A DNA stretch of 55,543 nucleotides from a virus. Taxonomy: Duplodnaviria; Caudoviricetes. This document shows positions 1 to 55,543 of the stretch, piece after piece; within the stretch, counting starts at the first letter, position 1; every line of letters begins with the position of its first letter. The notes beneath the pieces are model-generated. The model was not told the origin of the DNA and did no database searches. It saw nothing but the letters and a program-made list of their open reading frames with translations. The translations under genes and the position numbers were made by a program. The stretch covers positions 1 to 55,543 of the IMG/VR virus record IMGVR_UViG_3300042210_000075; one strand, written 5' to 3'.

Positions 1-840
1 CTAAACATGCTCAAAGTAATCATCCAGCATTGGCGTTAATAGTGATAGCCACTTTCCATACGCATACGAATTAAGGTGAAGGTCGTCTGCACTGCATGTT
101 AATGGCAAGACACCTTGCGGGCATATTACTGCATTCAAATCGATGTACTTTGCTCCAGTGTTGTTACACAGTTTGATGAGTTCATGGTTTAACTGTGCTA
201 CCAGAGGATTTAACTCGTTTAGACGCTGACCAACAAATAACGTCGATTGTACCCACACCTCGATATCTCTCTGATGCCAGTAGTTCAGCATCTGGCTATA
301 GTTCTCCATAATTTCGTCAACTCGATAGCCTTGAGACAAATCGTTAATTCCAGCCATCATGCAGATGAGTTTTGGCTGACAGGCGGTGGTGCTTTCGATT
401 CGATACTTCATTCCATCCGTTGTATCGCCACTCAAACCACGGTTTGCTAACGTCACGCCTTGAATACTATCGTGCCAAGGCCCCCATTCTGTTATGGAAT
501 CACCATACATCACCAGTTCGACAGGTTTTGCAAAAGCTATGTGGTTATCTTGGGTTTGCATAAATCGGATCACCTTTTGAGTACGTTGATTAAGATCGAG
601 CGACTGAGCAATCTGCTTAAACTGCTCTGGAGCAATATTGAAATCTTCAAGTGATTGGGTTAGCTTCTCAACGTCTGTTTTAAATCTCGAAATTCGAGTA
701 GTTAAATCGTATTCATCACGTAATGTATATAGCTGTTCGACCAGAGTGTAAAAATGTTGGGAAGGGTTAGCTTGATAGAGCTTTACTAAGTCTAGGCATT
801 CAGCGTTCGTGAGTTCATTTAAAAGCTCTTCTCTGGTCAT
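1..840 (-). CDS. SGNH/GDSL-family hydrolase (host)
   Basis: Blocks GDSITE, NRGLSG, MAGIND and DDLH. Confidence 0.85.
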   Translation of the reverse strand: MTREELLNELTNAECLDLVKLYQANPSQHFYTLVEQLYTLRDEYDLTTRISRFKTDVEKLTQSLEDFNIAPEQFKQIAQSLDLNQRTQKVIRFMQTQDNHIAFAKPVELVMYGDSITEWGPWHDSIQGVTLANRGLSGDTTDGMKYRIESTTACQPKLICMMAGINDLSQGYRVDEIMENYSQMLNYWHQRDIEVWVQSTLFVGQRLNELNPLVAQLNHELIKLCNNTGAKYIDLNAVICPQGVLPLTCSADDLHLNSYAYGKWLSLLTPMLDDYFEHV

Positions 841-1001
841 TTATTGACTCCTTTCTTCTCATCTGATGATAAAACAGATGAAAGTCTTACATTTGCCATC
901 ATTTTTTTCGGAAAATGCTGGTAAGGGCTTGCTATTACCCTACAAGACGCATAACACTCTCACCTCAAGAACGATGAATATAACCACGAATAAGGGGCAA
1001 T

Positions 1002-2228
1002 ATGAATCATTTGATATCAGTAAGTGCACTTGAGTCATTTTTAGTTGCAATCAGTGTACTTTTCCTAGGGCATTTCATTAATGCCAAGTTGCCAATTCTC
1101 AACAAATTTAACATTCCAGAGCCAATTGTTGGCGGCTTGATTATCGCCTGCGCTATTACAGTACTGCATTTTTATGGCGTTGATTTAGAGTTTGATTTAC
1201 CACTACAAAACACATTCATGTTGATGTTCTTCGCCACGGTTGGTCTTGCGGCCAACTATACTCAGCTGATGAAAGGCGGAGCAAAAGTGTTTATTTTCTT
1301 AGCTATCGCATCCGTCTATATCATCATCCAAAACGCCGTGGGGGTGTCACTGGCAACGGCCTTGGGTTTAGAGCCACTGATGGGCTTGATAGCAGGTTCA
1401 ATTACGTTGTCTGGCGGCCACGGCACAGGAGCGGCTTGGTCTCAGACTTTCCAAGATGTCTATGGCATGAATAACGTTCTCGAAATCGCAATGGCATCGG
1501 CTACTTTTGGTCTGATCATCGGCGGCATTATCGGCAGCCCTGTTGCACAACGTCTGGTGGAAAAGAATAACATTGAGTCTGAGTACGGCAGAGGTTCTAA
1601 AACGCACGAGAAATTCCCAGAATTGGTTACCTACAATGAGTATGAAGAAGATAAAGTGACAGCAAAGAAAGTCATTGAGAAGCTGTTCTTTCTACTTATC
1701 TGCGTGACTGGAGCAAAGTATTTGGAACTTTGGGTCAGCTCTTATGAAATCTCATGGCTGATGATTCCCGACTTTGTCTACGCCTTGTTTATTGGTGTCA
1801 TCATTACCAACTTCTTAGAAGTCACTAAAATCCGAAAATTAGACGCTGAAACCATCGATATGTTGGGTACAGTATCTTTAGCCTTGTTCCTAGCCATGGC
1901 GCTAATGAGCCTTAAACTGTGGAACATTTTCGACCTTGCTATTCCGTTCTTAGTCATTTTGGCGGTTCAGTCAGCCATGCTTGCGGTATTTACCTATTAT
2001 GTAACGTTTAAAGTCATGGGCAGCAACTATGACGCGGCGGTTATTTCGGGGGGACACTGTGGTTTTGGTTTAGGAGCAACGCCTACAGCGGTAATGAATA
2101 TGGGTTCTATCGTTAACCGTTTTGGACCATCACCCCAGGCTTTCATGGTGGTTCCCATTGTCGGAGCATTCTTCATCGACATTGTTAACCTGATCATCCT
2201 ACAGGGCTACATATCGTTTTTAGGTTAA
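1002..2228 (+). CDS. gltS: Sodium/glutamate symporter (host)
   Basis: 408-aa polytopic membrane protein; IPEPIVGG, GSITLSGGHGTG, GFGLGATPTA motifs. Confidence 0.93.
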   Translation: MNHLISVSALESFLVAISVLFLGHFINAKLPILNKFNIPEPIVGGLIIACAITVLHFYGVDLEFDLPLQNTFMLMFFATVGLAANYTQLMKGGAKVFIFLAIASVYIIIQNAVGVSLATALGLEPLMGLIAGSITLSGGHGTGAAWSQTFQDVYGMNNVLEIAMASATFGLIIGGIIGSPVAQRLVEKNNIESEYGRGSKTHEKFPELVTYNEYEEDKVTAKKVIEKLFFLLICVTGAKYLELWVSSYEISWLMIPDFVYALFIGVIITNFLEVTKIRKLDAETIDMLGTVSLALFLAMALMSLKLWNIFDLAIPFLVILAVQSAMLAVFTYYVTFKVMGSNYDAAVISGGHCGFGLGATPTAVMNMGSIVNRFGPSPQAFMVVPIVGAFFIDIVNLIILQGYISFLG

Positions 2229-2249
2229 GCAGACCTAAAGGCTAGATAC

Positions 2250-2282
2250 AAAGAAAGGTACGCAATGCGTACCTTTCTTTTT
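2250..2282 (+). terminator. Intrinsic terminator of gltS
   Basis: AAAGAAAGGTACGCA-A-TGCGTACCTTTCTTT inverted repeat plus T run. Confidence 0.85.
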
Positions 2283-2290
2283 CAGATAAG

Positions 2291-2316
2291 AAAAAAGACG
2301 CCATCAGGCGTCTTTT
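2291..2316 (-). terminator. Native tRNA-Ser terminator displaced by prophage insertion
   Basis: Minus strand GACGCC-TGAT-GGCGTC-TTTTTT directly after the duplicated tRNA 3' end. Confidence 0.75.
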
Positions 2317-2323
2317 AACATTA

Positions 2324-2340
2324 ATTTGGCGGTGAGCAAG
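2324..2340. repeat. att core, distal copy (duplicated tRNA-Ser 3' end)
   Basis: ATTTGGCGGTGAGCAAG identical to 54844-54860. Confidence 0.93.
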
Positions 2341-2402
2341 GAATCAGGATTTAACACGCAACTAATTGAAATAAATACCTATCTAAAAGCAATTTCCTTT
2401 TC

Positions 2403-2423
2403 TGTGTTTCTCTATGTGTTTCT
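2403..2423 (+). promoter_or_regulatory. Putative integrase arm-type sites
   Basis: TGTGTTTCT x2, 12-bp period; matches TGTGTTACT boxes at 54537-54737. Confidence 0.6.
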
Positions 2424-2511
2424 TACAGCAATCCATTAGACACGATAGTTGATTTTTAAAGCTAACACGGCTCCTTAATATCAATCAAAAGGACAATTAA
2501 CATCAAATAAA

Positions 2512-2563
2512 TGACACGTAAGAGACATAATAATTTGCGAACAAGGATTCGACTTTGTATTAT
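2512..2563 (+). promoter_or_regulatory. Operator (2512-2527) and sigma70 promoter of the rha/helicase/MTase operon
   Basis: TGACACGTAAGAGACA, then TTGCGA-17-TATTAT. Confidence 0.6.
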
Positions 2564-2599
2564 TTATCCGCAGACCATAAATGATACAAAGGAAATTGT

Positions 2600-3370
2600 A
2601 TGTCAGCCACAAGCCTTGTTAGTCATTCCGCGATAACTTCAGCACATCAGCACGTGCTCACTATGTCGAGCAAAGAGATTGCTGAGGTAGTTCAATCTCG
2701 TCATGACTCAGTTAAGCGAACGATTGAAAGACTCAAAGAAAGAGGTTTAATCACTTTTACACCATCGGTGGAAAACCCTGATATTCGAGTCGGCAGACCT
2801 TCAACCATCTATTACGTTAATAAGCGTGATAGCTATGTAGTTGTTGCTCAGCTATCACCAGAGTTCACTTCAAAACTAGTAGACCGATGGCAAGAACTGG
2901 AAGCTAGCCAAGGTTTGTATCTCCCTGACTTTAGCAACCCTGCGGAAGCGGCTCGCGCTTGGGCACATGAGTTTGAACAGAAACAACTGGAGTCTCAACG
3001 AGCCAACCAAGCTGAAGCTGAAGTCAACCGTCTACAAGGTGTGTGTAACGCAGTCGCGGCTCAGTTTATTACTGGAATGACTCCACCAGCATTTTGTAAG
3101 CAGCTGAACGGCGTAAACATCCAGCAAGTAAACCATCACTTAGTATCCATTGGCGCCTTAATCAAAACCAAATGTGGGTTTGAACCTGCCGCCTACTATC
3201 GCGATCGATATTTCAAAGTTTCTTTTGAAGAACACAACGGTACACGCGCTGTGCTAGGCCTGACTTTGAAAGGGGCGAAATGGCTATACAGCCACTACAT
3301 CAATAAGAAGCTACCCATGAAGAAAGATTGGGACGGCAGAACTTCGCACATCCTTTTCGCTGACTCATAA
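2600..3370 (+). CDS. Rha-family regulator / antirepressor
   Basis: MSSKEIAE..RHDSVKR..LVDRWQELE Rha N-terminus, LPDFSNPAEAARAWA linker, KilAC/ANT-like C-terminus. Confidence 0.8.
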   Translation: MSATSLVSHSAITSAHQHVLTMSSKEIAEVVQSRHDSVKRTIERLKERGLITFTPSVENPDIRVGRPSTIYYVNKRDSYVVVAQLSPEFTSKLVDRWQELEASQGLYLPDFSNPAEAARAWAHEFEQKQLESQRANQAEAEVNRLQGVCNAVAAQFITGMTPPAFCKQLNGVNIQQVNHHLVSIGALIKTKCGFEPAAYYRDRYFKVSFEEHNGTRAVLGLTLKGAKWLYSHYINKKLPMKKDWDGRTSHILFADS

Positions 3371-3400
3371 GATATTTTTAACTCACAAGGTAAAGACCAA

Positions 3401-5479
3401 ATGACCAACCAAAATATAACTTACTACGGCAAGCTTTCGCTTGAAGAAGATCACCGCTGGAAGCTATCTGATATAAAGCCTCATGTCTCTCTACGGCTCA
3501 AACAACTATTCCCACGCATAAGCCAAGGTAAGCTTCCACCATTTTTCCTAAATGATGTATTGGATACAGCTTCAGATCTTGTTTGGTTTATGAACCGATA
3601 CCCGTTCGAGATGAACCACAGTGATGAAAAGCATCTTCACTCTCAACACAGCCTTTATCTGGATAAACAAGCTTCGAACGAAGCAATATTGAATCCAGAC
3701 TACACCCCTAAAGATCGGGTCGGATTTAAAGACGGAAAAGCATTACGACCATATCAAGCAGTTGCAGTCGATTTCGCTGAATCTGTTAAGTCAGCATTGA
3801 TACTAGATGAGATCGGATTGGGGAAAACTATCGAAGGCCTTGGATTAGCGACAATTCCTGACGCCCTACCTTTGGTCATCGTGGTTCAGCCACATCTTCA
3901 CCAACAATGGTATGAGAAAGCACTAGAGTTTATTGAAGCCAATGTACATAAAGTTGAAGGAAATAAACCTTACAGTTTGCCATCTGCCGACATCTACATA
4001 ATGAAATACAACCAGCTACCACACTGGATTGACATACTTACCCAAGGCTGGGTTAAAGGCATTGCTTTTGATGAAATTCAAGAACTCCGCCGTGGTGCGG
4101 ATGCCCTTAAGGGATACGCTGCTAAACAAATATGCCAGGCGGTTACATATAAGGTCGGCTTAACAGCAAGTCTTATCTACAACTACGGCATCGAGTCATT
4201 CAACATCGCTAGCATACTTCGTCCAGATATTCTCGGCACTAGAGAAGAATTCTTGCGTGAATGGTGCACTGAGAAAAATGATAAAGGCATAGTTAAAGAT
4301 CCCGACGCTTTAGGAGCATATCTTCGAGAGCAAAGTTTGATTATCCGTCGAACTAAAGAAGATGTCGGACAACAAGCTAAACAGTTATCGCCTCATATTG
4401 AGTGGGTTGAACACAGTTCCAAAGCAGTATCAGACCTTGAAGAACTTACAAAACAGCTGGCAATGAAAACCTTTAGCTCAGACTTTAGCGAAGCAGGTCA
4501 AGCATCGCGCGAGTTTGATTTAAAGATGCGCCAAATGACAGGTGTATCTAAAGCAAAACAAGTAGCGGCTTATGTACGTATGTTTGTGAACTCAGGTGAG
4601 CCTGTATTGCTCTATGGATGGCATAGAGAAGTTTATAACATTTGGATGAGTGAGTTAGCTGACCTTAATCCGATAATGTTTACAGGTTCAGAGACAGCGA
4701 ACCAAAAAGAAAAAGCCAAACAAAGTTTTATCAACGGTGACAGCAAAGTTTTGATCATGAGCTTGGGTTCTGGCGCTGGCATAGATGGACTTCAGCACGT
4801 GTGCTCTACCGTTGTGTTTGGTGAATTCGCATGGTCTAGCGAAATCCATAGGCAGTGCATTGGGCGCGTAGACAGGGATGGTCAACAGAAAGAAGTGTTT
4901 ACGTTCTATGTTGCTACTAACTTTGGCTCTGACCCTGAAATTATCGATGTGTTAGGTCTGAAATCAGACCAAAGCCACGGCATTATGAACCCGTATAGAG
5001 GCGGAGAAATAGCTAAGCAAACAGATTCAAACCGTATTAAAAAGCTAGCCGCAAGGTACTTAGAATCTCAGGGAATTAAGGTTCCAGAAAAAGAATCCAA
5101 ACATAAGGAAAGCACGTCAGAGAAAGACATCAACAACCTACTTTCGGTTCTTCAAACTGGTAGCTTTTCGGTGATGGATGAGAAAGTAACCCAAAGCCAG
5201 ATTGAATCCCTGCTAAATGACAACAACATCACTTTTGAAAGAGAGAAGCGGTTCCCAAGTGGGATCGTTGATTTCTTCCTATCGCAAACTGGCATTGCGC
5301 TGGAAGTAAAGGCGAACAAACAGTGGGGAAAGATGGATGTATTTAGGCAGTGCGAACGCTATTGCCAAGAGCCTGAAGTTAAAGGGCTTGTATTAGCGAC
5401 AGCGAGAATACAAGGGCTACCTAAAGAAATATCAGGTAAGCCAGCAAAAGTCTTTCAACTAAGTTTAACTGCGCTCTGA
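3401..5479 (+). CDS. SNF2-like helicase with C-terminal PD-(D/E)XK-like nuclease domain
   Basis: LRPYQ, DEIGLGKT, FDEIQ, LTAS, GAGIDGLQ, QCIGRVDRDGQ; C-terminal IVDF..ALEVK..QCERY. Confidence 0.8.
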   Translation: MTNQNITYYGKLSLEEDHRWKLSDIKPHVSLRLKQLFPRISQGKLPPFFLNDVLDTASDLVWFMNRYPFEMNHSDEKHLHSQHSLYLDKQASNEAILNPDYTPKDRVGFKDGKALRPYQAVAVDFAESVKSALILDEIGLGKTIEGLGLATIPDALPLVIVVQPHLHQQWYEKALEFIEANVHKVEGNKPYSLPSADIYIMKYNQLPHWIDILTQGWVKGIAFDEIQELRRGADALKGYAAKQICQAVTYKVGLTASLIYNYGIESFNIASILRPDILGTREEFLREWCTEKNDKGIVKDPDALGAYLREQSLIIRRTKEDVGQQAKQLSPHIEWVEHSSKAVSDLEELTKQLAMKTFSSDFSEAGQASREFDLKMRQMTGVSKAKQVAAYVRMFVNSGEPVLLYGWHREVYNIWMSELADLNPIMFTGSETANQKEKAKQSFINGDSKVLIMSLGSGAGIDGLQHVCSTVVFGEFAWSSEIHRQCIGRVDRDGQQKEVFTFYVATNFGSDPEIIDVLGLKSDQSHGIMNPYRGGEIAKQTDSNRIKKLAARYLESQGIKVPEKESKHKESTSEKDINNLLSVLQTGSFSVMDEKVTQSQIESLLNDNNITFEREKRFPSGIVDFFLSQTGIALEVKANKQWGKMDVFRQCERYCQEPEVKGLVLATARIQGLPKEISGKPAKVFQLSLTAL

Positions 5480-5488
5480 GGTACCAGT

Positions 5489-5683
5489 ATGAACAAAATT
5501 AAAATTCCATCCATATTGTGTGCGGGCATCATAGTCATCGCCGCTGGATGCTTTGTTAGCTCCCTGAACATTCCTAGCGAATACAAAACAATTACGGCTT
5601 ACGCGATTGCCTGTGTGACTGTTTATGTGTTGTACGCAACCCTTGGTGAGCTAAGCCATGATGATTGGGAGGATGACCTGTGA
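5489..5683 (+). CDS. Small membrane protein
   Basis: Two hydrophobic segments, GAGG RBS, in operon. Confidence 0.6.
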   Translation: MNKIKIPSILCAGIIVIAAGCFVSSLNIPSEYKTITAYAIACVTVYVLYATLGELSHDDWEDDL

Positions 5684-5949
5684 TTAATTGGATATCGATA
5701 AGCATTCCATACCCTTCACTTGGGTTTTGGACTCTGTACCTCTGCTTAGGTAGCGTGATCTTGATGGGTATCACCATTCGAACAGCTTGGGTAACTGGAG
5801 GTAAAAGTAAGTTCCTCAAAGTGAGTGTATTTGAGCAATTCTACACAGTCATGATCTTATGGATTATCTGGCCTTTATGTATTTATTGCGTGTGGGACCT
5901 TCTGACCAGAAAGAACCATGATCACTATTATGATCAAAGCGAGCGTTGA
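5680..5949 (+). CDS. Small membrane protein
   Basis: GTGA overlap with upstream gene; two hydrophobic segments. Confidence 0.6.
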   Translation: MINWISISIPYPSLGFWTLYLCLGSVILMGITIRTAWVTGGKSKFLKVSVFEQFYTVMILWIIWPLCIYCVWDLLTRKNHDHYYDQSER

Positions 5950-6870
5950 ATGATTGACTTACAGCATGGTGATTGTCTAGGGCTGCTAGACAAAATACCT
6001 GATAACAGCATTGACCTAATTTGTGCAGATTTACCTTACGGCACCACTCGATGTGCATGGGACACGTTAATAGATCTTGATGTGTTATGGCCTAAATTGA
6101 AACGAATCGCTAAAGAACGCGCTGCAATTATTCTGTTTGCTCAAACTCCATTTGATAAAGCATTGGGAGCTTCAAACCTTCCAATGCTTCGCTACGAATG
6201 GATTTGGGAAAAGACTAACGCCACTGGGTTCTTTAACGCGAAGAAGATGCCACTTAAGGCTCATGAAAACGTTTTAGTCTTTTACAAGAAGCTTCCTGTT
6301 TATAACGCACAAAAAACAACAGGCCATGAAAGGAAGACTGCAGGACGAAAAGAGATTGGTAGCGAGGTGTATGGGAAATCAGTCAGAAAGACTTTCTATG
6401 ACTCAACAGAGCGGTACCCAAGAAGCGTCATTAAGTTCAAGAGCGACAGGTACCACTCAAATTTACACCCAACACAAAAGCCTCTTTCTCTTCTCGAGTA
6501 CATCGTCAAAACATACAGTAACGAAGGTGATGTCGTATTGGATTTCTGTATGGGGTCTGGTACCGCAGGTGTTGCTGCTAAAACACTAGGGCGTTCTTTT
6601 GTAGGGATTGAAAAAGAGAAAAAGTACTTCGACATAGCAACAGCCAGAATAGAATCTAGAGATACAATTATAGAAACCAACAGCATAAGTCACACAAGTA
6701 AAGGGGCATATATCACGCATAAAATAAGGACATCAGCTAGTGAGCAAAAAATTATTGATGCCATAAATGTACTCAGCAACAACGGAGAAAAAGTCAGTAA
6801 AGTTTCTGTATCTAAATTATGCGGTATTTCTCGGGAGCAGATAAGCCGACGATATAACCACCTATTCTAA
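5950..6870 (+). CDS. Beta-class N4/N6 DNA methyltransferase with C-terminal HTH
   Basis: DLPY before HPTQKP and LDFCMGSGT; C-terminal SKVSVSKLCGISREQISR. Confidence 0.9.
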   Translation: MIDLQHGDCLGLLDKIPDNSIDLICADLPYGTTRCAWDTLIDLDVLWPKLKRIAKERAAIILFAQTPFDKALGASNLPMLRYEWIWEKTNATGFFNAKKMPLKAHENVLVFYKKLPVYNAQKTTGHERKTAGRKEIGSEVYGKSVRKTFYDSTERYPRSVIKFKSDRYHSNLHPTQKPLSLLEYIVKTYSNEGDVVLDFCMGSGTAGVAAKTLGRSFVGIEKEKKYFDIATARIESRDTIIETNSISHTSKGAYITHKIRTSASEQKIIDAINVLSNNGEKVSKVSVSKLCGISREQISRRYNHLF

Positions 6871-6880
6871 ATAAGCAAAT

Positions 6881-6904
6881 AGCCCCATCCTTGGGGCTTT
6901 TCTT
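6881..6904 (+). terminator. Intrinsic terminator between convergent operons
   Basis: AGCCCCA-TCCT-TGGGGCT-TTT. Confidence 0.7.
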
Positions 6905-9900
6905 TAGAAGTAATCATAGTCAGTGAGCAACGAACGGTACTTGTCGTTAATACGTACCCCTGAACTAGTTTTCTGCAGATTCTTAACGCGAGCTTTGATC
7001 GAGGTTTGAATTGCCTTACTAGTAATAGGATTCATGCGACCGTACTTACTTTGGTTCCACTTGGCGATCTGCTCCATAACTTGAGACAGAGCTTGCTTGT
7101 CACCTAGGCGGTAGGCCGTGTAGTACCCATTCATTAACTGACTACGTCGCTTAGTTAAATGCGCCTCGTAGTTCTTAGCAGCATTGTTCTCGTCATACTG
7201 GATGTTGGCACGCCCAGACGAGAAGCCAAGAGCCTGACCAGCTAACTCAACAGGCGACATATCTCCTACCACTTGGGCGCCAGTACGAGTAAATACACCT
7301 TCTTCGTTGATGTAACGAGCCATCTTGAGCATGTCTTTAACCACTTTAGGCGACATTTTCTCAGCGCTACGGATGCCGAAGTCATCACCAATATCACTCA
7401 GGCCTTGTGCAAAGCTGAATCCGATACCACCCACAACTGGACCAAGACCTTGTTTGATGTACTCCATGTATTTCTCATCGGTATCGATATCGCGATCGAT
7501 AGAGCGCACCCAAAGGTCATTTAGCGAAATACGTCCAGAGATAGAAGGTAAAGAGCCATACCAAAGTAGCGCGGCATTCTCTTTGCCTACCGCATCAGAC
7601 AACATAGCTTTTAGCTCTACTTCTGCACTCCACGGCTCATCGTCATCTCCAAAGGCGGCTTGTGCTGCATCGGCAGCGATCACCAAAGCACTCAATGGAA
7701 GCGCACCAAGGCCACCAATACCAAACGTCATTGCCAAGGTAGACAGCAGCTGCTTACGTGCTTGTGCTTTTACTTCTGGCGTTTCACCTTTCAGTGACTT
7801 CGCTAAGTTCGACCATAAGTAATACGTCATGTTTTGTGAGTATTGCTTAAACTGCAAGGCAACCGCAGCTAGATCAGACTGCATGAATCGAGCACGGTTC
7901 GTAGAGGTGTAATCGAAGTGACTTTCCCACGTATCCTTAATGGCTTGGTCTATTGCTTTCTGGTGATCACCAAACTTCTCTTTTGCCAGGCGATAAGCAG
8001 ACATGAATGTTACTTCTCGGTTGAACACTTCCGCATTATGGAAAGCCCAACCAATGATATTCATTGCCTTATTCCATGTACCTGAATACTTAGCGTTAGG
8101 ATTTTCAGCAAGACCGGCTAAGTCAGCAGCTTGTGTTACATCGATAACGCCCTGCTTCACGGCTGTTCTGAATGCTTCCAGTTCTTCGCCTTTTAGGAAG
8201 TTACCCATTACACCGTAACCGCGCTTCTTGTCCTTACCAGATAGCAATGCGGTCGCATTACTCAAGAACTCTTTGGATGTGTTCGCCATCATGTAGCTTG
8301 ACTTGGCAAAGCCATGCTTAGAGCCAAGCACAGGAATAGCAACCTGCAGGTTTTGCGTTAAGTTCACCAGCGCAGCAGCTGGCGTTAAACCTAGTAACCA
8401 AGTAAAGCCAATTGACGTCAGCTTTTGCGCCCACGCTGATCGCTGAGGGTTACGAACCCACTCATGGCGCTTATCCATCTCTTCTGTAATGCGGCTAATC
8501 TCCGCATTGTCTGAGCTGCTATCTGCATACTTTTTAATGGCAACCAAATGGTTATCGAGAATATCCATGTGATCCAATCGCGCTTGTTGGCGTGATTGCT
8601 TAAAGCCATTATCTGCCAGAACTCGAATAGCGTCGTTACTAAAACCCTCAACCCCTTTACGGTGAATAAAGTTTCTACGAAGTGAACGCCCGGGCAATGT
8701 TCGCAAATACATCTGATAAACCTGATCCGCTAGTGTGTCAGCGTTATGCTGGTTCATCTTGCTGCTACGGATGAGATCAAGCACATCGGCAACAAAAGGT
8801 AGTGACACTTGTTGACCTTCGTTACCTTGTGCTTTCATGCCAGATTTAACTTCAAATCCAGCATCACGCAGATTGTCACGCGCAGTTTCCATCTCAGCTT
8901 TTGATTCAAACATCATGTACTGGCGTTCGCCGTTCTTATCAGCAAAATCTATCCAGTAGTCACCAAAGCGAGCAAGCGGGAAGTAAAGTCCTTTCGCTCT
9001 CAGCTCTTGGCGCTGGCGAAGTTTGGCAAGCATTTCCTTGCGGATTTTCTGATCTTGAACAGCGCGGTTAATGTTCTCTTCAAGTGCTTTGTCAAACCGC
9101 TCACCTTGCTTGATATAGTAATCTCGCATTTCTCTGAACTTGGCTTTTTGCTCAGCATTGAGACGCCCCCATATAGGTTTAAGCCTCAAGTGGTCTTTCT
9201 GGCGATTCGGCTCTTGCTTGAGAAGATCACGTACCTCTTTCAGTTCTTCGTAAATCGCTCGACCACGATCAGAGTTACTACCGCCGTACTCTTTGTATGC
9301 ACGTTCTAAGCGTTGTTTCTCTGTCGTCAGCTCTTCCGTTCTTGAAGCAAATGGTTTACTCGGGTCAACATCAGCAAGTGTTGCATCATGGGCAAACTCA
9401 AAAAGCTGATCAGCGGCTTTGCGGTTCTTCTTAGCCCAGTTAGATAACTCGTCAGAAATCGTCGCAGCTTCTTCCGCTAGCGTGTTCTGAGTTGAGATCA
9501 TCGAGTTAACTTCCTGCTGGTAGCCGTCGATCATCATTTCCAAGTTCTTATCAATAAACCCAGCGACTTCACCCATTTGACGAAGCGTTAGCATGGCGTA
9601 TTTATTGCGGCCTAAAGCTTCAATGGGAGCAAAACCAGAGATCGCCGCCTTAATTCGCTTAACCAAATTCTTTTGTTTGGTGTTCAGAACTTTGTCCACA
9701 TCTGGGCGAGTGTCTCCGCTCAAAGAGTAATTGACTCGTGACTTTCCGCTCGGTGGAGTAGTCGGAGGTGGATTGTTCAAACTTGTTCTAATATTGGTTA
9801 GCAATTCCATGAGATCAGACTTGCCGTAAGAAGCAAGCGTGTTAAACCCATGACGGCGTAACCAAGCTTTTATCTTGGTGATTAACTTACCTACGGCCGA

Positions 9901-12900
9901 TTGAAGTTGGTTTCGCTCAGCTACGTGAGCAAGCAGCTCATCAAATAGAATGAAATCCGCTTGTTCTGTTGAAATCTCATTGTTTGAGACAGCGTTATTG
10001 GTCATATCAACATACTGAGAAAGGTCAACACCCATACTTCTGGCCAGCTTGAGTACACCACTCTTACCACCAATCATATTGCGAATGTTTGCCAGCTCAT
10101 TCTTTATGTCGTCACCAAACAGAGAGCGTAGGCCATGGTGACCAACCAACTCATGGAAAATGAATCGCTCTGCATGTTCTTTCGATGGGATCTTATCTGC
10201 GATTAAGTAGACCTTCTTAGACTCTGGGTCATAAAGTCCGTTAACCTTACCCTCAACACCATCATTGAAGATCTGGTACTGAATACGGTTTGGCAGGTAT
10301 CGCTCAGAACTGACCACCTCGACCATAGTTTCTGCATGCGCTAAGTCTGGTGAACCTTTGAAAATGTCTTTTACAAAAGCCTGAACCTCTTCTTTTTTCG
10401 GATCGCTGATCACCGGTCTTACCGATGCTCGATACAAGCTATAAAGTGAGACGTTTCCTTTCGCATCCACTTCAGTGCGCAGCGACTGAGCAAACTCTGA
10501 ATAGGCTTTAGAGATACCCTGATCCATTTCTTGGGCGGTTGGGTATGGGTAGTCTGAAGAGTTGTTATCGGGAAGAACGTTCGCTAGGTAATCGTTCGTA
10601 ATACCGTTGTGAGAGTTCTGTTCAATTACCCATGTTTCAAACGAACGAGCCACCAGTTCTACTTCAGTATTCCAATAGGGCTTAGAACGATAGTTATCGC
10701 GCTCGCTTGAACGTTCTGGAAGTTTTGTCTTGTGAATTGCCTCTTTGATGTTATTCCACTTCTCCACCATTTCAGGGCGAAGGCCTTCTATTGCACTCGC
10801 ATTTTTACGGCCTGAAACATTGGTACCATCACCGAAATGGTAATCCAAAGCATGAAACCATTCGTGAGCAAGTGAACCTTTACCTGAGACTTTGGTTAGG
10901 TTGATGACAAAGGTATCAGGTTCGAAGTGTGCAGCTGCTGCACTGCGACCACCTTGACCACGAGCACCAAAGGCTAAACCTAGTTTTCCACCTAGTGAAA
11001 TTGCTCGCGTAGGAATGCCCATCAATCTAGCTAAGTCCACCAGCGAATCATAAGCATTGTTGAGATCTTGCTGGCGTCGCGCACCTTCAACCCAGTTACC
11101 AAACTGAACACCACGGAAACCGAATGCGTTAGTGAAGTCTTCAGGAGTAACATTTCCTTCGCGTTCAATAATGCCATCGCGAGCTCGGTTTTCACCTGAA
11201 CGAACTTGTTCCCTTGCATCTTTACGACGAGCAATGACTTCATCTTCTAACGCTGTTCGGTTTTCTCCAAGGTAGACACGAGCTTCTTTAGTGCTGTCAA
11301 AGCCCGACTTCACTTCAACAACACGGCTACCCACTTTCACCCCGATAAAGGCATCTCCGGTGAAACGTTTCACATAGATACCCATATCAACACGTTGCTT
11401 GGTACCTGACGTTTTAGAATCCGAGTCACTTGCTTGAGCACGAATAAGCTCGATTGCTTTTGGTGCCAATGCATCAATGGATTCAGCATCAATGCTATGA
11501 CGACCATAGGATTTCTTACGCTTAAAGTTAAAACGCTTAACTATGTTGTAGTAATCGGCTTCATAGTTACCCAAGGTTTCAATTTCATCGATCGTCAGTT
11601 CATCAGAGATTTTAGTTAGCAGTTGGCTCATAGGAGAATGGTGTAGTGACAGTGAATCAAAGGCACTGTCTTTATCCATGATTGCCTTGGATAATTGTCG
11701 AACACTGTTAACGCTATCGCTCCAACGTTCCAACTTATAGCCTTTGCGTGGTTTTGAAGGGATCATTCCACGTAGAACGGTCATTAAAGCTAAATGGTAA
11801 TTAGACACGCCATCTTCAGACAGCTTTTTGAGATCAGGCTTAGGAAGAGATTTTGATAGCGGCTCTGCGGCTATTTCAGATGGAGTCATATCTCGGCTAA
11901 TGGCATCGCCAAACTTACCCCACTCATGCTTACGCGCACCATGAAGCACTTCGCCAAAGTCTTCAATCTTCTCTTTGGGTTGTTCATCAACTGGTTTTTC
12001 TTCCGTCTCTTCTGTTGGTTCAACTGCTTCATCTAGCTCTGGTTGTTGTTCCAGTTCTAATTCCTGTTCCGCGTCGTCTACTTGCGAAGTGGGTTCCTGC
12101 GTTTCTTCAACACTCTGCTCTTCACGTTGTACAACTGCTTGAGGCTGTGGTTCTTCTTGCATTGATTCAGGATCAGGCTGAACGTTAGGCATCTGTTCAT
12201 TTTGCATCTCTCTCTGCTGCTTGATTCGACGTAACCGCTCAGTCATTACCGCTTCTTTACTAATGAACTTATTCGCCAGGTTACGAACACCATTCGCCAG
12301 CTGACGCTTAACCTCTGGCAAACTGACTGCGTTTCCATCGATTTCAAGCACGGTACCTTGAGAGGAATCGACAATATCATTTACTGAGTTCATCGCCTCG
12401 GTGATCAGGTTTTCTTTAAACTCGGTTGCTTGAGGCGAAGTCATCCGCTCTTCAAAGAGCGCTTCCGCGCTTTTACGTCTTGCTACGTTTTCAGGCTTAG
12501 CGGCTTCAATCTGCGCTTGGCGCTTGGCTTCTGCCTCGAATGCTTGCAAGCGCTTTTCATGGTTCTGAAATTCAGACAGCACAGCATTAGTATTAAAACC
12601 TTTTGCTCGTTGAATACGGCGCTTCAATCGCTTGCTCATGCCCTTTGTTTTTTCAGTCATGCCAGCATAATCGCGAATTGGTTTACGACCATCTTCACGC
12701 AGCTTCATCGATGCAGGACGGTTACTAAAGTTAGATGCACGCTCGCTAGCCAATCGATTTAGCATTTCATCGGATAGCTGTTGTTGTGGATCAACTGCTT
12801 GGTCAGACTCTTGCTGCATCCGAGCAGCTTCCATATCTCTGCGAGCAGGAATGCTTTGCTGGTTTAAATTGATATCTTGCTGAACATTGTCACGATAGAT

Positions 12901-14781
12901 ACGTTGTGCCGCTTCAGTAGGCCCGTCGCTAGGATTTATTGGCTGTACAGGTTGGCGCTCGTCTTGGTATTCCAGCTCATCACGAAGGGCAATGCCTTGC
13001 TCTTCTCGAACGCGCTGCGCTGCTTCCGTTGGTTGATAATCATTAGGCAAACCATATTTAGAACGAGCTTCAGCATCCATTCGCTGTTGCAAATCATCCT
13101 GCACCATCTCTTCGTTAGGCTGAGACTCGACACCCAATGTTCTCTGGTAGGCGGCATCCACATCCTGAATAAGCCCACTATCTTCATAGCGCTTCAATCG
13201 TTGGCGCAAGATCTGATCAGGTGCCAACTCAACACGGCGGTTAGCCTCAACACGGCGATCAATCGCTGTTTGAAGTGGGTCTATATTTAGTTCGGTAGCT
13301 TGGCGAGCCATATCAAATAGCTCGGCTTCAAGCTGCTCCGCATAGTCTGGGTTGGCGTCAATATCAGGGTTTGACAGTTCACGAGAGATAGATTGATAAC
13401 GATCAGGGTCATAGGCTCGTGCTAAATCCAGAACGTTTTGCTGCTCATTACGTTCAGGTAATACACCTTTTTCTTGAAGTGCTGCGCGGGTTGCTGTTCG
13501 TCTTGCTGAAAGCTCATTCTCTATCTTACGCTGCTTAGCACCGGATAGCGCATCACTGACCGCTCTGTTTGAATCATCGTGGCGATTAAGTTCAGCGTCT
13601 AGATTAGTGTTTCCTGTGATCGGCTCTTCAACCGCTCTTTGCTCTGGGCTCAACTCTTCTGGTTGAACGTCAGCCAACGGAGCCTGCACAGGTTCTGCAA
13701 TAACCGCCTCTTCCACACTCGAATTACGATTGCGACGACCAGCCATAAATCCTTCAGCACCGTTAACCGTGCCACCAAGAACACCACCGATCACGCCTTC
13801 ATTCAGCGCACTCGAAGCGACTCCAGTAGATATATCGAAGTTAGGATCAACCAAATCACGGTAAACCTCATTCGACACTAGGGCTTCAACGCCACCTTGC
13901 GAGGCTTCTTGTGTACCTTCAATAGCAAACCCTTTCGCTAAACCACCTTTAAGACTATTTGAAGGGTTGAAGATATTGCCAGTGATACCCAAACCACGAC
14001 CACCAACAGCACCAGACAAGCCACCAATGGTATTCACTGCGGTTAACTTAGGATCGTAAAAAACTCTATCCGCTGCTTGTTCAGCTAACGCATTGCGAGC
14101 GGCGACACCAATTTGCTCATCGCTATACTGTTGGTTGTTTGGGTCTTCACGAAGCTGCCAATACATCTCAGAAAATGCCGGGCTTTTTTGCAGGTCTTGA
14201 AATGACATGCTCTGGTACTTTTCTCGCTCACTATTGGCAATCATACCGTTACCAACAACAACGCTAACCGCACCGTTTGCTACTATGTCTTTCGCCTTCC
14301 CTTTGAAACCTAGCTTTGCTGCTTCTTTTGTCGCGGCAGTTTTTAAGGCTTGCTTACCTGCAGCAGTGGCGAGTAATTTCACTCCACCTTTCGCCAACGC
14401 ACCACCAGCACCACCCGTACCAAGAAAGCTACCAATAGTACCGACACCTTGGCCTAGATAGTTAAGCCATGCTCGACCGTTTAGAGCACCTTCACCAAAA
14501 GTAAGATCACCATTCTCATCTTCAGTAAAGATTTGCTGAGTAAGGGCGTTCTGGCCAGCTTCAGACATTTCAGAGACCTGTGCATCTGCTCTCTCATTTA
14601 ACCAGTTACGCATTCCACCACCGTAGCCGGTTAACTGGTCAATAGTTTCGAACGTGCCAGCCATACCCTGATAGAAACCACGCTGAACACTGTCAACGAA
14701 ATCCCCAACCATGCCTTGTTCATCAACCGAATCGTCGGGCTGTGTGCCTAAGTTTAAGCTGCGTATTGGGCTACGATACAT
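6904..14781 (-). CDS. Giant internal virion/ejection polyvalent protein (LPD-like, two HExxH-type motifs, PLxRFG domain)
   Basis: 2625 aa; KIEDFGE..GARK, FGFRGVQFGNW, SLAHEWFHALD, FHELVGHHGL, YFPLARFG; last gene of the structural operon. Confidence 0.8.
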   Translation of the reverse strand: MYRSPIRSLNLGTQPDDSVDEQGMVGDFVDSVQRGFYQGMAGTFETIDQLTGYGGGMRNWLNERADAQVSEMSEAGQNALTQQIFTEDENGDLTFGEGALNGRAWLNYLGQGVGTIGSFLGTGGAGGALAKGGVKLLATAAGKQALKTAATKEAAKLGFKGKAKDIVANGAVSVVVGNGMIANSEREKYQSMSFQDLQKSPAFSEMYWQLREDPNNQQYSDEQIGVAARNALAEQAADRVFYDPKLTAVNTIGGLSGAVGGRGLGITGNIFNPSNSLKGGLAKGFAIEGTQEASQGGVEALVSNEVYRDLVDPNFDISTGVASSALNEGVIGGVLGGTVNGAEGFMAGRRNRNSSVEEAVIAEPVQAPLADVQPEELSPEQRAVEEPITGNTNLDAELNRHDDSNRAVSDALSGAKQRKIENELSARRTATRAALQEKGVLPERNEQQNVLDLARAYDPDRYQSISRELSNPDIDANPDYAEQLEAELFDMARQATELNIDPLQTAIDRRVEANRRVELAPDQILRQRLKRYEDSGLIQDVDAAYQRTLGVESQPNEEMVQDDLQQRMDAEARSKYGLPNDYQPTEAAQRVREEQGIALRDELEYQDERQPVQPINPSDGPTEAAQRIYRDNVQQDINLNQQSIPARRDMEAARMQQESDQAVDPQQQLSDEMLNRLASERASNFSNRPASMKLREDGRKPIRDYAGMTEKTKGMSKRLKRRIQRAKGFNTNAVLSEFQNHEKRLQAFEAEAKRQAQIEAAKPENVARRKSAEALFEERMTSPQATEFKENLITEAMNSVNDIVDSSQGTVLEIDGNAVSLPEVKRQLANGVRNLANKFISKEAVMTERLRRIKQQREMQNEQMPNVQPDPESMQEEPQPQAVVQREEQSVEETQEPTSQVDDAEQELELEQQPELDEAVEPTEETEEKPVDEQPKEKIEDFGEVLHGARKHEWGKFGDAISRDMTPSEIAAEPLSKSLPKPDLKKLSEDGVSNYHLALMTVLRGMIPSKPRKGYKLERWSDSVNSVRQLSKAIMDKDSAFDSLSLHHSPMSQLLTKISDELTIDEIETLGNYEADYYNIVKRFNFKRKKSYGRHSIDAESIDALAPKAIELIRAQASDSDSKTSGTKQRVDMGIYVKRFTGDAFIGVKVGSRVVEVKSGFDSTKEARVYLGENRTALEDEVIARRKDAREQVRSGENRARDGIIEREGNVTPEDFTNAFGFRGVQFGNWVEGARRQQDLNNAYDSLVDLARLMGIPTRAISLGGKLGLAFGARGQGGRSAAAAHFEPDTFVINLTKVSGKGSLAHEWFHALDYHFGDGTNVSGRKNASAIEGLRPEMVEKWNNIKEAIHKTKLPERSSERDNYRSKPYWNTEVELVARSFETWVIEQNSHNGITNDYLANVLPDNNSSDYPYPTAQEMDQGISKAYSEFAQSLRTEVDAKGNVSLYSLYRASVRPVISDPKKEEVQAFVKDIFKGSPDLAHAETMVEVVSSERYLPNRIQYQIFNDGVEGKVNGLYDPESKKVYLIADKIPSKEHAERFIFHELVGHHGLRSLFGDDIKNELANIRNMIGGKSGVLKLARSMGVDLSQYVDMTNNAVSNNEISTEQADFILFDELLAHVAERNQLQSAVGKLITKIKAWLRRHGFNTLASYGKSDLMELLTNIRTSLNNPPPTTPPSGKSRVNYSLSGDTRPDVDKVLNTKQKNLVKRIKAAISGFAPIEALGRNKYAMLTLRQMGEVAGFIDKNLEMMIDGYQQEVNSMISTQNTLAEEAATISDELSNWAKKNRKAADQLFEFAHDATLADVDPSKPFASRTEELTTEKQRLERAYKEYGGSNSDRGRAIYEELKEVRDLLKQEPNRQKDHLRLKPIWGRLNAEQKAKFREMRDYYIKQGERFDKALEENINRAVQDQKIRKEMLAKLRQRQELRAKGLYFPLARFGDYWIDFADKNGERQYMMFESKAEMETARDNLRDAGFEVKSGMKAQGNEGQQVSLPFVADVLDLIRSSKMNQHNADTLADQVYQMYLRTLPGRSLRRNFIHRKGVEGFSNDAIRVLADNGFKQSRQQARLDHMDILDNHLVAIKKYADSSSDNAEISRITEEMDKRHEWVRNPQRSAWAQKLTSIGFTWLLGLTPAAALVNLTQNLQVAIPVLGSKHGFAKSSYMMANTSKEFLSNATALLSGKDKKRGYGVMGNFLKGEELEAFRTAVKQGVIDVTQAADLAGLAENPNAKYSGTWNKAMNIIGWAFHNAEVFNREVTFMSAYRLAKEKFGDHQKAIDQAIKDTWESHFDYTSTNRARFMQSDLAAVALQFKQYSQNMTYYLWSNLAKSLKGETPEVKAQARKQLLSTLAMTFGIGGLGALPLSALVIAADAAQAAFGDDDEPWSAEVELKAMLSDAVGKENAALLWYGSLPSISGRISLNDLWVRSIDRDIDTDEKYMEYIKQGLGPVVGGIGFSFAQGLSDIGDDFGIRSAEKMSPKVVKDMLKMARYINEEGVFTRTGAQVVGDMSPVELAGQALGFSSGRANIQYDENNAAKNYEAHLTKRRSQLMNGYYTAYRLGDKQALSQVMEQIAKWNQSKYGRMNPITSKAIQTSIKARVKNLQKTSSGVRINDKYRSLLTDYDYF

Positions 14782-14797
14782 TTTTTGGAATCCTTAG

Positions 14798-14852
14798 AAA
14801 CAAAAAACCCGCTCAAATGGCGGGCATAAAAAAACCGACTCAAGAGAGTCGG
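14798..14852 (-). terminator. Two tandem intrinsic terminators upstream of the giant gene
   Basis: CCGACTC/GAGTCGG+T run, then CCCGC/GCGGG+T run on minus strand. Confidence 0.75.
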
Positions 14853-14858
14853 CTAGTC

Positions 14859-14896
14859 ATTATTGGAAATTATCGCGCAACTCGCGCAGATTGCAA
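14859..14896 (-). promoter_or_regulatory. Late promoter, copy 3 (pR'/qut-like)
   Basis: TTGCAA-16-GATAAT with GAGTTGCGCGATAATTTCCAATAAT shared with 30245-30282 and 36569-36606. Confidence 0.7.
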
Positions 14897-14906
14897 CTAG
14901 GATGAA

Positions 14907-15284
14907 TTATTTGTACTCCGTTCTTGAGCACTCTCCAAACTTAGTATCAAACCAAGACGCATCAACACATGTGCTTACACAGTTAAAGTGTCTTTTCTTA
15001 TTTTCAAAAGAGTTTTTTGTAAACATATCTTCCGTAATTTCTTCACATTTTTTAGGAAATGAATCAACGTAACATCGATAACGACTACCGACTCCTTCCC
15101 TGCTCATACAAACATCTACAGACTTTTTAAGTGATTGATAAAAAGATTGCTCTTTTGTGAGAGAAGTTGATGTCAACTGAATATCTCTTATGGGACTTCG
15201 GTACGGAATACTAGATTCTGCGAATGAAGAAGCCGCAAAAATCAAAAGATAGACTGATACTAAAACGGATTTAAAAATTTTCAT
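14907..15284 (-). CDS. Secreted Cys-rich protein (moron)
   Basis: Sec signal peptide ending SFA; 6 Cys; AT-rich. Confidence 0.7.
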   Translation of the reverse strand: MKIFKSVLVSVYLLIFAASSFAESSIPYRSPIRDIQLTSTSLTKEQSFYQSLKKSVDVCMSREGVGSRYRCYVDSFPKKCEEITEDMFTKNSFENKKRHFNCVSTCVDASWFDTKFGECSRTEYK

Positions 15285-15300
15285 TTAACTACCACAGATA

Positions 15301-15924
15301 CTATGAATTATTTTTCGGAAACACTTTACTTATGAAGTTCCATAGCTTGCTGTCTTCTACTGTTGGTGTTAGAAGAATCTGCAACTGTTTAGGGCTAGAC
15401 TCCTTGCTACATAAAATAATCTCGGACTCGCCATATTTAACGCCTGAACTTGTAATCAAAGGTAAAACGCTAGTTGCACAGTTTTGCTCAGATGCATGGT
15501 CTAGGAACAGTAAGATGTAGCTTTGTTGGTAGTAGCATTCGCTGAGGCTTTTGGACTGAGCTTCCGAATACTTAGCAGCACAATCCATATCGAGATTAGC
15601 GACATTATTTAGAAGAGTGACGTTATTTTTTGCTTGGTAATGCTTATGAAGTTCTTCGAAAGAATCAGCATACCAGCTCATAGGAGAAAGTAAGGTTGGT
15701 TTAACCTCATCCTTGTAGGAGGTTAATGCCACAGCTTCGACATTCCCTTTTTTGCCCCAGTATGTAGCTAAATGATGAACATCTTCTGAGACAGACGCTT
15801 TATCTTCTAACTTAGTAAGAATGAGATCGTTTTTTAAAGATACGGTATCAGGAGTTACTTGAGTTGATGCACAACCTGAAAGAGCCGCAAAAAGAAGGAC
15901 CGAAAGAGACCACAGTTTAAACAT
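15301..15924 (-). CDS. Lipoprotein (moron)
   Basis: Signal peptide with lipobox LSG-C; AAGGA RBS. Confidence 0.75.
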   Translation of the reverse strand: MFKLWSLSVLLFAALSGCASTQVTPDTVSLKNDLILTKLEDKASVSEDVHHLATYWGKKGNVEAVALTSYKDEVKPTLLSPMSWYADSFEELHKHYQAKNNVTLLNNVANLDMDCAAKYSEAQSKSLSECYYQQSYILLFLDHASEQNCATSVLPLITSSGVKYGESEIILCSKESSPKQLQILLTPTVEDSKLWNFISKVFPKNNS

Positions 15925-15940
15925 TCACTTTCCTTGTTCA

Positions 15941-16165
15941 TTATTGGAGCGCCAATATAATCGCCAACTTCGTTGACTCATACAGCTCAGCGATAGCAGG
16001 AAAGCCACCACCAGTGTATGCAATTAAAGCGTCGTAATAAGGTGATAACTGATAACGTATTGCACCGAAGGCAAACAGTACTACAAAAACGAAAACAGCT
16101 AACATTGTTGGTTCTTGAATGAAATAATCACGCAGTTTAGAAAACATGAGTGCATCCTTGGTCAT
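15941..16165 (-). CDS. Small membrane protein (moron)
   Basis: GAGG RBS; hydrophobic stretch. Confidence 0.6.
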   Translation of the reverse strand: MTKDALMFSKLRDYFIQEPTMLAVFVFVVLFAFGAIRYQLSPYYDALIAYTGGGFPAIAELYESTKLAIILALQ

Positions 16166-16235
16166 AACCTCGCACTCAGTTTAGATGCTTACGTGCTTAT
16201 GAATCTAGTCTCAACTTCAAATTAACAACAATTCG

Positions 16236-17018
16236 TTAGAACGGTCTCACTGCACCAGACTGTCTCAATGTATCCAAGTCAGCGGTAGGCTTACTTTCAG
16301 CTGGGTTAGCTCTCATACGATTGAGAACTCCACCGGCTCTTTGGATAAACTGAGGCGAACGTTGTAAATATTCGCTTTCCCCTTGGTTCAATGAAGGTGA
16401 AACATTCGCCGTTGCACCGTCATCTCGTTTAATCGGAATAACAAATCCGCTATCTACATTAGATACCGTTTGGGTATTTGAATTGTTCACCGGCTCTGGA
16501 GTTTCAAATTGACTCAAGAATGATTTGGCACTGGAATGAAACGAACCATACAAAGGGCTAAATTCGGACATACCCGGATTGTTTTCAACCAATTCATCTA
16601 GCCTCGCGTACAGTGGTGCAGCAGCTGCCAGCTTTTGCTCTGGTGACATCAATGAATCAGTCTCGATCTTGTCGATGCTGGTTAGGTATTTTGAACCCTG
16701 ACTTTCAAAGCTTTTAATACGGTTAACCAAAAGAGTGTTACTTTTTGAACTCTTCTCGCTCGATTTGTCACGAAGCTTAGCAAGCTCAATGTCATGTTTA
16801 CGCTGAGCTTCTGCATCATCTAACTTATCGGCCCGTTGCTGAGCGTAACGGCCATCTTCATAAGACCGTTGTTCTGCAACTCTTGAAGAGTACTTTTCAT
16901 CTTCACGTTGCTCTTTAGCTAGATCTTCTTGAGCTTTGATAGAGCGACGAGCGTTCTCACGAAAACCTTCACCACCACCTTGCATCATGCTGCCTAAGAT
17001 ACCTAAACCTGAAGCCAT
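16236..17018 (-). CDS. Putative ejection/internal virion protein
   Basis: Gly-rich N-terminus plus coiled coil; position in virion operon. Confidence 0.55.
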   Translation of the reverse strand: MASGLGILGSMMQGGGEGFRENARRSIKAQEDLAKEQREDEKYSSRVAEQRSYEDGRYAQQRADKLDDAEAQRKHDIELAKLRDKSSEKSSKSNTLLVNRIKSFESQGSKYLTSIDKIETDSLMSPEQKLAAAAPLYARLDELVENNPGMSEFSPLYGSFHSSAKSFLSQFETPEPVNNSNTQTVSNVDSGFVIPIKRDDGATANVSPSLNQGESEYLQRSPQFIQRAGGVLNRMRANPAESKPTADLDTLRQSGAVRPF

Positions 17019-17467
17019 TACATACCTCCCATTGGTGCCTGCTGTTGAGGTGGCTGTTCATTCGGCTGCTGCATACCTTGGCTAACCATCTGCATAAACT
17101 GCTCATATTTAGCAAGTTCTTCAGGTGATAAAGACTGTTGCGACATAGCCAAGAACTGCTGCATAGCCACTTCGAAGATTTGGGATAACAACTCATCCAT
17201 TTGTTCTTCTGGAATATTGAACTGTGCTAATGCTTGCTGCGCAATATCTACAGCGCTTTGAATAACGATCTGAGCAGGTACTTGTTTCTTGTGCTTCTTC
17301 GCTTCTTCAACAGTGGCCGACATAGCAAAAGCAATGATCCCACCTAAACTACCCGGAACATCGTTAGGGTCCACTTGAGCACCAGACTGCTGAATACTCT
17401 TCTGCATAATGCGGTTAAATGTTTCCTGCATCTGCGCTTGGCCGTTTTGCTGCATTTTATTTAGCAT
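17018..17467 (-). CDS. Gln-rich hypothetical virion-operon protein
   Basis: TAATG coupling at both ends. Confidence 0.6.
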   Translation of the reverse strand: MLNKMQQNGQAQMQETFNRIMQKSIQQSGAQVDPNDVPGSLGGIIAFAMSATVEEAKKHKKQVPAQIVIQSAVDIAQQALAQFNIPEEQMDELLSQIFEVAMQQFLAMSQQSLSPEELAKYEQFMQMVSQGMQQPNEQPPQQQAPMGGM

Positions 17468-18636
17468 TATCTTTTAAACCCCATTCCGTAGTTAAATTTG
17501 AAATCATCACCAGACGCCCATTCAAAGCTTGGTAATTCAGGCTGCTGGGCAAGAGAAGTGTTACTCTGTTCAGTAGTTCCCTTTGCAACCATGTTTGCAA
17601 GTATCCCTGTTGTTCGGTCTTGGCCTGAATCTCTGTCACTTCGGATACTATTGCTGTCGATGTTGCTACTCGATACATCAATACCTAAGCGAGCTAACTC
17701 TTCAGCATTTTTCCTGTTCCAACGCTCTCTCCCTAGGATTGGGTCTGCAACGTTGCTCATTAAGTTAGTGAATGGATTACTTAATGCAGGGGCAATATTT
17801 GCGGCGGTTTTACTTCCGTTGAGTAACCCTGCCATCGTGCCAGCTTGTGCAGTTCCCAGCACATTGCTAACGATACCGTTGTTACTCATTTCATCTTTAA
17901 CGGCTGAAGACAGCTTGTCTTGTTTTGCCGCATTATCAAGATTGGCTTGAAAGATATTTGGAGCCAAGGACGCTGTGAGATTGTCTGCCCATGCTTGTGA
18001 TTCAAGTGAATCATCAGCCAGTGCCTTTTTAGCGACGTCTACCAAGTTAGAACCAATGCCAGGTGCAACCGCATCTGCAATTGTTCCAGCGGCACCATAA
18101 GCGATATCACGATCAACACTATTATTCGCTGACTCTATTGCTTTGACCATATCATCGTCTGAGATGCGTGTGCCGCTTGGTAGTGAGCGTTGAACATCCG
18201 AAGTAATACCCATGCTTTCTTGGGCTTTGGTTGGACTACTTAAGCTCATACGACTAAGAATTCCTGATCCCATCGCTGTATTCGACAACTGACCAAATCC
18301 ACCAAAGCTACCAGCTTCTTCCTTGGCTTTCGCTTCAGCTTCCTCTCTTGCTTCTTTCTCCGCTTTAGCTTTGGCTTTTCGCTCTTTTTCTTCTCGAGCT
18401 TTACGTTCGGCCTCTTCTCGAGCTTTACGTTCGGCCTCAGCTTTACGTCTAGCTTCTTCTCTTTCACGAGCTTCACGCTGCTCACGCATGCGACTACTGT
18501 TTCTATCCCGACGCCCGCGATCGCTACCCCAACCGCTACCATCACCACCAGCAGCATGACCGCGATCGCTACGGTCACTCGCATCATTACTTGAACCGTT
18601 GGCTGAACCACCAGTTGCGTCTGTATCACGTCCCAT
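17467..18636 (-). CDS. Putative ejection protein with EKRA-rich coiled coil
   Basis: Gly/Ser-rich N-terminus, EAERKARE repeats, position in operon. Confidence 0.55.
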   Translation of the reverse strand: MGRDTDATGGSANGSSNDASDRSDRGHAAGGDGSGWGSDRGRRDRNSSRMREQREAREREEARRKAEAERKAREEAERKAREEKERKAKAKAEKEAREEAEAKAKEEAGSFGGFGQLSNTAMGSGILSRMSLSSPTKAQESMGITSDVQRSLPSGTRISDDDMVKAIESANNSVDRDIAYGAAGTIADAVAPGIGSNLVDVAKKALADDSLESQAWADNLTASLAPNIFQANLDNAAKQDKLSSAVKDEMSNNGIVSNVLGTAQAGTMAGLLNGSKTAANIAPALSNPFTNLMSNVADPILGRERWNRKNAEELARLGIDVSSSNIDSNSIRSDRDSGQDRTTGILANMVAKGTTEQSNTSLAQQPELPSFEWASGDDFKFNYGMGFKR

Positions 18637-18637
18637 A

Positions 18638-18979
18638 CTATCCTCGCATTCGGTTTAGGATGCCACCTGACAACTTACCTTTCCCTGCAAGCGTGTTTCG
18701 GTCTGCCCCTATGTTGTAATCAAACCCTGCCAAATTAGATGTGTCGGCCCATTGAGTAAGCTTGTTCTTCTGATCTTGCTCGTAGTTGGAAAAGTCTATT
18801 TTCTGCTGTTGTTGTAAGTTCATTTGCTCAAGCACATCTTGTTGCTTCTGTTTCTGAAGCTCAGACTCAGCGAGATAGTTACCAGCTGCGCCAGCAATCG
18901 CCCCAGCGACTTGCTGACCACCATCGCTCTTCAACCAATTCATAGCTGAATTGAATGAGTCTGAAAATGTAAAGGCCAT
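18638..18979 (-). CDS. Putative internal virion protein
   Basis: AGAIAGAAG segment plus Gln-rich coil; GGAG RBS. Confidence 0.55.
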   Translation of the reverse strand: MAFTFSDSFNSAMNWLKSDGGQQVAGAIAGAAGNYLAESELQKQKQQDVLEQMNLQQQQKIDFSNYEQDQKNKLTQWADTSNLAGFDYNIGADRNTLAGKGKLSGGILNRMRG

Positions 18980-18991
18980 AGTGTGTCTCCG

Positions 18992-19558
18992 TTAAGAAAT
19001 GAGATCAGCAAAGTTCGACCAATCAGATTCAGTCGTTGCTAAGTTTTGATACATGGATTTCATTGCATTGAGCTGCTGCTGTTGCTTGTTGTAAAGATCG
19101 GCAATAGCCGCTGATTTCTGCCCGGCATCGATTTCCGAAGCTTGGATCTCTTTGTAAGCATCAAAGAAACTGGTTTGCAGTTCTTTGGCCGCATCCAAAT
19201 AAGCACCAACCGTATTTGCTCGAACAGAGTCTTCCTGCATTTTGGTGTTGTGTGCTTGCGACACATTCTGTTGAGCCATTGGTAACGCAGCATCGAGCAT
19301 TGCTCTCTGAGCTGCTTCCGCGCCAAGCGTAGAGTTCTGCATGCCGCGAGATGCTGCAGCTTGATTTCCCAGTGCTTTGGCAGAGCGCATTGCAAGAGAG
19401 TTCTGATTCGTAATCTTTGAAACTTCGTCAGAGACATCAAGCGGGTTGTAGGTCGTCGAATTAGTAGTATCAGTGGTTGATGAATCAGTACTTGAATCTG
19501 AGTTTCCACTAGTTGCTGCAGCATTAATACCCGAAGTCATTGAAGCTAAAATACTCAT
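18992..19558 (-). CDS. Putative ejection/pilot protein
   Basis: AASRGMQNSTLGAEAAQRAMLDAALPMAQQ motif typical of podophage internal proteins. Confidence 0.6.
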   Translation of the reverse strand: MSILASMTSGINAAATSGNSDSSTDSSTTDTTNSTTYNPLDVSDEVSKITNQNSLAMRSAKALGNQAAASRGMQNSTLGAEAAQRAMLDAALPMAQQNVSQAHNTKMQEDSVRANTVGAYLDAAKELQTSFFDAYKEIQASEIDAGQKSAAIADLYNKQQQQLNAMKSMYQNLATTESDWSNFADLIS

Positions 19559-19566
19559 AACTGCCC

Positions 19567-20271
19567 TTACTCGATACCGAGTGAATGAATAGCCGGTTTA
19601 CCAAAGAACATCAGCGTGTAGTTCTGCTTACCGCCAACGATGTCTTTTTTCACCCAACCAAATGAATAACCAAACCACTCTTTATAGAAGCCTTCACAAA
19701 GAGATTCGTATTGATCGTATTTAAAGTTGTAGGCCGTATTACGCCACACCCAAAGCCATGCACCCAGAAAGATGATCAAGGGATGTTTTGCTCTGTGGTC
19801 ACCTAATTCAAACGCATTACCAAACTGTTCAGGCTTAGCGCTTCTCACCATGGATTCAAGCTGCTCCTTGAACAGCGCCATAGCTACAGGGCTTTTGTTT
19901 TCACCGCTTAGGATGTTGCGAATAAAGCCAATATCTAGTGTGTCATGGTTACTATCGTCATCTAACCAACCCCAGATAAACCAATACACAAACAGATACT
20001 CAATTAGTGAAATCCGCCTGTACTTAACAAAGCCAGAGACTTTCCCTTTCACTAGATAATGAACACTGCGCGTACTGACTAACGCATAGCCGCCAGTGAC
20101 TTTCGTAGGGTTTCGTTCATGCAAGCGCTTTAGCCAGAGTCCATTTTGTAGCTTGTAGTTGTACACCACGTTGCGAGCGTAGGAACGGAACCAAACAACA
20201 ACCCAGAACCAAAATGGGCCTACTATTTTTCGAAACAAGGTAAATAACATGATGAGAAAATACTTCGGCAT
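19567..20271 (-). CDS. Hypothetical aromatic-rich phage protein
   Basis: 234-aa ORF, AAGGGA RBS, WGWLDDDS motif. Confidence 0.6.
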   Translation of the reverse strand: MPKYFLIMLFTLFRKIVGPFWFWVVVWFRSYARNVVYNYKLQNGLWLKRLHERNPTKVTGGYALVSTRSVHYLVKGKVSGFVKYRRISLIEYLFVYWFIWGWLDDDSNHDTLDIGFIRNILSGENKSPVAMALFKEQLESMVRSAKPEQFGNAFELGDHRAKHPLIIFLGAWLWVWRNTAYNFKYDQYESLCEGFYKEWFGYSFGWVKKDIVGGKQNYTLMFFGKPAIHSLGIE

Positions 20272-20285
20272 ATTCGTCCCTTAAT

Positions 20286-20309
20286 AAAAAGCCCGCACAA
20301 ATGGCGGGC
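20286..20309 (-). terminator. Intrinsic terminator after the DGR cassette
   Basis: GCCCGC-CATTTGT-GCGGGC-TTTTT. Confidence 0.75.
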
Positions 20310-20341
20310 ATAAAATGAGTAATAATTTGTTTAGTCGTTTT

Positions 20342-20575
20342 CTAAACAGAGATTCCAAACCGATCCAGAACGGATTGGTTTATTTCTTCTTCAAACCTCC
20401 ATACAGGCTCAATGTAGCCACTATCTCCTTCTGTTAGCGAAGAATCGTAGCCATCAGGATATACAGCATCGTCATATCGAACGGTAATTGTTGCCATTTC
20501 GATAATTTGGTCTCTTGTAAAATCACTTGCTTCAAAATCCGATCTTGAGTTAATAATTTTTACCTTGCCTCGCAT
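20342..20575 (-). CDS. Hypothetical protein following the DGR RT
   Basis: 77 aa, GGAG RBS, overlaps RT end. Confidence 0.6.
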   Translation of the reverse strand: MRGKVKIINSRSDFEASDFTRDQIIEMATITVRYDDAVYPDGYDSSLTEGDSGYIEPVWRFEEEINQSVLDRFGISV

Positions 20576-21552
20576 AGTTGCGTCTCCAATTTGGCTATTA
20601 AATTCTTACTATCTGCCCACTTTGCATGCCCAAGCCATGAGGCAATAAACCTACGTAGCTTTTCTGCTTGCTGTTTTTTTGTGTATTTTCTGATCTTTCG
20701 CTTTGCTGTGGTTACTGATTGTTTTCGCATCAGCTTGTGTGTTGGCCAGATCCGGTATCCAAGAAAATTTACACCTTGATTTGCATTAGTGACGGACCAC
20801 TTCGAGAGTTTTAATTTCATCTCATCAATACAGAATTTCTCGAACCTATCTTTAAGCTCCAGCATTTCTGATTTACTCCTACCAAAGATAACTATGTCGT
20901 CCATATATCTAATAAAGTTCTTACTCTTTGCTATGTGCAAAATCCACTCATCAGCGATAGTTCCGTACACATTGGCAAACAATTGACTGGTCAAATTGCC
21001 GATAGGGATCCCAGTTCCGCTGGATGGAATAAACTTCTCTATAAGTTCCAGCGTGCGTTTGCATGATATTTTTGCTCTCACCCTTGTATGCAATATTTCT
21101 CTGTCAATGTTGTAGAAGTAGCCTGAGAAATCTGTTTTCAAAACCCATACATCGCCAGACTTTAGCAGCCTTCTCATCGTAGCCTGACAGGCTATTGCTC
21201 CAGAATGCGTACCTTTCCCTTTGATGCATCCATAGCTCTGCCTGTAAAACGTTGATTCAAAGATGGGCTCAATGATGTTGTTGATTGCATGTTGGACAAC
21301 CCTATCCCTAAACGGCAAGGCTGAAATTAATCTTCGTTTTGGCTCATAAATAAAGAATTCTTTAGGCTTTCCGGGTTGATATGCTCCACTCAAAATCAAA
21401 TCAGAAAGCACCAATGAGTTTGACTCTAGGTAATCCATATAAACCATTCCACCAACGCTATTTGCGTTTCCTTTTCTTGCTTTCATTGCGGCAGTGACAA
21501 TATTGTCATAGCTCGCTATGTCGCCAATAAGATGTTTGTACTTTCTTCCCAT
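20560..21552 (-). CDS. brt: DGR reverse transcriptase
   Basis: FRDRVVQHA, TDFSGYF, GIPIGNLTSQ (DGR-type SQ), RYMDD, FLGY; no maturase or endonuclease domain. Confidence 0.95.
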   Translation of the reverse strand: MGRKYKHLIGDIASYDNIVTAAMKARKGNANSVGGMVYMDYLESNSLVLSDLILSGAYQPGKPKEFFIYEPKRRLISALPFRDRVVQHAINNIIEPIFESTFYRQSYGCIKGKGTHSGAIACQATMRRLLKSGDVWVLKTDFSGYFYNIDREILHTRVRAKISCKRTLELIEKFIPSSGTGIPIGNLTSQLFANVYGTIADEWILHIAKSKNFIRYMDDIVIFGRSKSEMLELKDRFEKFCIDEMKLKLSKWSVTNANQGVNFLGYRIWPTHKLMRKQSVTTAKRKIRKYTKKQQAEKLRRFIASWLGHAKWADSKNLIAKLETQLCEAR

Positions 21553-21687
21553 GTTATTACGTTCGACTTTCCCTTTTGGTACTCACCTACTGTAAATCTC
21601 GCAATGTATTCGCCGAAGCAGGTTAACGCAGCTGACCACAGTAGTGGTCGCCTAGTATGCCTTAGCATATCTAGCGCGAATAAAATT
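21553..21687 (-). ncRNA. DGR spacer (sp) RNA region
   Basis: Between TR and RT; hairpins GACCAC/GTGGTC and TATGC/GCATA; 12-nt complement to the avd-TR linker. Confidence 0.7.
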
Positions 21688-21807
21688 TGGTCACAGACGC
21701 CCCGGGCACCAATGTTACTGTTCGAGTTCCACGGCTCGTTGTTCCAGTTGGACGCGCGAGCGCCAGCGGAGCCAGATTCCGTCCAGTTGCCGCCAAAAAG
21801 CGAGGCG
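21688..21807 (-). repeat. DGR template repeat (TR)
   Basis: 120 bp; 106/120 identical to 22224-22343; 7 AAC codons; all differences at TR adenines. Confidence 0.97.
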
Positions 21808-21825
21808 AAGTATCTGCGTTAACCT

Positions 21826-22194
21826 TTATTTAGATTTACTAATCCAAGAATTGAGCATGGAGCCACATTCGCTAATATGCACGAGCGCGACTTGATGCTG
21901 TTTTAGGGTGAGAAGTTTGTTTTTTGATTGAGCTGCAAATCTAATTAAATAGCGCAAATTGGCAAGTCCTGCGTCACACATGTATAACTTTGACTTTTGC
22001 CCAGACTTTCCAGCTTTAATGAATAAATCGATCTGTTCAAATAGCGAGTCAATAATTCGATTTCTCAGTACGCCATGAGATCTGGGAGCATTTTGCATTA
22101 TTGGATAAAGGTAATTAACCACAACATCAAACTTTTTAATAATATGCATTTGGTCGGGGTTAATGATTGCATCTCGATACTGTTTAGCCACCAC
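21826..22194 (-). CDS. avd: DGR accessory variability determinant Avd
   Basis: 122 aa from GTG; DQM..VVNYLYP..PRSHGV..AGKS.QKSKLY..DAGLA.LR..RF..GSMLNSW resembles BPP-1 Avd. Confidence 0.9.
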   Translation of the reverse strand: MVAKQYRDAIINPDQMHIIKKFDVVVNYLYPIMQNAPRSHGVLRNRIIDSLFEQIDLFIKAGKSGQKSKLYMCDAGLANLRYLIRFAAQSKNKLLTLKQHQVALVHISECGSMLNSWISKSK

Positions 22195-22207
22195 TCGCTC
22201 TCGCTCG

Positions 22208-23233
22208 TTAAGCAAGTTGCAAGTGGTCACAGACGCCCCGGGCACCAAGGGGACTGGACGAGGCCCACGGCCCGGAGCTCCAGTGGGACGCGCGAGCGCC
22301 AGCGGAGCCAGATTCCGTCCAGGAGCCGCCAAAAAGCGAGGCGCCGACCCCATCCGTCCCAGCAGTATAAACCTGACCTTCACCGTTGGTATCTACAGCA
22401 GCAAAAGCATAACCAGACGAACCGTTGCCTCTATCCCAGTTTTCCGACCCCCACTGCCACATATGCCCCGAAACCTGCTCACACCCCACAGATGAACGCG
22501 CGCTTGCGTCGAATGTTGTATTGGCCGGTTCAGCGCCTACGGCATAGCCTGCAACTGAGCCGAGGGCGAGAATGGTGAATTCATTATAGTTAGGTAGGCG
22601 TTTCCCAAATGCTGCTAATACTTCTGCAGCAATATATTGTGTGAATGTCGAATATTGGTCTGTGCCATTGCCGCCCCAAACCATAGGTATTTTTGGTGGC
22701 GTAGAACCATCAGCAATTGCGGCATTGTAAGCAGACGTGCCAAGAACGTCAGGAGTTGAATTAAGCAAATAGATGTCAGCCCAAAACCCTCCAACAGTTC
22801 TTACCATTCCTCGAGGGTCGTCACAACTAGGCTTGTAATTTAAGTCCCATAATGAATGTGAGTTAATTTCTCCATTCTGATAATGGAAACCGCCAATTCT
22901 GCGTGAATCAGATGCAGTATAACCGTTAGGAACAGTAAAGTTATCCGATGCAATCAAACCATCAGCTGTTGCATAAACAGCATAGTCAGTGCCAGAAGAC
23001 ATTGCTGGCAATGTGACTGATGCGCCGCTTGATGCACTAATAACTACATCGCCAACCGTTACAAATAAATCACCATTAACAGTTAACGTACTTCCGTTGG
23101 TAACAAAGGCCGGTTCACTGGTGATTGATTTATGAAAGACAGATCGAGATTTTAGTGAAACAAGCTCGGCTACGCTTATTTCATTCGACTCATTATCAAT
23201 GTCAATCAGCTTTCCAATAACAAATTCGCTCAT
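22208..23233 (-). CDS. mtd: DGR target: Mtd-like receptor-binding protein (C-type lectin fold)
   Basis: DPRGM..FWADIYL, EQVSGHMWQWG, SLFGGSW..GARGVCDHLQLA; VR at the 3' end. Confidence 0.9.
   Translation of the reverse strand: MSEFVIGKLIDIDNESNEISVAELVSLKSRSVFHKSITSEPAFVTNGSTLTVNGDLFVTVGDVVISASSGASVTLPAMSSGTDYAVYATADGLIASDNFTVPNGYTASDSRRIGGFHYQNGEINSHSLWDLNYKPSCDDPRGMVRTVGGFWADIYLLNSTPDVLGTSAYNAAIADGSTPPKIPMVWGGNGTDQYSTFTQYIAAEVLAAFGKRLPNYNEFTILALGSVAGYAVGAEPANTTFDASARSSVGCEQVSGHMWQWGSENWDRGNGSSGYAFAAVDTNGEGQVYTAGTDGVGASLFGGSWTESGSAGARASHWSSGPWASSSPLGARGVCDHLQLA
22224..22343 (-). repeat. DGR variable repeat (VR) with G/C element and start of IMH
   Basis: Aligns without gaps to TR; ends GCCCGGGGCG-TCTGTGACCA. 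Confidence 0.97.
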
Positions 23234-23237
23234 TATT

Positions 23238-24251
23238 TTATCTCACTGTTAAGGCTGAATTGCCGCTAACGTAAACGCGAACGCCGTCAGCCACTGTAAT
23301 TTTTGGACCAATTAATTGCGCGTTTACATTGGGCGGTATAGTCATGTTTAGGTTGATAATTTTAGATGTGTACATAGCAATGCCAGCATACTTAACATCA
23401 CCCACTAACTGAGCAGCCGCTTCGGCCCTGTCCGCACTATCGCTTGCAGAGACCGCGCTATTTTCAGCGTTATCACTATAACCACTTGCTTCCTGAGCCT
23501 TATTTATTGCGACTTGCTCTGATTGTTCAATGCTGTTTTTTAAAGTATCTAGATCACCAAAATCCGCAGCAATGTTCTGAACATTCTGATGCCAAGTTTC
23601 AACATTGTTATGCTTTGAAACCACGTCGTCATGAAGAGCGACTACATTGCCATGTTTCTCTGCGATGTCATTGTGTCGAGAGATGATGTCGCTATGACGA
23701 GCAGCAATGTCGTTTTGTATTGCCAACAAATCAGCAAGAACAGCATCAGGAACAATGCCGACATCCACCAGAACAATATCTCCGCTATTTAAAGCAGGAG
23801 TAAACTCGATGGTTTTTGTTGCCGAATCGTAAGCGAAGTCCACTGTTTGGAATTTTCGCCCACCGTTCACAAACACATAAGCTAAAGACTTAAACTGAAG
23901 AGGTAGAACAAGCTCATTCTGCCCATCTGTCGCGACATAACGAAGCGTTGTATATCTCTCATCAGCGGGCCCAATACCACTAAGAATCGACTCAGCTCCA
24001 TCAAGCCGATTGTCCTGCTCGTTGTTCTTGTCCTTTTCGGTATCAACCATTGCTTTTGTAGCTGGATGACTAGATTCTGTCGGAGTTAATATTGTGAACC
24101 TAGACATAAACCCAATCGTTCCATCTTCCCGAGGTGTAGGCAGCTTTTCAAAAGCACTTTGAATACCGTCAAATTCACCACGAACATCATCAGAACGAGC
24201 AGTTGTAAACGGTTTAAGCTCGGCTTTGCGCTCGTAATATTTATTAGGCAC
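23238..24251 (-). CDS. Tail fibre/adaptor protein upstream of Mtd
   Basis: N-terminal EFDGIQSAF anchor-like segment, coiled coil, C-terminal TIPPNVNA..GPKITVADGV. Confidence 0.65.
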   Translation of the reverse strand: MPNKYYERKAELKPFTTARSDDVRGEFDGIQSAFEKLPTPREDGTIGFMSRFTILTPTESSHPATKAMVDTEKDKNNEQDNRLDGAESILSGIGPADERYTTLRYVATDGQNELVLPLQFKSLAYVFVNGGRKFQTVDFAYDSATKTIEFTPALNSGDIVLVDVGIVPDAVLADLLAIQNDIAARHSDIISRHNDIAEKHGNVVALHDDVVSKHNNVETWHQNVQNIAADFGDLDTLKNSIEQSEQVAINKAQEASGYSDNAENSAVSASDSADRAEAAAQLVGDVKYAGIAMYTSKIINLNMTIPPNVNAQLIGPKITVADGVRVYVSGNSALTVR

Positions 24252-26268
24252 GATATCTTCTCCTTGGAATATAAGAGAGCGTGTAACCTTCTAGTCGGAA
24301 GTTCTTTTCGTAATTGCTTCGACCGGACAGAAGAATAGAAATGTTTTTAGAATGCCCATTGAGGTACACGTTAGGCGTAACGTAGTCTGGGCTTGACCAG
24401 AAGAAGTTATCCCACTGCGCCTCGTCCCAACGGCCACCACCACCAAACACGCCTTGGATTTCGCTGCGAGACTGCGCGTGTTCCATTGAGCCGTAATCCA
24501 ATGAGTGCGTGAAGCTTAAATTGAGTGAACCTTCAGAGGACATTTGCAGCTCAAAGGATTGCCAAGACTTAACGTCCATAGGGCTACCCGTATGCGTATA
24601 AGCTGGGCGCAATACCCAATAGATATCCTCACCAGCAAACGAACAGATGTCGTTATTCTGGCGATAGACAAAGCCATCATCGAACGCAAAGTAAGTGTTG
24701 TCATTGGTATCCCAAACACCTTCCAGCGCTTTCGGATAGGTAAAGAATGTGGCCCTGTTTTTACCATCAGAAAGCAGCTGAATAATCAGGTGACGAGTTA
24801 GACCACGTTGGTAAAAGCGGATCTGGTTATGCGCTTTCTTCTGGGAATGAGCAAAGAAGTTGGTGTACTTCTTGGTAAAGGCGTCATCCCCTAGCAAACT
24901 GTTTGCTTCTATTTCAGCCGCAATAAAGTTACCAACGGCTTCTGTCTGAGTGACATCAATAAACCCGTTATTCGTATGCGCGATAGGAACAAACGAACTG
25001 GTTAACGTACCTGCAGTAATACCGATTTTCTTTGTAAGCGTGTAAGCCGTCCAATCATCACGAGTTGAACCTGATAACACATGAATACTGTTCTTACAGC
25101 CAATCAGCAGATAGCCACCTGGCATAGACTGAAGATCGGTAATTTCGTCACCCGTACCAAACTGCTCAGCCCCTAATAGAATTTCCCAGTTCAGCGGCTC
25201 ACCAACGGCACAATGCCCGTACTGACCACCTTCAAACGCCACAAATAAATGATTCTTGTGAACCTCTAAAGCCGTAACACTTCGGGTATCGTAAACAGGG
25301 ATAGGAATAACGAGGCCATTTGGACGAATCTCTGCGACCTGATCGCCATTTGTACCGTAAGCGTATCGAGAGCCGCTCCCTGCGTAGAAGTTGTGATATT
25401 CAAACGTCCACGTTTTACCAGCTGAGTATTGAACGAGACTAACCGTACCTTCTGTTTGAGCTTGCTCTGTTCCAGCCACTGTCACCGACAAATCAGCGGT
25501 CGCGCTTACAGACTTATCGAGATAGAGAATGCCTGTCTGACCGTCAGCTGCAAAAGTGGAAGCATAAATCTTAGCCGTCACACCATCGACAACAACATCA
25601 ACACCTTCGACAAAGGCAGCAGGAGTTACCACTGCTTTCACCAGCACTTCGTAAACATCGGGAACTGCAGACCATGAGCGATCAGTATTCCCCATGGATA
25701 CCGCTAGCTGGCCAGCATTATCTCGAAACGCAATCAACTGCCCATCAAGGTCAACCACACCTCTTAAAACACCGTCACCAATTGGGGTCTGAACGTTATC
25801 CAGAATAAGCTTATGAGCTTCAGCCAAGTATTGTGCTTGCTCTTCAGCATTCTCACCAAAGCCAAACGTGATGAGGTAACTGAGAGTAGTATTGATGACC
25901 GAAGTATCCGCTTTGGTGATCACAACAGCATCACCCGATACGCCAGTTAACGATACAGCGACAACTCGCAGCGAGTTAGTTTCAACATCGACAGCCGAAA
26001 CAACCCCGACTTTACCGTTGATCTCCACCGTTCCATCAAGCATATCTTCAGTGACGACATCACTAGGAATAAGTCGGTAGTAAATGTGCTCACTTGGAGC
26101 TGCTCCACCATCGACCTTTTCATAACCTTCGATACGACCAAAACCGCCACCCCATAAAGGCTGAACGTTTTCAGCGGTAATGGCATGGCTCGGCTTTTTA
26201 GCGATCGGAGGCGTGACTAAATCGAGGGTGCCTTGCAGCGCAACGAAGAGCGTCTTAGGTTCTGGCAT
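24244..26268 (-). CDS. Tail nozzle / DNA-stabilisation protein
   Basis: 674 aa, beta-rich, GGRWDEAQWDNFFW; follows adaptor. Confidence 0.6.
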   Translation of the reverse strand: MPEPKTLFVALQGTLDLVTPPIAKKPSHAITAENVQPLWGGGFGRIEGYEKVDGGAAPSEHIYYRLIPSDVVTEDMLDGTVEINGKVGVVSAVDVETNSLRVVAVSLTGVSGDAVVITKADTSVINTTLSYLITFGFGENAEEQAQYLAEAHKLILDNVQTPIGDGVLRGVVDLDGQLIAFRDNAGQLAVSMGNTDRSWSAVPDVYEVLVKAVVTPAAFVEGVDVVVDGVTAKIYASTFAADGQTGILYLDKSVSATADLSVTVAGTEQAQTEGTVSLVQYSAGKTWTFEYHNFYAGSGSRYAYGTNGDQVAEIRPNGLVIPIPVYDTRSVTALEVHKNHLFVAFEGGQYGHCAVGEPLNWEILLGAEQFGTGDEITDLQSMPGGYLLIGCKNSIHVLSGSTRDDWTAYTLTKKIGITAGTLTSSFVPIAHTNNGFIDVTQTEAVGNFIAAEIEANSLLGDDAFTKKYTNFFAHSQKKAHNQIRFYQRGLTRHLIIQLLSDGKNRATFFTYPKALEGVWDTNDNTYFAFDDGFVYRQNNDICSFAGEDIYWVLRPAYTHTGSPMDVKSWQSFELQMSSEGSLNLSFTHSLDYGSMEHAQSRSEIQGVFGGGGRWDEAQWDNFFWSSPDYVTPNVYLNGHSKNISILLSGRSNYEKNFRLEGYTLSYIPRRRYRA

Positions 26269-26708
26269 TATGGTATCGTGCTCTCGATTTCTTCTTCAGG
26301 TGCACTGCCCCAGCTCGCGCCCATGTAGCGATTAACCAGCTTACCCATCTTTTCTGAGTAACCTTCATCAGCCAACGCTCGTAGTTCTGGCGCATTCAAT
26401 GAAAGAGACATCTTTTTCATTGCCTGATAAACAATGACCAACTGGTATTGTTCAGGAATGAATGGAACGTCTAACTGTTCGGAAAGTACTTGCGGGTCGG
26501 TTCGACTATAGTACTCAACAGGGTCGGTATCTGGTTTAGCACCAAAGAATTCAACATCCCAGCAGTCGTCTTGAATCTCCATCCATGCTTCACGCACCGC
26601 ATTGACGATCTTCAAGTAGCGACCAGTTTGGTTAACGACAGCGGTCAAACCTGTACCGCTATCGTTCATTTCGCTATGTAGGCGATTACATAACTGAAGG
26701 AAGTTCAT
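26268..26708 (-). CDS. Head-tail adaptor
   Basis: MNFLQLCNR..VREAWMEIQ..PFIPEQYQLVIVY; start moved to ATG 26708. Confidence 0.65.
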   Translation of the reverse strand: MNFLQLCNRLHSEMNDSGTGLTAVVNQTGRYLKIVNAVREAWMEIQDDCWDVEFFGAKPDTDPVEYYSRTDPQVLSEQLDVPFIPEQYQLVIVYQAMKKMSLSLNAPELRALADEGYSEKMGKLVNRYMGASWGSAPEEEIESTIP

Positions 26709-26710
26709 GC

Positions 26711-27202
26711 TTAGCCTTCCGCTACTTCTTCTACCGAGTAGCAAGGTCTTACGTTAGGAGTAATCGAAGTATCTTTCTCCTGCTTATACTCCGTCTTCTT
26801 AATGCTCTTGATATAGTTGATCATGGCATCAGGAATTTTCACTGGCTTACCAAATACAATGAGAATCTTGTATTCATTGATCTGGAAGTATTCGTCCTTA
26901 GCTTCACTATCCAAGTTGTTATTAACAATTACGGTTTTACGAGGACGCTGAGAGATTGGAACGTAAACATCTTCCTTAACGTTGGTCATAGCAGGAACAA
27001 TGGGATCTTGCGTTTTCAAACGAGCAGGTAGTAACTCATTTGGACGTTCCAGACCGTTGTTTTCTTCAAACTCAAGAATTGCATCTTGTAGCTCAGCGAT
27101 CGTCATTTTGTCATCGACTTCAACGCCGCATGCGTCTTTCAAGTGTGCAATTAACGGCGCTTTGACATTTACATCAAGAGTAATAAACGTGTATCCAGTC
27201 AT
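26711..27202 (-). CDS. Hypothetical head-region protein
   Basis: 163-aa ORF after capsid terminator. Confidence 0.6.
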   Translation of the reverse strand: MTGYTFITLDVNVKAPLIAHLKDACGVEVDDKMTIAELQDAILEFEENNGLERPNELLPARLKTQDPIVPAMTNVKEDVYVPISQRPRKTVIVNNNLDSEAKDEYFQINEYKILIVFGKPVKIPDAMINYIKSIKKTEYKQEKDTSITPNVRPCYSVEEVAEG

Positions 27203-27222
27203 AATCTTGCTCTCTTATGAAT

Positions 27223-27247
27223 AAAAAAAGCCCCTCCTAAGAGGGGC
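27223..27247 (-). terminator. Terminator after major capsid gene
   Basis: GCCCCTC-TTAG-GAGGGGC-TTTTTTT. Confidence 0.8.
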
Positions 27248-27257
27248 GAGGGAAGCA

Positions 27258-28247
27258 TTACAGCTGCGTCGCTGCCGCTTCAATACGTTGTAACCAAGCT
27301 TGGTTTAGGATCACGCCAGCGAACCACATAATCCAACCAACCGAACCGTTTTGACCAAGCTCGTCACCGTGCTCAGCTTTGCCCGGATTACGGACTTTGA
27401 GGTCATGTGACTGACGACCTTTTAATGGACATACGCCGTATGCGTCGGTACCAAACACGAGGATTGGATACACATCTGCATTTGTACCAGACGTTGAAAC
27501 CATTGTTGAACTTGCTGCACCAGCGTCAGCGAATGGCGATAGCAGTGCCGTGGTAATGAATCGCACGTTCTCAACCGAACCAAACTCTTCAGGCACGATT
27601 GGGCTGCGAGAGCCGTATTTCGCCACTGGAGTAAAGCCAGCTAGATCACGGATATCTGCTTCCAAGTCAGTGTGACAAACAGCAATGTATGCTGCTTCCA
27701 CTGGTTGAGTAGCGTAGTTTGATGAACCAGACAGGATACGAGTTTTCTTCTTAGCTCGGTTACCAGCAAGAGTACGTGTAGCCTGACGTAGTTTGGCCAA
27801 TGAAATTGGTGTATTCACTTCGTTTCGTGCCGCACCGTTAGCATAAACAACAGCTGTACCTGCAGACAGAGTACCCCACAGAACAATCTCAGCAGTTTCC
27901 GCCGCTTGCTCACCAGACAACTGCATCATAGTTTGAAGTACTGGGTCTTCATGTGTATCTGCAATTACGTCAGTTAAACCAGTCCAAGCACCGTATTGCT
28001 TAAGGTCAACTTCCACATCCACAACAGATAGTTTCTGCGCTGAAGGACGAACGCCTTCAGTCAATGGAGTAGTCGCTGGCGCCCAAGGAACGGCACGACG
28101 GAACTTGGCTTTTGCGCCACGGTTCTTAGGTACTGGCTCAGTAGTACCCAGTTTTGACAAAACCAGAATAGGTTCTGCATGTACAAGAAATTGAGCCTTC
28201 GCGTATAAACCTACGCGAGGGCTGATATCACCATAAGTAGTAGACAT
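27258..28247 (-). CDS. Major capsid protein, N4-gp56 family
   Basis: TTYGDISPR, LTEGVRP, QYGAW..TD, EFGSVENVRF, DELGQNGSVGW. Confidence 0.85.
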   Translation of the reverse strand: MSTTYGDISPRVGLYAKAQFLVHAEPILVLSKLGTTEPVPKNRGAKAKFRRAVPWAPATTPLTEGVRPSAQKLSVVDVEVDLKQYGAWTGLTDVIADTHEDPVLQTMMQLSGEQAAETAEIVLWGTLSAGTAVVYANGAARNEVNTPISLAKLRQATRTLAGNRAKKKTRILSGSSNYATQPVEAAYIAVCHTDLEADIRDLAGFTPVAKYGSRSPIVPEEFGSVENVRFITTALLSPFADAGAASSTMVSTSGTNADVYPILVFGTDAYGVCPLKGRQSHDLKVRNPGKAEHGDELGQNGSVGWIMWFAGVILNQAWLQRIEAAATQL

Positions 28248-28271
28248 AGATTCACCTTATAAAGAAATGAA

Positions 28272-29129
28272 TTAACGCCCGAACTCTTTATCAACCTGCT
28301 TCGATACCGTTGCCCATAATGCATCTTCATCGTCGATGTCATCACCGGATTTAGGCGTAGCAGGACGTCCCCCAGCCGATACTAACGATCGCTTCTGAAG
28401 CTCTCGACGGCTTTGGACTTGCTTGCTTTGAGTTGGACGTTCTTTGAATTGAGTAAGCAGGTAAATCGCATCATTCGGGTCATCCGAATCGAATAGACCT
28501 TTGACACCTGCTGGTTGAGAGTCGAGCCACTTATTGAATTCAGGGTTTTGAAGAATTTGTTGAGCGTCCGGTACAGCTTCAGCTACAGCGTTTGTTGCTT
28601 CTGCTAAAGCTAACTCTTGGAGGCTTTCTAACTCTCCATCAATAAGGCTCTGCATTGGGTCTAGAGTTGACTTAAGCGACTGACTATTACGTTCAGTAAC
28701 TTTCGCCATCCCCCTTTCTAGATGTTCAGCAAGTTCAGGGAAGTTCTCTTTGAAATCTTCATCGAGTTCAAATGACTGATCTTCGGACAAACCTTGGGCT
28801 ACTTGCTGTAGCTTTTGCTGCACACCCTGCCAACGCTTTGTCGCTGCTTGGCTTCTGCCCTTCTCTGATTTGAGAGAGTGATTTAAGCGAGCGTTCTCAG
28901 CACGTAATCGTTCAACTTCATCAACTTCCTGTTCACCATCAGGGTTAATCGCGTCAGTTGCTCCCTCTTGGCCTAAAGGGTCACCGTCACTTTCATCCAA
29001 TTCGTTATTAAGGATTTCTGAGTCATCTTCTTTTACGGCAGTTGATTCACCGGCAACTTCTTTGATTGCGGCTTCGAAAGCGGCATCTTCATCGAAGTTC
29101 GGATCATCTATGTTGTTATCGACTTCCAT
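28272..29129 (-). CDS. Scaffolding protein
   Basis: Acidic coiled coil before capsid; AAGGAG RBS at ATG 29129. Confidence 0.7.
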   Translation of the reverse strand: MEVDNNIDDPNFDEDAAFEAAIKEVAGESTAVKEDDSEILNNELDESDGDPLGQEGATDAINPDGEQEVDEVERLRAENARLNHSLKSEKGRSQAATKRWQGVQQKLQQVAQGLSEDQSFELDEDFKENFPELAEHLERGMAKVTERNSQSLKSTLDPMQSLIDGELESLQELALAEATNAVAEAVPDAQQILQNPEFNKWLDSQPAGVKGLFDSDDPNDAIYLLTQFKERPTQSKQVQSRRELQKRSLVSAGGRPATPKSGDDIDDEDALWATVSKQVDKEFGR

Positions 29130-29235
29130 CGATTGGCTCCTTGCGGCATTTCTGCGGCGTGGGTAAGGCGGCTTTTCAGCGGCCAAAAACGACAAAACCC
29201 CGCCGACTGGCAGGGTTTCATTAATCTTTCGTTAG

Positions 29236-29421
29236 CTATTGCGTTGGCTTTTCTTGCTTTGCAAGCTCATCCAGCATGGATTCAAGCTGGACATATCGAC
29301 CACGCAATATAGCTGTCTGAAGTTCTGTAGCATGCGGAAAAAGCAACTCGTTCTTTACTTCTTCGACTTGCTCATCCAAATACTTCTTAAGCGTAATTCG
29401 CGCTGGACCATCTAACTGCAT
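29236..29421 (-). CDS. Small head-region protein
   Basis: 61 aa, TAILRGRY motif, between portal and scaffold. Confidence 0.55.
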   Translation of the reverse strand: MQLDGPARITLKKYLDEQVEEVKNELLFPHATELQTAILRGRYVQLESMLDELAKQEKPTQ

Positions 29422-29642
29422 ACAAACGCCTGTAGGCTTTTCGTGCCTTTATGCTTTAGACCGACGCACATCTTTGCGGCTTTTAGTCGCCCGTTGAAGT
29501 GGTTGTCTACACGAGTACGAACATCAGCGTAGTTCTTAAACGGATTGCAAAAGCGGATAATCGCTTCTTCACCAAACTTGGCAAATATGTACGCTTGAAC
29601 GATGGTTGCAGCAAAGGTTTGAACAGGTTCTTTAGTTTCCAT
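29412..29642 (-). CDS. Hypothetical protein
   Basis: Overlaps both neighbours in the operon. Confidence 0.5.
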   Translation of the reverse strand: METKEPVQTFAATIVQAYIFAKFGEEAIIRFCNPFKNYADVRTRVDNHFNGRLKAAKMCVGLKHKGTKSLQAFVCS

Positions 29643-30180
29643 CGACTACCACCCAGTCTTCAGCGAACAAGTCACCTTGTGATGGAACCCAACCTGGCAC
29701 CCATTGTTTTTGTGCATTAAACAACGCGCAGTAAGGCTGACAGTCCAATGGAGTATCTTCGCCAATAAACTTAGCTGTTCTGTCGTTTACTTTTGGCCCC
29801 GGCTCTTGAGTGCTAAACGGAGGCAAATATAGCGGAGGCATCATGACAACAAACTGACCACCACCATTCCAACCAGCTCGAGCTACTTTTTTACCAAGCT
29901 TCATCATTTCAAGAGCATGACCAAAATTCATATGCCCACTTGGCTGGTAAGCATTATCAAATACTTCTTTTGGCGACCAGCTAATATAACCTTCGTGATC
30001 AGGGTGATTTGGCTTACCACCGTCGGTGTATTCAACCAAATAACCTAGGGATTCGGCGTCCTCATTATCAGGAATAGTCCACTCTCGATAATGGTTGTAC
30101 TCACCAAGAGTCATTGGCATAGCCAAAATAATCTTCGTCCCGATAAACATTTTCATGCCTTTGCTTGCACTCATAGTCAT
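29632..30180 (-). CDS. DUF2829 / Tad2-like anti-defence sponge protein
   Basis: MNFGHALE..GKKVARAGWNG..WVPSQGDLFAEDW plus N-terminal GTK..GYLVEY..SWSPKEVF domain. Confidence 0.75.
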   Translation of the reverse strand: MTMSASKGMKMFIGTKIILAMPMTLGEYNHYREWTIPDNEDAESLGYLVEYTDGGKPNHPDHEGYISWSPKEVFDNAYQPSGHMNFGHALEMMKLGKKVARAGWNGGGQFVVMMPPLYLPPFSTQEPGPKVNDRTAKFIGEDTPLDCQPYCALFNAQKQWVPGWVPSQGDLFAEDWVVVDGN

Positions 30181-30199
30181 AACCTTTTCTTTCGGAAAC

Positions 30200-30282
30200 A
30201 AAAAAGCCCAACCGGTTAGGGCTGGGCTTCAGGGATAGTTTTGCATCATTGGGAATTATCGCGTAACTCTTATTCAAGTCAA
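30200..30282 (-). promoter_or_regulatory. Late promoter, copy 2, with downstream terminator (30200-30228)
   Basis: TTGACT-16-GATAAT, GAGTTACGCGATAATTCCCAATGAT; then AGCCCAGCC/GGTTGGGCT+T run. Confidence 0.7.
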
Positions 30283-30285
30283 GGG

Positions 30286-32508
30286 CTAGTTAAGTCCGAA
30301 GTTGCCGTCTTCACCCAAAGTGAATTTAAGCTCGTACTCTGCTAAGAACTTCTGCATGTCGTATTCTTGCTGCGAACGTTGCTTACGCAGTTCAGAAACC
30401 AGCTTCTCAGTGTTCCACTTATCGTTCTGAGCAAGGCGCATGGTTTCAATTTCTTTCTGTTGAGCCAGCTTCATTTGCTCGCTCTGATAACGGAATAGTG
30501 CTTGTTGTCGTCTAATGTCTTGTTCAGCAAGACGACCTTGCGCTTTCATCTGTTCAACCTGACGCGCTGTATCTGCCTTAAATTGCTCAATCTGCATCTG
30601 GTGTTCATGCTTCATCTGAGTAATCTGCATATCCATTTGAGCCTTCACAATCGCAGGGTCTTGCGGCTGCTGTTCTTGCTGCTGGCGAATACGTTCCATT
30701 GCTTGGTCATATTCAGTCTTAGGTTTCAGCATTGATTGAACACCAAGGCTCATCGATTTAACCAGCGATTCCAAACCGTTGTACCATTCAAACGCTGGCG
30801 CCAAGTGTGGATGATTCGAGAAGCGATCGAACATCTCAATGATCTGCGCAGTCTGCATCTCTTTCACCAATAGTGCAGAAGTACCGCGAGCCGTACAGTT
30901 CATGTCACCTTTAATATCATTGCGAGAGTTGAACTGCATGTTCCATACATAGAAGCGAGTGATCAGCGGTTTGGTAATGTCATCGTCAAACTCTTTAACC
31001 TGACGACGACGTACAGCGTTAGCGGCATTCATCAGCATAGACATACCGCCAAGCGTAGGCGTTACTTGCCCTTGTTCACCTTGGGCAATCATCGGCAAGC
31101 CCGACTCTTCGTCCATAAAGGCTTTAGCCATACCAATAACATTCTGGAACTCTGCTTGTCTTGATTGGAAAGAGAACACACCAAAGGCTTTTTGTGCTTC
31201 GAAGGTAGCGGCTACAGACTTACCAGCTTCCTTCGTATTCCAAATCTTTCTTGGTGAAAACTCCCACTTACCATCAGCTGGCTCTAGTACACCTTTGTTC
31301 ACAACAATCTGATCGCCAATGGTTGTAACACCGTTATCCAGCATTGCTCGCCACGCTGAATTCATAACGTCTTGAGTGTCTTTAATCAGATAAGGGATCC
31401 CATAACCAAACAAGCAAGTAACATCAGGTTCTGCGCAGTAGACTGAGTATGGGTTATCTTCGGTATCAAACGGGTTCAGGTTTACGTCAATGATGGTGCC
31501 GTCGCCACCCATTTGAATCACGCCTTGAATTTCACCGCTATCGGCTAACTCATCATCTGGGTCAATTAGCCCTGCTTCAGCTAATACACGGAAAGGAACA
31601 GGACCGTGATACGTCCATACTTCATATCGGTTGTCTTTGTACGTTGGCTGCAATCCATTTAATGAGCGGATCTCATTCACATAGCCAAGCACATCAGAGC
31701 TATTTACGTGTGTACTCTTCGGCTCTTTCTTGATGAGTTTTTTAACACCGTCTTGAATCTTGTGCGGATCCTTGAGCATGTTCATTAGCTTGCGCTTGTT
31801 CAGATATTCACGCTCAAAGGTAAAGCCAGCATCATCAATGCAAGTAGCTGACATATCCGGTACAAAGTCCCAAGGGTAGACGTTACGCGCTGACGGTTTC
31901 TCTTCGTACGTGATTTCTGCTTTCCACGTTCCTTCACCAACATCCTGCCACTTAGAAGATTTACGCACTTCCATAACTGGAGCCCGAATAATGCCAGTAC
32001 CCAACACACCAGCAAAATGAAGCATCCAACGACACTCACCTGCGTAATCACACTCTTCTAACTGGTCATCAATCTGTGATTCCATAGCGCGAGCTCGTGC
32101 TAAAGCTTCATCCATTTGTTTTTTGGCAATTTGTGCAGCGTCAGTCTCAAGCTCTACATCAAGATCAAGGATGCGCTCAAGCTCAGGCACTGGTGTTGGA
32201 TGAATACCGTAGTTCTTGTCGTCTGCAGGAAATAGCATGTCTGTCATCTGTGCTACCCAAGCATCAGTCTTGCTTCGGGTGTAACCGATAAACACAGAAC
32301 TGCGCTTTTGCTCCTTAGCATCATTGTAAAAGGCTGATTCGTACTTGCTCATATAGCGGCGCATATCATCAACCCAACGTTGTTCAATAGGACTCCGCTC
32401 TTGCAATTGCGTCGTCAACGTACCTAACAACTCCTGCCCGAAGTTTTCTATAGGCGTGAGTAAATCCGCATCGCCTTGTTGATGCGTATCTTCGATAAGT
32501 TCTTGCAT
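30286..32508 (-). CDS. Portal protein
   Basis: 740 aa after terL; GVLGTGII, YEVWTYHG, FGYGIP, ESGLP; Gln-rich C-terminal barrel. Confidence 0.85.
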   Translation of the reverse strand: MQELIEDTHQQGDADLLTPIENFGQELLGTLTTQLQERSPIEQRWVDDMRRYMSKYESAFYNDAKEQKRSSVFIGYTRSKTDAWVAQMTDMLFPADDKNYGIHPTPVPELERILDLDVELETDAAQIAKKQMDEALARARAMESQIDDQLEECDYAGECRWMLHFAGVLGTGIIRAPVMEVRKSSKWQDVGEGTWKAEITYEEKPSARNVYPWDFVPDMSATCIDDAGFTFEREYLNKRKLMNMLKDPHKIQDGVKKLIKKEPKSTHVNSSDVLGYVNEIRSLNGLQPTYKDNRYEVWTYHGPVPFRVLAEAGLIDPDDELADSGEIQGVIQMGGDGTIIDVNLNPFDTEDNPYSVYCAEPDVTCLFGYGIPYLIKDTQDVMNSAWRAMLDNGVTTIGDQIVVNKGVLEPADGKWEFSPRKIWNTKEAGKSVAATFEAQKAFGVFSFQSRQAEFQNVIGMAKAFMDEESGLPMIAQGEQGQVTPTLGGMSMLMNAANAVRRRQVKEFDDDITKPLITRFYVWNMQFNSRNDIKGDMNCTARGTSALLVKEMQTAQIIEMFDRFSNHPHLAPAFEWYNGLESLVKSMSLGVQSMLKPKTEYDQAMERIRQQQEQQPQDPAIVKAQMDMQITQMKHEHQMQIEQFKADTARQVEQMKAQGRLAEQDIRRQQALFRYQSEQMKLAQQKEIETMRLAQNDKWNTEKLVSELRKQRSQQEYDMQKFLAEYELKFTLGEDGNFGLN

Positions 32509-32510
32509 GA

Positions 32511-34052
32511 TTAGTATCCGGTTTTGGAGTTGAGAGTTTTGTATGCTGATTCAGCGTTGTGGATGATTTCTTCACGACGGTTTTCAGGCAGTGCAGCCAA
32601 GCACACGTACTGGAACGCATCGGATAAGTGCGAATATTTGTTCTTGTCTGGTTTGTCTGAGTACTTCTCTTGCCCAGACACGTTTAGCCGCTTGTACTGG
32701 TAACCTGTTTCCATGGCTTTAATGAGCACACGACAATGAGGACTGATAACAATCGCCGGCTGACCGCGATATAGCTGGTGCAAAAAGTAACGAACCGCCT
32801 CAAGTCGGGCGGTTACGTTGTTGGTTGGTGCTGGTTCTGCTTCGAGTCCTTCATCTTCTAGAATCTCGAAACAGGTCCGCTCATCTGTTTGGGCTCGACC
32901 GACGCCAGCTGGGTCACCAAAGAAGTTGAGATCACAGCCTTTGTACTTCTGTGCGATGAGTGGGTTCAGCTGCTCGGTGACGAATCGGCGAATACCCATA
33001 CCTTCAGAAACCACTTCATCAATGACACGAACCTGACCAACAGGTGATATCTGAATAAAGACGGCTGAAGGAGTTAATCCAAAGTCCAGACCGACATAAG
33101 TAGTCCAGCCCTTTACTGGTAGCAGCTTGTTCTTGCTGACATGGAACTCACGGTTAAACGAGTCTGCATACACTGGCTTACCATCGACCACGACCGCGAA
33201 CTTGTTACACATCCGCGATCGAATCCAGTTCAGCGTCTGCCCCTGTACCTTCTCAAGCCAGTAGCCCCACTTGTTCTTGTGGTTGTCGACGTTCTCTGCT
33301 TCTGGGTTAGCAACAAATGTCTTGCCGAGATACTCGATGACGTAGCCATCATCGACCATCTTTCTAACTTCCGGTGACAGACCATCTCGCGGTATACCTG
33401 TGATTTCCAGCAATCCGCCAGGCTGCTCGATGAAGGACCAGTTATCAGGACAATTCGGTTTACCTGTCTCTTCGTCAACGCCCTGCTCCATCTCATACCA
33501 CCAGTGATCATCATCTGGTGAGTTGGTATCCATGATCATGCCGTACCAAGTTGGTCCACCATCACGCATAGATGGATAACGGCCAGCACGAGATAGCGCC
33601 TCCATGACGACAGACCTTGGCATAAACTGAGCTTCGTTAATCCATACGCCAGTACACTCAAGCGACATCAGCTTTGATATGTCTTTCGGCTTATCGAGAG
33701 ACAAGAAGAAGAACTCAGCTTCTATTCTGGTTTCTCCGTCTGGATGCTTCTGCTTCCACAGCGCACGAATAGGCGCGTCATAAATGATCGGGCAGATAGA
33801 TTGAGGCAACCAATCCTGAAAGGTTTTGATGACCGTACCTTTCAGCTCTGGGTAAGTGTTACGTATGCACAACCATCGAGTCTTACGAACGCCTTCGCTG
33901 TTTGGCGCTTGCTCCATGGCTATCTTCTTCATGTGCATCACACAGCCAACGGATTTACCCGAGCCGATAGGTCCACGAATAGCAGTAACAAGAGGCCTAA
34001 TCTTGTGAACGACTTTCTTAAAAGTCGGTGAAGCAATGTAGCGGATATGCAC
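32511..34052 (-). CDS. terL: Terminase large subunit
   Basis: GPIGSGKS Walker A, WINEA, MDTNSP, GLDFG, HLSDAFQY. Confidence 0.9.
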   Translation of the reverse strand: MHIRYIASPTFKKVVHKIRPLVTAIRGPIGSGKSVGCVMHMKKIAMEQAPNSEGVRKTRWLCIRNTYPELKGTVIKTFQDWLPQSICPIIYDAPIRALWKQKHPDGETRIEAEFFFLSLDKPKDISKLMSLECTGVWINEAQFMPRSVVMEALSRAGRYPSMRDGGPTWYGMIMDTNSPDDDHWWYEMEQGVDEETGKPNCPDNWSFIEQPGGLLEITGIPRDGLSPEVRKMVDDGYVIEYLGKTFVANPEAENVDNHKNKWGYWLEKVQGQTLNWIRSRMCNKFAVVVDGKPVYADSFNREFHVSKNKLLPVKGWTTYVGLDFGLTPSAVFIQISPVGQVRVIDEVVSEGMGIRRFVTEQLNPLIAQKYKGCDLNFFGDPAGVGRAQTDERTCFEILEDEGLEAEPAPTNNVTARLEAVRYFLHQLYRGQPAIVISPHCRVLIKAMETGYQYKRLNVSGQEKYSDKPDKNKYSHLSDAFQYVCLAALPENRREEIIHNAESAYKTLNSKTGY

Positions 34053-34172
34053 TTACATCACGCCCAGTGTCTGCATCAACCACAGAGAACGTGGTTCACC
34101 GTGTGAAGCCATCACATAATGAATGGCAAACGAAATAGCAGACCAAAACAAAACGATAAGTAGGTTTTTCAT
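34053..34172 (-). CDS. 39-aa hydrophobic peptide (not in ORF track)
   Basis: MKNLLIVLFWSAISFAIHY..; stop abuts the terL GTG. Confidence 0.4.
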   Translation of the reverse strand: MKNLLIVLFWSAISFAIHYVMASHGEPRSLWLMQTLGVM

Positions 34173-34199
34173 AGGCACAAAAAAACCGCCCGTAGGCGG

Positions 34200-34526
34200 T
34201 TAGTATCTTTCCATTCTTTCAGCTAGACACTTTTGATAAGCATCGATATTTGTATGTGGAGGTACAACGACACGCCCTTCCTTTCTCATAACACGGCGAC
34301 AACAGATAGTTAGGCACTCTATGTCTCTTGGCGCTTCGTCGTAAATGACGATATCAAAATCAAACGCCATGATGTTATGCGGTCGCTCTTCATCAACATG
34401 TACTATCGCATCGTGGTCACAGCCAATCTGTCTCACTAGATATCGATGTAGGCCATAGTCTGAAACCAAAGCTACTCTTTGCTTTGAATCAATAGCTTGT
34501 TTGATTATTCGCGTTAGTGTTTGCAT
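34200..34526 (-). CDS. Hypothetical protein
   Basis: ATG 34526 just after terS stop; terminator at 34178-34201. Confidence 0.55.
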   Translation of the reverse strand: MQTLTRIIKQAIDSKQRVALVSDYGLHRYLVRQIGCDHDAIVHVDEERPHNIMAFDFDIVIYDEAPRDIECLTICCRRVMRKEGRVVVPPHTNIDAYQKCLAERMERY

Positions 34527-34530
34527 AAAC

Positions 34531-35283
34531 CTACCAATCAATCTCATAAGTAACTTTACCGTCGCCATCATCACGCTTACGCATGTTGATAAGATCACTC
34601 TTCTCTTCAATCTGTTTCTGGATGAGTCTGATTTGCTCAAGGTCTTTCTCAGCTGACGAACTGAGTTTCTTCATCTTGAGCCTGACAAGTAGACTCTTCT
34701 CTTGAATGTCGGCAATGGTATGAGTAATGGACTCGATACGTTGAACTGCATAGTCCAACTTGGTTTGCATCTTGATGTATTGCTCATAAAGCTGAACACG
34801 CTGCTCGATACTTTCCGCTTTCTCGATATCAGCACCGATCATCGCCAAAGCTTTCAACGCTCTGGCAGAACGAACGCGCATCAAACCAAGTTCAGCATCG
34901 AGCTCTACCTGGTGACTCTTCTCAAGGATGGCAATGTCTTCCTCATCCATGAACTCAGCGTAAAATCCGTGTGTCTTTTGGTTGGTATTTCCGAGCATCC
35001 CAGCAGACAGTTGCTGCGAAAACTCTCGCGCATCTTTCACCACCTCGTCGCAGCTCGCAACCCCTTGCCGCGACTTGCTTACAGCCCCATCGCCTTTATT
35101 TTTTGTGCGCCCATCTGCGACACCTTCTGCGACTGCTGGGCGTTTTATGTAGCGTTTCGCACTAGATGGGTTGATTCCGTGCTTTTCACACCAGAGTTTA
35201 ACTGTAATCCCGGTCTTTAAATGCTCAGTCTGAAAAGCCCGATTGAGCGCTGGCCAGTTTTTATCTTGTTTTGTTTTAGCCAT
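34531..35283 (-). CDS. terS: Terminase small subunit
   Basis: N-terminal HTH (WCEKHGINPSSAKRYI), GNTNQKTHGFY; upstream of terL. Confidence 0.75.
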   Translation of the reverse strand: MAKTKQDKNWPALNRAFQTEHLKTGITVKLWCEKHGINPSSAKRYIKRPAVAEGVADGRTKNKGDGAVSKSRQGVASCDEVVKDAREFSQQLSAGMLGNTNQKTHGFYAEFMDEEDIAILEKSHQVELDAELGLMRVRSARALKALAMIGADIEKAESIEQRVQLYEQYIKMQTKLDYAVQRIESITHTIADIQEKSLLVRLKMKKLSSSAEKDLEQIRLIQKQIEEKSDLINMRKRDDGDGKVTYEIDW

Positions 35284-35360
35284 AGCATTTGATGATCACT
35301 CAGAACGACTTTCTCGCCACACCCAATAAGCAGTGGCGATAATCAGTGCCAACCAGATCA

Positions 35361-35834
35361 TTACTCACCTAAGCACTGTTCACGAATGTAGTCTTGCAGA
35401 TAACGAGTCTGCTGTTCGTTCTCAACCATCATTTCTCTGAGACGTAGATAATTGTCTCTAGTTGCTCCGGTAAGTTGTGGGGCGCTTGCATCATTGCTGC
35501 TGGTGGAGCTATCGCTGGCTGGCATTGCGGGACATTCGGCTTTGACGTACACCCGCTTAGGACCATCACTAAGCTCATTGCGAAGCCGCTCAATTTCATT
35601 CTTAGCATCCGTTAACTCCTTTGCATGCTTTTCACCAAGCTTGTTGTAGGAAACAATCTTTTCTCTCTGCGCCTTCTCTGAAGCGATATAAGCGAGTATT
35701 TCAGAATTAGCCACCGCGAGCTTACTTTGCAGTTGCTCGTTTTTGATACTGAGTGCGTATGTAGCAGCTGACAATGTAACGAAGGCTACTAGCGCTATCG
35801 CTAAACCCCAAACGCTTAACTTGGTATTAAACAT
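35361..35834 (-). CDS. Rz-like i-spanin
   Basis: N-terminal TM, coiled coil, [19 protein letters not shown]. Confidence 0.85.
35429..35608 (-). CDS. Rz1-like o-spanin embedded in Rz (not in ORF track)
   Basis: +1 frame [20 protein letters not shown], Pro-rich, 59 aa, AAGGAG RBS. Confidence 0.85.
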   Translation of the reverse strand: MLRMKLSGFAMSLVMVLSGCTSKPNVPQCQPAIAPPAAMMQAPHNLPEQLETIIYVSEK

Positions 35835-36295
35835 ACTTCCCTCTCGATTTCTCTTCGGGTAACTAAACCTTTCCATTTCTTTCCGCCGGCATAAACCCAA
35901 CGCTTAAGCTCAGTACATGCACCTGGCACATCCATCGCGTTAAGCTTCTTAAGTAATGTGGAACGAGAAAAAGCACCAACACCAACGTTGAATGTGAATG
36001 AGTAAAGAGCTGCGCGGGTATGTTCAGGAATGTCAGTTTTAATTAGCGGGTCTATCTGGCGCTTAACTTTTGCAAGGTCTTCATCGAGAAGGTCTTTACA
36101 TTCTTGGTGGGTATAAATCTTATCTTCAATAATGTCTGAACCAGTGTGACCATAACAAACCGTAAGTACGCCAGCGACATCATAATAGGGTTTATATTCA
36201 ATACCCTCTAAGGGCATTATCATTGCGGCGGCCATGGCTAAAGCTGAAGCGCCCAAAGCCGATAGCGACCGAATATTTGCGCTAATCTTGCTCAA
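35816..36295 (-). CDS. SAR endolysin (GH24 lysozyme)
   Basis: Ala-rich N-terminal SAR; E-X8-D-X5-T triad ([16 protein letters not shown]), CYGHTG, GLVTRR. Confidence 0.9.
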
Positions 36296-36482
36296 GACCG
36301 AACTCTTTTTCTAGGCGTTTCTTCTGGAAGTGGTAATTGATATAAGCCGTCACTAGCATACCGACAAGGCTAATGATCACCATCCACCAATCTGGAGAGA
36401 TAGCCCCTACTCCCGCAAAGAAGCCACAAATACTGTTCCAGAAGTACGAGATAAAACTGGAGCCTTTTTCATTCATACGCAT
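36282..36482 (-). CDS. Holin with Met-Arg-Met dual start
   Basis: 66 aa, hydrophobic segments, basic C-terminus; precedes endolysin. Confidence 0.75.
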
Positions 36483-36533
36483 ACCCACCCCCTTACGGAG
36501 TGTCCCTATTTGATTTTTACTGACGCGGAAAAT

Positions 36534-36606
36534 AAAAAACCCCGCCGAATGGCAGGGTTAGGTGTTCTATTATTGGGAATTATCGCATAGCTCAATGCCT
36601 TGTCAA
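36534..36606 (-). promoter_or_regulatory. Late promoter, copy 1 (pR') with tR'-like terminator (36534-36559)
   Basis: TTGACA-16-GATAAT overlapping the Q stop; AACCCTGCC/GGCGGGGTT+T run. Confidence 0.8.
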
Positions 36607-37334
36607 TCAGCGCGCTCTAAGCGAGCTCTCTTCGTCATCGCATTAATAGTCGTCTGCTTTTTTATAGCCAAGTCATCAAGGATGGACTCTATCTTGAGCG
36701 TAAGTTCTGGCGTCAGTTTAATATCAAACTGCCCTAAGTGTTCTTTCCAATTGATTACTTTGTTTTTGAAATAGCCATCACCATGACAAGACTTGCAGCG
36801 TTCACCGTTCACACTACCAGTAGCGCCGCATCTGGGACAGTTACAAGATAACTTTGAATACTTATCCGCCCAATCATCAAGAGATTTACGCTCGGACTCA
36901 ATATCGATCATGTGACGATTAACTAAATCCTGATGGCGCCCAGAACGGGTTAACGATTTGATTGCACGGTTCCATGAATCGATAAGGCGTCGGCTTCGCT
37001 TTGCTCTCGGTCCATACTGTTTTAGTAGTGACTTTATTCTTAATTGATTTCTCCCCAGAGGAATAAAACACAACTCAGAATAAACAACGGTCATCAGCTC
37101 CTCTGAGCCTAACTTTTCAATCAAGTAGTTTTGCAACTGGTCAACATACTGGATCTCTCCAAACTCAGTTGCCATAACTATAGCCAATCCTATTGGACTT
37201 TTTTTACCAGCTACACAAAGCGCAGAATACAACTCTTGCTTATCAAGAGAGCTTTTCGGAGCTTTGAAGGTATTGCTCATATTCACCGACTTCGGCTTGC
37301 TTAGCTTTTCTAAAAGCTCGACAACATTACTCAT
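36603..37334 (-). CDS. Late antiterminator Q-like protein
   Basis: CPRCGATG..CKSCHGDG zinc finger; immediately upstream of late promoter and lysis genes. Confidence 0.7.
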   Translation of the reverse strand: MSNVVELLEKLSKPKSVNMSNTFKAPKSSLDKQELYSALCVAGKKSPIGLAIVMATEFGEIQYVDQLQNYLIEKLGSEELMTVVYSELCFIPLGRNQLRIKSLLKQYGPRAKRSRRLIDSWNRAIKSLTRSGRHQDLVNRHMIDIESERKSLDDWADKYSKLSCNCPRCGATGSVNGERCKSCHGDGYFKNKVINWKEHLGQFDIKLTPELTLKIESILDDLAIKKQTTINAMTKRARLERAD

Positions 37335-37749
37335 CTTTCCCTATCCCCAGGTAATCAACAATGACTTGTTTTGCTTCTTCAAACCCATAACAGATCACAG
37401 CTAAGTAGCCCTGTTCTGATAAACGTTCAATCCATTCTTTCTGCTCTTTTGACACGGATGATGAAAAACCTCTAGGAGATTTCATCTCTATTCTTAAGCC
37501 ATGGTAGCCATCAGCTGCGATATCAATAATCAAATCAGGGTAGCCTTTACGCCCACCTAGTTTCTTAAAATCAGCCTGAGCCTTGTAGCCTCGCTTACCT
37601 TCATTTGGCATGTGAGTAATGTACTCACCCACTTTCTTGCCTTTAAAACTAACGAGCCATGACCATTCAATTAGAGCAGCTTGTTCAGACGTTTCAATTT
37701 CTCTTGGTTTATTCTTTGTAGAGATTCTTAGTAAATCAAGCTCGCGCAT
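37327..37749 (-). CDS. VRR-NUC nuclease
   Basis: HMPNEG, GYPDL, LRIEMK, EQKEW; start probably ATG 37749. Confidence 0.85.
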   Translation of the reverse strand: MRELDLLRISTKNKPREIETSEQAALIEWSWLVSFKGKKVGEYITHMPNEGKRGYKAQADFKKLGGRKGYPDLIIDIAADGYHGLRIEMKSPRGFSSSVSKEQKEWIERLSEQGYLAVICYGFEEAKQVIVDYLGIGKDE

Positions 37750-37980
37750 AAAACACCAATAGAGACAATTATTTTCATCGAACAAAACAATTGTATAACT
37801 ATATCTTTGAATAATGAAGAGATGAGTTACCGCAACGCACCTAACATAAAGTGTCAGCCAGAGTTAAGTATTGCGATGCGGTAAATAGGAGGGATATTTT
37901 GAGAATGGTCTGCACTAATGAATCGAACACTGATGCACTAGCTAACGCAGACCACTCTAAAAATAGCGCTATTACTTACG

Positions 37981-38157
37981 TTAAACGCTCTGCTTCGCTA
38001 CTTCTTGTACTGTACAGGTCTTGTCATCATAAACAACCATCTCAAACTCTTCACCATCTTGAATGGTTTGTTGCTGAAGCCCGTTTTCATCTGAATAAGA
38101 GATCTGCACTTCTTTGTCGTCTGCACAATGTGCAGATACTTTGACTGTTGTTGTCAT
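37981..38157 (-). CDS. 58-aa hypothetical protein (not in ORF track)
   Basis: AAGGA RBS; MTTTVKVSAHCADDKEV..IQDGEEFEMVVYDD. Confidence 0.65.
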   Translation of the reverse strand: MTTTVKVSAHCADDKEVQISYSDENGLQQQTIQDGEEFEMVVYDDKTCTVQEVAKQSV

Positions 38158-38183
38158 ACATTTTCCTTAATGGTGCGTTAAAC

Positions 38184-38268
38184 TGGCACCCCGTAGAGGA
38201 ATCGAACCTCTCACGTCCTTCCAACTTTTTACGTACTAGCTTAGAAGGCTAGTGTTGGCATACGGGGC
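38184..38268 (-). tRNA. Non-canonical tRNA-Arg(UCU)-like gene lacking the D-arm
   Basis: 7-bp acceptor stem, G discriminator, CCA; T-arm AGAGG-TTCGATT-CCTCT; anticodon arm ACTAGC-CTTCTAA-GCTAGT; only 8 nt where the D-arm should be. Confidence 0.75.
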
Positions 38269-38282
38269 ATAATCAAAATAAA

Positions 38283-38684
38283 CCTCGTCTTTCCGAGGCG
38301 TCAACGCATCTGGTTTATCAAGTCAGATACGACTGATGGTGACTAGCCACCAGCTCTGTTTGCGACTTTCCGCCTGTCATAACGGTCACCGATGAGGAGG
38401 ACACGGCCCGTTCCGATGCGATTTTACTGTCCTTCTACGTCCTAGTGGCTGGGTCTCATCACCACGTCGGCTTCAGCTTCCACCCGAGAATAGTGGCGCG
38501 GATTACGTCGTCATCTTCGATTTTCCGTCTTTATATGACTGCAACGTCATTGCCAAGAAACTTTGTAGAGCGGCTTCAGTACTATTTGAAAATTTCAAAA
38601 CTCATACGACATTAATTAAGAAATTGGTTGAAGCCACTCAACGAAGTTCCCTAGCTTAGCAATGGGCGACCTTAGACCGCCCTA
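38283..38684 (-). ncRNA. Candidate structured non-coding RNA
   Basis: No ORF >=60 aa; at least six hairpins, several with G-U pairs on the minus strand. Confidence 0.45.
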
Positions 38685-38691
38685 TGTGAAC

Positions 38692-39543
38692 CTATTGCGC
38701 TGTTGGAACCATCGACACTTCATTGATACGGTCTAATGGTATTTTGAATCCTGCAGCATGCTTATGACCGCCACCACCAAACAGGGCGGCAACTTCGGAG
38801 ACATCTACTCCGCCTTCTACTGAGCGCAAACTGTATTTACGGTTATCTTCGGTATCGTAGTAAGTCACAGAGAAAGGTTCGTTAGTCGCCAGCTTGTTAC
38901 CAACGTCAGAAGCAAACATATACGGACAATTCACAGCAGGTACGTCATAGCCAGCAATGATCTGACGATGAGTAAGGAACTCCACCAATCCATCTACGTT
39001 TTTGAGATGTGCGCGGTCTATCGCTACACCTTCTTTGTAGAGATCATCTAAGTGGGTAAACATGAGCTTATCCCAGACATCAAACTCCATTGGGTATGAG
39101 TAGAGAGCTGCTTGTATTTCTCGTGTACCTACAAGTTCAAACTTCCATAAGTCACGATCTTGAATATGTTCAATCAAGCGAGGCGGAGTCTCTTCACCGT
39201 GGAAATATTCCCACGTAAGCATTGCTCCAGATTTGGTCATATCGAACACGCCATTAATGGCACCGGATTTTAATAACGGCGCTAACTCAGCTTCTGCTGT
39301 TTTGTGGTGATCAATAACCGTGATGCTGTTAGCGACTTTTGCCATCTGTGCGATTACGTCACGCTTATAGCTAAAGTCGACAATAACGACATTCTTTCCC
39401 GCTACTTCAGGAGGTTCTGTCTGGTAGGTTGCTGCGACAAATTCAATGTCATAGGTATTCTTTAGAGCATGATGGACGCTCCAAGCTGCCCCCATGCCAT
39501 CGCAACAGTTAGCGTGATAAATACACATTAATTGATGTTTCAT
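38692..39543 (-). CDS. DHH/DHHA1-family phosphoesterase
   Basis: YHANCCDG, IVDFS, IDHHKT, DRDLW, GGGGHKHAAGF. Confidence 0.9.
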   Translation of the reverse strand: MKHQLMCIYHANCCDGMGAAWSVHHALKNTYDIEFVAATYQTEPPEVAGKNVVIVDFSYKRDVIAQMAKVANSITVIDHHKTAEAELAPLLKSGAINGVFDMTKSGAMLTWEYFHGEETPPRLIEHIQDRDLWKFELVGTREIQAALYSYPMEFDVWDKLMFTHLDDLYKEGVAIDRAHLKNVDGLVEFLTHRQIIAGYDVPAVNCPYMFASDVGNKLATNEPFSVTYYDTEDNRKYSLRSVEGGVDVSEVAALFGGGGHKHAAGFKIPLDRINEVSMVPTAQ

Positions 39544-39552
39544 TGAGACCTC

Positions 39553-39870
39553 TTAAGATTTATTTCGCTTTTCACCCGCAATTGTTATCTCGATGACAGC
39601 AATTGTTGGTTTGAGCTGATGTTTGCCGAAAGGAATGCGGTGCTGCTTTAACACCTCAAGAACGCTATCCACCAAGTTATCTGGCAGACCTTTACGCAAA
39701 TATTGACGCATCTGTTCTTCAGCCCTTTTCAAGCGGATGCAAAGCATCGTAAAAGCTTCATCCTGCTCTTTGCCTAAAGTTGACGCGTACAGTTTTACCG
39801 CTTGGCGGAAACCAAGCCCTGCGAGCTCTTGATACTTTTCAGGGTATTTCTGACTTGCTGTTAGTCGCAT
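39553..39870 (-). CDS. Hypothetical protein
   Basis: ATG 39870, 2 nt after the upstream stop. Confidence 0.55.
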   Translation of the reverse strand: MRLTASQKYPEKYQELAGLGFRQAVKLYASTLGKEQDEAFTMLCIRLKRAEEQMRQYLRKGLPDNLVDSVLEVLKQHRIPFGKHQLKPTIAVIEITIAGEKRNKS

Positions 39871-39872
39871 AC

Positions 39873-39986
39873 TCACGCTCGCTTTGAGCAATAGATGCTA
39901 AGGAATACAGAAGACACTTGCTGAAGTGTGCCTCCCCAGTGCTTAAGCCTTAACGCTTGAAGCTTGGTTTGTTGTGATTTGGTCAT
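39873..39986 (-). CDS. 37-aa small ORF (not in ORF track)
   Basis: AAGGA RBS within CACAAGG-AAAA-GACCA motif; MTKSQQTKLQALRLKHWGG.. Confidence 0.5.
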   Translation of the reverse strand: MTKSQQTKLQALRLKHWGGTLQQVSSVFLSIYCSKRA

Positions 39987-40022
39987 TGGTCTTTTCCTTG
40001 TGAATTGAAAGATGAAAATGAA

Positions 40023-40068
40023 TTCATCGAACGAGACAATAATAGTTCACAAAAGAGGAAAACATCAA
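40023..40068 (-). promoter_or_regulatory. Promoter with operator over the transcription start
   Basis: TTGATG-18-TATTAT followed by TGTCTCGTTCGATGAA. Confidence 0.55.
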
Positions 40069-40197
40069 CAATAAATTAGGTGATGAAAATCACACAAATT
40101 CCTAGTACTTTCTACCTATTACAAATAAAAAAAGAGAGCGAGACGCTCTCTTAGGATTGAATCAATTAAGTCAAATGAATAACCCAATAGATGAAAT

Positions 40198-41208
40198 TCA
40201 AGTGATAGCGCCCAAGTCCAACGCTTTCTTGATGGTCTGCTTTACGTAGTACAACTGGGAATCATGCTTTCTTTCCCAACCTGCAGGATCATCATGAAAC
40301 TTGCGATGCTCATCTGTTGTTAGTGGGAACGCGAATAAGTCATGGGCCTTAGCACCCATCTTACCTTCACCATGCAAAATCAAATGATGAGCGACAACAC
40401 CGTCAGTTTTGCCAGTAACCACACATGGCAACGACCGTACGAACTTCAGGTACTTTTCACTATGCCAGGTGAGCTCTTTAGGTCTGGCCATAAACATTGC
40501 TGGTGGTTCGTCATCAATAACTAAAGGGATAGCCTTAATGCGTTCTGGTAACACTGATGCCGCATCTAAGCTATACCTCACATCACTCTCACGACGAACA
40601 TTCAAGGTGTTGGCCTTTTCAATATGCTTAACACCGAACGCTTCATCTAAGACAGCTTGTGGAAGATGCTCACTAACACTATTAACAACACTCCACCAGC
40701 AAAGCTCAGGTATAGATACAGGGCGATCGATTCTAAGCTGATTCTTTACCCCATCTAATCCCCAAAGCATGACGTTTCGCTTCGCAATGCTTACGCCTTT
40801 TCTTACTTGATAGTCACGCTCTTCATTATCGTGGTGCCAACACAACCGCGCAGCACCTACTTCATATTCCAGTGTTGTCAGGTTCTTGTCGCAATACTCA
40901 CCATCTGACAGCTGGCAATGCGGGACTCTATCAAGCCAACGACTAAAACTACCCAATCTCTTCTGCACTTCATCATTAAGAAAGAAATCAAGCAGCCTTT
41001 CATCATCAACCAATGAGCGAGATGAACTATCCGGGACAACCGGACAGTTCACTTTACCACTGGGTGCATTAATCAGCTCTTCAGGAAGAGGCATAACAAC
41101 CAAGCGATTCCCCTGACTCATCTTGACCAATTCAGTTAGCAAGGTCTTACCCGGCTTAAACATCATTAAACCAAGATCAGGTTGAAGGAATGGCTTAAGT
41201 ATTAGCAT
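40198..41208 (-). CDS. DUF968-family phage protein
   Basis: LMMFKPG, RLCWHHD, ELCWW, KYLKFVRSLPCVVTG..HHLI..KAHDLF.FPL. Confidence 0.8.
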   Translation of the reverse strand: MLILKPFLQPDLGLMMFKPGKTLLTELVKMSQGNRLVVMPLPEELINAPSGKVNCPVVPDSSSRSLVDDERLLDFFLNDEVQKRLGSFSRWLDRVPHCQLSDGEYCDKNLTTLEYEVGAARLCWHHDNEERDYQVRKGVSIAKRNVMLWGLDGVKNQLRIDRPVSIPELCWWSVVNSVSEHLPQAVLDEAFGVKHIEKANTLNVRRESDVRYSLDAASVLPERIKAIPLVIDDEPPAMFMARPKELTWHSEKYLKFVRSLPCVVTGKTDGVVAHHLILHGEGKMGAKAHDLFAFPLTTDEHRKFHDDPAGWERKHDSQLYYVKQTIKKALDLGAIT

Positions 41209-41489
41209 TGATAAGTCACCGACAATCCCATATCGAGAGCATGCTCATGCTCCATACGCGCACCTTTCGATTGCTCCCAACCTTCCAACATGTATATTTC
41301 GTCAGATACGATCACCATTGGAATACAAATCTGCATGTATTCATGGTGCTCAAGTCCGTCAGGCAATACAGCTGGATTAAGTACCGTAAAACCTTCTTGC
41401 TCTAACTCTTGAGCTTTAGAGTGAAAAGCTGGCTTATTGAAATCAGGCAGCCCTGTCATTGGTCCTGCGATGTATATCTTTTTCTTCAA
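41202..41489 (-). CDS. DUF4406-family protein
   Basis: IYIAGPMTG, LNPA, YM, GWEQSKGARME. Confidence 0.85.
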   Translation of the reverse strand: MKKKIYIAGPMTGLPDFNKPAFHSKAQELEQEGFTVLNPAVLPDGLEHHEYMQICIPMVIVSDEIYMLEGWEQSKGARMEHEHALDMGLSVTYQC

Positions 41490-41501
41490 AGCTAATTCCT
41501 T

Positions 41502-41744
41502 TTAAATATCACCAGTGTTATTTGGTAACGTCATTGCCAAAATCGATTTACAAAAAGCATCTTCATCTTTGTGGAAATGACTAATAAATGGTGTGTAACG
41601 AAATGGCCTTCTCTGAATCTTGAACACCTCCAGTTTCTCCAACTCTTCCACCTGCTCTATTACCCATTTAAGGTACTGCTCATCGGCTAACAAATGCGGA
41701 GCGTTTCTTAAACGTTCGCTTAGCTTCCCTTGCCCTGATTTCAT
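41502..41744 (-). CDS. Hypothetical protein
   Basis: GGAGG RBS, ATGA overlap. Confidence 0.6.
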   Translation of the reverse strand: MKSGQGKLSERLRNAPHLLADEQYLKWVIEQVEELEKLEVFKIQRRPFRYTPFISHFHKDEDAFCKSILAMTLPNNTGDI

Positions 41745-42094
41745 TGACCACCTCCCATTAAACTAAAAGCGGCTCTGAACAGCTCTTGGCTCTCTTCATC
41801 ACTTTTGTTCTTTACGATTGGTTTAGGGTTCACCTTCACCAGCTGATAGCTGCCGCCTCTTACTAAAGGCGCTTTAAACTCAAACCCAAAGTTATTAGCC
41901 AAGCTCTTTGTTAGGTTTGAAACCCTTTGTCTAGCTATTGGCTTTAGTTCGTTATTGCTATTCACAAACTCAGCGATCATTCCGTAATCAAATGACTCTC
42001 GATGTTCATAAATAAATTTGGCAACAGCTTTTAGACGTGCGTCGCCGATGAGCTTCAGGTTGTCTTCTAGGTGTACGAAGTTGTTGTCTGTCAT
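41741..42094 (-). CDS. Hypothetical protein
   Basis: ATGA overlaps at both ends. Confidence 0.6.
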   Translation of the reverse strand: MTDNNFVHLEDNLKLIGDARLKAVAKFIYEHRESFDYGMIAEFVNSNNELKPIARQRVSNLTKSLANNFGFEFKAPLVRGGSYQLVKVNPKPIVKNKSDEESQELFRAAFSLMGGGQ

Positions 42095-42912
42095 AGTCCA
42101 GCACCCATCATTTCAAAGCGGTGTTTTTGTTGACGGTATGCGAACGTCATCATGCTTGTTTCTTCGGAGCGACCAGTCTTATCCATAAAAGCTTGAATGC
42201 CTTCTTTGTTGAACAGCTCGACCTCCGCAGGTGTCATGTAATGACCAAACCGCTTTTCGCAATTGAGTAAAGGTTTCACTCTCTCATCTTGTGTCACATC
42301 TACATGTTGAGTTGATGGGACATGCCAAGCCACACATCGAACAGTACTTAGAGGGATGTTAAGAGCATTGGAAATATGTTCAGGCATGTAACCTTGATCG
42401 TGAAGCGCAGATATAACAGCTCGGTCATAGGCTGATACTTTTGAACGATGATGATCTGAAGCTAGCTTTTTAAATGACAGTCCATTTCTCTTACAGACTT
42501 TGCATAGAGTCGCAACACTATAACCAAGCTCTTGAGCCGCGAGCTTCACGGTCACTTTTCTCTCAATCATCTGCTTTATTTGAAAGACTAGTGCCTCTTC
42601 ATTTTCGATATGCTGATAGCGATTTAACGATAGTTTTTTACGTCTTGATGTAACTGAACCATGAGTAGTGTTCATTTCGCTTGCTATGGCGACGTCGGAC
42701 AGACCAGAGTTAAATAGTGATCTCAGTTGATCGTCTTCCCATGAGAACCACAACATATTCCCCTTATATAGCTGCCCCATCATAGAAGAAATGTATTCAA
42801 CACAAACTTGTTCATGCTTTCCTTCAAAAATCATAAGCGCCAATAGCTTTTCTTTATCTTCAGTCGTATTGACGAGTTCTTTTATTTTTTCGGATTGGTA
42901 TCTATTGGTCAT
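42091..42912 (-). CDS. Multi-HTH DNA-binding protein
   Basis: Three HTH-like segments (GLSDVAIASEM, AAQELGYSVATL, ISNALNIPLSTV). Confidence 0.65.
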   Translation of the reverse strand: MTNRYQSEKIKELVNTTEDKEKLLALMIFEGKHEQVCVEYISSMMGQLYKGNMLWFSWEDDQLRSLFNSGLSDVAIASEMNTTHGSVTSRRKKLSLNRYQHIENEEALVFQIKQMIERKVTVKLAAQELGYSVATLCKVCKRNGLSFKKLASDHHRSKVSAYDRAVISALHDQGYMPEHISNALNIPLSTVRCVAWHVPSTQHVDVTQDERVKPLLNCEKRFGHYMTPAEVELFNKEGIQAFMDKTGRSEETSMMTFAYRQQKHRFEMMGAGL

Positions 42913-42961
42913 TTGGTCATACCTTGTTTCTTAATGCGGGTGCGAGACCCGCATGTTTGAA

Positions 42962-43963
42962 TTACTTACTGCGTACTTGTCGAGTTAGCTGATCGCGAAG
43001 ATTAGGCGGAGTGCCTTTGATGGTTAGCGTGTCAGTCTCTACGTCATAGAAAACTCGCTCACCAAGCAGCAAGGTATCGAAGCTGATGTTTAACCCGCCA
43101 CCAGCTCCAACATATTTGGTAAGTTTTCGAACCGTCGGGCGATCACCTGGGAAGGTATCTTCTAGCTCATACCCATTTTCATTGGTGTAATCGATGAAGC
43201 TCTTGCCTTCAGCATTTGGTGGTAGCTCTGAAGACAGTTCTTTAACATCAACTTCTTCACCGTGATTAATCTGATCGTTGCAGTAGTCAGCAACTTGCTT
43301 TTTCACAGGTAGTGATTCGCTCTTATCAGAACCACTTAAGAAATCTTCGATCGCTTGCATGAGGACAATGTTCTGCTCTTTGGCATTAAGCCCAACTTCA
43401 GCATCAAGAAAGTCCAAGAAGAAATCAGAAACTTTTCGACCAACACGGCCTTTTACGAAAGAAATGTAGCGGTTTGATTCGTGGTGAGTTTCCAAGGCAG
43501 TGAGATCAACCACCGCCATCAGTTCGACTTTCACTGTATCGAGGTACGCCGTAGCACTTAGATTCAGGTCATCAAGTACGCGCATGCCGTTGTTTGATGG
43601 AATTAGGCCGACCATGAGGTAATCAGTTGCCAAAGATTGGTACTTCGCAAAAACTAAAGTCCCTGTATCAGCAAAGGGATATTTACTTAATTCACCGCGC
43701 AGCTTTTCAGAGCACTTCTTAGAAAGCACCATAAAATCGACAGTGTTGTTTAGGTAAGTACCAATGAGCGTTTTAACGTCGCTATCAGTTCGGAACGTAG
43801 CAAACCCTTTCTTCTTGTTCGTGAAGTTACGATGCAATTCTTGAATAAGCGTTTCGTGGTAAGCATCGGCTTGATGCGCTTCTGCAGAGAATCGAACAAC
43901 CAATTCGTCTTGTTCGTTTTTGTCCAGTTGGTGCAGTGCTACTGCGTGTAATGAAATACTCAT
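42962..43963 (-). CDS. yejK: Nucleoid-associated protein YejK/NdpA homologue
   Basis: LHQLDK, KYPFAD.G, SNRYISFVKGRVGRKVSDFFLDFL, GGGLNISFD..LLGER.FYD..TDTLTIKGTPPNLRDQL. Confidence 0.9.
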   Translation of the reverse strand: MSISLHAVALHQLDKNEQDELVVRFSAEAHQADAYHETLIQELHRNFTNKKKGFATFRTDSDVKTLIGTYLNNTVDFMVLSKKCSEKLRGELSKYPFADTGTLVFAKYQSLATDYLMVGLIPSNNGMRVLDDLNLSATAYLDTVKVELMAVVDLTALETHHESNRYISFVKGRVGRKVSDFFLDFLDAEVGLNAKEQNIVLMQAIEDFLSGSDKSESLPVKKQVADYCNDQINHGEEVDVKELSSELPPNAEGKSFIDYTNENGYELEDTFPGDRPTVRKLTKYVGAGGGLNISFDTLLLGERVFYDVETDTLTIKGTPPNLRDQLTRQVRSK

Positions 43964-43990
43964 GTATTTTCCTTTTGGTCTTGGTTATGG

Positions 43991-44683
43991 TCATTTACCT
44001 TGTGAGAGCTTCTTCAGACTCTCTATCCTTTCGGATAACTTGTGCGTTTTACCGCTTCTTGAATATTCCTCCCTTGCTTTGTCTGTTACAGCTATCGATG
44101 TGTGCCTAGGTAGCGCTCTTAGCTCTTCTTCAGCCAGTATCAAGTTGCCGCGCTTTTCCAATTCATCCGCTTGGCGTAGATACTTGGTGTATATATCCAA
44201 CTCAGTGCCAGCGCTCGCTCGCCTTAAGTTCCAATCCGCATTGCTGATAACCCATTTTTCAGCTCTTCCTTGAGGCGTATTACTGAGAAACCTTGAGTAA
44301 GCCTCTTCGACTTCTGTTTTTGTTCTCTGGTCTACAGCGGTAATGAACTCACCAAGTACCGGAGGAAAAACGACGCCATTGGATAACCGGCTATGGCAGA
44401 TCACGAACATTCGGTTTATCTGTAATTCACCTAGCCCGTTTAAGAATCGAATCCACTCTTCACTAGGCTCAGCTCCGTGAATACTCACCCACAACTTCCC
44501 GTACAAACTCACCATCATCTTCCAGCTGTGAAGACTCGTGGAGGTAAGAACGTTGGATTGCGGTAAGTGACTCTTTAACCGCTGGGGCATCGTTTGGTTT
44601 AATTCGGTAGTGCTCTGGGAATTTCGACTGATCGGCAAACTCTCCGTAAGCTTGGTTATGTTGGTTGGCTGGCCCATATCCAT
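43991..44683 (-). CDS. Replication P-like / helicase-loader-position protein (true start may be ~44518)
   Basis: W.MM.SLYGKLW.S.HG..PSEEW..FPPVLGEF; follows initiator. Confidence 0.6.
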   Translation of the reverse strand: MDMGQPTNITKLTESLPISRNSQSTTELNQTMPQRLKSHLPQSNVLTSTSLHSWKMMVSLYGKLWVSIHGAEPSEEWIRFLNGLGELQINRMFVICHSRLSNGVVFPPVLGEFITAVDQRTKTEVEEAYSRFLSNTPQGRAEKWVISNADWNLRRASAGTELDIYTKYLRQADELEKRGNLILAEEELRALPRHTSIAVTDKAREEYSRSGKTHKLSERIESLKKLSQGK

Positions 44684-45395
44684 GTGCTCCTGACTGATTC
44701 ATCTTTGCATCAAGTTGAGCGAACTTTTCTCGTAGCTTGGTAGGGCTAAGAATGTTCGCTTTCCAGAAACTGTCTTCGTTGGCAAATTTGAAAACAGTAG
44801 CGATCACCTTGTGAGTGAGCTTGTCGCGCTCTCGCATTAAGCGGATGACATCAGCCCAATCATTCAAATTAGCTTTTGCATGAGGAGTAACTTCCTGAAC
44901 TTTTTCGAACATCCATTTCGCTAGCTTCAAATCGTCACTAGAAAATTTTTGATCTTTTTCAGACAAGGAGTATTTAACTTCAGTAGTTACTTTAAGATCA
45001 GTAGTTACTTGTGTCGGCTTAGCCGGATCTGGCTTAGCCGTATTACGGCTTTCACGGATTAGGGTATCCTCTTCCGGCTTTTCCGTAATAGGGTAATCCT
45101 GAACGATGTAGATTGTTGACCCATCACCCTGCTTAACTCGCTCGCAAAACTTAGCTTTGATCAACTCGTTCAAAATGCCATAGACACCATCGCGGCCAGT
45201 TCGCTTCTCAGTTCCTTGGGTTACTTTCATCAAGTGAGAGGCCGAAACTTCCCAGTTATCAGGCTTGCTTAAGAGATAACTGAGCATGCCCATAGCCTGA
45301 AAGCTAAGAACGTTATCCCTAAAAACGTCATTCGAGATTCTTGTGAAATTGTCGACTTTTCGCTTGCGGCGGATCGTCGTTGTGGAGCTGCTCAT
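44469..45395 (-). CDS. Replication initiator (O-like)
   Basis: NFTRISN..LSFQAMGMLSYLLSKPDNW N-terminus; DSFWKANILSPTKLREKF C-terminus; internal iterons. Confidence 0.85.
   Translation of the reverse strand: MSSSTTTIRRKRKVDNFTRISNDVFRDNVLSFQAMGMLSYLLSKPDNWEVSASHLMKVTQGTEKRTGRDGVYGILNELIKAKFCERVKQGDGSTIYIVQDYPITEKPEEDTLIRESRNTAKPDPAKPTQVTTDLKVTTEVKYSLSEKDQKFSSDDLKLAKWMFEKVQEVTPHAKANLNDWADVIRLMRERDKLTHKVIATVFKFANEDSFWKANILSPTKLREKFAQLDAKMNQSGAHGYGPANQHNQAYGEFADQSKFPEHYRIKPNDAPAVKESLTAIQRSYLHESSQLEDDGEFVREVVGEYSRS
44980..45100. repeat. Iteron cluster / putative origin inside initiator gene
   Basis: YGGCTT-N3-CG at 45015, 45030, 45046, 45075; TAGGGTA x2; CAGTAGTTACTT x2. Confidence 0.6.
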
Positions 45396-45437
45396 ACCTG
45401 CCCCCTGATTATCGACCAATACCTAGCCACAGGCTTG

Positions 45438-45530
45438 TTGACTAACACGGTGTAATGCATATAATTTCTCTTGTTATTTGGTGCTTAAGCACCGGCTTCT
45501 AAGAAACCGCCCGCTACGGCGGTTTTTTTT
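45438..45530 (+). ncRNA. oop-like small antisense transcription unit
   Basis: TTGACT-16-TATAAT (45438-45465), GGTGC-TTAA-GCACC hairpin, terminator 45504-45530. Confidence 0.55.
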
Positions 45531-45834
45531 ATTTCTGCTAGATCAATGCCTTTCTTTTAAAAAATTCACTGCCAAACATGGCCTTCTGAAGTGCATCAAT
45601 GCATTTAGGGTGTGGCGGTGCTCTGCGAAGCCTGCCGATGGCTATAGGTCGCCGGTAGGTGACAAACTTCCCGCCACACCTAAAAACACTGAAATTGATT
45701 AATTTATTGGGTTACTAGAGTTCAGAGCGAAGTAACAACCAACAGAATAATATCTTTGATCGTTACATTTAATGTGTCAACAATGGAATTTATTGATTTG
45801 TGATTTAGCTTAATCGAGATTCACTTCAAGAATA

Positions 45835-45850
45835 CTGTATAAAAACACAG
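45835..45850. promoter_or_regulatory. LexA (SOS) box
   Basis: CTGT-ATAAAAAC-ACAG, perfect CTGT-N8-ACAG. Confidence 0.8.
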
Positions 45851-45886
45851 TTTGTTGCAGAGTTAGAATTGTTCGATAATTATTTT

Positions 45887-45902
45887 TGCAACGTATGAGA
45901 CA
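45887..45902. promoter_or_regulatory. Putative repressor operator upstream of cI
   Basis: TGCAACGTATGAGACA, 12/16 match to palindrome TGTCTCGTACGAGACA. Confidence 0.55.
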
Positions 45903-45948
45903 TATTAAATAATTCCACGTTGGACAAATAATAATAAAACGAGGTTAT

Positions 45949-46662
45949 ATGACTGACCAAAAGAAAGGACCAGGTAGACCGGGGAGAACAGTCTCACCTA
46001 AAGACTACTCTGTGATCGCGACAAACATAGACCGACGCATGCAGGATCTCGGGATAAAGACCAAAGTACAACTCGCCGCAATAAGCGGGGTGTCAAGAAC
46101 GGTAATCACGAACATATTCATCATGCCAAACAAAGGTGTGATGGCAGAGTCAGCCGTTAACCTTGCCAAAGCTTTAGAGTGCAGGGTTGAATGGCTTATT
46201 TCTGGAGAAGGCCCTGTGACTGAAGATGATATATTTGGAGCTCCAATTCTTACCTTTGAAGTATTGGAATCCCTTTCATCACAACAGATAACAGCGGTTA
46301 TAGAAAGCGCAAGGCAAGACCCAACAGTAAAGAAAGCGCCATGCCCTACAGGCTACGGGAATATGAATTTTGCTGTAGCACTAGACTCAAACATTAACTT
46401 TGAAGCTAGTAAAAAGTACAGAAAGTACGAACAGGGTGGTATTGCTTTTTTTGAGAGCCAGAAGAAACCACGCTCCGGAGAACTTGTTCTTGCTCTACCT
46501 TTAGAATCAGGCACGCCAGCAGTAATGGAATATTCCAGTGCTCATAGTAAAGCCTACCTAAGCGTACTAAACGACAATTTTACTGAGTCTATTCGAACTG
46601 TTGAGCTAGCAGGACAAATGGAAATTTTAGGAACATTCATAGGCTACTCTTACACAGCATAA
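45949..46662 (+). CDS. CI-like XRE repressor with degenerate S24-like C-terminal domain
   Basis: QLAAISGVSRTVIT..LAKALECRVEWLISGEG HTH; divergent from replication operon. Confidence 0.8.
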   Translation: MTDQKKGPGRPGRTVSPKDYSVIATNIDRRMQDLGIKTKVQLAAISGVSRTVITNIFIMPNKGVMAESAVNLAKALECRVEWLISGEGPVTEDDIFGAPILTFEVLESLSSQQITAVIESARQDPTVKKAPCPTGYGNMNFAVALDSNINFEASKKYRKYEQGGIAFFESQKKPRSGELVLALPLESGTPAVMEYSSAHSKAYLSVLNDNFTESIRTVELAGQMEILGTFIGYSYTA

Positions 46663-46784
46663 CCCGCCTCAAAATACCCTTTCGATAAATCCGCAGACAT
46701 GTTCATTGCATTCTGCGGATTTTTATTTTAGTGACAAAAGTCACGAAAGCTCAAAAACCGATCAAATTTTATTTAAGTCTAGCC

Positions 46785-46830
46785 TTCACAAATAGGGTTA
46801 TTATGTTTATATTGTGTCTCGTACGTGTCA
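46785..46830 (+). promoter_or_regulatory. Early promoter with operator (46815-46830)
   Basis: TTCACA-17-TATATT followed by TGTCTCGTACGTGTCA. Confidence 0.65.
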
Positions 46831-46845
46831 TTTTGAGATACAGAC

Positions 46846-46943
46846 AAAGAAAACCCCGCACTAGGCGGGGCATTCACAAGGTTATGACCAAACCGTGATT
46901 ACTCAGGGCTGGACATGTGACGAGGCGACCAAACCTCATCACT
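46846..46943 (-). ncRNA. Predicted multi-target antisense sRNA
   Basis: Extended -10 TGTTATTAT (46951-46959), two hairpins exposing UUUGGUCG and UGGUCAU, terminator CCCCGC/GCGGGG-TTTTCTTT. Confidence 0.65.
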
Positions 46944-46994
46944 AGCCAGAATAATAACATACATCGTAAACGTCACAAGCAGAGGATGAGCCTA

Positions 46995-47900
46995 ATGACG
47001 GTATTTCCTAAAAACCTCTTGGTGTACAAAGCAAAAGAAGGCTTCTCGATTACTGAAGAAGACCTCAAGCGTTGTCTTAGTGACTTCGCATTTGTTGACT
47101 GTGGACCTAGTGATAAAGCTAAAACAGGTTGGCTATCTCCATTTAGTACAGAGCACATGTACCATTGTCATGGTACTCAAGACTTTCTTCTCAAGTACTG
47201 CAAACAAGAACGCAAGATCAACGCTTCTGCGTTCAACCAAATGCTTACTCGAACCGTGTCAGCAATGGAAGAAGAAGACGGCCACCCTCTCAACAAGCGC
47301 CAGAAAGACCAAATCCGAGATGAACTTCTCAGCGATATTCTTCCTAATGCACTCCCGGTTAATGATTACATCAATTTGTACATCATTGAATCAGGTAAAT
47401 ACATTGCCATCGATTCAGCGAATCACAACAAAGCAGAAACCGTACTTGCCCTACTTCGCAAGTCTCTAGGCTCTTTACCAGTTATTCCACTGCTCGGTGA
47501 TACACCTGCGGAAACCGTGATCACTGAGTGGGTGCGTTCTGGTGAAACTCCTGCAGGTATCGTTCTTGGCAATAGCGCTAAGCTCAAGTCGATTTTGGAT
47601 GATGGACCTATTATCGGTGTTAAAAGCGCTGATCTCTCTTCAGAAGAAATCCAAGCCCACATTGCCCATAACGCAATGGTTCGTGAAGTAGGCATCGATT
47701 TTCAAGATCGTGTTGCGTTCAGCCTTACGGATGGAATGCAAATCAAAGGACTTAAGTTCTCTGACGAAATCAAAGATCAGAATGAAGACATTCCAAAAGA
47801 AGATGTATTGGCTCGTCTTGACGCTGACCTTGCTCTGGTATTTGGTGAAATCAAAACATTAATTGCCACCGTCTTTAGCTCGTTCTCTAAGGCTAAGTGA
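46995..47900 (+). CDS. rdgC: Recombination-associated protein RdgC
   Basis: FPKNLLVY, KTGW, ELL..LP.A, LLRKSLGSLPVIP, IKGLKFSDE, RLDADLAL. Confidence 0.9.
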   Translation: MTVFPKNLLVYKAKEGFSITEEDLKRCLSDFAFVDCGPSDKAKTGWLSPFSTEHMYHCHGTQDFLLKYCKQERKINASAFNQMLTRTVSAMEEEDGHPLNKRQKDQIRDELLSDILPNALPVNDYINLYIIESGKYIAIDSANHNKAETVLALLRKSLGSLPVIPLLGDTPAETVITEWVRSGETPAGIVLGNSAKLKSILDDGPIIGVKSADLSSEEIQAHIAHNAMVREVGIDFQDRVAFSLTDGMQIKGLKFSDEIKDQNEDIPKEDVLARLDADLALVFGEIKTLIATVFSSFSKAK

Positions 47901-47901
47901 T

Positions 47902-48504
47902 ATGGCGTATCAGCTTATCTATGCCGACCCACCATGGCGAACAAACAACGTAAAAACCGGAGGCAGCATGACCTCCGGTGCGCAGCACCAGTACAACACT
48001 ATGTCGACTAAAGAACTGTGTGAAATGCCAGTGCGAGACATCATTGCTGACGAATCAATCCTAATCATGTGGTATCTGAGCTCAATGCCAATGGACGCAA
48101 TTCAAGTCGGGCATGCTTGGGGGTTTAAGAAGTTTCTCAACATGAATGGGCTTGTGTGGGGCAAGCTTACTAAAACTGGCAAGCACAATTTTGGGATGGG
48201 CTTCGGCACTCGTGCTGCAACTGAGTCAGCAATCATTATGTATAACGGCTCAATAAGCAGACTTATTAAGAACAAGTCTCAGCGCAATTACTTCGAAGCC
48301 AAAATGCCAGTGGATGAAAAAGGAAAGTACATCCACAGCGCTAAGCCTGATGAAGCCTACGACATTGTAGAAAGCTTAGTAGGCGATGTTACTAAGCTCG
48401 AAATGTTCGCTCGCTGCGACGAAAAACGAGAGGGTTGGGATGTGTTTGGTAACCAAGCCAACGGCTCAATCATCTACCAACCAGCCAAATTTATTGCTTT
48501 TTAA
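47902..48504 (+). CDS. MT-A70-family adenine methyltransferase
   Basis: IYADPPW, Y.TM, WGF, GMGFGTR..TE, HSAKP, KLEMFAR, GWDVFGNQ. Confidence 0.9.
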   Translation: MAYQLIYADPPWRTNNVKTGGSMTSGAQHQYNTMSTKELCEMPVRDIIADESILIMWYLSSMPMDAIQVGHAWGFKKFLNMNGLVWGKLTKTGKHNFGMGFGTRAATESAIIMYNGSISRLIKNKSQRNYFEAKMPVDEKGKYIHSAKPDEAYDIVESLVGDVTKLEMFARCDEKREGWDVFGNQANGSIIYQPAKFIAF

Positions 48505-48516
48505 GCAGAGGTTTAA

Positions 48517-48732
48517 ATGAACGAAGACAACAAAACCACCAGCGAAGAGATCCAAATTATTCGCGCAAAAGAAGTAGCGAAAATTACAGGTTTGGCTGAA
48601 CCAACGTTGTACAAGCTTGAGAACGACGATCCGACGTTCCCTAAAAAAGTACAAATTGGCCCAAAGGCTATTGGTTGGGTTAAGAAAGAGATCACTAACT
48701 GGGTTGCCAATAAAATAGCAAACCGTAAATAA
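48517..48732 (+). CDS. alpA: AlpA-family regulator / excisionase
   Basis: IIRAKEVAKITGL..TLY..FPKKVQIG.KAIGW..EI..W. Confidence 0.85.
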   Translation: MNEDNKTTSEEIQIIRAKEVAKITGLAEPTLYKLENDDPTFPKKVQIGPKAIGWVKKEITNWVANKIANRK

Positions 48733-48766
48733 CCGCCACCAGCGGCATTCACAAGGAACAGACCAA

Positions 48767-49041
48767 ATGACCACTCAAACGACACAACATGGAGTTACGA
48801 CATTTCGCAACTCGCAAGAAGCATTCATTCACAAGCATGTTTCTCAAATCCTCACCAACAAAGGACATGAAGCATCTGATGTAAAACGTGCAGCTAATTT
48901 CGCCGTTGATACTTATCGAAACACTGCATCATTCGGTGGTTCTAGGGGGGGAAGTGTTTCGACTACTGCCTTGCAAAAGCTGAACAATTGCTTTCACCAG
49001 TGAAAAAGCAAGCTGCAAAAAACGCGCGCAAGTCTAAATAA
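48767..49041 (+). pseudogene. Phage protein apparently frameshifted at a G7 tract
   Basis: One extra G at 48945-48951 would give GGKCFDYCLAKAEQLL.. ending at TAA 49041. Confidence 0.5.
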
Positions 49042-49084
49042 GCATAAGTCACGACTTAACAATCTATACACAAGGTAATGACCA

Positions 49085-49381
49085 ATGACCAAATGTAATT
49101 GCTTCAATGAGATGCTTGAGAAAGTCGAGCTCTCGGTAAAAGAACAACTTAAAGACACACCAATGGTTGAGGGCTCACTCAAAATTGATTGGCAGAACAG
49201 AGTTTTCTTCATCGATGGCAAACCATCAGCCCCAATTGCTCTTTATGTAAATACAGAATACCAACCATTAAAGAGAAACGGTGAACCAATGAAGAACAAG
49301 AGAAGCCGTCAATATGGCTTAAAGTTGTCTCATTGCCCTTTCTGTGGACACGAGTACGCATCTCAGGAGTCTGCAGCATGA
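49085..49381 (+). CDS. Zinc-ribbon phage protein
   Basis: CNC at N-terminus, CPFCG at C-terminus. Confidence 0.65.
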   Translation: MTKCNCFNEMLEKVELSVKEQLKDTPMVEGSLKIDWQNRVFFIDGKPSAPIALYVNTEYQPLKRNGEPMKNKRSRQYGLKLSHCPFCGHEYASQESAA

Positions 49382-49575
49382 ACGATCTAATTCTACCTGG
49401 GCACCCTCGTTTCTTTGATGAAAAGAAAGCAGCTGGCCGCCAATACGAAAAACCTACTCAAGAACAGCTTCAAACTGGCAGAGCTCGTCGCTCTATTGAA
49501 GATATACAAGAAGCTCGTGCAATCGCTAAAGCATGTGGTTGTGACCTATCTGATGTATTGGGGGTGTTTCGATGA
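49378..49575 (+). CDS. Hypothetical protein
   Basis: AGGAG RBS, ATGA overlaps; ARRSIEDIQEAR. Confidence 0.6.
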   Translation: MNDLILPGHPRFFDEKKAAGRQYEKPTQEQLQTGRARRSIEDIQEARAIAKACGCDLSDVLGVFR

Positions 49576-50246
49576 AAGCAGTACCTATGATCTTCAATAC
49601 TGAGATGGTTAAAGCGTTGCTTGATGGGCGCAAGACCGTTACTCGTCGACCAATGAAGAAACAACCCGAAGATAGTGGTGACGGTTTCGATTGGTGGCCT
49701 AGTGACTACCATCAATCAATGCTGAGAGTCAGCAATATTGAATCGGTTGAATGCAATAATAAAAGACAGTTCCTGAAAGATTGCATTTCCGAAGCTTCAC
49801 CATTCGGCAGTATTGGCGATCTGCTTTATGTGCGCGAAACGTTTTGCATTGGGAAAATTGATGAGTGTGATGCGGAGCATCCGGCTGATCGGAATCTTTT
49901 TGTATCTCAATGCAAAGGTGACAACAATTACATTCCAAAGCAGTGGTTACTGGATGACGGAATTAGCATTGAAGATGTGACATTCAAGCCATCAATCCAC
50001 ATGCCACGAAGGGCAAGCAGAATCACACTAAAAATTACCGATGTTCGCATCGAGAAACTAAACGACCTGCGCAAGAGTCACGAGCAGGTAAGGAAAGAAG
50101 GTTTTGAAAGCTGGCCTCAATTCAAACATGTCTGGGAAAGTATATACGGTCAATCACATCCAAATGATTACGTCTGGGTAATAGAGTTCGAAGTAATACA
50201 TAAGAACGTTGATGAAGTTCTTCGTGAAATGGAGGTGGCGGCATGA
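49572..50246 (+). CDS. ASCH-like phage protein
   Basis: IFNTEMVKALLDGRKTVTRR, GDLLYVRET, PSIHMPR.ASRITL, VWVIEF. Confidence 0.75.
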   Translation: MKAVPMIFNTEMVKALLDGRKTVTRRPMKKQPEDSGDGFDWWPSDYHQSMLRVSNIESVECNNKRQFLKDCISEASPFGSIGDLLYVRETFCIGKIDECDAEHPADRNLFVSQCKGDNNYIPKQWLLDDGISIEDVTFKPSIHMPRRASRITLKITDVRIEKLNDLRKSHEQVRKEGFESWPQFKHVWESIYGQSHPNDYVWVIEFEVIHKNVDEVLREMEVAA

Positions 50247-50809
50247 CTCTATTAGAGATTCAGGAGCACATTAAACAAGACTTTCCTCACCTGAAGAAAC
50301 TTTCAGCGAGCCATGAAAACTATGCTGATTATCGCCTTGTTCAATTTGCCACGCAGGCCATGGAAGAAAAATTAAAAATCTCCAGAGATAAAGGCCGTCA
50401 TGGGTGGTGGGATGAATCCGTATGCTCAATTCAAGATTTGCAAAACCTTCTAGAAGAACATGTAACCAAAGGCGACATGGTTGATGTAATGAACATTGCT
50501 GCAATGATTTACGTGCGCCAATGTGCTGAAGAAACAATTTGCACACCACACGAAACTATTCGTCAACTTGAGTTCTCGATGAATGGATTCCGTCGAAACC
50601 TTCACAATGACTTGAAAGAGCTCAAGGAATTGGTTTGTGACGTAATCAACGATGAATACGTTGATAAAGATGAACTCGAAGAAGCCATGGACAAAATTAT
50701 TTGCGCTTCCAATGGACTGAACTGCGTTTTCATCAAAGGAAATGACTTGTTTAACAATATGGAAGATCTCTTCCTTTCTCCAATTTGTGAAGATGAGGTG
50801 GACTCATGA
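50243..50809 (+). CDS. Hypothetical phage protein
   Basis: GGAGG RBS; AMEEKL..KGRHGW..HVTKGD.VDV.N.AAM. Confidence 0.65.
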   Translation: MTLLEIQEHIKQDFPHLKKLSASHENYADYRLVQFATQAMEEKLKISRDKGRHGWWDESVCSIQDLQNLLEEHVTKGDMVDVMNIAAMIYVRQCAEETICTPHETIRQLEFSMNGFRRNLHNDLKELKELVCDVINDEYVDKDELEEAMDKIICASNGLNCVFIKGNDLFNNMEDLFLSPICEDEVDS

Positions 50810-51231
50810 ATATCTGGCCATTCAGCACCATAAAAAAACAACGTGTTGAGATCGAAAAACTTCAGGATCAGCTAGTTGATGCAATGGTTGGGGATATCAA
50901 AATAACTGAGTTTGTTGCAAGGGAAGAGGAACTAGGCTTAAAACTTGAAGGCTCTATACTTCATGTGTTTGCTGCAGGGTTTGTTCATCATTTCCATGCC
51001 CAAGGCGCGACAAACTTCCTCGAAGTAGAGTTTGTTGACCCCAAAGAACCTAATGAACGCTACACGCTAACGATTCAACGTTTAAAAGGTCTACGACCAG
51101 CGATAAAAGCAAGCCTGACAACCGATGCTGCAATTGAGCTAATGAACGCAAAAAATCAAGAAGAAGCGGAGTTAGCAATGGAAAAACTTCATGAGTTAAC
51201 GTCTACCACTTCAATTGGAGGTAACTCATGA
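50806..51231 (+). CDS. Hypothetical phage protein
   Basis: GAGG RBS, ATGA overlaps. Confidence 0.65.
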   Translation: MNIWPFSTIKKQRVEIEKLQDQLVDAMVGDIKITEFVAREEELGLKLEGSILHVFAAGFVHHFHAQGATNFLEVEFVDPKEPNERYTLTIQRLKGLRPAIKASLTTDAAIELMNAKNQEEAELAMEKLHELTSTTSIGGNS

Positions 51232-51506
51232 GCATGAGAGAAGTATTCGGTGACCAAATCGATAAAGAGAGCTTCGGTAAAACTCTAAGCGGTGCTCTTG
51301 TTCTTGTTGGTCCTCAAAAAGAAGCTGGCGCACTAGCTATCAAATGCCATGACCACCTGACAGAAACACTAGAACGGTTTGTTAATTACTACTGTGACGC
51401 TGTTCATTCTGGCGATTGGGGCAATTGGAACCCTGAAGAAGATCAGGTAGTCATCGAGGCAAGAGCAGCTTTAAAAATGACTAAAGGAGCTCTCAATCAT
51501 GGTTAA
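51228..51506 (+). CDS. Hypothetical phage protein
   Basis: GGAGG RBS; SGDWGNWNPEE..ARAAL. Confidence 0.65.
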   Translation: MSMREVFGDQIDKESFGKTLSGALVLVGPQKEAGALAIKCHDHLTETLERFVNYYCDAVHSGDWGNWNPEEDQVVIEARAALKMTKGALNHG

Positions 51507-52071
51507 AGTAACTAAATCACAAGCAGAGCTTTACCAAGTTCGTCATGAAACCTTCGAAGGTTGGGGTGATATCCACCTAGTTTGCGGTGAGCAATCCGTA
51601 AGCGTGGTAATTCATTCAGATTACGGCACGTTCGCTAAGTATTGGTCCCATTGTGGGTGTAATCCAAAAAAGTTCTTGGTTGATCTGGATTTTGATTACT
51701 GCATGAAGAACCTCACAGATTATAAGCACTACATCAAGGCTCCTGAGCAGTACCCGACCGAAGTCAAAGGGCGAATTATTGAGGCTCGTCGTGCTGAAAA
51801 CTTAACGAAAGAAGAAGCGCGAGAAGCTTGGTGCGATATGCTTCAAACGGAATTTGACGAAGGAGACTTGTATTTCAAAGAACTCATCGATCACCATTTG
51901 TTCAATAAAGTTTTTGGTGATTATGAGTACTTACCATGCGCGAAAAAAATTGACCCGTGCTGTCAGGAGCTTTGGGAAATGGTCTGGTTGCCTTTTGTAG
52001 AGAGGCTTAAATCTGAACTTAACTTGGTTAGTTCGCTAGACCAACTAGCAGGTAAGTTAGCATGGAAGTAA
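51499..52071 (+). CDS. Hypothetical phage protein
   Basis: AAGGAG RBS; SDYGTF..W..G. Confidence 0.65.
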   Translation: MVKVTKSQAELYQVRHETFEGWGDIHLVCGEQSVSVVIHSDYGTFAKYWSHCGCNPKKFLVDLDFDYCMKNLTDYKHYIKAPEQYPTEVKGRIIEARRAENLTKEEAREAWCDMLQTEFDEGDLYFKELIDHHLFNKVFGDYEYLPCAKKIDPCCQELWEMVWLPFVERLKSELNLVSSLDQLAGKLAWK

Positions 52072-52427
52072 AAGTTGAAGCCAAAACATTCCCAGACCGT
52101 ATCGAGTTAACACAAAGTTTCGAAGACCCTCATTTTTCGCGCGACCCGATAGTCAATATGCACCGTGAGATTTTGAAGCTAAAAGACGCGGTAGTTCGGG
52201 ATGCTCTTATATCTCTTGGTTGGACGCCACCAGAAGAAAACAATAAATACATTGAAGCACTAAAGCGAATTGCTAATCCAATAGAGTTCATGCAACGAGA
52301 AGCAAAGCAAAACGGTGATGAGCTAAACGGTAGAGCGGCAATTTTACTTAGTAATGATGCGCAGTATCTAAAGGATATAGCTAAAGAGGCTTTAACAGGA
52401 TTAATCGAGGCGAGTAATAAGTCATGA
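52062..52427 (+). CDS. Hypothetical phage protein
   Basis: ALISLGWTPP; ALKRIANP. Confidence 0.6.
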   Translation: MEVKVEAKTFPDRIELTQSFEDPHFSRDPIVNMHREILKLKDAVVRDALISLGWTPPEENNKYIEALKRIANPIEFMQREAKQNGDELNGRAAILLSNDAQYLKDIAKEALTGLIEASNKS

Positions 52428-52954
52428 GTTTATTTCAATGTTCAAAATGTGGTTGTAGAGAGAACACCGCAGTATCTAATTATGCGTGGAGAGCGGCTCA
52501 CGGACAAGAACCTTTATGTTCAGCTTGCGACCCATTGATTGGCAAGTGGCATGAAGAATTTCCAAGAATATTCTTGCCACTTGGTGAATTTAAGACAAAT
52601 CAAGTTGGAAACCTTGAACATATAGCAACTGGCGATACAGATATTTCCAAATATCAAATCGATATGCTTGAAGTTCAGACTTTCAATAGAGCAACAAACG
52701 CTGCCATGTCTCGATTTGTTGATAACGGAAACGGAACCTTGTCTTACAAACGACCTGAGCCGTATTCAGGTAGAAGTGATGGGATTAAACCAACTCACCG
52801 CCCTAAGGGAAGCATGTGTGTAAACTGCAAAGGGTTGAGCAGCCAATACAAACACAACTGTCCATCAAGGGATGATTTCAAAACCATGCCTAAGATTGGT
52901 CAAGACAGTGATGGTATGATCGTTGTTAAGTGTTCAAACTTCGAAAGGGTCTAA
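52424..52954 (+). CDS. Cys-rich (zinc-binding) phage protein
   Basis: FQCSKCGC.ENTA, LCSAC, MCVNC. Confidence 0.65.
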   Translation: MSLFQCSKCGCRENTAVSNYAWRAAHGQEPLCSACDPLIGKWHEEFPRIFLPLGEFKTNQVGNLEHIATGDTDISKYQIDMLEVQTFNRATNAAMSRFVDNGNGTLSYKRPEPYSGRSDGIKPTHRPKGSMCVNCKGLSSQYKHNCPSRDDFKTMPKIGQDSDGMIVVKCSNFERV

Positions 52955-52959
52955 ACAAT

Positions 52960-53235
52960 ATGACCAGATCAAAGAAAACTATCATCAAAGTTCAAGATGT
53001 TCTCATGACTACCCCATCATACCCAGCTTATGGTGGTAGAGATGAAGCAGGAAACGAGCTTACGATCGAGCGCTACAAGATTGAGTTGCTCTTTGAAGAT
53101 GGTCGTAAATACGCTCACCCAGAAATGGGAGATGAGCGGTTTATCAAGAATCTTGAAGATAGAATTCGCAGACACGGGACCATTAACCTAGAACACTGGC
53201 ACATGATTCGAGATGTTCAAAACTACACACAATAG
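52960..53235 (+). CDS. Hypothetical protein
   Basis: ATG 52960; last gene of early operon. Confidence 0.55.
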   Translation: MTRSKKTIIKVQDVLMTTPSYPAYGGRDEAGNELTIERYKIELLFEDGRKYAHPEMGDERFIKNLEDRIRRHGTINLEHWHMIRDVQNYTQ

Positions 53236-53286
53236 AATTTGTTGAGCGTAGAGGCCAACAAGTCGAACTAGCCATTCGACACAACA

Positions 53287-53316
53287 AAAAAGGGGCATTA
53301 CGCCCCTTTATTTTTA
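53287..53316. terminator. Bidirectional terminator between early operon and int
   Basis: AAAAAAGGGGC-ATTAC-GCCCCTTTATTTTT. Confidence 0.8.
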
Positions 53317-54534
53317 TCCTGCCAATGAAACCCTCACTGCGCTATTTTCAACAATGTGTTTACTCCACCAGCTCATCATCTTACGTCGAAGTTCAAACCA
53401 ATCTGAGCGGTTATAGGCGCCACGTATACGGTCGTCATCGCCATGAGCAAGCGCAGCTTCAATAACATCCTTATTGAATTCCGCTTCATTGAGTGTAGTT
53501 GAAGCTAACGAGCGCAAACCATGAGCACATGTGCGATCAACAAACCCTGCCCTACGCAATGCCCGGTTCAATGTTTCTGAGTCAGTATGCTTGGATGGAG
53601 CTCGAACCGAAGGGAAAATAAATTCTCGGTGACTGCTGATCGGCTTAACAGCCTCAAGGATAGACATTACTTCATCGGTTAACGGGACACGGTGATCACG
53701 GTCCATCTTCATTCGCTCTGCAGGAATAGTCCAAACCTTCTCATTAAAGTCTATCTCACTCCATGAAGCGCCAGCTGCTTCAACAGGACGAACCATCGTG
53801 TGAAGCTGGAATTCGAATAAGCATCGAGTAGCAAAGTACATATTGCTGGTGGACATCTTCTGCATGAGCTCTGGAAGCTCTTCAGGTTTAAGCGCTGGTA
53901 AGTTCTTGGACTTTGGTTTTCTGAATGCTGCGGCAATACCAGACAACGGATTGTGATGTATAAGGCCACTATTCACTGAATACACCATGACCGAGTTCAA
54001 GATGGCGCAAACACGCTTAACGGTTTCAAGTAGCCCTTGTTTCTCGATACCTCGTAGTGCCGCGATAGCTTGGGGGGCTGTGATTTGATTTACAGGAAGC
54101 TTGCCTAAGGCAGGGTAAACATACTTACGAAGTTTTTGAGTGTGGCCAGCAAGTGTTTTTTCACTCACAGTATCCTTTTTAGTATCGAGCCACATTTCAG
54201 CAACGCGTTCCAAAGAACTGTTTTGCTCTTCAGATAATACCGCTCTTTCAGTTTCACGCTGAATCTGTGGATCAATACCTTCGGCTACTTGCTTTCTAAA
54301 TCGAGTAGCAATCTCTCTAGAATCTGCCAAAGAATAAGTTGGATATGGGCCAATGCCCAAGTTAGTAACCTTCCCGTTGATTGGACGAACGTAACGGAAG
54401 ACCCAAGACTTTGAGCCGGTCTTTCTAACGAATAAATACAAACCTCCGCCATCAGATAACTTGTAGTCCTTATCTTTGATCTCGGCAGTCTGCACAGAAC
54501 GTGCGGATAGCTTGTTAATACTTCTCTGTGCCAT
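53314..54534 (-). CDS. int: P4/CP4-family tyrosine integrase
   Basis: YKLSDGGGLYL..GSKSW..GPYP..SLA arm domain; VRP.E, RMK, HGLR, LAH, GAY catalytic residues. Confidence 0.95.
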   Translation of the reverse strand: MAQRSINKLSARSVQTAEIKDKDYKLSDGGGLYLFVRKTGSKSWVFRYVRPINGKVTNLGIGPYPTYSLADSREIATRFRKQVAEGIDPQIQRETERAVLSEEQNSSLERVAEMWLDTKKDTVSEKTLAGHTQKLRKYVYPALGKLPVNQITAPQAIAALRGIEKQGLLETVKRVCAILNSVMVYSVNSGLIHHNPLSGIAAAFRKPKSKNLPALKPEELPELMQKMSTSNMYFATRCLFEFQLHTMVRPVEAAGASWSEIDFNEKVWTIPAERMKMDRDHRVPLTDEVMSILEAVKPISSHREFIFPSVRAPSKHTDSETLNRALRRAGFVDRTCAHGLRSLASTTLNEAEFNKDVIEAALAHGDDDRIRGAYNRSDWFELRRKMMSWWSKHIVENSAVRVSLAG

Positions 54535-54536
54535 AA

Positions 54537-54737
54537 AGTAACACACCTTTTATTTGGTCATAACGCTTGTGAAGGTGTGTGTTACTTATTGCTGGCTACG
54601 CTATTAAAACCAAACGGTTAGCAAGATTCCCTTGCGCCAAAACAGGTTCAAAATTCGGTAGTAAATTAGATATCAGAAACAGCAAAAAGTAACACATCAG
54701 CCATCGGCTAGTATAATGTGTTACTTAGCGTGTTACT
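54537..54737. promoter_or_regulatory. Five TGTGTTACT-type boxes (putative arm sites)
   Basis: At 54537(-), 54578(+), 54688(-), 54717(+), 54729(+, CGTGTTACT). Confidence 0.65.
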
Positions 54738-54843
54738 AGTTTGAGGTTATCTACCCACAAATAAGATAGATAATATTTATTCCGTCTGATAAAAACCCTT
54801 TCAGTTCAACACTGTAGATAAATATCAGACGTAATAACGTTTG

Positions 54844-54860
54844 ATTTGGCGGTGAGCAAG
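54844..54860. repeat. att core within tRNA-Ser 3' end
   Basis: Identical to 2324-2340. Confidence 0.93.
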
Positions 54861-54934
54861 AGATTCGAACTCTCGATACGTTGCCGTATACACACTTTCC
54901 AGGCGTGCTCCTTAAGCCACTCGGACAACTCACC
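54847..54934 (-). tRNA. tRNA-Ser(GGA) (host)
   Basis: 88 nt; anticodon arm CACGC-CTGGAAA-GTGTG, long variable arm, TTCGAAT loop, GCCA end. Confidence 0.97.
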
Positions 54935-55093
54935 GGAGGTTAACCATAACGGCTAACGAGGCGCTAATTTAATGATTCAGCTAATGATCGTCAAGGAAAA
55001 ATCCCAAAAAAAGCGTTCTAACTAAGTTATTTGCTTACTAATTGGCTAAATTGAATATTTTCCCTACAACTGTGTTTTGTTTATTTCGCTGTA

Positions 55094-55543
55094 TCACATC
55101 GCACGATAATAACCGGGCACTTTAAACCAGCGGCGACACATATCAAGGAAGTAGCCATAAATCACCCCCATACCACAAGAAACCACAGCGTTACTCGCAA
55201 CGGCTGTCATTATTTGGTCTGTTGATGCTCCAACTGTGTATAAGATTGCAGCATATACTGGTGATTGGAAAAGCACATAAGCAACGAGATCTGACACGTT
55301 TTTCATCAAACTAGTTTCTGAAATACGTCGACCTTGTCTCAGCATAAAATCTCTAAATACGCCGTAAGGCCAAGCGATGGCGATATTTACGGGAATAGAC
55401 AGAGTTCGCGACGCTAGTGACTGCTCAAATGTCATCTGAGAGATAAATATTTCAATAATCATCCCCGATACAAAGCAGAAAACAACCATTGCAAAAGTGT
55501 CCGCAGCAGCATGACGTATACAAAAAGGGCCACGAGCTTTCAT
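55094..55543 (-). CDS. alaE: L-alanine exporter AlaE (host)
   Basis: [47 protein letters not shown]. Confidence 0.92.

Follow-up and report, generated by a model that had tools for sequence, protein, structure and literature searches.

Bacterial arginyl-tRNA synthetase (ArgRS) recognizes its tRNAs through an identity set comprising C35, U or G at position 36, and A20, and canonical tRNA-Arg(UCU) genes occupy two niches, phage tRNA clusters and the regulatory or lysis region of temperate phages. Several departures from the standard tRNA body are on record. The main text of Mukai et al (2017; PMC5389517) describes 8/4 and 9/3 tRNAs, comprising allo-tRNAs and bacterial or phage 8/4 tRNA-Ser and tRNA-His; some allo-tRNAs come from phage tRNA clusters, and they resemble tRNA-Sec in searches. 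Passages of Edelmann et al (2024; PMC11551756) describe a synthetic D-arm-less tRNA in evolved E. coli, “mini HisT”, that is usable by synthetase, EF-Tu and ribosome. Phage tRNAs also appear in counter-defense: parts of two further papers report evasion of tRNA-targeting defense through anticodon-loop mutations (PMC10264068) and neutralization of PARIS by a viral tRNA, the T5 tRNA-Lys (PMC11464382). Among the openly accessible main texts that we searched, none was found to describe a phage tRNA that lacks a D-arm or contains a pseudoknot, and the words “UCU”, “pseudoknot” and “lacking” each occur zero times in the main text of PMC5389517, supplementary figures aside.

We analyzed a 55,543-nt stretch of viral DNA (the window), a provirus record that also carries a retroelement. 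An initial annotation had placed a tRNA-Arg(UCU)-like RNA without a D hairpin on its minus strand, and the 85 bases at 38184-38268 match the sequence quoted there exactly (Table 1). Both ends of the element close an acceptor stem of 8 bp rather than 7, followed by a discriminator and CCA. A promoter-like site lies upstream, its second hexamer ending 7 nt before G1; this match is weak, as the consensus scan found one site against 1.6 expected by chance.

Table 1. Coordinates of the element and flanking signals in the window; positions within features count from G1 of the element.
Feature	Window coordinates	Strand	Evidence
Whole predicted non-cloverleaf tRNA-Arg(UCU) gene, G1 to encoded CCA, 85 nt	38184..38268	minus	sequence; covariance model, 107 bits
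Acceptor stem 5' strand, positions 1-8, GCCCCGTA	38261..38268	minus	all 8 pairs covary; 294/296 cells paired
Acceptor stem 3' strand, positions 74-81, TACGGGGT	38188..38195	minus	same pairing evidence as 5' strand; G1-U81 wobble
Linker TG, positions 9-10, acceptor stem to helix X	38259..38260	minus	alignments
Helix X 5' strand CCAAC, positions 11-15	38254..38258	minus	184/185 cells paired
Helix X 3' strand GTTGG, positions 44-48	38221..38225	minus	184/185 cells paired; also in minimum-free-energy fold
Anticodon arm, positions 16-34: A-U pair, 5-bp stem, loop CTTCTAA	38235..38253	minus	5/6 pairs covary; 221/222 cells paired
Anticodon TCT	38243-38245	minus	
Helix Y 5' strand ACGT, positions 35-38, directly 3' of anticodon stem	38231..38234	minus	pairs 36-55, 37-54
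A-rich connector AAAAA, positions 39-43, between Y 5' and X 3' strands	38226..38230	minus	A-rich in every family member
AAGGA, positions 49-53, including invariant G51-G52-A53	38216..38220	minus	GGA in 37/37 distinct sequences
Helix Y 3' strand ACGT, positions 53-56; crosses helix X, giving a pseudoknot core	38213..38216	minus	covariation
T arm, positions 59-73: 4-bp stem GAGG/CCTC, loop TTCGATT	38196..38210	minus	148/148 cells paired
Discriminator G82 and encoded CCA	38184..38187	minus	CCA encoded in 34/37 distinct sequences
Promoter-like site TTGACG, 18-nt spacer, TATTTT	38275..38304	minus	consensus scan only; weak
Terminator-like hairpin, overlapped by promoter-like site	38282-38299	minus	

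Standard tRNA finders do not report the element. ARAGORN, which the initial annotation had proposed as a check, made no call at 38184-38268 in bacterial mode, nor did it call the element at any of six option sets (three thresholds, lowered ones included, and three metazoan-mitochondrial modes), and Rfam gave no tRNA match to the element at the gathering score. The best Rfam match, to tRNA-Sec (RF01852), reached 31.5 bits (E = 0.0003) where the gathering score is 47; we rejected this identity on the score, on the anticodon, which is TCT or CCT rather than UCA, and on the branch, which has 12 bp rather than 13. We likewise rejected a mitochondrial D-armless tRNA, given the provirus record, the phage relatives and the silence of the mitochondrial modes. 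The “tRNA-Arg(tct)” calls that ARAGORN placed over three relatives (L127, L155 and L157) are forced cloverleaves and not the true fold; the two that we inspected, L127 and L155, have mismatched acceptor stems and D stems of 2-3 bp.

The same architecture occurs in 66 instances representing 37 distinct sequences of 83-89 nt, from Vibrio, Acinetobacter, Escherichia, Salmonella and Salicola phages, proviruses and metagenomes; carriers include lytic Straboviridae, Demerecviridae and Vequintavirinae phages as well as large unclassified phages. The covariance model used for searching was built from 9 sequences and did not include helix Y, and the search patterns left the anticodon unspecified. Relatives score 71-108 bits with this model; the exceptions are two copies, identical to each other, at 54 bits and a single truncated match. 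Our tallies exclude a 5'-truncated match (L152) and 11 weak matches of 24-31 bits. Canonical tRNAs caught by stricter patterns, such as tRNA-Pro(GGG), had low or no model scores and were left out of the tallies, and of 118 viral-contig loci matched by a loose 14-base pattern, the covariance model accepted none as real members, identifying them as chance matches. By blastn, look-alikes occur in 342 of 50,697 phage records; none of the 60 matches listed carries a tRNA annotation, and an annotation of the element is absent from every phage record examined. Neither 5,426 complete E. coli genomes nor 72,556 plasmids gave a match. One Vibrio genome, G001, carries the element, and at least two carriers, G001 included, occur in a sample of 151 genomes of its genus under strict filters with part of the candidates scored. 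The unit that moves is exactly 85 nt long: identical copies are found in several flank contexts, and similarity ends precisely at G1 and at CCA. Matches to the element also occur in seven sequencing runs, at small shares except in one probable DNA holder, and an 896-nt contig from a metatranscriptome run, which as an assembled contig cannot show transcription, carries a near-identical copy flanked by further tRNA-like sequences.

The match of these sequences to the proposed architecture is far beyond chance. In alignment A3, 98.0% of cells pair, compared to 75.4% in shuffles and 38-44% with partners slid, and the covariation score is 0.592 compared to 0.147 in shuffles, with none of 500 shuffles reaching the observed value. 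In a mutual-information scan blind to structure, the 15 highest-ranking column pairs are all base pairs of the proposed fold. Covariation is present in every helix except the invariant T stem, whose only variation is an A to G change at one position in 3 of the 37 distinct sequences; the T loop does not vary either and has the canonical form TTCGAnT. At the discriminator, 18 sequences have G, 10 have T and 9 have A.

All 37 distinct sequences lack a D hairpin, so that no close relative with a normal D-arm, for which the initial annotation had allowed, is among them. The interval from acceptor stem to anticodon stem is only 7-9 nt in every sequence, comprising a 2-4-nt linker and five nucleotides that pair with the strand 3' of the anticodon arm. 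The pseudoknot that had been proposed between CCAAC in this remnant and GTTGG is borne out by homologs, as both this helix (X) and the ACGT/ACGT helix (Y) are real, crossing and covarying. In helix X, the 13-46 pair occurs as five pair types and the 14-45 pair as four. Helix Y is 3-4 bp long, and the loop of its hairpin is paired within helix X; the 36-55 pair is C-G in 24 sequences and G-C in 13, and the 37-54 pair is C-G in 17, G-C in 11, T-A in 7 and T-G in 2, with no mismatches among the 37 sequences. A53 remains A in the 16 of 37 sequences in which its helix Y partner does not pair.

Two stems had to be redrawn. The earlier view of the acceptor stem and T stem as intact stands, and with it the argument against simple decay, the stems being kept by selection and not by luck; the 7/5 split does not stand, and the branch is in fact 8/4. 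The 8-74 pair, which is Watson-Crick in every sequence (G-C 27, A-T 6, T-A 2, C-G 2), belongs to the acceptor stem and occupies the fifth T-stem position, giving a 12-bp acceptor branch of 8 plus 4 bp; the fifth T-stem pair drawn earlier, 58-74, would be standard in just one of the 9 sequences read first. Similarly, the 6-bp anticodon stem resolves into 5 bp and a nearly invariant A-U pair above them (36/37), equivalent to A26/U44 of the canonical tRNA-Arg(UCU) of G001. The suggestion that TTGGAAGG could pair with CCTTCTAA and mask the anticodon is not supported and shows no covariation: 85.4% of cells pair, a figure equaled or exceeded in 202 of 500 shuffles (mean 85.1%), only one cell changes both sides, and positions 45-46 co-vary with 13-14 and not with the nearly invariant A27 and A28. 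Since shuffled columns pair equally well, this complementarity arises because the columns are conserved for other reasons, and the conformational switch built upon it is likewise unsupported.

Every anticodon in the family belongs to arginine, with TCT in 35 and CCT in 2 of the 37 distinct sequences. The loop around it is of the standard kind, 7 nt long with U33 and a purine at position 37; it reads CTTCTAA in 32 sequences, with CTTCTAC, CTTCTAT, TTCCTAA and CTCCTAA as variants. One phage contig (L224) holds CCT and TCT copies in tandem, 6 nt apart, and at another locus (L172) a CCT copy lies within a 20-tRNA array that has no other tRNA-Arg. C35 and U36 are present in all 37 sequences. The element has no D loop to hold A20; its invariant GGA has a counterpart in the GGA that lies in the D loop of the canonical tRNA-Arg(UCU) of G001. 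By analogy, A53 may be the equivalent of A20, and G51-G52 that of the D-loop residues G18 and G19.

The element is placed as a tRNA gene would be, within tRNA clusters of matching orientation and 7-8 nt from tRNA-Leu(TAA) or tRNA-Lys(TTT) genes. Whole-record scans of three phages show how it complements their tRNA repertoires: Vibrio phage Gary has 21 ARAGORN tRNAs of which the only tRNA-Arg has anticodon ACG, while Escherichia phage Av-05 (14 tRNAs) and Acinetobacter phage KARL-1 (7 tRNAs) have none for arginine, making the element the only predicted AGR decoder in the three clusters. Across 53 loci scanned, the only tRNA-Arg calls are the three that overlap the element itself. Codon demand runs in the same direction. 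In 45 long ORFs of the window, AGA and AGG account for 179 of 762 arginine codons (23.5%; 12.0 per 1000 codons); the corresponding count for 43 ORFs within 60 kb of G001 sequence is 73 of 852 (8.6%; 4.4 per 1000). The difference is about 2.7-fold, with G001, an element carrier, as a stand-in that may not be the host. In the reverse-transcriptase gene of the provirus, 17 of 23 arginine codons are AGR. G001 already has canonical tRNA-Arg(UCU) and tRNA-Arg(CCU) genes, and therefore supply by the element is not strictly needed there. No neighboring gene is common to the carriers, flanks differ even between identical copies, and the downstream ORF has no Pfam family.

We consider the most likely reading to be a working elongator tRNA-Arg with a non-cloverleaf body, probably serving as a phage codon-supply gene for AGA, and for AGG by wobble; the “rewired tRNA” among the options raised by the initial annotation is thus the one that the evidence favors. 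The acceptor branch has the usual total of 12 stacked pairs, divided 8 plus 4, the anticodon arm is a normal one, and a pseudoknotted core substitutes for the D hairpin; reasoning from canonical tRNA geometry, the whole would be L-shaped. In this core, the strands 5' and 3' of the anticodon stem form helix X, 5 bp continuous with that stem, and the first nucleotides past the anticodon stem pair with the strand leading into the T stem as helix Y, 3-4 bp long. The invariant T loop is probably contacted by G51-G52, in the manner of G18/G19 in ordinary tRNAs, the A-rich connector may dock in a groove, and A53 is probably an A20-type identity element that together with C35 and U36 would allow charging by the host arginyl-tRNA synthetase once the RNA is processed, followed by decoding. 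Besides the canonical genes already present in G001, three observations weigh against this reading: the discriminator is variable (T in 10 of 37 sequences), only 2 of 37 sequences switch anticodon, and an RNA that tRNA-binding proteins merely have to recognize would also keep its anticodon loop, T arm and CCA unchanged.

In an unlikely alternative, the body was rewired against a tRNA-directed nuclease of the host or a rival phage, or another tRNA-depleting defense, that reads the D-arm or elbow of canonical tRNA-Arg(UCU); the phage copy would then either remain uncut and go on decoding, or serve only to titrate the enzyme. Phage tRNAs act in counter-defense according to parts of PMC10264068 (anticodon-loop changes) and PMC11464382 (PARIS), and a radically changed body around an unchanged anticodon loop is the expected look of escape from a body-recognizing enzyme. 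The element also lies beside a phage tRNA-Lys(TTT) gene in three Vibrio proviruses (L133, L139 and L153), and in G001 a Lys/Asn-like tRNA whose anticodon loop has 8 nt lies about 280 nt away; tRNA-Lys(UUU) is a classic nuclease target. However, this analysis identified no tRNA-Arg(UCU)-specific nuclease, and the element, sharing its anticodon loop with the canonical tRNA-Arg(UCU) of G001, would not escape a loop-recognizing nuclease. A pure decoy, moreover, would have no need of a 12-bp acceptor branch with encoded CCA, of a UCU/CCU isoacceptor pair, or of serving as sole AGR decoder in phages with nearly complete tRNA sets. A decoy role fits less well than a rewired tRNA, while escape during decoding is compatible with the codon-supply reading rather than a true rival to it. 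Quite improbable, in our judgment, is a tRNA-like RNA with a non-translational job as regulator, primer or protein handle, which would keep tRNA features for processing or stability. Rejection by standard tRNA finders, the retroelement in the window and the unusually invariant 3' half (T stem and GGA, the latter in 37/37), which could reflect a specific protein partner, would suit such an RNA, but its spread over Straboviridae, Demerecviridae, Vequintavirinae and large unclassified phages without a shared neighbor gene, with a downstream ORF lacking a Pfam family and flanks that differ between identical copies, would not. Nor would this account for an anticodon restricted to the arginine AGR box, with its CCT and TCT pair, or for the way in which the element complements phage tRNA repertoires.

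Charging with another amino acid, for example serine, with AGA and AGG recoded or mistranslated, is very improbable. The variable-arm-like hairpin Y and 8/4 shape recall tRNA-Sec, the best Rfam match, and allo-tRNAs, and the main text of PMC5389517 describes the 8/4 shape as common to serine-accepting allo-tRNAs; hairpin Y, on the other hand, is only 3-4 bp with its loop locked in helix X, and the element shares C35, U36, GGA, G73 and G1-U72 with canonical tRNA-Arg(UCU). ORFs in the window also use AGR codons at ordinary arginine frequencies and encode ordinary proteins. We give practically no weight to a decaying tRNA pseudogene or chance tRNA-like sequence. Such a sequence could well have no D-arm and be missed by tRNA finders, but here every helix is kept through compensatory changes in 37 distinct sequences and identical copies sit between different flanks as an exact 85-nt unit; the covariation data refute this reading.

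Beyond codon supply, we tentatively raise a broader proposal to which we assign a modest chance: the element may be the first natural non-cloverleaf elongator tRNA in bacterial cytosolic translation, with a re-threaded core, spread through escape from host enzymes that read the D-arm. Under re-threading, the strand before the anticodon arm would correspond to the 3' strand of the D stem, and the strand after the anticodon arm together with AAGGA to its 5' strand and the D loop (G18, G19, A20); the second small helix and the A-rich strand would lock the junction, and the L-shape would be kept. The rebuilt body could then decode AGA and AGG while escaping defense nucleases or turnover factors that read the D-arm side of canonical tRNA-Arg. 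If the element is charged and decodes, it would represent a second, naturally evolved tRNA core, with a pseudoknot in place of the D hairpin and compatible with the usual bacterial ArgRS, EF-Tu and ribosomes. Phage tRNA inventories would then be systematically undercounted, and engineers of orthogonal tRNAs would gain a compact new scaffold. The element also bears on codon-supply and counter-defense explanations of phage tRNAs.

Canonical tRNA-Arg(UCU) of the argU type, as at locus L184 in G001, shares with the element the CTTCTAA loop, the A26/U44-type pair, the 5-bp anticodon stem, the G1-U72 wobble, G73, a canonical T loop, encoded CCA and GGA, as well as its genomic niches. The canonical tRNA carries GGA in its D loop, whereas the element carries it 3' of the anticodon arm; the element further differs in having no D hairpin, an 8/4 rather than 7/5 branch and a core of two crossing helices, and in being missed by ARAGORN and the Rfam tRNA model. 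For allo-tRNAs, the figures of the Mukai study are said to show both the D-arm and a long free variable arm retained. The main text of PMC5389517 gives allo-tRNAs the same 12-bp acceptor branch split 8 plus 4, and its account of the anticodon branch keeps the D-arm and long free variable arm, of which the element has neither. Mitochondrial D-armless tRNAs, such as mammalian and nematode mitochondrial tRNA-Ser, also lack the D hairpin and have a short connector between acceptor and anticodon stems, according to passages of PMC7609411 and PMC11551756; they are organellar, are described as flexible or Y-shaped, and have no D/T-loop contact. The element, in contrast, combines a canonical T loop and an invariant GG with two covarying helices that would rebuild a compact core, and its reader would be the bacterial cytosolic machinery. 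Defense-evading phage tRNAs, as described in parts of PMC10264068 and PMC11464382, are likewise phage-borne and differ from host isoacceptors; compared to the anticodon-loop mutants of PMC10264068, the element has an unchanged loop and a rebuilt body. Finally, the use of a D-arm-less tRNA by E. coli translation, as reported in passages of PMC11551756, supports the reading of the element as a working elongator tRNA-Arg. Mini HisT is described there as an artificial 62-nt tRNA, made by simple deletion without a replacement structure, unstable and dependent on a host pnp mutation, whereas the element is natural, 83-89 nt long and structurally compensated.

The 85-nt sequence of the D-armless tRNA-Arg(UCU)-like element given in the initial annotation was confirmed base for base. 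ARAGORN does not call it in the 55.5-kb window, where a tRNA-Ser(GGA) is the sole tRNA found, and lowered thresholds or the metazoan-mitochondrial modes still give no call at the element. At gathering thresholds, Rfam has no match at the element, and its only match in the window is a phage DGR RNA elsewhere; a permissive Rfam scan of the region returned one relevant match, to tRNA-Sec (31.5 bits versus a gathering score of 47). Folded as a single sequence, the element forms its acceptor stem and T arm plus one long arm, the anticodon stem being lengthened by CCAAC/GTTGG, with a minimum free energy of -27.6 kcal/mol (z-score -2.2).

The element is a member of a family, and no accident. A blastn search of 50,697 phage records with the region as query finds 41 that match over the 85 nt and nothing more, among them Vibrio phages Gary and GRLPWR (Demerecviridae), Escherichia phage Av-05 (Vequintavirinae), Acinetobacter phages ME3, B9 and those of the Lazarusvirus group (Straboviridae), and Salicola phage SCTP-2. 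Among the region matches listed, the element is always unannotated or lies under a "hypothetical protein"; in Gary, ME3, K470 and Lazarus, the adjacent tRNAs are annotated and the element is not. Querying with just the 85 nt raises the count to 342 of the phage records, partial matches included (Vibrio 304, Acinetobacter 32, Escherichia 2, Aeromonas 2, Salicola 1, Salmonella 1), and none of the 60 matches listed has a tRNA feature. We built a covariance model from nine sequences, leaving out one helix (Y, ACGT/ACGT), and three of three partial matches checked with it are full members. Together with pattern scans of viral, genome and metagenome collections in which the anticodon was left unspecified, the model brought the family to 66 instances, representing 37 distinct sequences. 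An earlier, looser pattern scan had yielded chance matches only.

All 37 distinct sequences share one common plan, summarized in the table below. Helices X and Y cross, so that the core is a pseudoknot, as initially proposed; the fifth T-stem pair of that proposal (58-74) would be non-standard in eight of the nine sequences first compared. When three offsets of Y are compared and the best is used as its register, a small bias, its pair 36-55 has C-G in 24 of the 37 sequences and G-C in the other 13, and pair 37-54 is C-G in 17, G-C in 11, T-A in 7 and T-G in 2, with no mismatches at either; the outer pairs are weaker (A-T in 32/37; T-A in 21/37).

Features of the RNA (positions numbered from G1), of the window and of related loci
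Feature	Coordinates	Description
Element	window 38184-38268, minus	85 nt
Acceptor stem		8 bp; pair 8-74 Watson-Crick in 37/37, four pair types
Linker after acceptor stem		2-4 nt
Helix X	11-15 with 44-48	5 bp; outer C-G pairs invariant, inner pairs with 5 and 4 pair types; 184/185 cells paired
Anticodon arm		begins directly after X; A-U pair (36/37), 5 covarying pairs, 7-nt loop
Helix Y	35-38 with 53-56	begins directly after anticodon stem
A-rich connector		after 5' strand of Y
NNGGA		GGA part invariant
T arm		4-bp stem GAGG/CCTC, invariant except one A-to-G change in 3 sequences; canonical T loop
3' end		discriminator base and CCA; CCA encoded in 34/37
Giant ORF	window 6904-14781, minus	2,625 aa; large-polyvalent-protein domains LPD39, LPD5, LPD1
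DGR reverse-transcriptase gene (RVT_1)	window 20560-21552	AGA/AGG in 17/23 Arg codons, top share in provirus
DGR RNA	window 21556-21677	Rfam RF03022, 74.2 bits; adjoins reverse-transcriptase gene
Long hairpin	window 37898-37965, minus	very stable, directly after 58-aa ORF; -32.3 kcal/mol minimum free energy (101 nt), z-score -6.1, matched by 0/200 shuffles; tip T-loop-like (GTTCGATTC)
Intergenic stretch	window 38269-38690, minus	~420 nt between DHH-family gene and element; no ORF of at least 40 aa; moderate structure, z-score -2.5
Tyrosine integrase gene	window 53314-54534	adjoins tRNA-Ser(GGA)
tRNA-Ser(GGA)	window 54847-54934	near record end
Tandem family members	L224:1449-1627	115.7-kb viral contig; 6 nt apart
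tRNA-Lys(TTT) adjoining element	L133:9350-9421, L139:1168-1239, L153:1886-1957	Vibrio proviruses
8-nt-loop tRNA	L195:79-153, G001:C16	ARAGORN label "tRNA-?(Asn|Lys)(attt)"
CTA-anticodon tRNA	L183:623-697, L132:5296-5370	ARAGORN "tRNA-Pyl"; Acinetobacter Lazarusvirus-type phages; candidate amber suppressor in same tRNA cluster as element

In an alignment of family members, 98.0% of cells are paired, versus 75.4% in shuffles and 38-44% with the partners slid, and the covariation score of 0.592 (0.147 in shuffles) is reached by 0 of 500 shuffles. This alignment was fitted to the covariance model for all helices but Y; Y, absent from the model, covaries independently of that fit. Moreover, in a structure-blind mutual-information scan the top 15 of all column pairs are 15 proposed pairs, including 8-74, 13-46, 14-45 and 37-54. 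A conformational switch had also been suggested, in which TTGGAAGG would pair with CCTTCTAA and mask the anticodon. Here 85.4% of cells pair, a value reached by 202 of 500 shuffles (shuffled mean 85.1%), and positions 45-46 vary together with 13-14 while A27/A28 are nearly fixed. The complementarity seen in the window is thus a by-product of conserved columns, and the switch is without support.

Read against canonical geometry, this architecture could replace a D arm. The 8+4 split would preserve the 12 stacked pairs that, in the relevant passages of PMC5389517, are what EF-Tu recognizes, and X stacked on the anticodon stem would give 11 layers, close to the ordinary D-stem/26/anticodon-stem stack. 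The strand 5' of the anticodon stem would occupy the place of the D-stem 3' strand, GTTGG followed by AAGGA would resemble the D-stem 5' strand and a short D loop with G18, G19 and A20, and the CGTGA segment would run into the T stem in the fashion of a variable loop. Because the GG and the T loop are both invariant, the analogy suggests that the elbow contact is kept. Likewise, invariant A53 remains A in the 16 sequences whose Y partner cannot pair, suggesting a role like that of the arginine identity element A20.

We read the element as a working tRNA-Arg, with charging and decoding predicted from its anticodon, the tRNA repertoires around it, its gene-like behavior, its likeness to a canonical tRNA-Arg(UCU) and codon demand. 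The anticodon is TCT in 35 distinct sequences and CCT in two, with no other found by anticodon-free patterns. The tandem members of L224, the first CCT and the second TCT, form a predicted non-cloverleaf isoacceptor pair mirroring the canonical tRNA-Arg(UCU)/(CCU) pair of a Vibrio genome, and a CCT copy at another locus (L172) lies within a 20-tRNA array holding no other Arg tRNA. Whole-record tRNA scans and ARAGORN find 21 tRNAs (by ARAGORN) in Gary, with Arg represented only by tRNA-Arg(ACG), no Arg tRNA in Av-05 (14 tRNAs) or KARL-1 (7 tRNAs), and no tRNA besides the element in B9; the element would be exactly the decoder of AGA and AGG (AGR) codons missing from these sets. Across 53 loci, a tRNA scan made no Arg call save three overlying the element itself, and the two ARAGORN calls inspected (L127, L155) are forced cloverleaves with mismatches.

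The element lies on its neighbors' strand, 7-8 nt from tRNA-Leu(TAA) or tRNA-Lys(TTT), and identical 85-nt copies occur in several flank contexts, with similarity stopping exactly at G1 and CCA. A Vibrio genome (G001) carries an identical element in a prophage, and its canonical tRNA-Arg(UCU) has in common with the element the G1-U72 wobble, G73, the anticodon loop, A26/U44 and the GGA motif. In the provirus, AGR accounts for 23.5% of the codons for Arg (179/762; 12.0 per 1000 codons), compared with 8.6% in 60 kb of G001 (73/852; 4.4 per 1000), a stand-in that may not be the window's host.

The window record is classed as a complete provirus, with the integrase/tRNA-Ser(GGA) region probably its integration site. 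Upstream of the element are a DUF968 gene and a DHH/DHHA1 phosphoesterase gene; on its other side come a 58-aa ORF without a Pfam family and, beyond it, a VRR-NUC nuclease gene and a 243-aa gene whose match of the CxxC zinc-finger type is weak and below threshold. From translations and position, ORFs further on are taken as putative holin, endolysin and spanin genes; lambdoid phages typically carry tRNA genes in this region. Only 7 nt separate G1 from a promoter-like site that overlaps a terminator-like hairpin; this is one consensus hit and carries no statistical weight. The 120 nt leading up to G1 recur unaltered at two other loci (L178 and L149), and other proviruses have tRNA-Lys or an ORF there.

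An attractive alternative is that the element is a spare tRNA escaping a nuclease, or a decoy. A counter-defense role of phage tRNAs is known (PMC10264068, PMC11464382), and a tRNA-Lys(TTT) gene adjoins the element in Vibrio proviruses. In G001 the tRNA about 280 nt upstream of the element, Lys/Asn-like and with 8 nt in its anticodon loop, may belong to the loop-altered phage tRNAs that have been linked to defense evasion. However, the element's own anticodon loop is unchanged, this analysis identified no relevant nuclease, and a pure decoy would leave unexplained both the UCU/CCU pair and the lack of any other AGR decoder from three phage tRNA sets. Escape while decoding is the boldest reading compatible with the predicted tRNA-Arg function. 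A tRNA-like RNA with a non-translational job is less likely, mischarging with serine less likely than that, and a pseudogene less likely still.

In the main text of the open full-text literature, we found no published description of this family; sequences of the family may be among those met by Mukai et al. (2017) in searches based on tRNA-Sec and shown in their supplementary figures. A 2020 review of non-canonical tRNAs (PMC7609411) does not contain the word "phage" and, in the passages covered, places arm-less tRNAs in mitochondria only, and a 2024 paper (PMC11551756) states that no known bacterial tRNA departs from the cloverleaf and that armless tRNAs occur in nature exclusively in mitochondria. 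On paper, the element is tRNA-like and would work as a tRNA, yet it misses the D-arm, 7/5 split and detector scores that define the cloverleaf family, and it likewise departs from defining features of tRNA-Sec, of the 8/4-type allo-tRNAs and of the mitochondrial armless families.

Follow-up and report, generated by a model that had tools for sequence, protein, structure and literature searches.

A conserved candidate small-RNA gene in a provirus may reach several early-gene start regions through a shared motif

We analyzed the window, a complete 55,543-base provirus record from IMG/VR, and propose, with a probability of roughly one half, that its minus strand at 46846-46943 is a small-RNA (sRNA) gene whose RNA would pair with several early-gene starts and block ribosome entry. 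Within this reading, the sRNA gene itself is well supported by comparison across lineages, and repression of multiple targets by the candidate is plausible. The proposal is built on transcription signals, their conservation, the enrichment and placement of a start-region motif and a strand asymmetry in folding, from which we infer a transcript, pairing in vivo, repression and its timing. The unit is rare and was found in four diverged prophage lineages: those of the window, G245 (Vibrio sp. TBV020), G402 (a 53.7-kb provirus) and G071.

The prophage hosting the sRNA unit may well be a lambdoid-type phage of Vibrionaceae with the unit as part of its immunity region, an assignment that we consider an even call. 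The local landmarks are as follows.

45949..46662, plus strand: cI-like repressor gene, adjoining the unit in all four lineages
46785..46813, plus strand: sense early promoter TTCACA-17-TATATT, then TGTCTCGTACG (promoter scan); its transcript leader is the proposed cis target of the sRNA
46846-46960, minus strand: unit under study, between the cI-like gene and rdgC
46995..47900, plus strand: rdgC, first gene of the sense operon (ATG 46995; Shine–Dalgarno sequence at ~46981)

Because of the surrounding gene order, we place the unit in the leader of an early operon that starts just past the repressor gene. After rdgC come an MT-A70 methylase gene and about ten further plus-strand genes, up to the integrase gene and a tRNA-Ser, and the divergent minus-strand arm carries a replication O-like gene, an NA37/YejK-type gene and genes for an HTH protein, an HNH protein and a DHH phosphoesterase. 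The rdgC Shine–Dalgarno sequence lies ~38 nt past the sRNA 5′ end; an ATG at 46986 in the rdgC start region is missing in the related viral sequence L014. A promoter region homologous to 46785..46813 was seen in L231, G245, G402 and G071, and the promoter region upstream of the unit has, in every lineage, a shared -10 box and the word TGTCTCGTWCG or a near variant.

Other features of the prophage were recorded alongside. TGTCTCGTWCG follows three promoter-like -10 boxes in the window (46815-46825 on the plus strand, 40028-40038 and 45892-45902 on the minus strand, one of them with a single mismatch) and also the sense promoter in L231, G245 and G402, with a near variant in G071; judging by sequence, it may be a common operator half-site or a conserved transcript 5′ end. 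The palindrome ACTGTATAAAAACACAGT at 45834-45851, between the cI-like gene and the divergent promoter, has the form CTGT-N8-ACAG and resembles a LexA box. On the minus strand, 45420-45880 holds no open reading frame (ORF) of at least 25 aa between the divergent promoter region and the O-like gene; it contains a long GC-rich hairpin, GGUGUGGCGG...CCGCCACACC (z -3.3), then a terminator-like hairpin, and could represent either a structured leader or a second regulatory RNA that replaces a cro/cII pair. On the plus strand, an OOP-like unit at 45438-45532 has a near-consensus promoter, TTGACT-16-TATAAT (11/12), and then a stretch of ~65 nt that contains two hairpins together with a strong terminator (fold z -4.1); located directly upstream of the O-like replication gene, the unit runs antisense to the early leader of the minus strand. 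Farther away, an Rfam Phage_DGR RNA match (21556-21677, minus strand, 74.2 bits) beside a 330-aa ORF (20560-21552) indicates that the prophage carries a diversity-generating retroelement, and a 2625-aa ORF (6904-14781, minus strand) is 73% identical to an ORF of the G245 prophage and 37.5% identical to a G402 ORF over the best matched stretch.

The elements of the unit were assigned by promoter and terminator scans and by folding.

46973..46978, minus strand: -35 hexamer TTGTGA (promoter scan, 9/12 matches), inside the DNA of the rdgC start region
46951..46959, minus strand: TG-extended -10 TGtTATTAT (promoter scan), with a 16-nt spacer to the -35
46846..46943, minus strand: predicted sRNA of ~98 nt, its 5′ end placed from the -10 position
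46917..46942, minus strand: SL1 (fold), 10-bp stem with loop UUGGUC (46927-46932), complementary to GACCAA
46884..46916, minus strand: SL2 (fold), stem sequestering UUGGUCAU; an equivalent with G-U pairs is predicted in all four lineages
46871..46883, minus strand: single-stranded seed AACCUUGUGAAUG, complementary to CAUUCACAAGGUU and spanning the AAGG Shine–Dalgarno sequence of the targets
46846..46870, minus strand: intrinsic terminator CCCCGC-CUAGU-GCGGGG, then UUUUCUUU (terminator scan and fold)

The scans thus agree with the first-pass annotation, made from the window sequence, which had noticed a minus-strand extended -10 followed by a ~100-nt unit ending in an intrinsic terminator: the promoter reads TTGTGA-16-TATTAT with the TG extension, and the minus-strand hairpin 46871-46853 is followed by the T-run TTTCTTTG. 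No minus-strand gene lies upstream of this terminator. The predicted sRNA folds at -43.2 kcal/mol, with z-scores of -5.6 to -6.1 relative to shuffled sequences. In the fold, each of the six SL1 loop bases UUGGUC has an unpaired probability of about 1.0, and ACCUUGUG has a mean unpaired probability of 0.76 to 0.86 in three lineages and is unpaired in the minimum free energy (MFE) fold of G071. A second hairpin proposed earlier, UCACGGUU[UGGUCAU]AACCUUGUGA, did not hold up: with it the window RNA reaches -34.8 kcal/mol versus the MFE of -43.2, which is 8.4 kcal/mol worse, its 5′ arm as drawn is absent in G402 and G071, and the conserved fold pairs UUGGUCAU elsewhere and leaves ACCUUGUG single-stranded.

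The cis overlap of the RNA is confined to the early-operon leader and reaches neither a coding end nor a ribosome-binding site, the unit ending at ~46943. A gathering-threshold Rfam scan of the window returned Phage_DGR (21556-21677) alone and no family at the unit; at E ≤ 10, a scan of 45350-47050 gave sub-threshold matches alone, driven by the terminator, and among the matches there was no Rfam phage RNA family, including the C4/CI immunity RNA family. A search of sequencing runs turned up no RNA run containing the stretch, and reads of the two runs that it listed match solely 47107-47298 and 47619-47777 inside rdgC and are uninformative on expression. Two peptide candidates were rejected: the 21-codon minus-strand frame of the window lacks an AUG in G245 and G402, and the plus-strand MTKP mini-ORF has 16 codons and differs in G402.

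The sequence exposed by the predicted RNA recurs, as its complement, at gene starts. The bipartite motif CACAAGG-N3-5-GACCA has six exact copies in the window, at 3384, 46875, 48750 and 49069 on the plus strand and at 39987 and 43988 on the minus strand, compared with a mean of 0.01 in 100 shuffles, none of which reached six. This agrees with the earlier observation of a two-part motif recurring in sense orientation at starts. All six copies are in sense orientation to local genes, at or beside start codons; the copy at 46875 lies inside the minus-strand unit. At five of the six, a second GACCA overlaps the start codon, which reads ATGACCA in context, and AAGG precedes the ATG by 9 to 10 nt. 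The ATG-ACC-A starts and tandem GACCA words reported earlier were likewise recovered: six ORFs at the sites begin ATGACCA, and five of the seven GACCA-N1-6-GACCA tandems in the window are at motif sites.

Full-length duplex folding was uninformative because the GC-rich terminator pairs with anything, and we replaced it with a seed-only scan using a 24-nt seed stretch on both strands of the whole window. The best match was the cis site, followed by exactly the eight trans sites that had been named earlier (-24.3 to -29.8 kcal/mol), so that all nine named sites, with the variants at 16158, 42913 and 54554, rank at the top. Ten sites including the cis site reached -24 kcal/mol or better, compared with a mean of 0.8 for five shuffled seeds. 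Two partial matches noted previously at the cI start and at 52960 (-20.8 and -20.0, respectively) are background, shuffled seeds giving 4 to 18 sites at -20 or better. The trans sites, with predicted duplex energies in kcal/mol, are listed below.

3384..3408, plus strand: target at the start of an SNF2-type helicase gene (ATG 3401), tandem GACCAA; -25.3
16158..16174, minus strand: variant site GCGAGGTTATGACCAAG at the start of a 74-aa ORF (ATG 16165); -26.2
39979..40002, minus strand: target at the start of a 37-aa ORF (ATG 39986), ~30 nt downstream of promoter-like TATTAT-TGTCTCGTTCG; -26.0
42905..42928, minus strand: target (AACAAGG variant) at the start of a 273-aa HTH protein (ATG 42912); -24.3
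43988..44004, minus strand: target overlapping the stop codon of ORF 43991-44683 and 24 nt upstream of the NA37/YejK-type gene (start 43963); 18 nt identical at the orthologous G245 site despite differing flanks; -28.4
48750..48773, plus strand: target at the start of a 78-aa ORF (ATG 48767), 13-nt match GCATTCACAAGG plus tandem GACCA; -27.3
49069..49092, plus strand: target at the start of a 98-aa ORF (ATG 49085); -27.9
54554..54571, minus strand: variant site CACAAGCGTTATGACCAA upstream of integrase, within the loop of an inverted repeat; -29.8

Three side observations concern these sites. The inverted repeat that flanks the motif variant upstream of the integrase gene (54525-54590, minus strand) has 14-bp arms, AGUAACACACACCUU and AAGGUGUGUUACUU, and a fold z of only -1.8; the AAGG in its 3′ arm could be the int Shine–Dalgarno sequence. 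Many motif copies have a GC-rich sense-strand hairpin without a U-run 3 to 10 nt upstream, as at 42928, 46875 and 48750 in the window, 14819 and 13730 in L260 and 14460 in L257; such hairpins could be processing sites, insulators or antisense terminators. At 39553-39986 (minus strand), the motif-bearing 37-aa ORF overlaps a 112-aa ORF that follows it in a different frame, a pair that is kept in G402.

AAGG is also a Shine–Dalgarno core, and we considered whether the start-region likeness is ordinary Shine–Dalgarno and start-codon context without regulatory meaning. This reading is in keeping with the lack of enrichment of CACAAGG alone (10 found, 6.3 expected) and with the host 16S rRNA tail region, which holds AACAAGGTAG. 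The bipartite motif, at six copies where 0.01 are expected, speaks against it, as do 15 to 18-nt blocks conserved within diverged flanks and the clustering of the motif in four prophages, not in host genomes, together with its absence from ten related phage loci. We regard this explanation as highly improbable. The 16S rRNA 3′ region of G245 (L318) reads GTCGTAACAAGGTAGCC and has 8 to 9 nt in common with the motif, which makes it partly complementary to the seed of the sRNA; the likeness is probably a coincidence of Shine–Dalgarno-like sequence.

Conservation of the unit across lineages argues for a maintained RNA gene. The window lineage includes the near-identical G403, L230 and L231 and a 95%-identical viral contig (L011, L013, L014); L231, one of two metagenome contigs, has a diverged promoter region upstream of the unit. 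In G245, the unit is 82 to 83% identical to that of the window, with homology beginning at the terminator T-run. The G402 unit is identical in genome G261, and the G071 unit was found solely by a covariance model of the first three lineages (46.9 bits), which gives the model matches in four lineages. A cI-like gene precedes the unit by 150 to 200 nt in every lineage, and the cI-like proteins are 36 to 40% identical. The window and G245 have structural genes in common; G402 and G071 share little besides the cI-like, MT-A70 and 112-aa proteins.

Elsewhere, searches yielded few relatives. BLAST of the unit against 401 Vibrionaceae genomes gave G245 as the sole real match, the other 43 matches being 22 to 44-nt pieces, mainly of the terminator. 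Among 50,697 GenBank phage records there was no true match to 46780-46995, three hits covering ~30 nt of the terminator hairpin, and a wider 6-kb query of the same records gave gene-level matches only. A 16-mer pattern scan of genome contigs returned chiefly chance matches, the true relatives in a two-loop pattern scan were L011 and L195 (viral) and L153 (genomes) alone, and a hairpin-plus-CACAAGG pattern scan added no new relative. Five other viral records with the tandem pattern were rejected as chance, having one copy each.

MAFFT and covariance-model alignments misplace the stems of G402 and G071, and we therefore used per-sequence folds instead of paired-column counts. On the sRNA strand, all lineages have the same fold plan: SL1 with loop UUGGUC, a longer SL2 with 3′ arm UUGGUCAU, a single-stranded (A)ACCUUGUG and a GC-rich terminator with a U-run. 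Loop UUGGUC and seed CCUUGUG are invariant in the four lineages. G402 and G071 have SL1 stems of unrelated sequence; in SL1 of G245 an A-U pair is replaced by G-C, and L014 has a G-C to G-U change on the sRNA strand that would be an A-C mismatch on the other strand. A TGn-extended -10 is located 5 to 8 nt before the SL1 base in all four lineages, reading TGtTATTAT in G245, TGtTAATAT in G402 and TGgTAATAT in G071. The -35 is identical in G245 and, as read by eye, TTGAAC in G402 and TTTACT in G071. The promoter scan listed an own promoter opposite a message for the window and G245, which share its sequence; the G402 and G071 promoters are 8/12 plus TGn by eye and not scan-listed. An intrinsic terminator follows ~100 nt downstream of the promoter on the same strand, listed by the scan in the window, G245 and G071 and seen in G402 from the fold alone.

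The motif accompanies the unit. ACAAGG-N3-5-GACCA clusters within the prophage in every lineage, on early-gene start regions: G402 has six copies and none of a reversed-pattern control (10 to 11 with the looser A[CA]AAGG), 7 of 14 genome hits in G245 fall inside ~45 kb of prophage and 4 of 12 in G071 within 12 kb. Across lineages, a start codon follows nearly all copies at a distance of 6 to 10 nt, and the copies are in sense orientation on both divergent arms. The genes behind them are mostly non-homologous between lineages (only four homologous pairs, one consisting of overlapping frames), which argues that the tag is kept independently of the gene. Orthologous sites of the window and G245 retain 15 to 18-nt identical blocks within otherwise diverged flanks. 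The motif occurs in none of ten loci of phages with a YejK homologue (39 to 59% identity) and without the unit. In G245, a second site repeats 25 nt of the seed side, after which comes a hairpin that carries CGACCAAA in its loop and has a stem unrelated to that of SL1; by its sequence, we read this hairpin as a predicted kissing partner for SL1.

Covariation of loop and target, put forward in the first-pass annotation as a check, gave a mixed picture. The spacer is 3 nt in the G071 sRNA copy and in all three of its targets, and 4 nt in the sRNAs and most targets of the other lineages. By pairing energy, the own-lineage seed was the best binder for the G245 and G402 target sets and not for those of the window and G071 (two of four sets). 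In four of five G402 targets an A replaces the C that precedes ACAAGG in the sRNA copy, and the G071 targets lack the second GACCAA. Overall, seed–target covariation across lineages is only modest. The annotation had also read the locus as one trans-acting sRNA repressing genes in several operons. The four-lineage comparison backs an sRNA gene that is complementary to a conserved motif of start regions, and expression and repression in trans are the parts that we infer.

Since every motif copy is in sense orientation and sits on an mRNA start region, the functional strand could instead be the plus strand. A protein, either a RegA-type translational repressor or a nut/boxB-type factor, would then recognize the motif and the hairpin loops AUGACCA and CGACCAAA as RNA sites, with the early leader carrying high-affinity copies and the minus-strand promoter and terminator being incidental. 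The leader does show the same words in plus-strand hairpin loops, and a candidate protein exists: the 112-aa protein (39553-39891), present in all four lineages and without a Pfam or PHROG match, is with the cI-like and MT-A70 proteins one of the only proteins common to all four. The folds point the other way. In all five sequences compared, the MFE of the whole unit is lower on the minus than on the plus strand, by 5.5 to 11.5 kcal/mol (-43.2 versus -33.4, -40.4 versus -30.1, -51.7 versus -40.2, -46.1 versus -40.6 and -36.8 versus -30.9), and in three lineages the z-scores are -6.1 versus -3.7, -5.1 versus -3.2 and -5.9 versus -5.4. The minus-strand folds contain 3 to 6 G-U pairs, which are mismatches on the plus strand, where G-U pairs number 0 to 1. 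There are two exceptions, namely SL1 of G402, which by itself folds better on the plus strand (-16.2 versus -13.9), and one G245 substitution beside the second loop of the earlier reading, which is a wobble on the plus strand only. The U-run after the terminator hairpin is present on the minus strand only, in four lineages, and the TGn-extended -10 keeps its distance to SL1 in all four even where flanks are unrelated. The protein reading leaves this strand asymmetry, the one-sided terminator and the conserved extended -10 without explanation. In addition, the proteins scanned contained no RNA-binding domain, the other early leader has no CGACCAAA hairpin, and the three window copies of that word are at chance level. 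A nut/put-type version was rejected because a second copy is missing from the other early leader. We consider a plus-strand protein site improbable.

A further alternative accepts the sRNA and restricts its action to cis. The RNA would act on the early-operon leader in the style of OOP or sar, through duplex formation, RNase III cleavage and promoter interference, and the repeated motif would be a start-region cassette kept for another reason, for instance as a short homology patch for swapping early genes between phages, the copy in the sRNA gene being one family member. Motif sites do coincide with mosaic junctions. Near 3384, the upstream Rha-like genes of the window (2600-3370) and G245 (51375-52142) are 71% identical and the genes past the motif unrelated; at window 48750 and G245 8811, the upstream genes are 56.5% identical and the downstream ORFs unrelated. 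Homology of G245 and L231 to the window likewise starts or shifts at the unit edge. At orthologous sites, the window and G245 have spacers that match each other and not the sRNA, and the cross-lineage energies show little covariation. Given the position of its sites at mosaic joints, the tag may also, or instead, act as a recombination patch. Set against a purely cis role are the predicted duplexes of -24 to -30 kcal/mol, with 7 to 16 contiguous pairs on the Shine–Dalgarno sequence and AUG, which an expressed RNA could hardly avoid forming in trans. Relatives without the unit also lack the motif, and the G245 target hairpin showing CGACCAAA would be useless as a recombination patch. We hold the cis-only alternative to be unlikely, albeit a serious contender.

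Under the preferred reading, in which the sRNA pairs with several early-gene starts, transcription would begin from the TG-extended -10 promoter, whose -35 lies within the DNA of the rdgC start region, and stop at the intrinsic terminator ~25 to 35 nt inside the early-operon leader, downstream of the cI-like gene. The RNA would present two accessible elements, the SL1 loop UUGGUC and the single-stranded ACCUUGUG(AAU) before the terminator, complementary to GACCAA and CACAAGGU, respectively. These would pair with GACCAA around the start codon and with CACAAGG(U), which holds the AAGG Shine–Dalgarno sequence; the target order 5′-CACAAGG ... GACCAA-3′ would fit antiparallel pairing with the seed toward the 3′ end of the sRNA and the SL1 loop toward its 5′ end. 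The early-operon leader would be matched perfectly in cis; in trans, five to eight start regions, located on the two divergent early arms and close to int, would each pair at 14 to 17 of 18 positions. Such pairing would cover the Shine–Dalgarno sequence and start codon, and the expected effect is therefore a translational block. Within a lysogen, the role of the RNA would be to silence leaky early messages or those of an incoming phage. Once the prophage is induced, the strong early transcript, running toward the sRNA promoter, would interfere with that promoter, and the perfectly complementary leader of the transcript would act as a sink that titrates the RNA.

More tentatively, the motif could be a portable regulon tag. 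One sRNA would then silence every early gene bearing the 16 to 25-nt tag CACAAGG-N4-GACCAA-ATGACCA and provide a second immunity layer that includes acquisitions at mosaic joints and heteroimmune relatives. With the tag at these joints, genes gained there by recombination would fall under sRNA control at once; with the unit common to phages that differ in their cI and operator regions, a lysogen would also silence heteroimmune relatives. This extension is possible, if doubtful. If true, the prophage would have an internal RNA regulon consisting of one conserved sRNA and a dedicated tag on five to ten start regions in both early arms, amounting to a second, cI-independent layer of lysogeny control with possible cross-immunity. 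It would also suggest how new genes get wired into phage regulation.

By analogy, the closest known systems in logic are the P1 c4 and P4 CI RNAs. The c4 RNA of P1 and P7 and the CI RNA of P4 are immunity RNAs cut from a same-strand transcript that act at one or two sites of one operon, where pairing covers a ribosome-binding site or causes early termination. They resemble the candidate in being immunity-region RNAs with two separate recognition elements, presented as loops against short repeated message sites; the window RNA differs in lying on the opposite strand with its own promoter and in having sites on both arms. Control of many early starts by one regulator also has a precedent in T4 RegA, a translational repressor that shuts down many early messages via their start regions, but RegA is a protein and the candidate here an RNA. 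To our knowledge, known phage antisense RNAs act at one or two nearby sites, and none of the papers listed by full-text literature searches was seen to describe a phage sRNA with a repeated start-region tag.

Among characterized phage RNAs, VpdS of Vibrio phage VP882 is Hfq-bound, acts in the lytic phase and has several phage and host targets, as described in the review PMC12197685. Unlike the window RNA, VpdS has no reported dedicated start-region motif. The BTP1 prophage antisense RNA STnc6030 is made in the lysogen, blocks a phage message and confers superinfection immunity, with the tailspike as its single target (PMC12197685); it lacks the repeated target tag of the window RNA. Of the RNAs listed in this review, OOP, sar, sas, aQ, STnc6030 and others each have one target, and VpdS has scattered targets without a dedicated tag (PMC12197685). 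Lambda OOP and P22 sar are described there as cis-antisense RNAs of temperate phages, each overlapping one target, the cII 3′ end and the ant start, respectively (PMC12197685). Like them, the window unit encodes a short predicted RNA that would act by base pairing, has a promoter and an intrinsic terminator of its own and lies antisense to an early message, within or next to the immunity region; an OOP-like unit is separately present at 45438-45532. Unlike OOP and sar, its cis overlap is an untranslated leader, ending ~38 nt before the Shine–Dalgarno sequence of the first gene, and the same bases of the RNA also match five to eight dispersed start regions.
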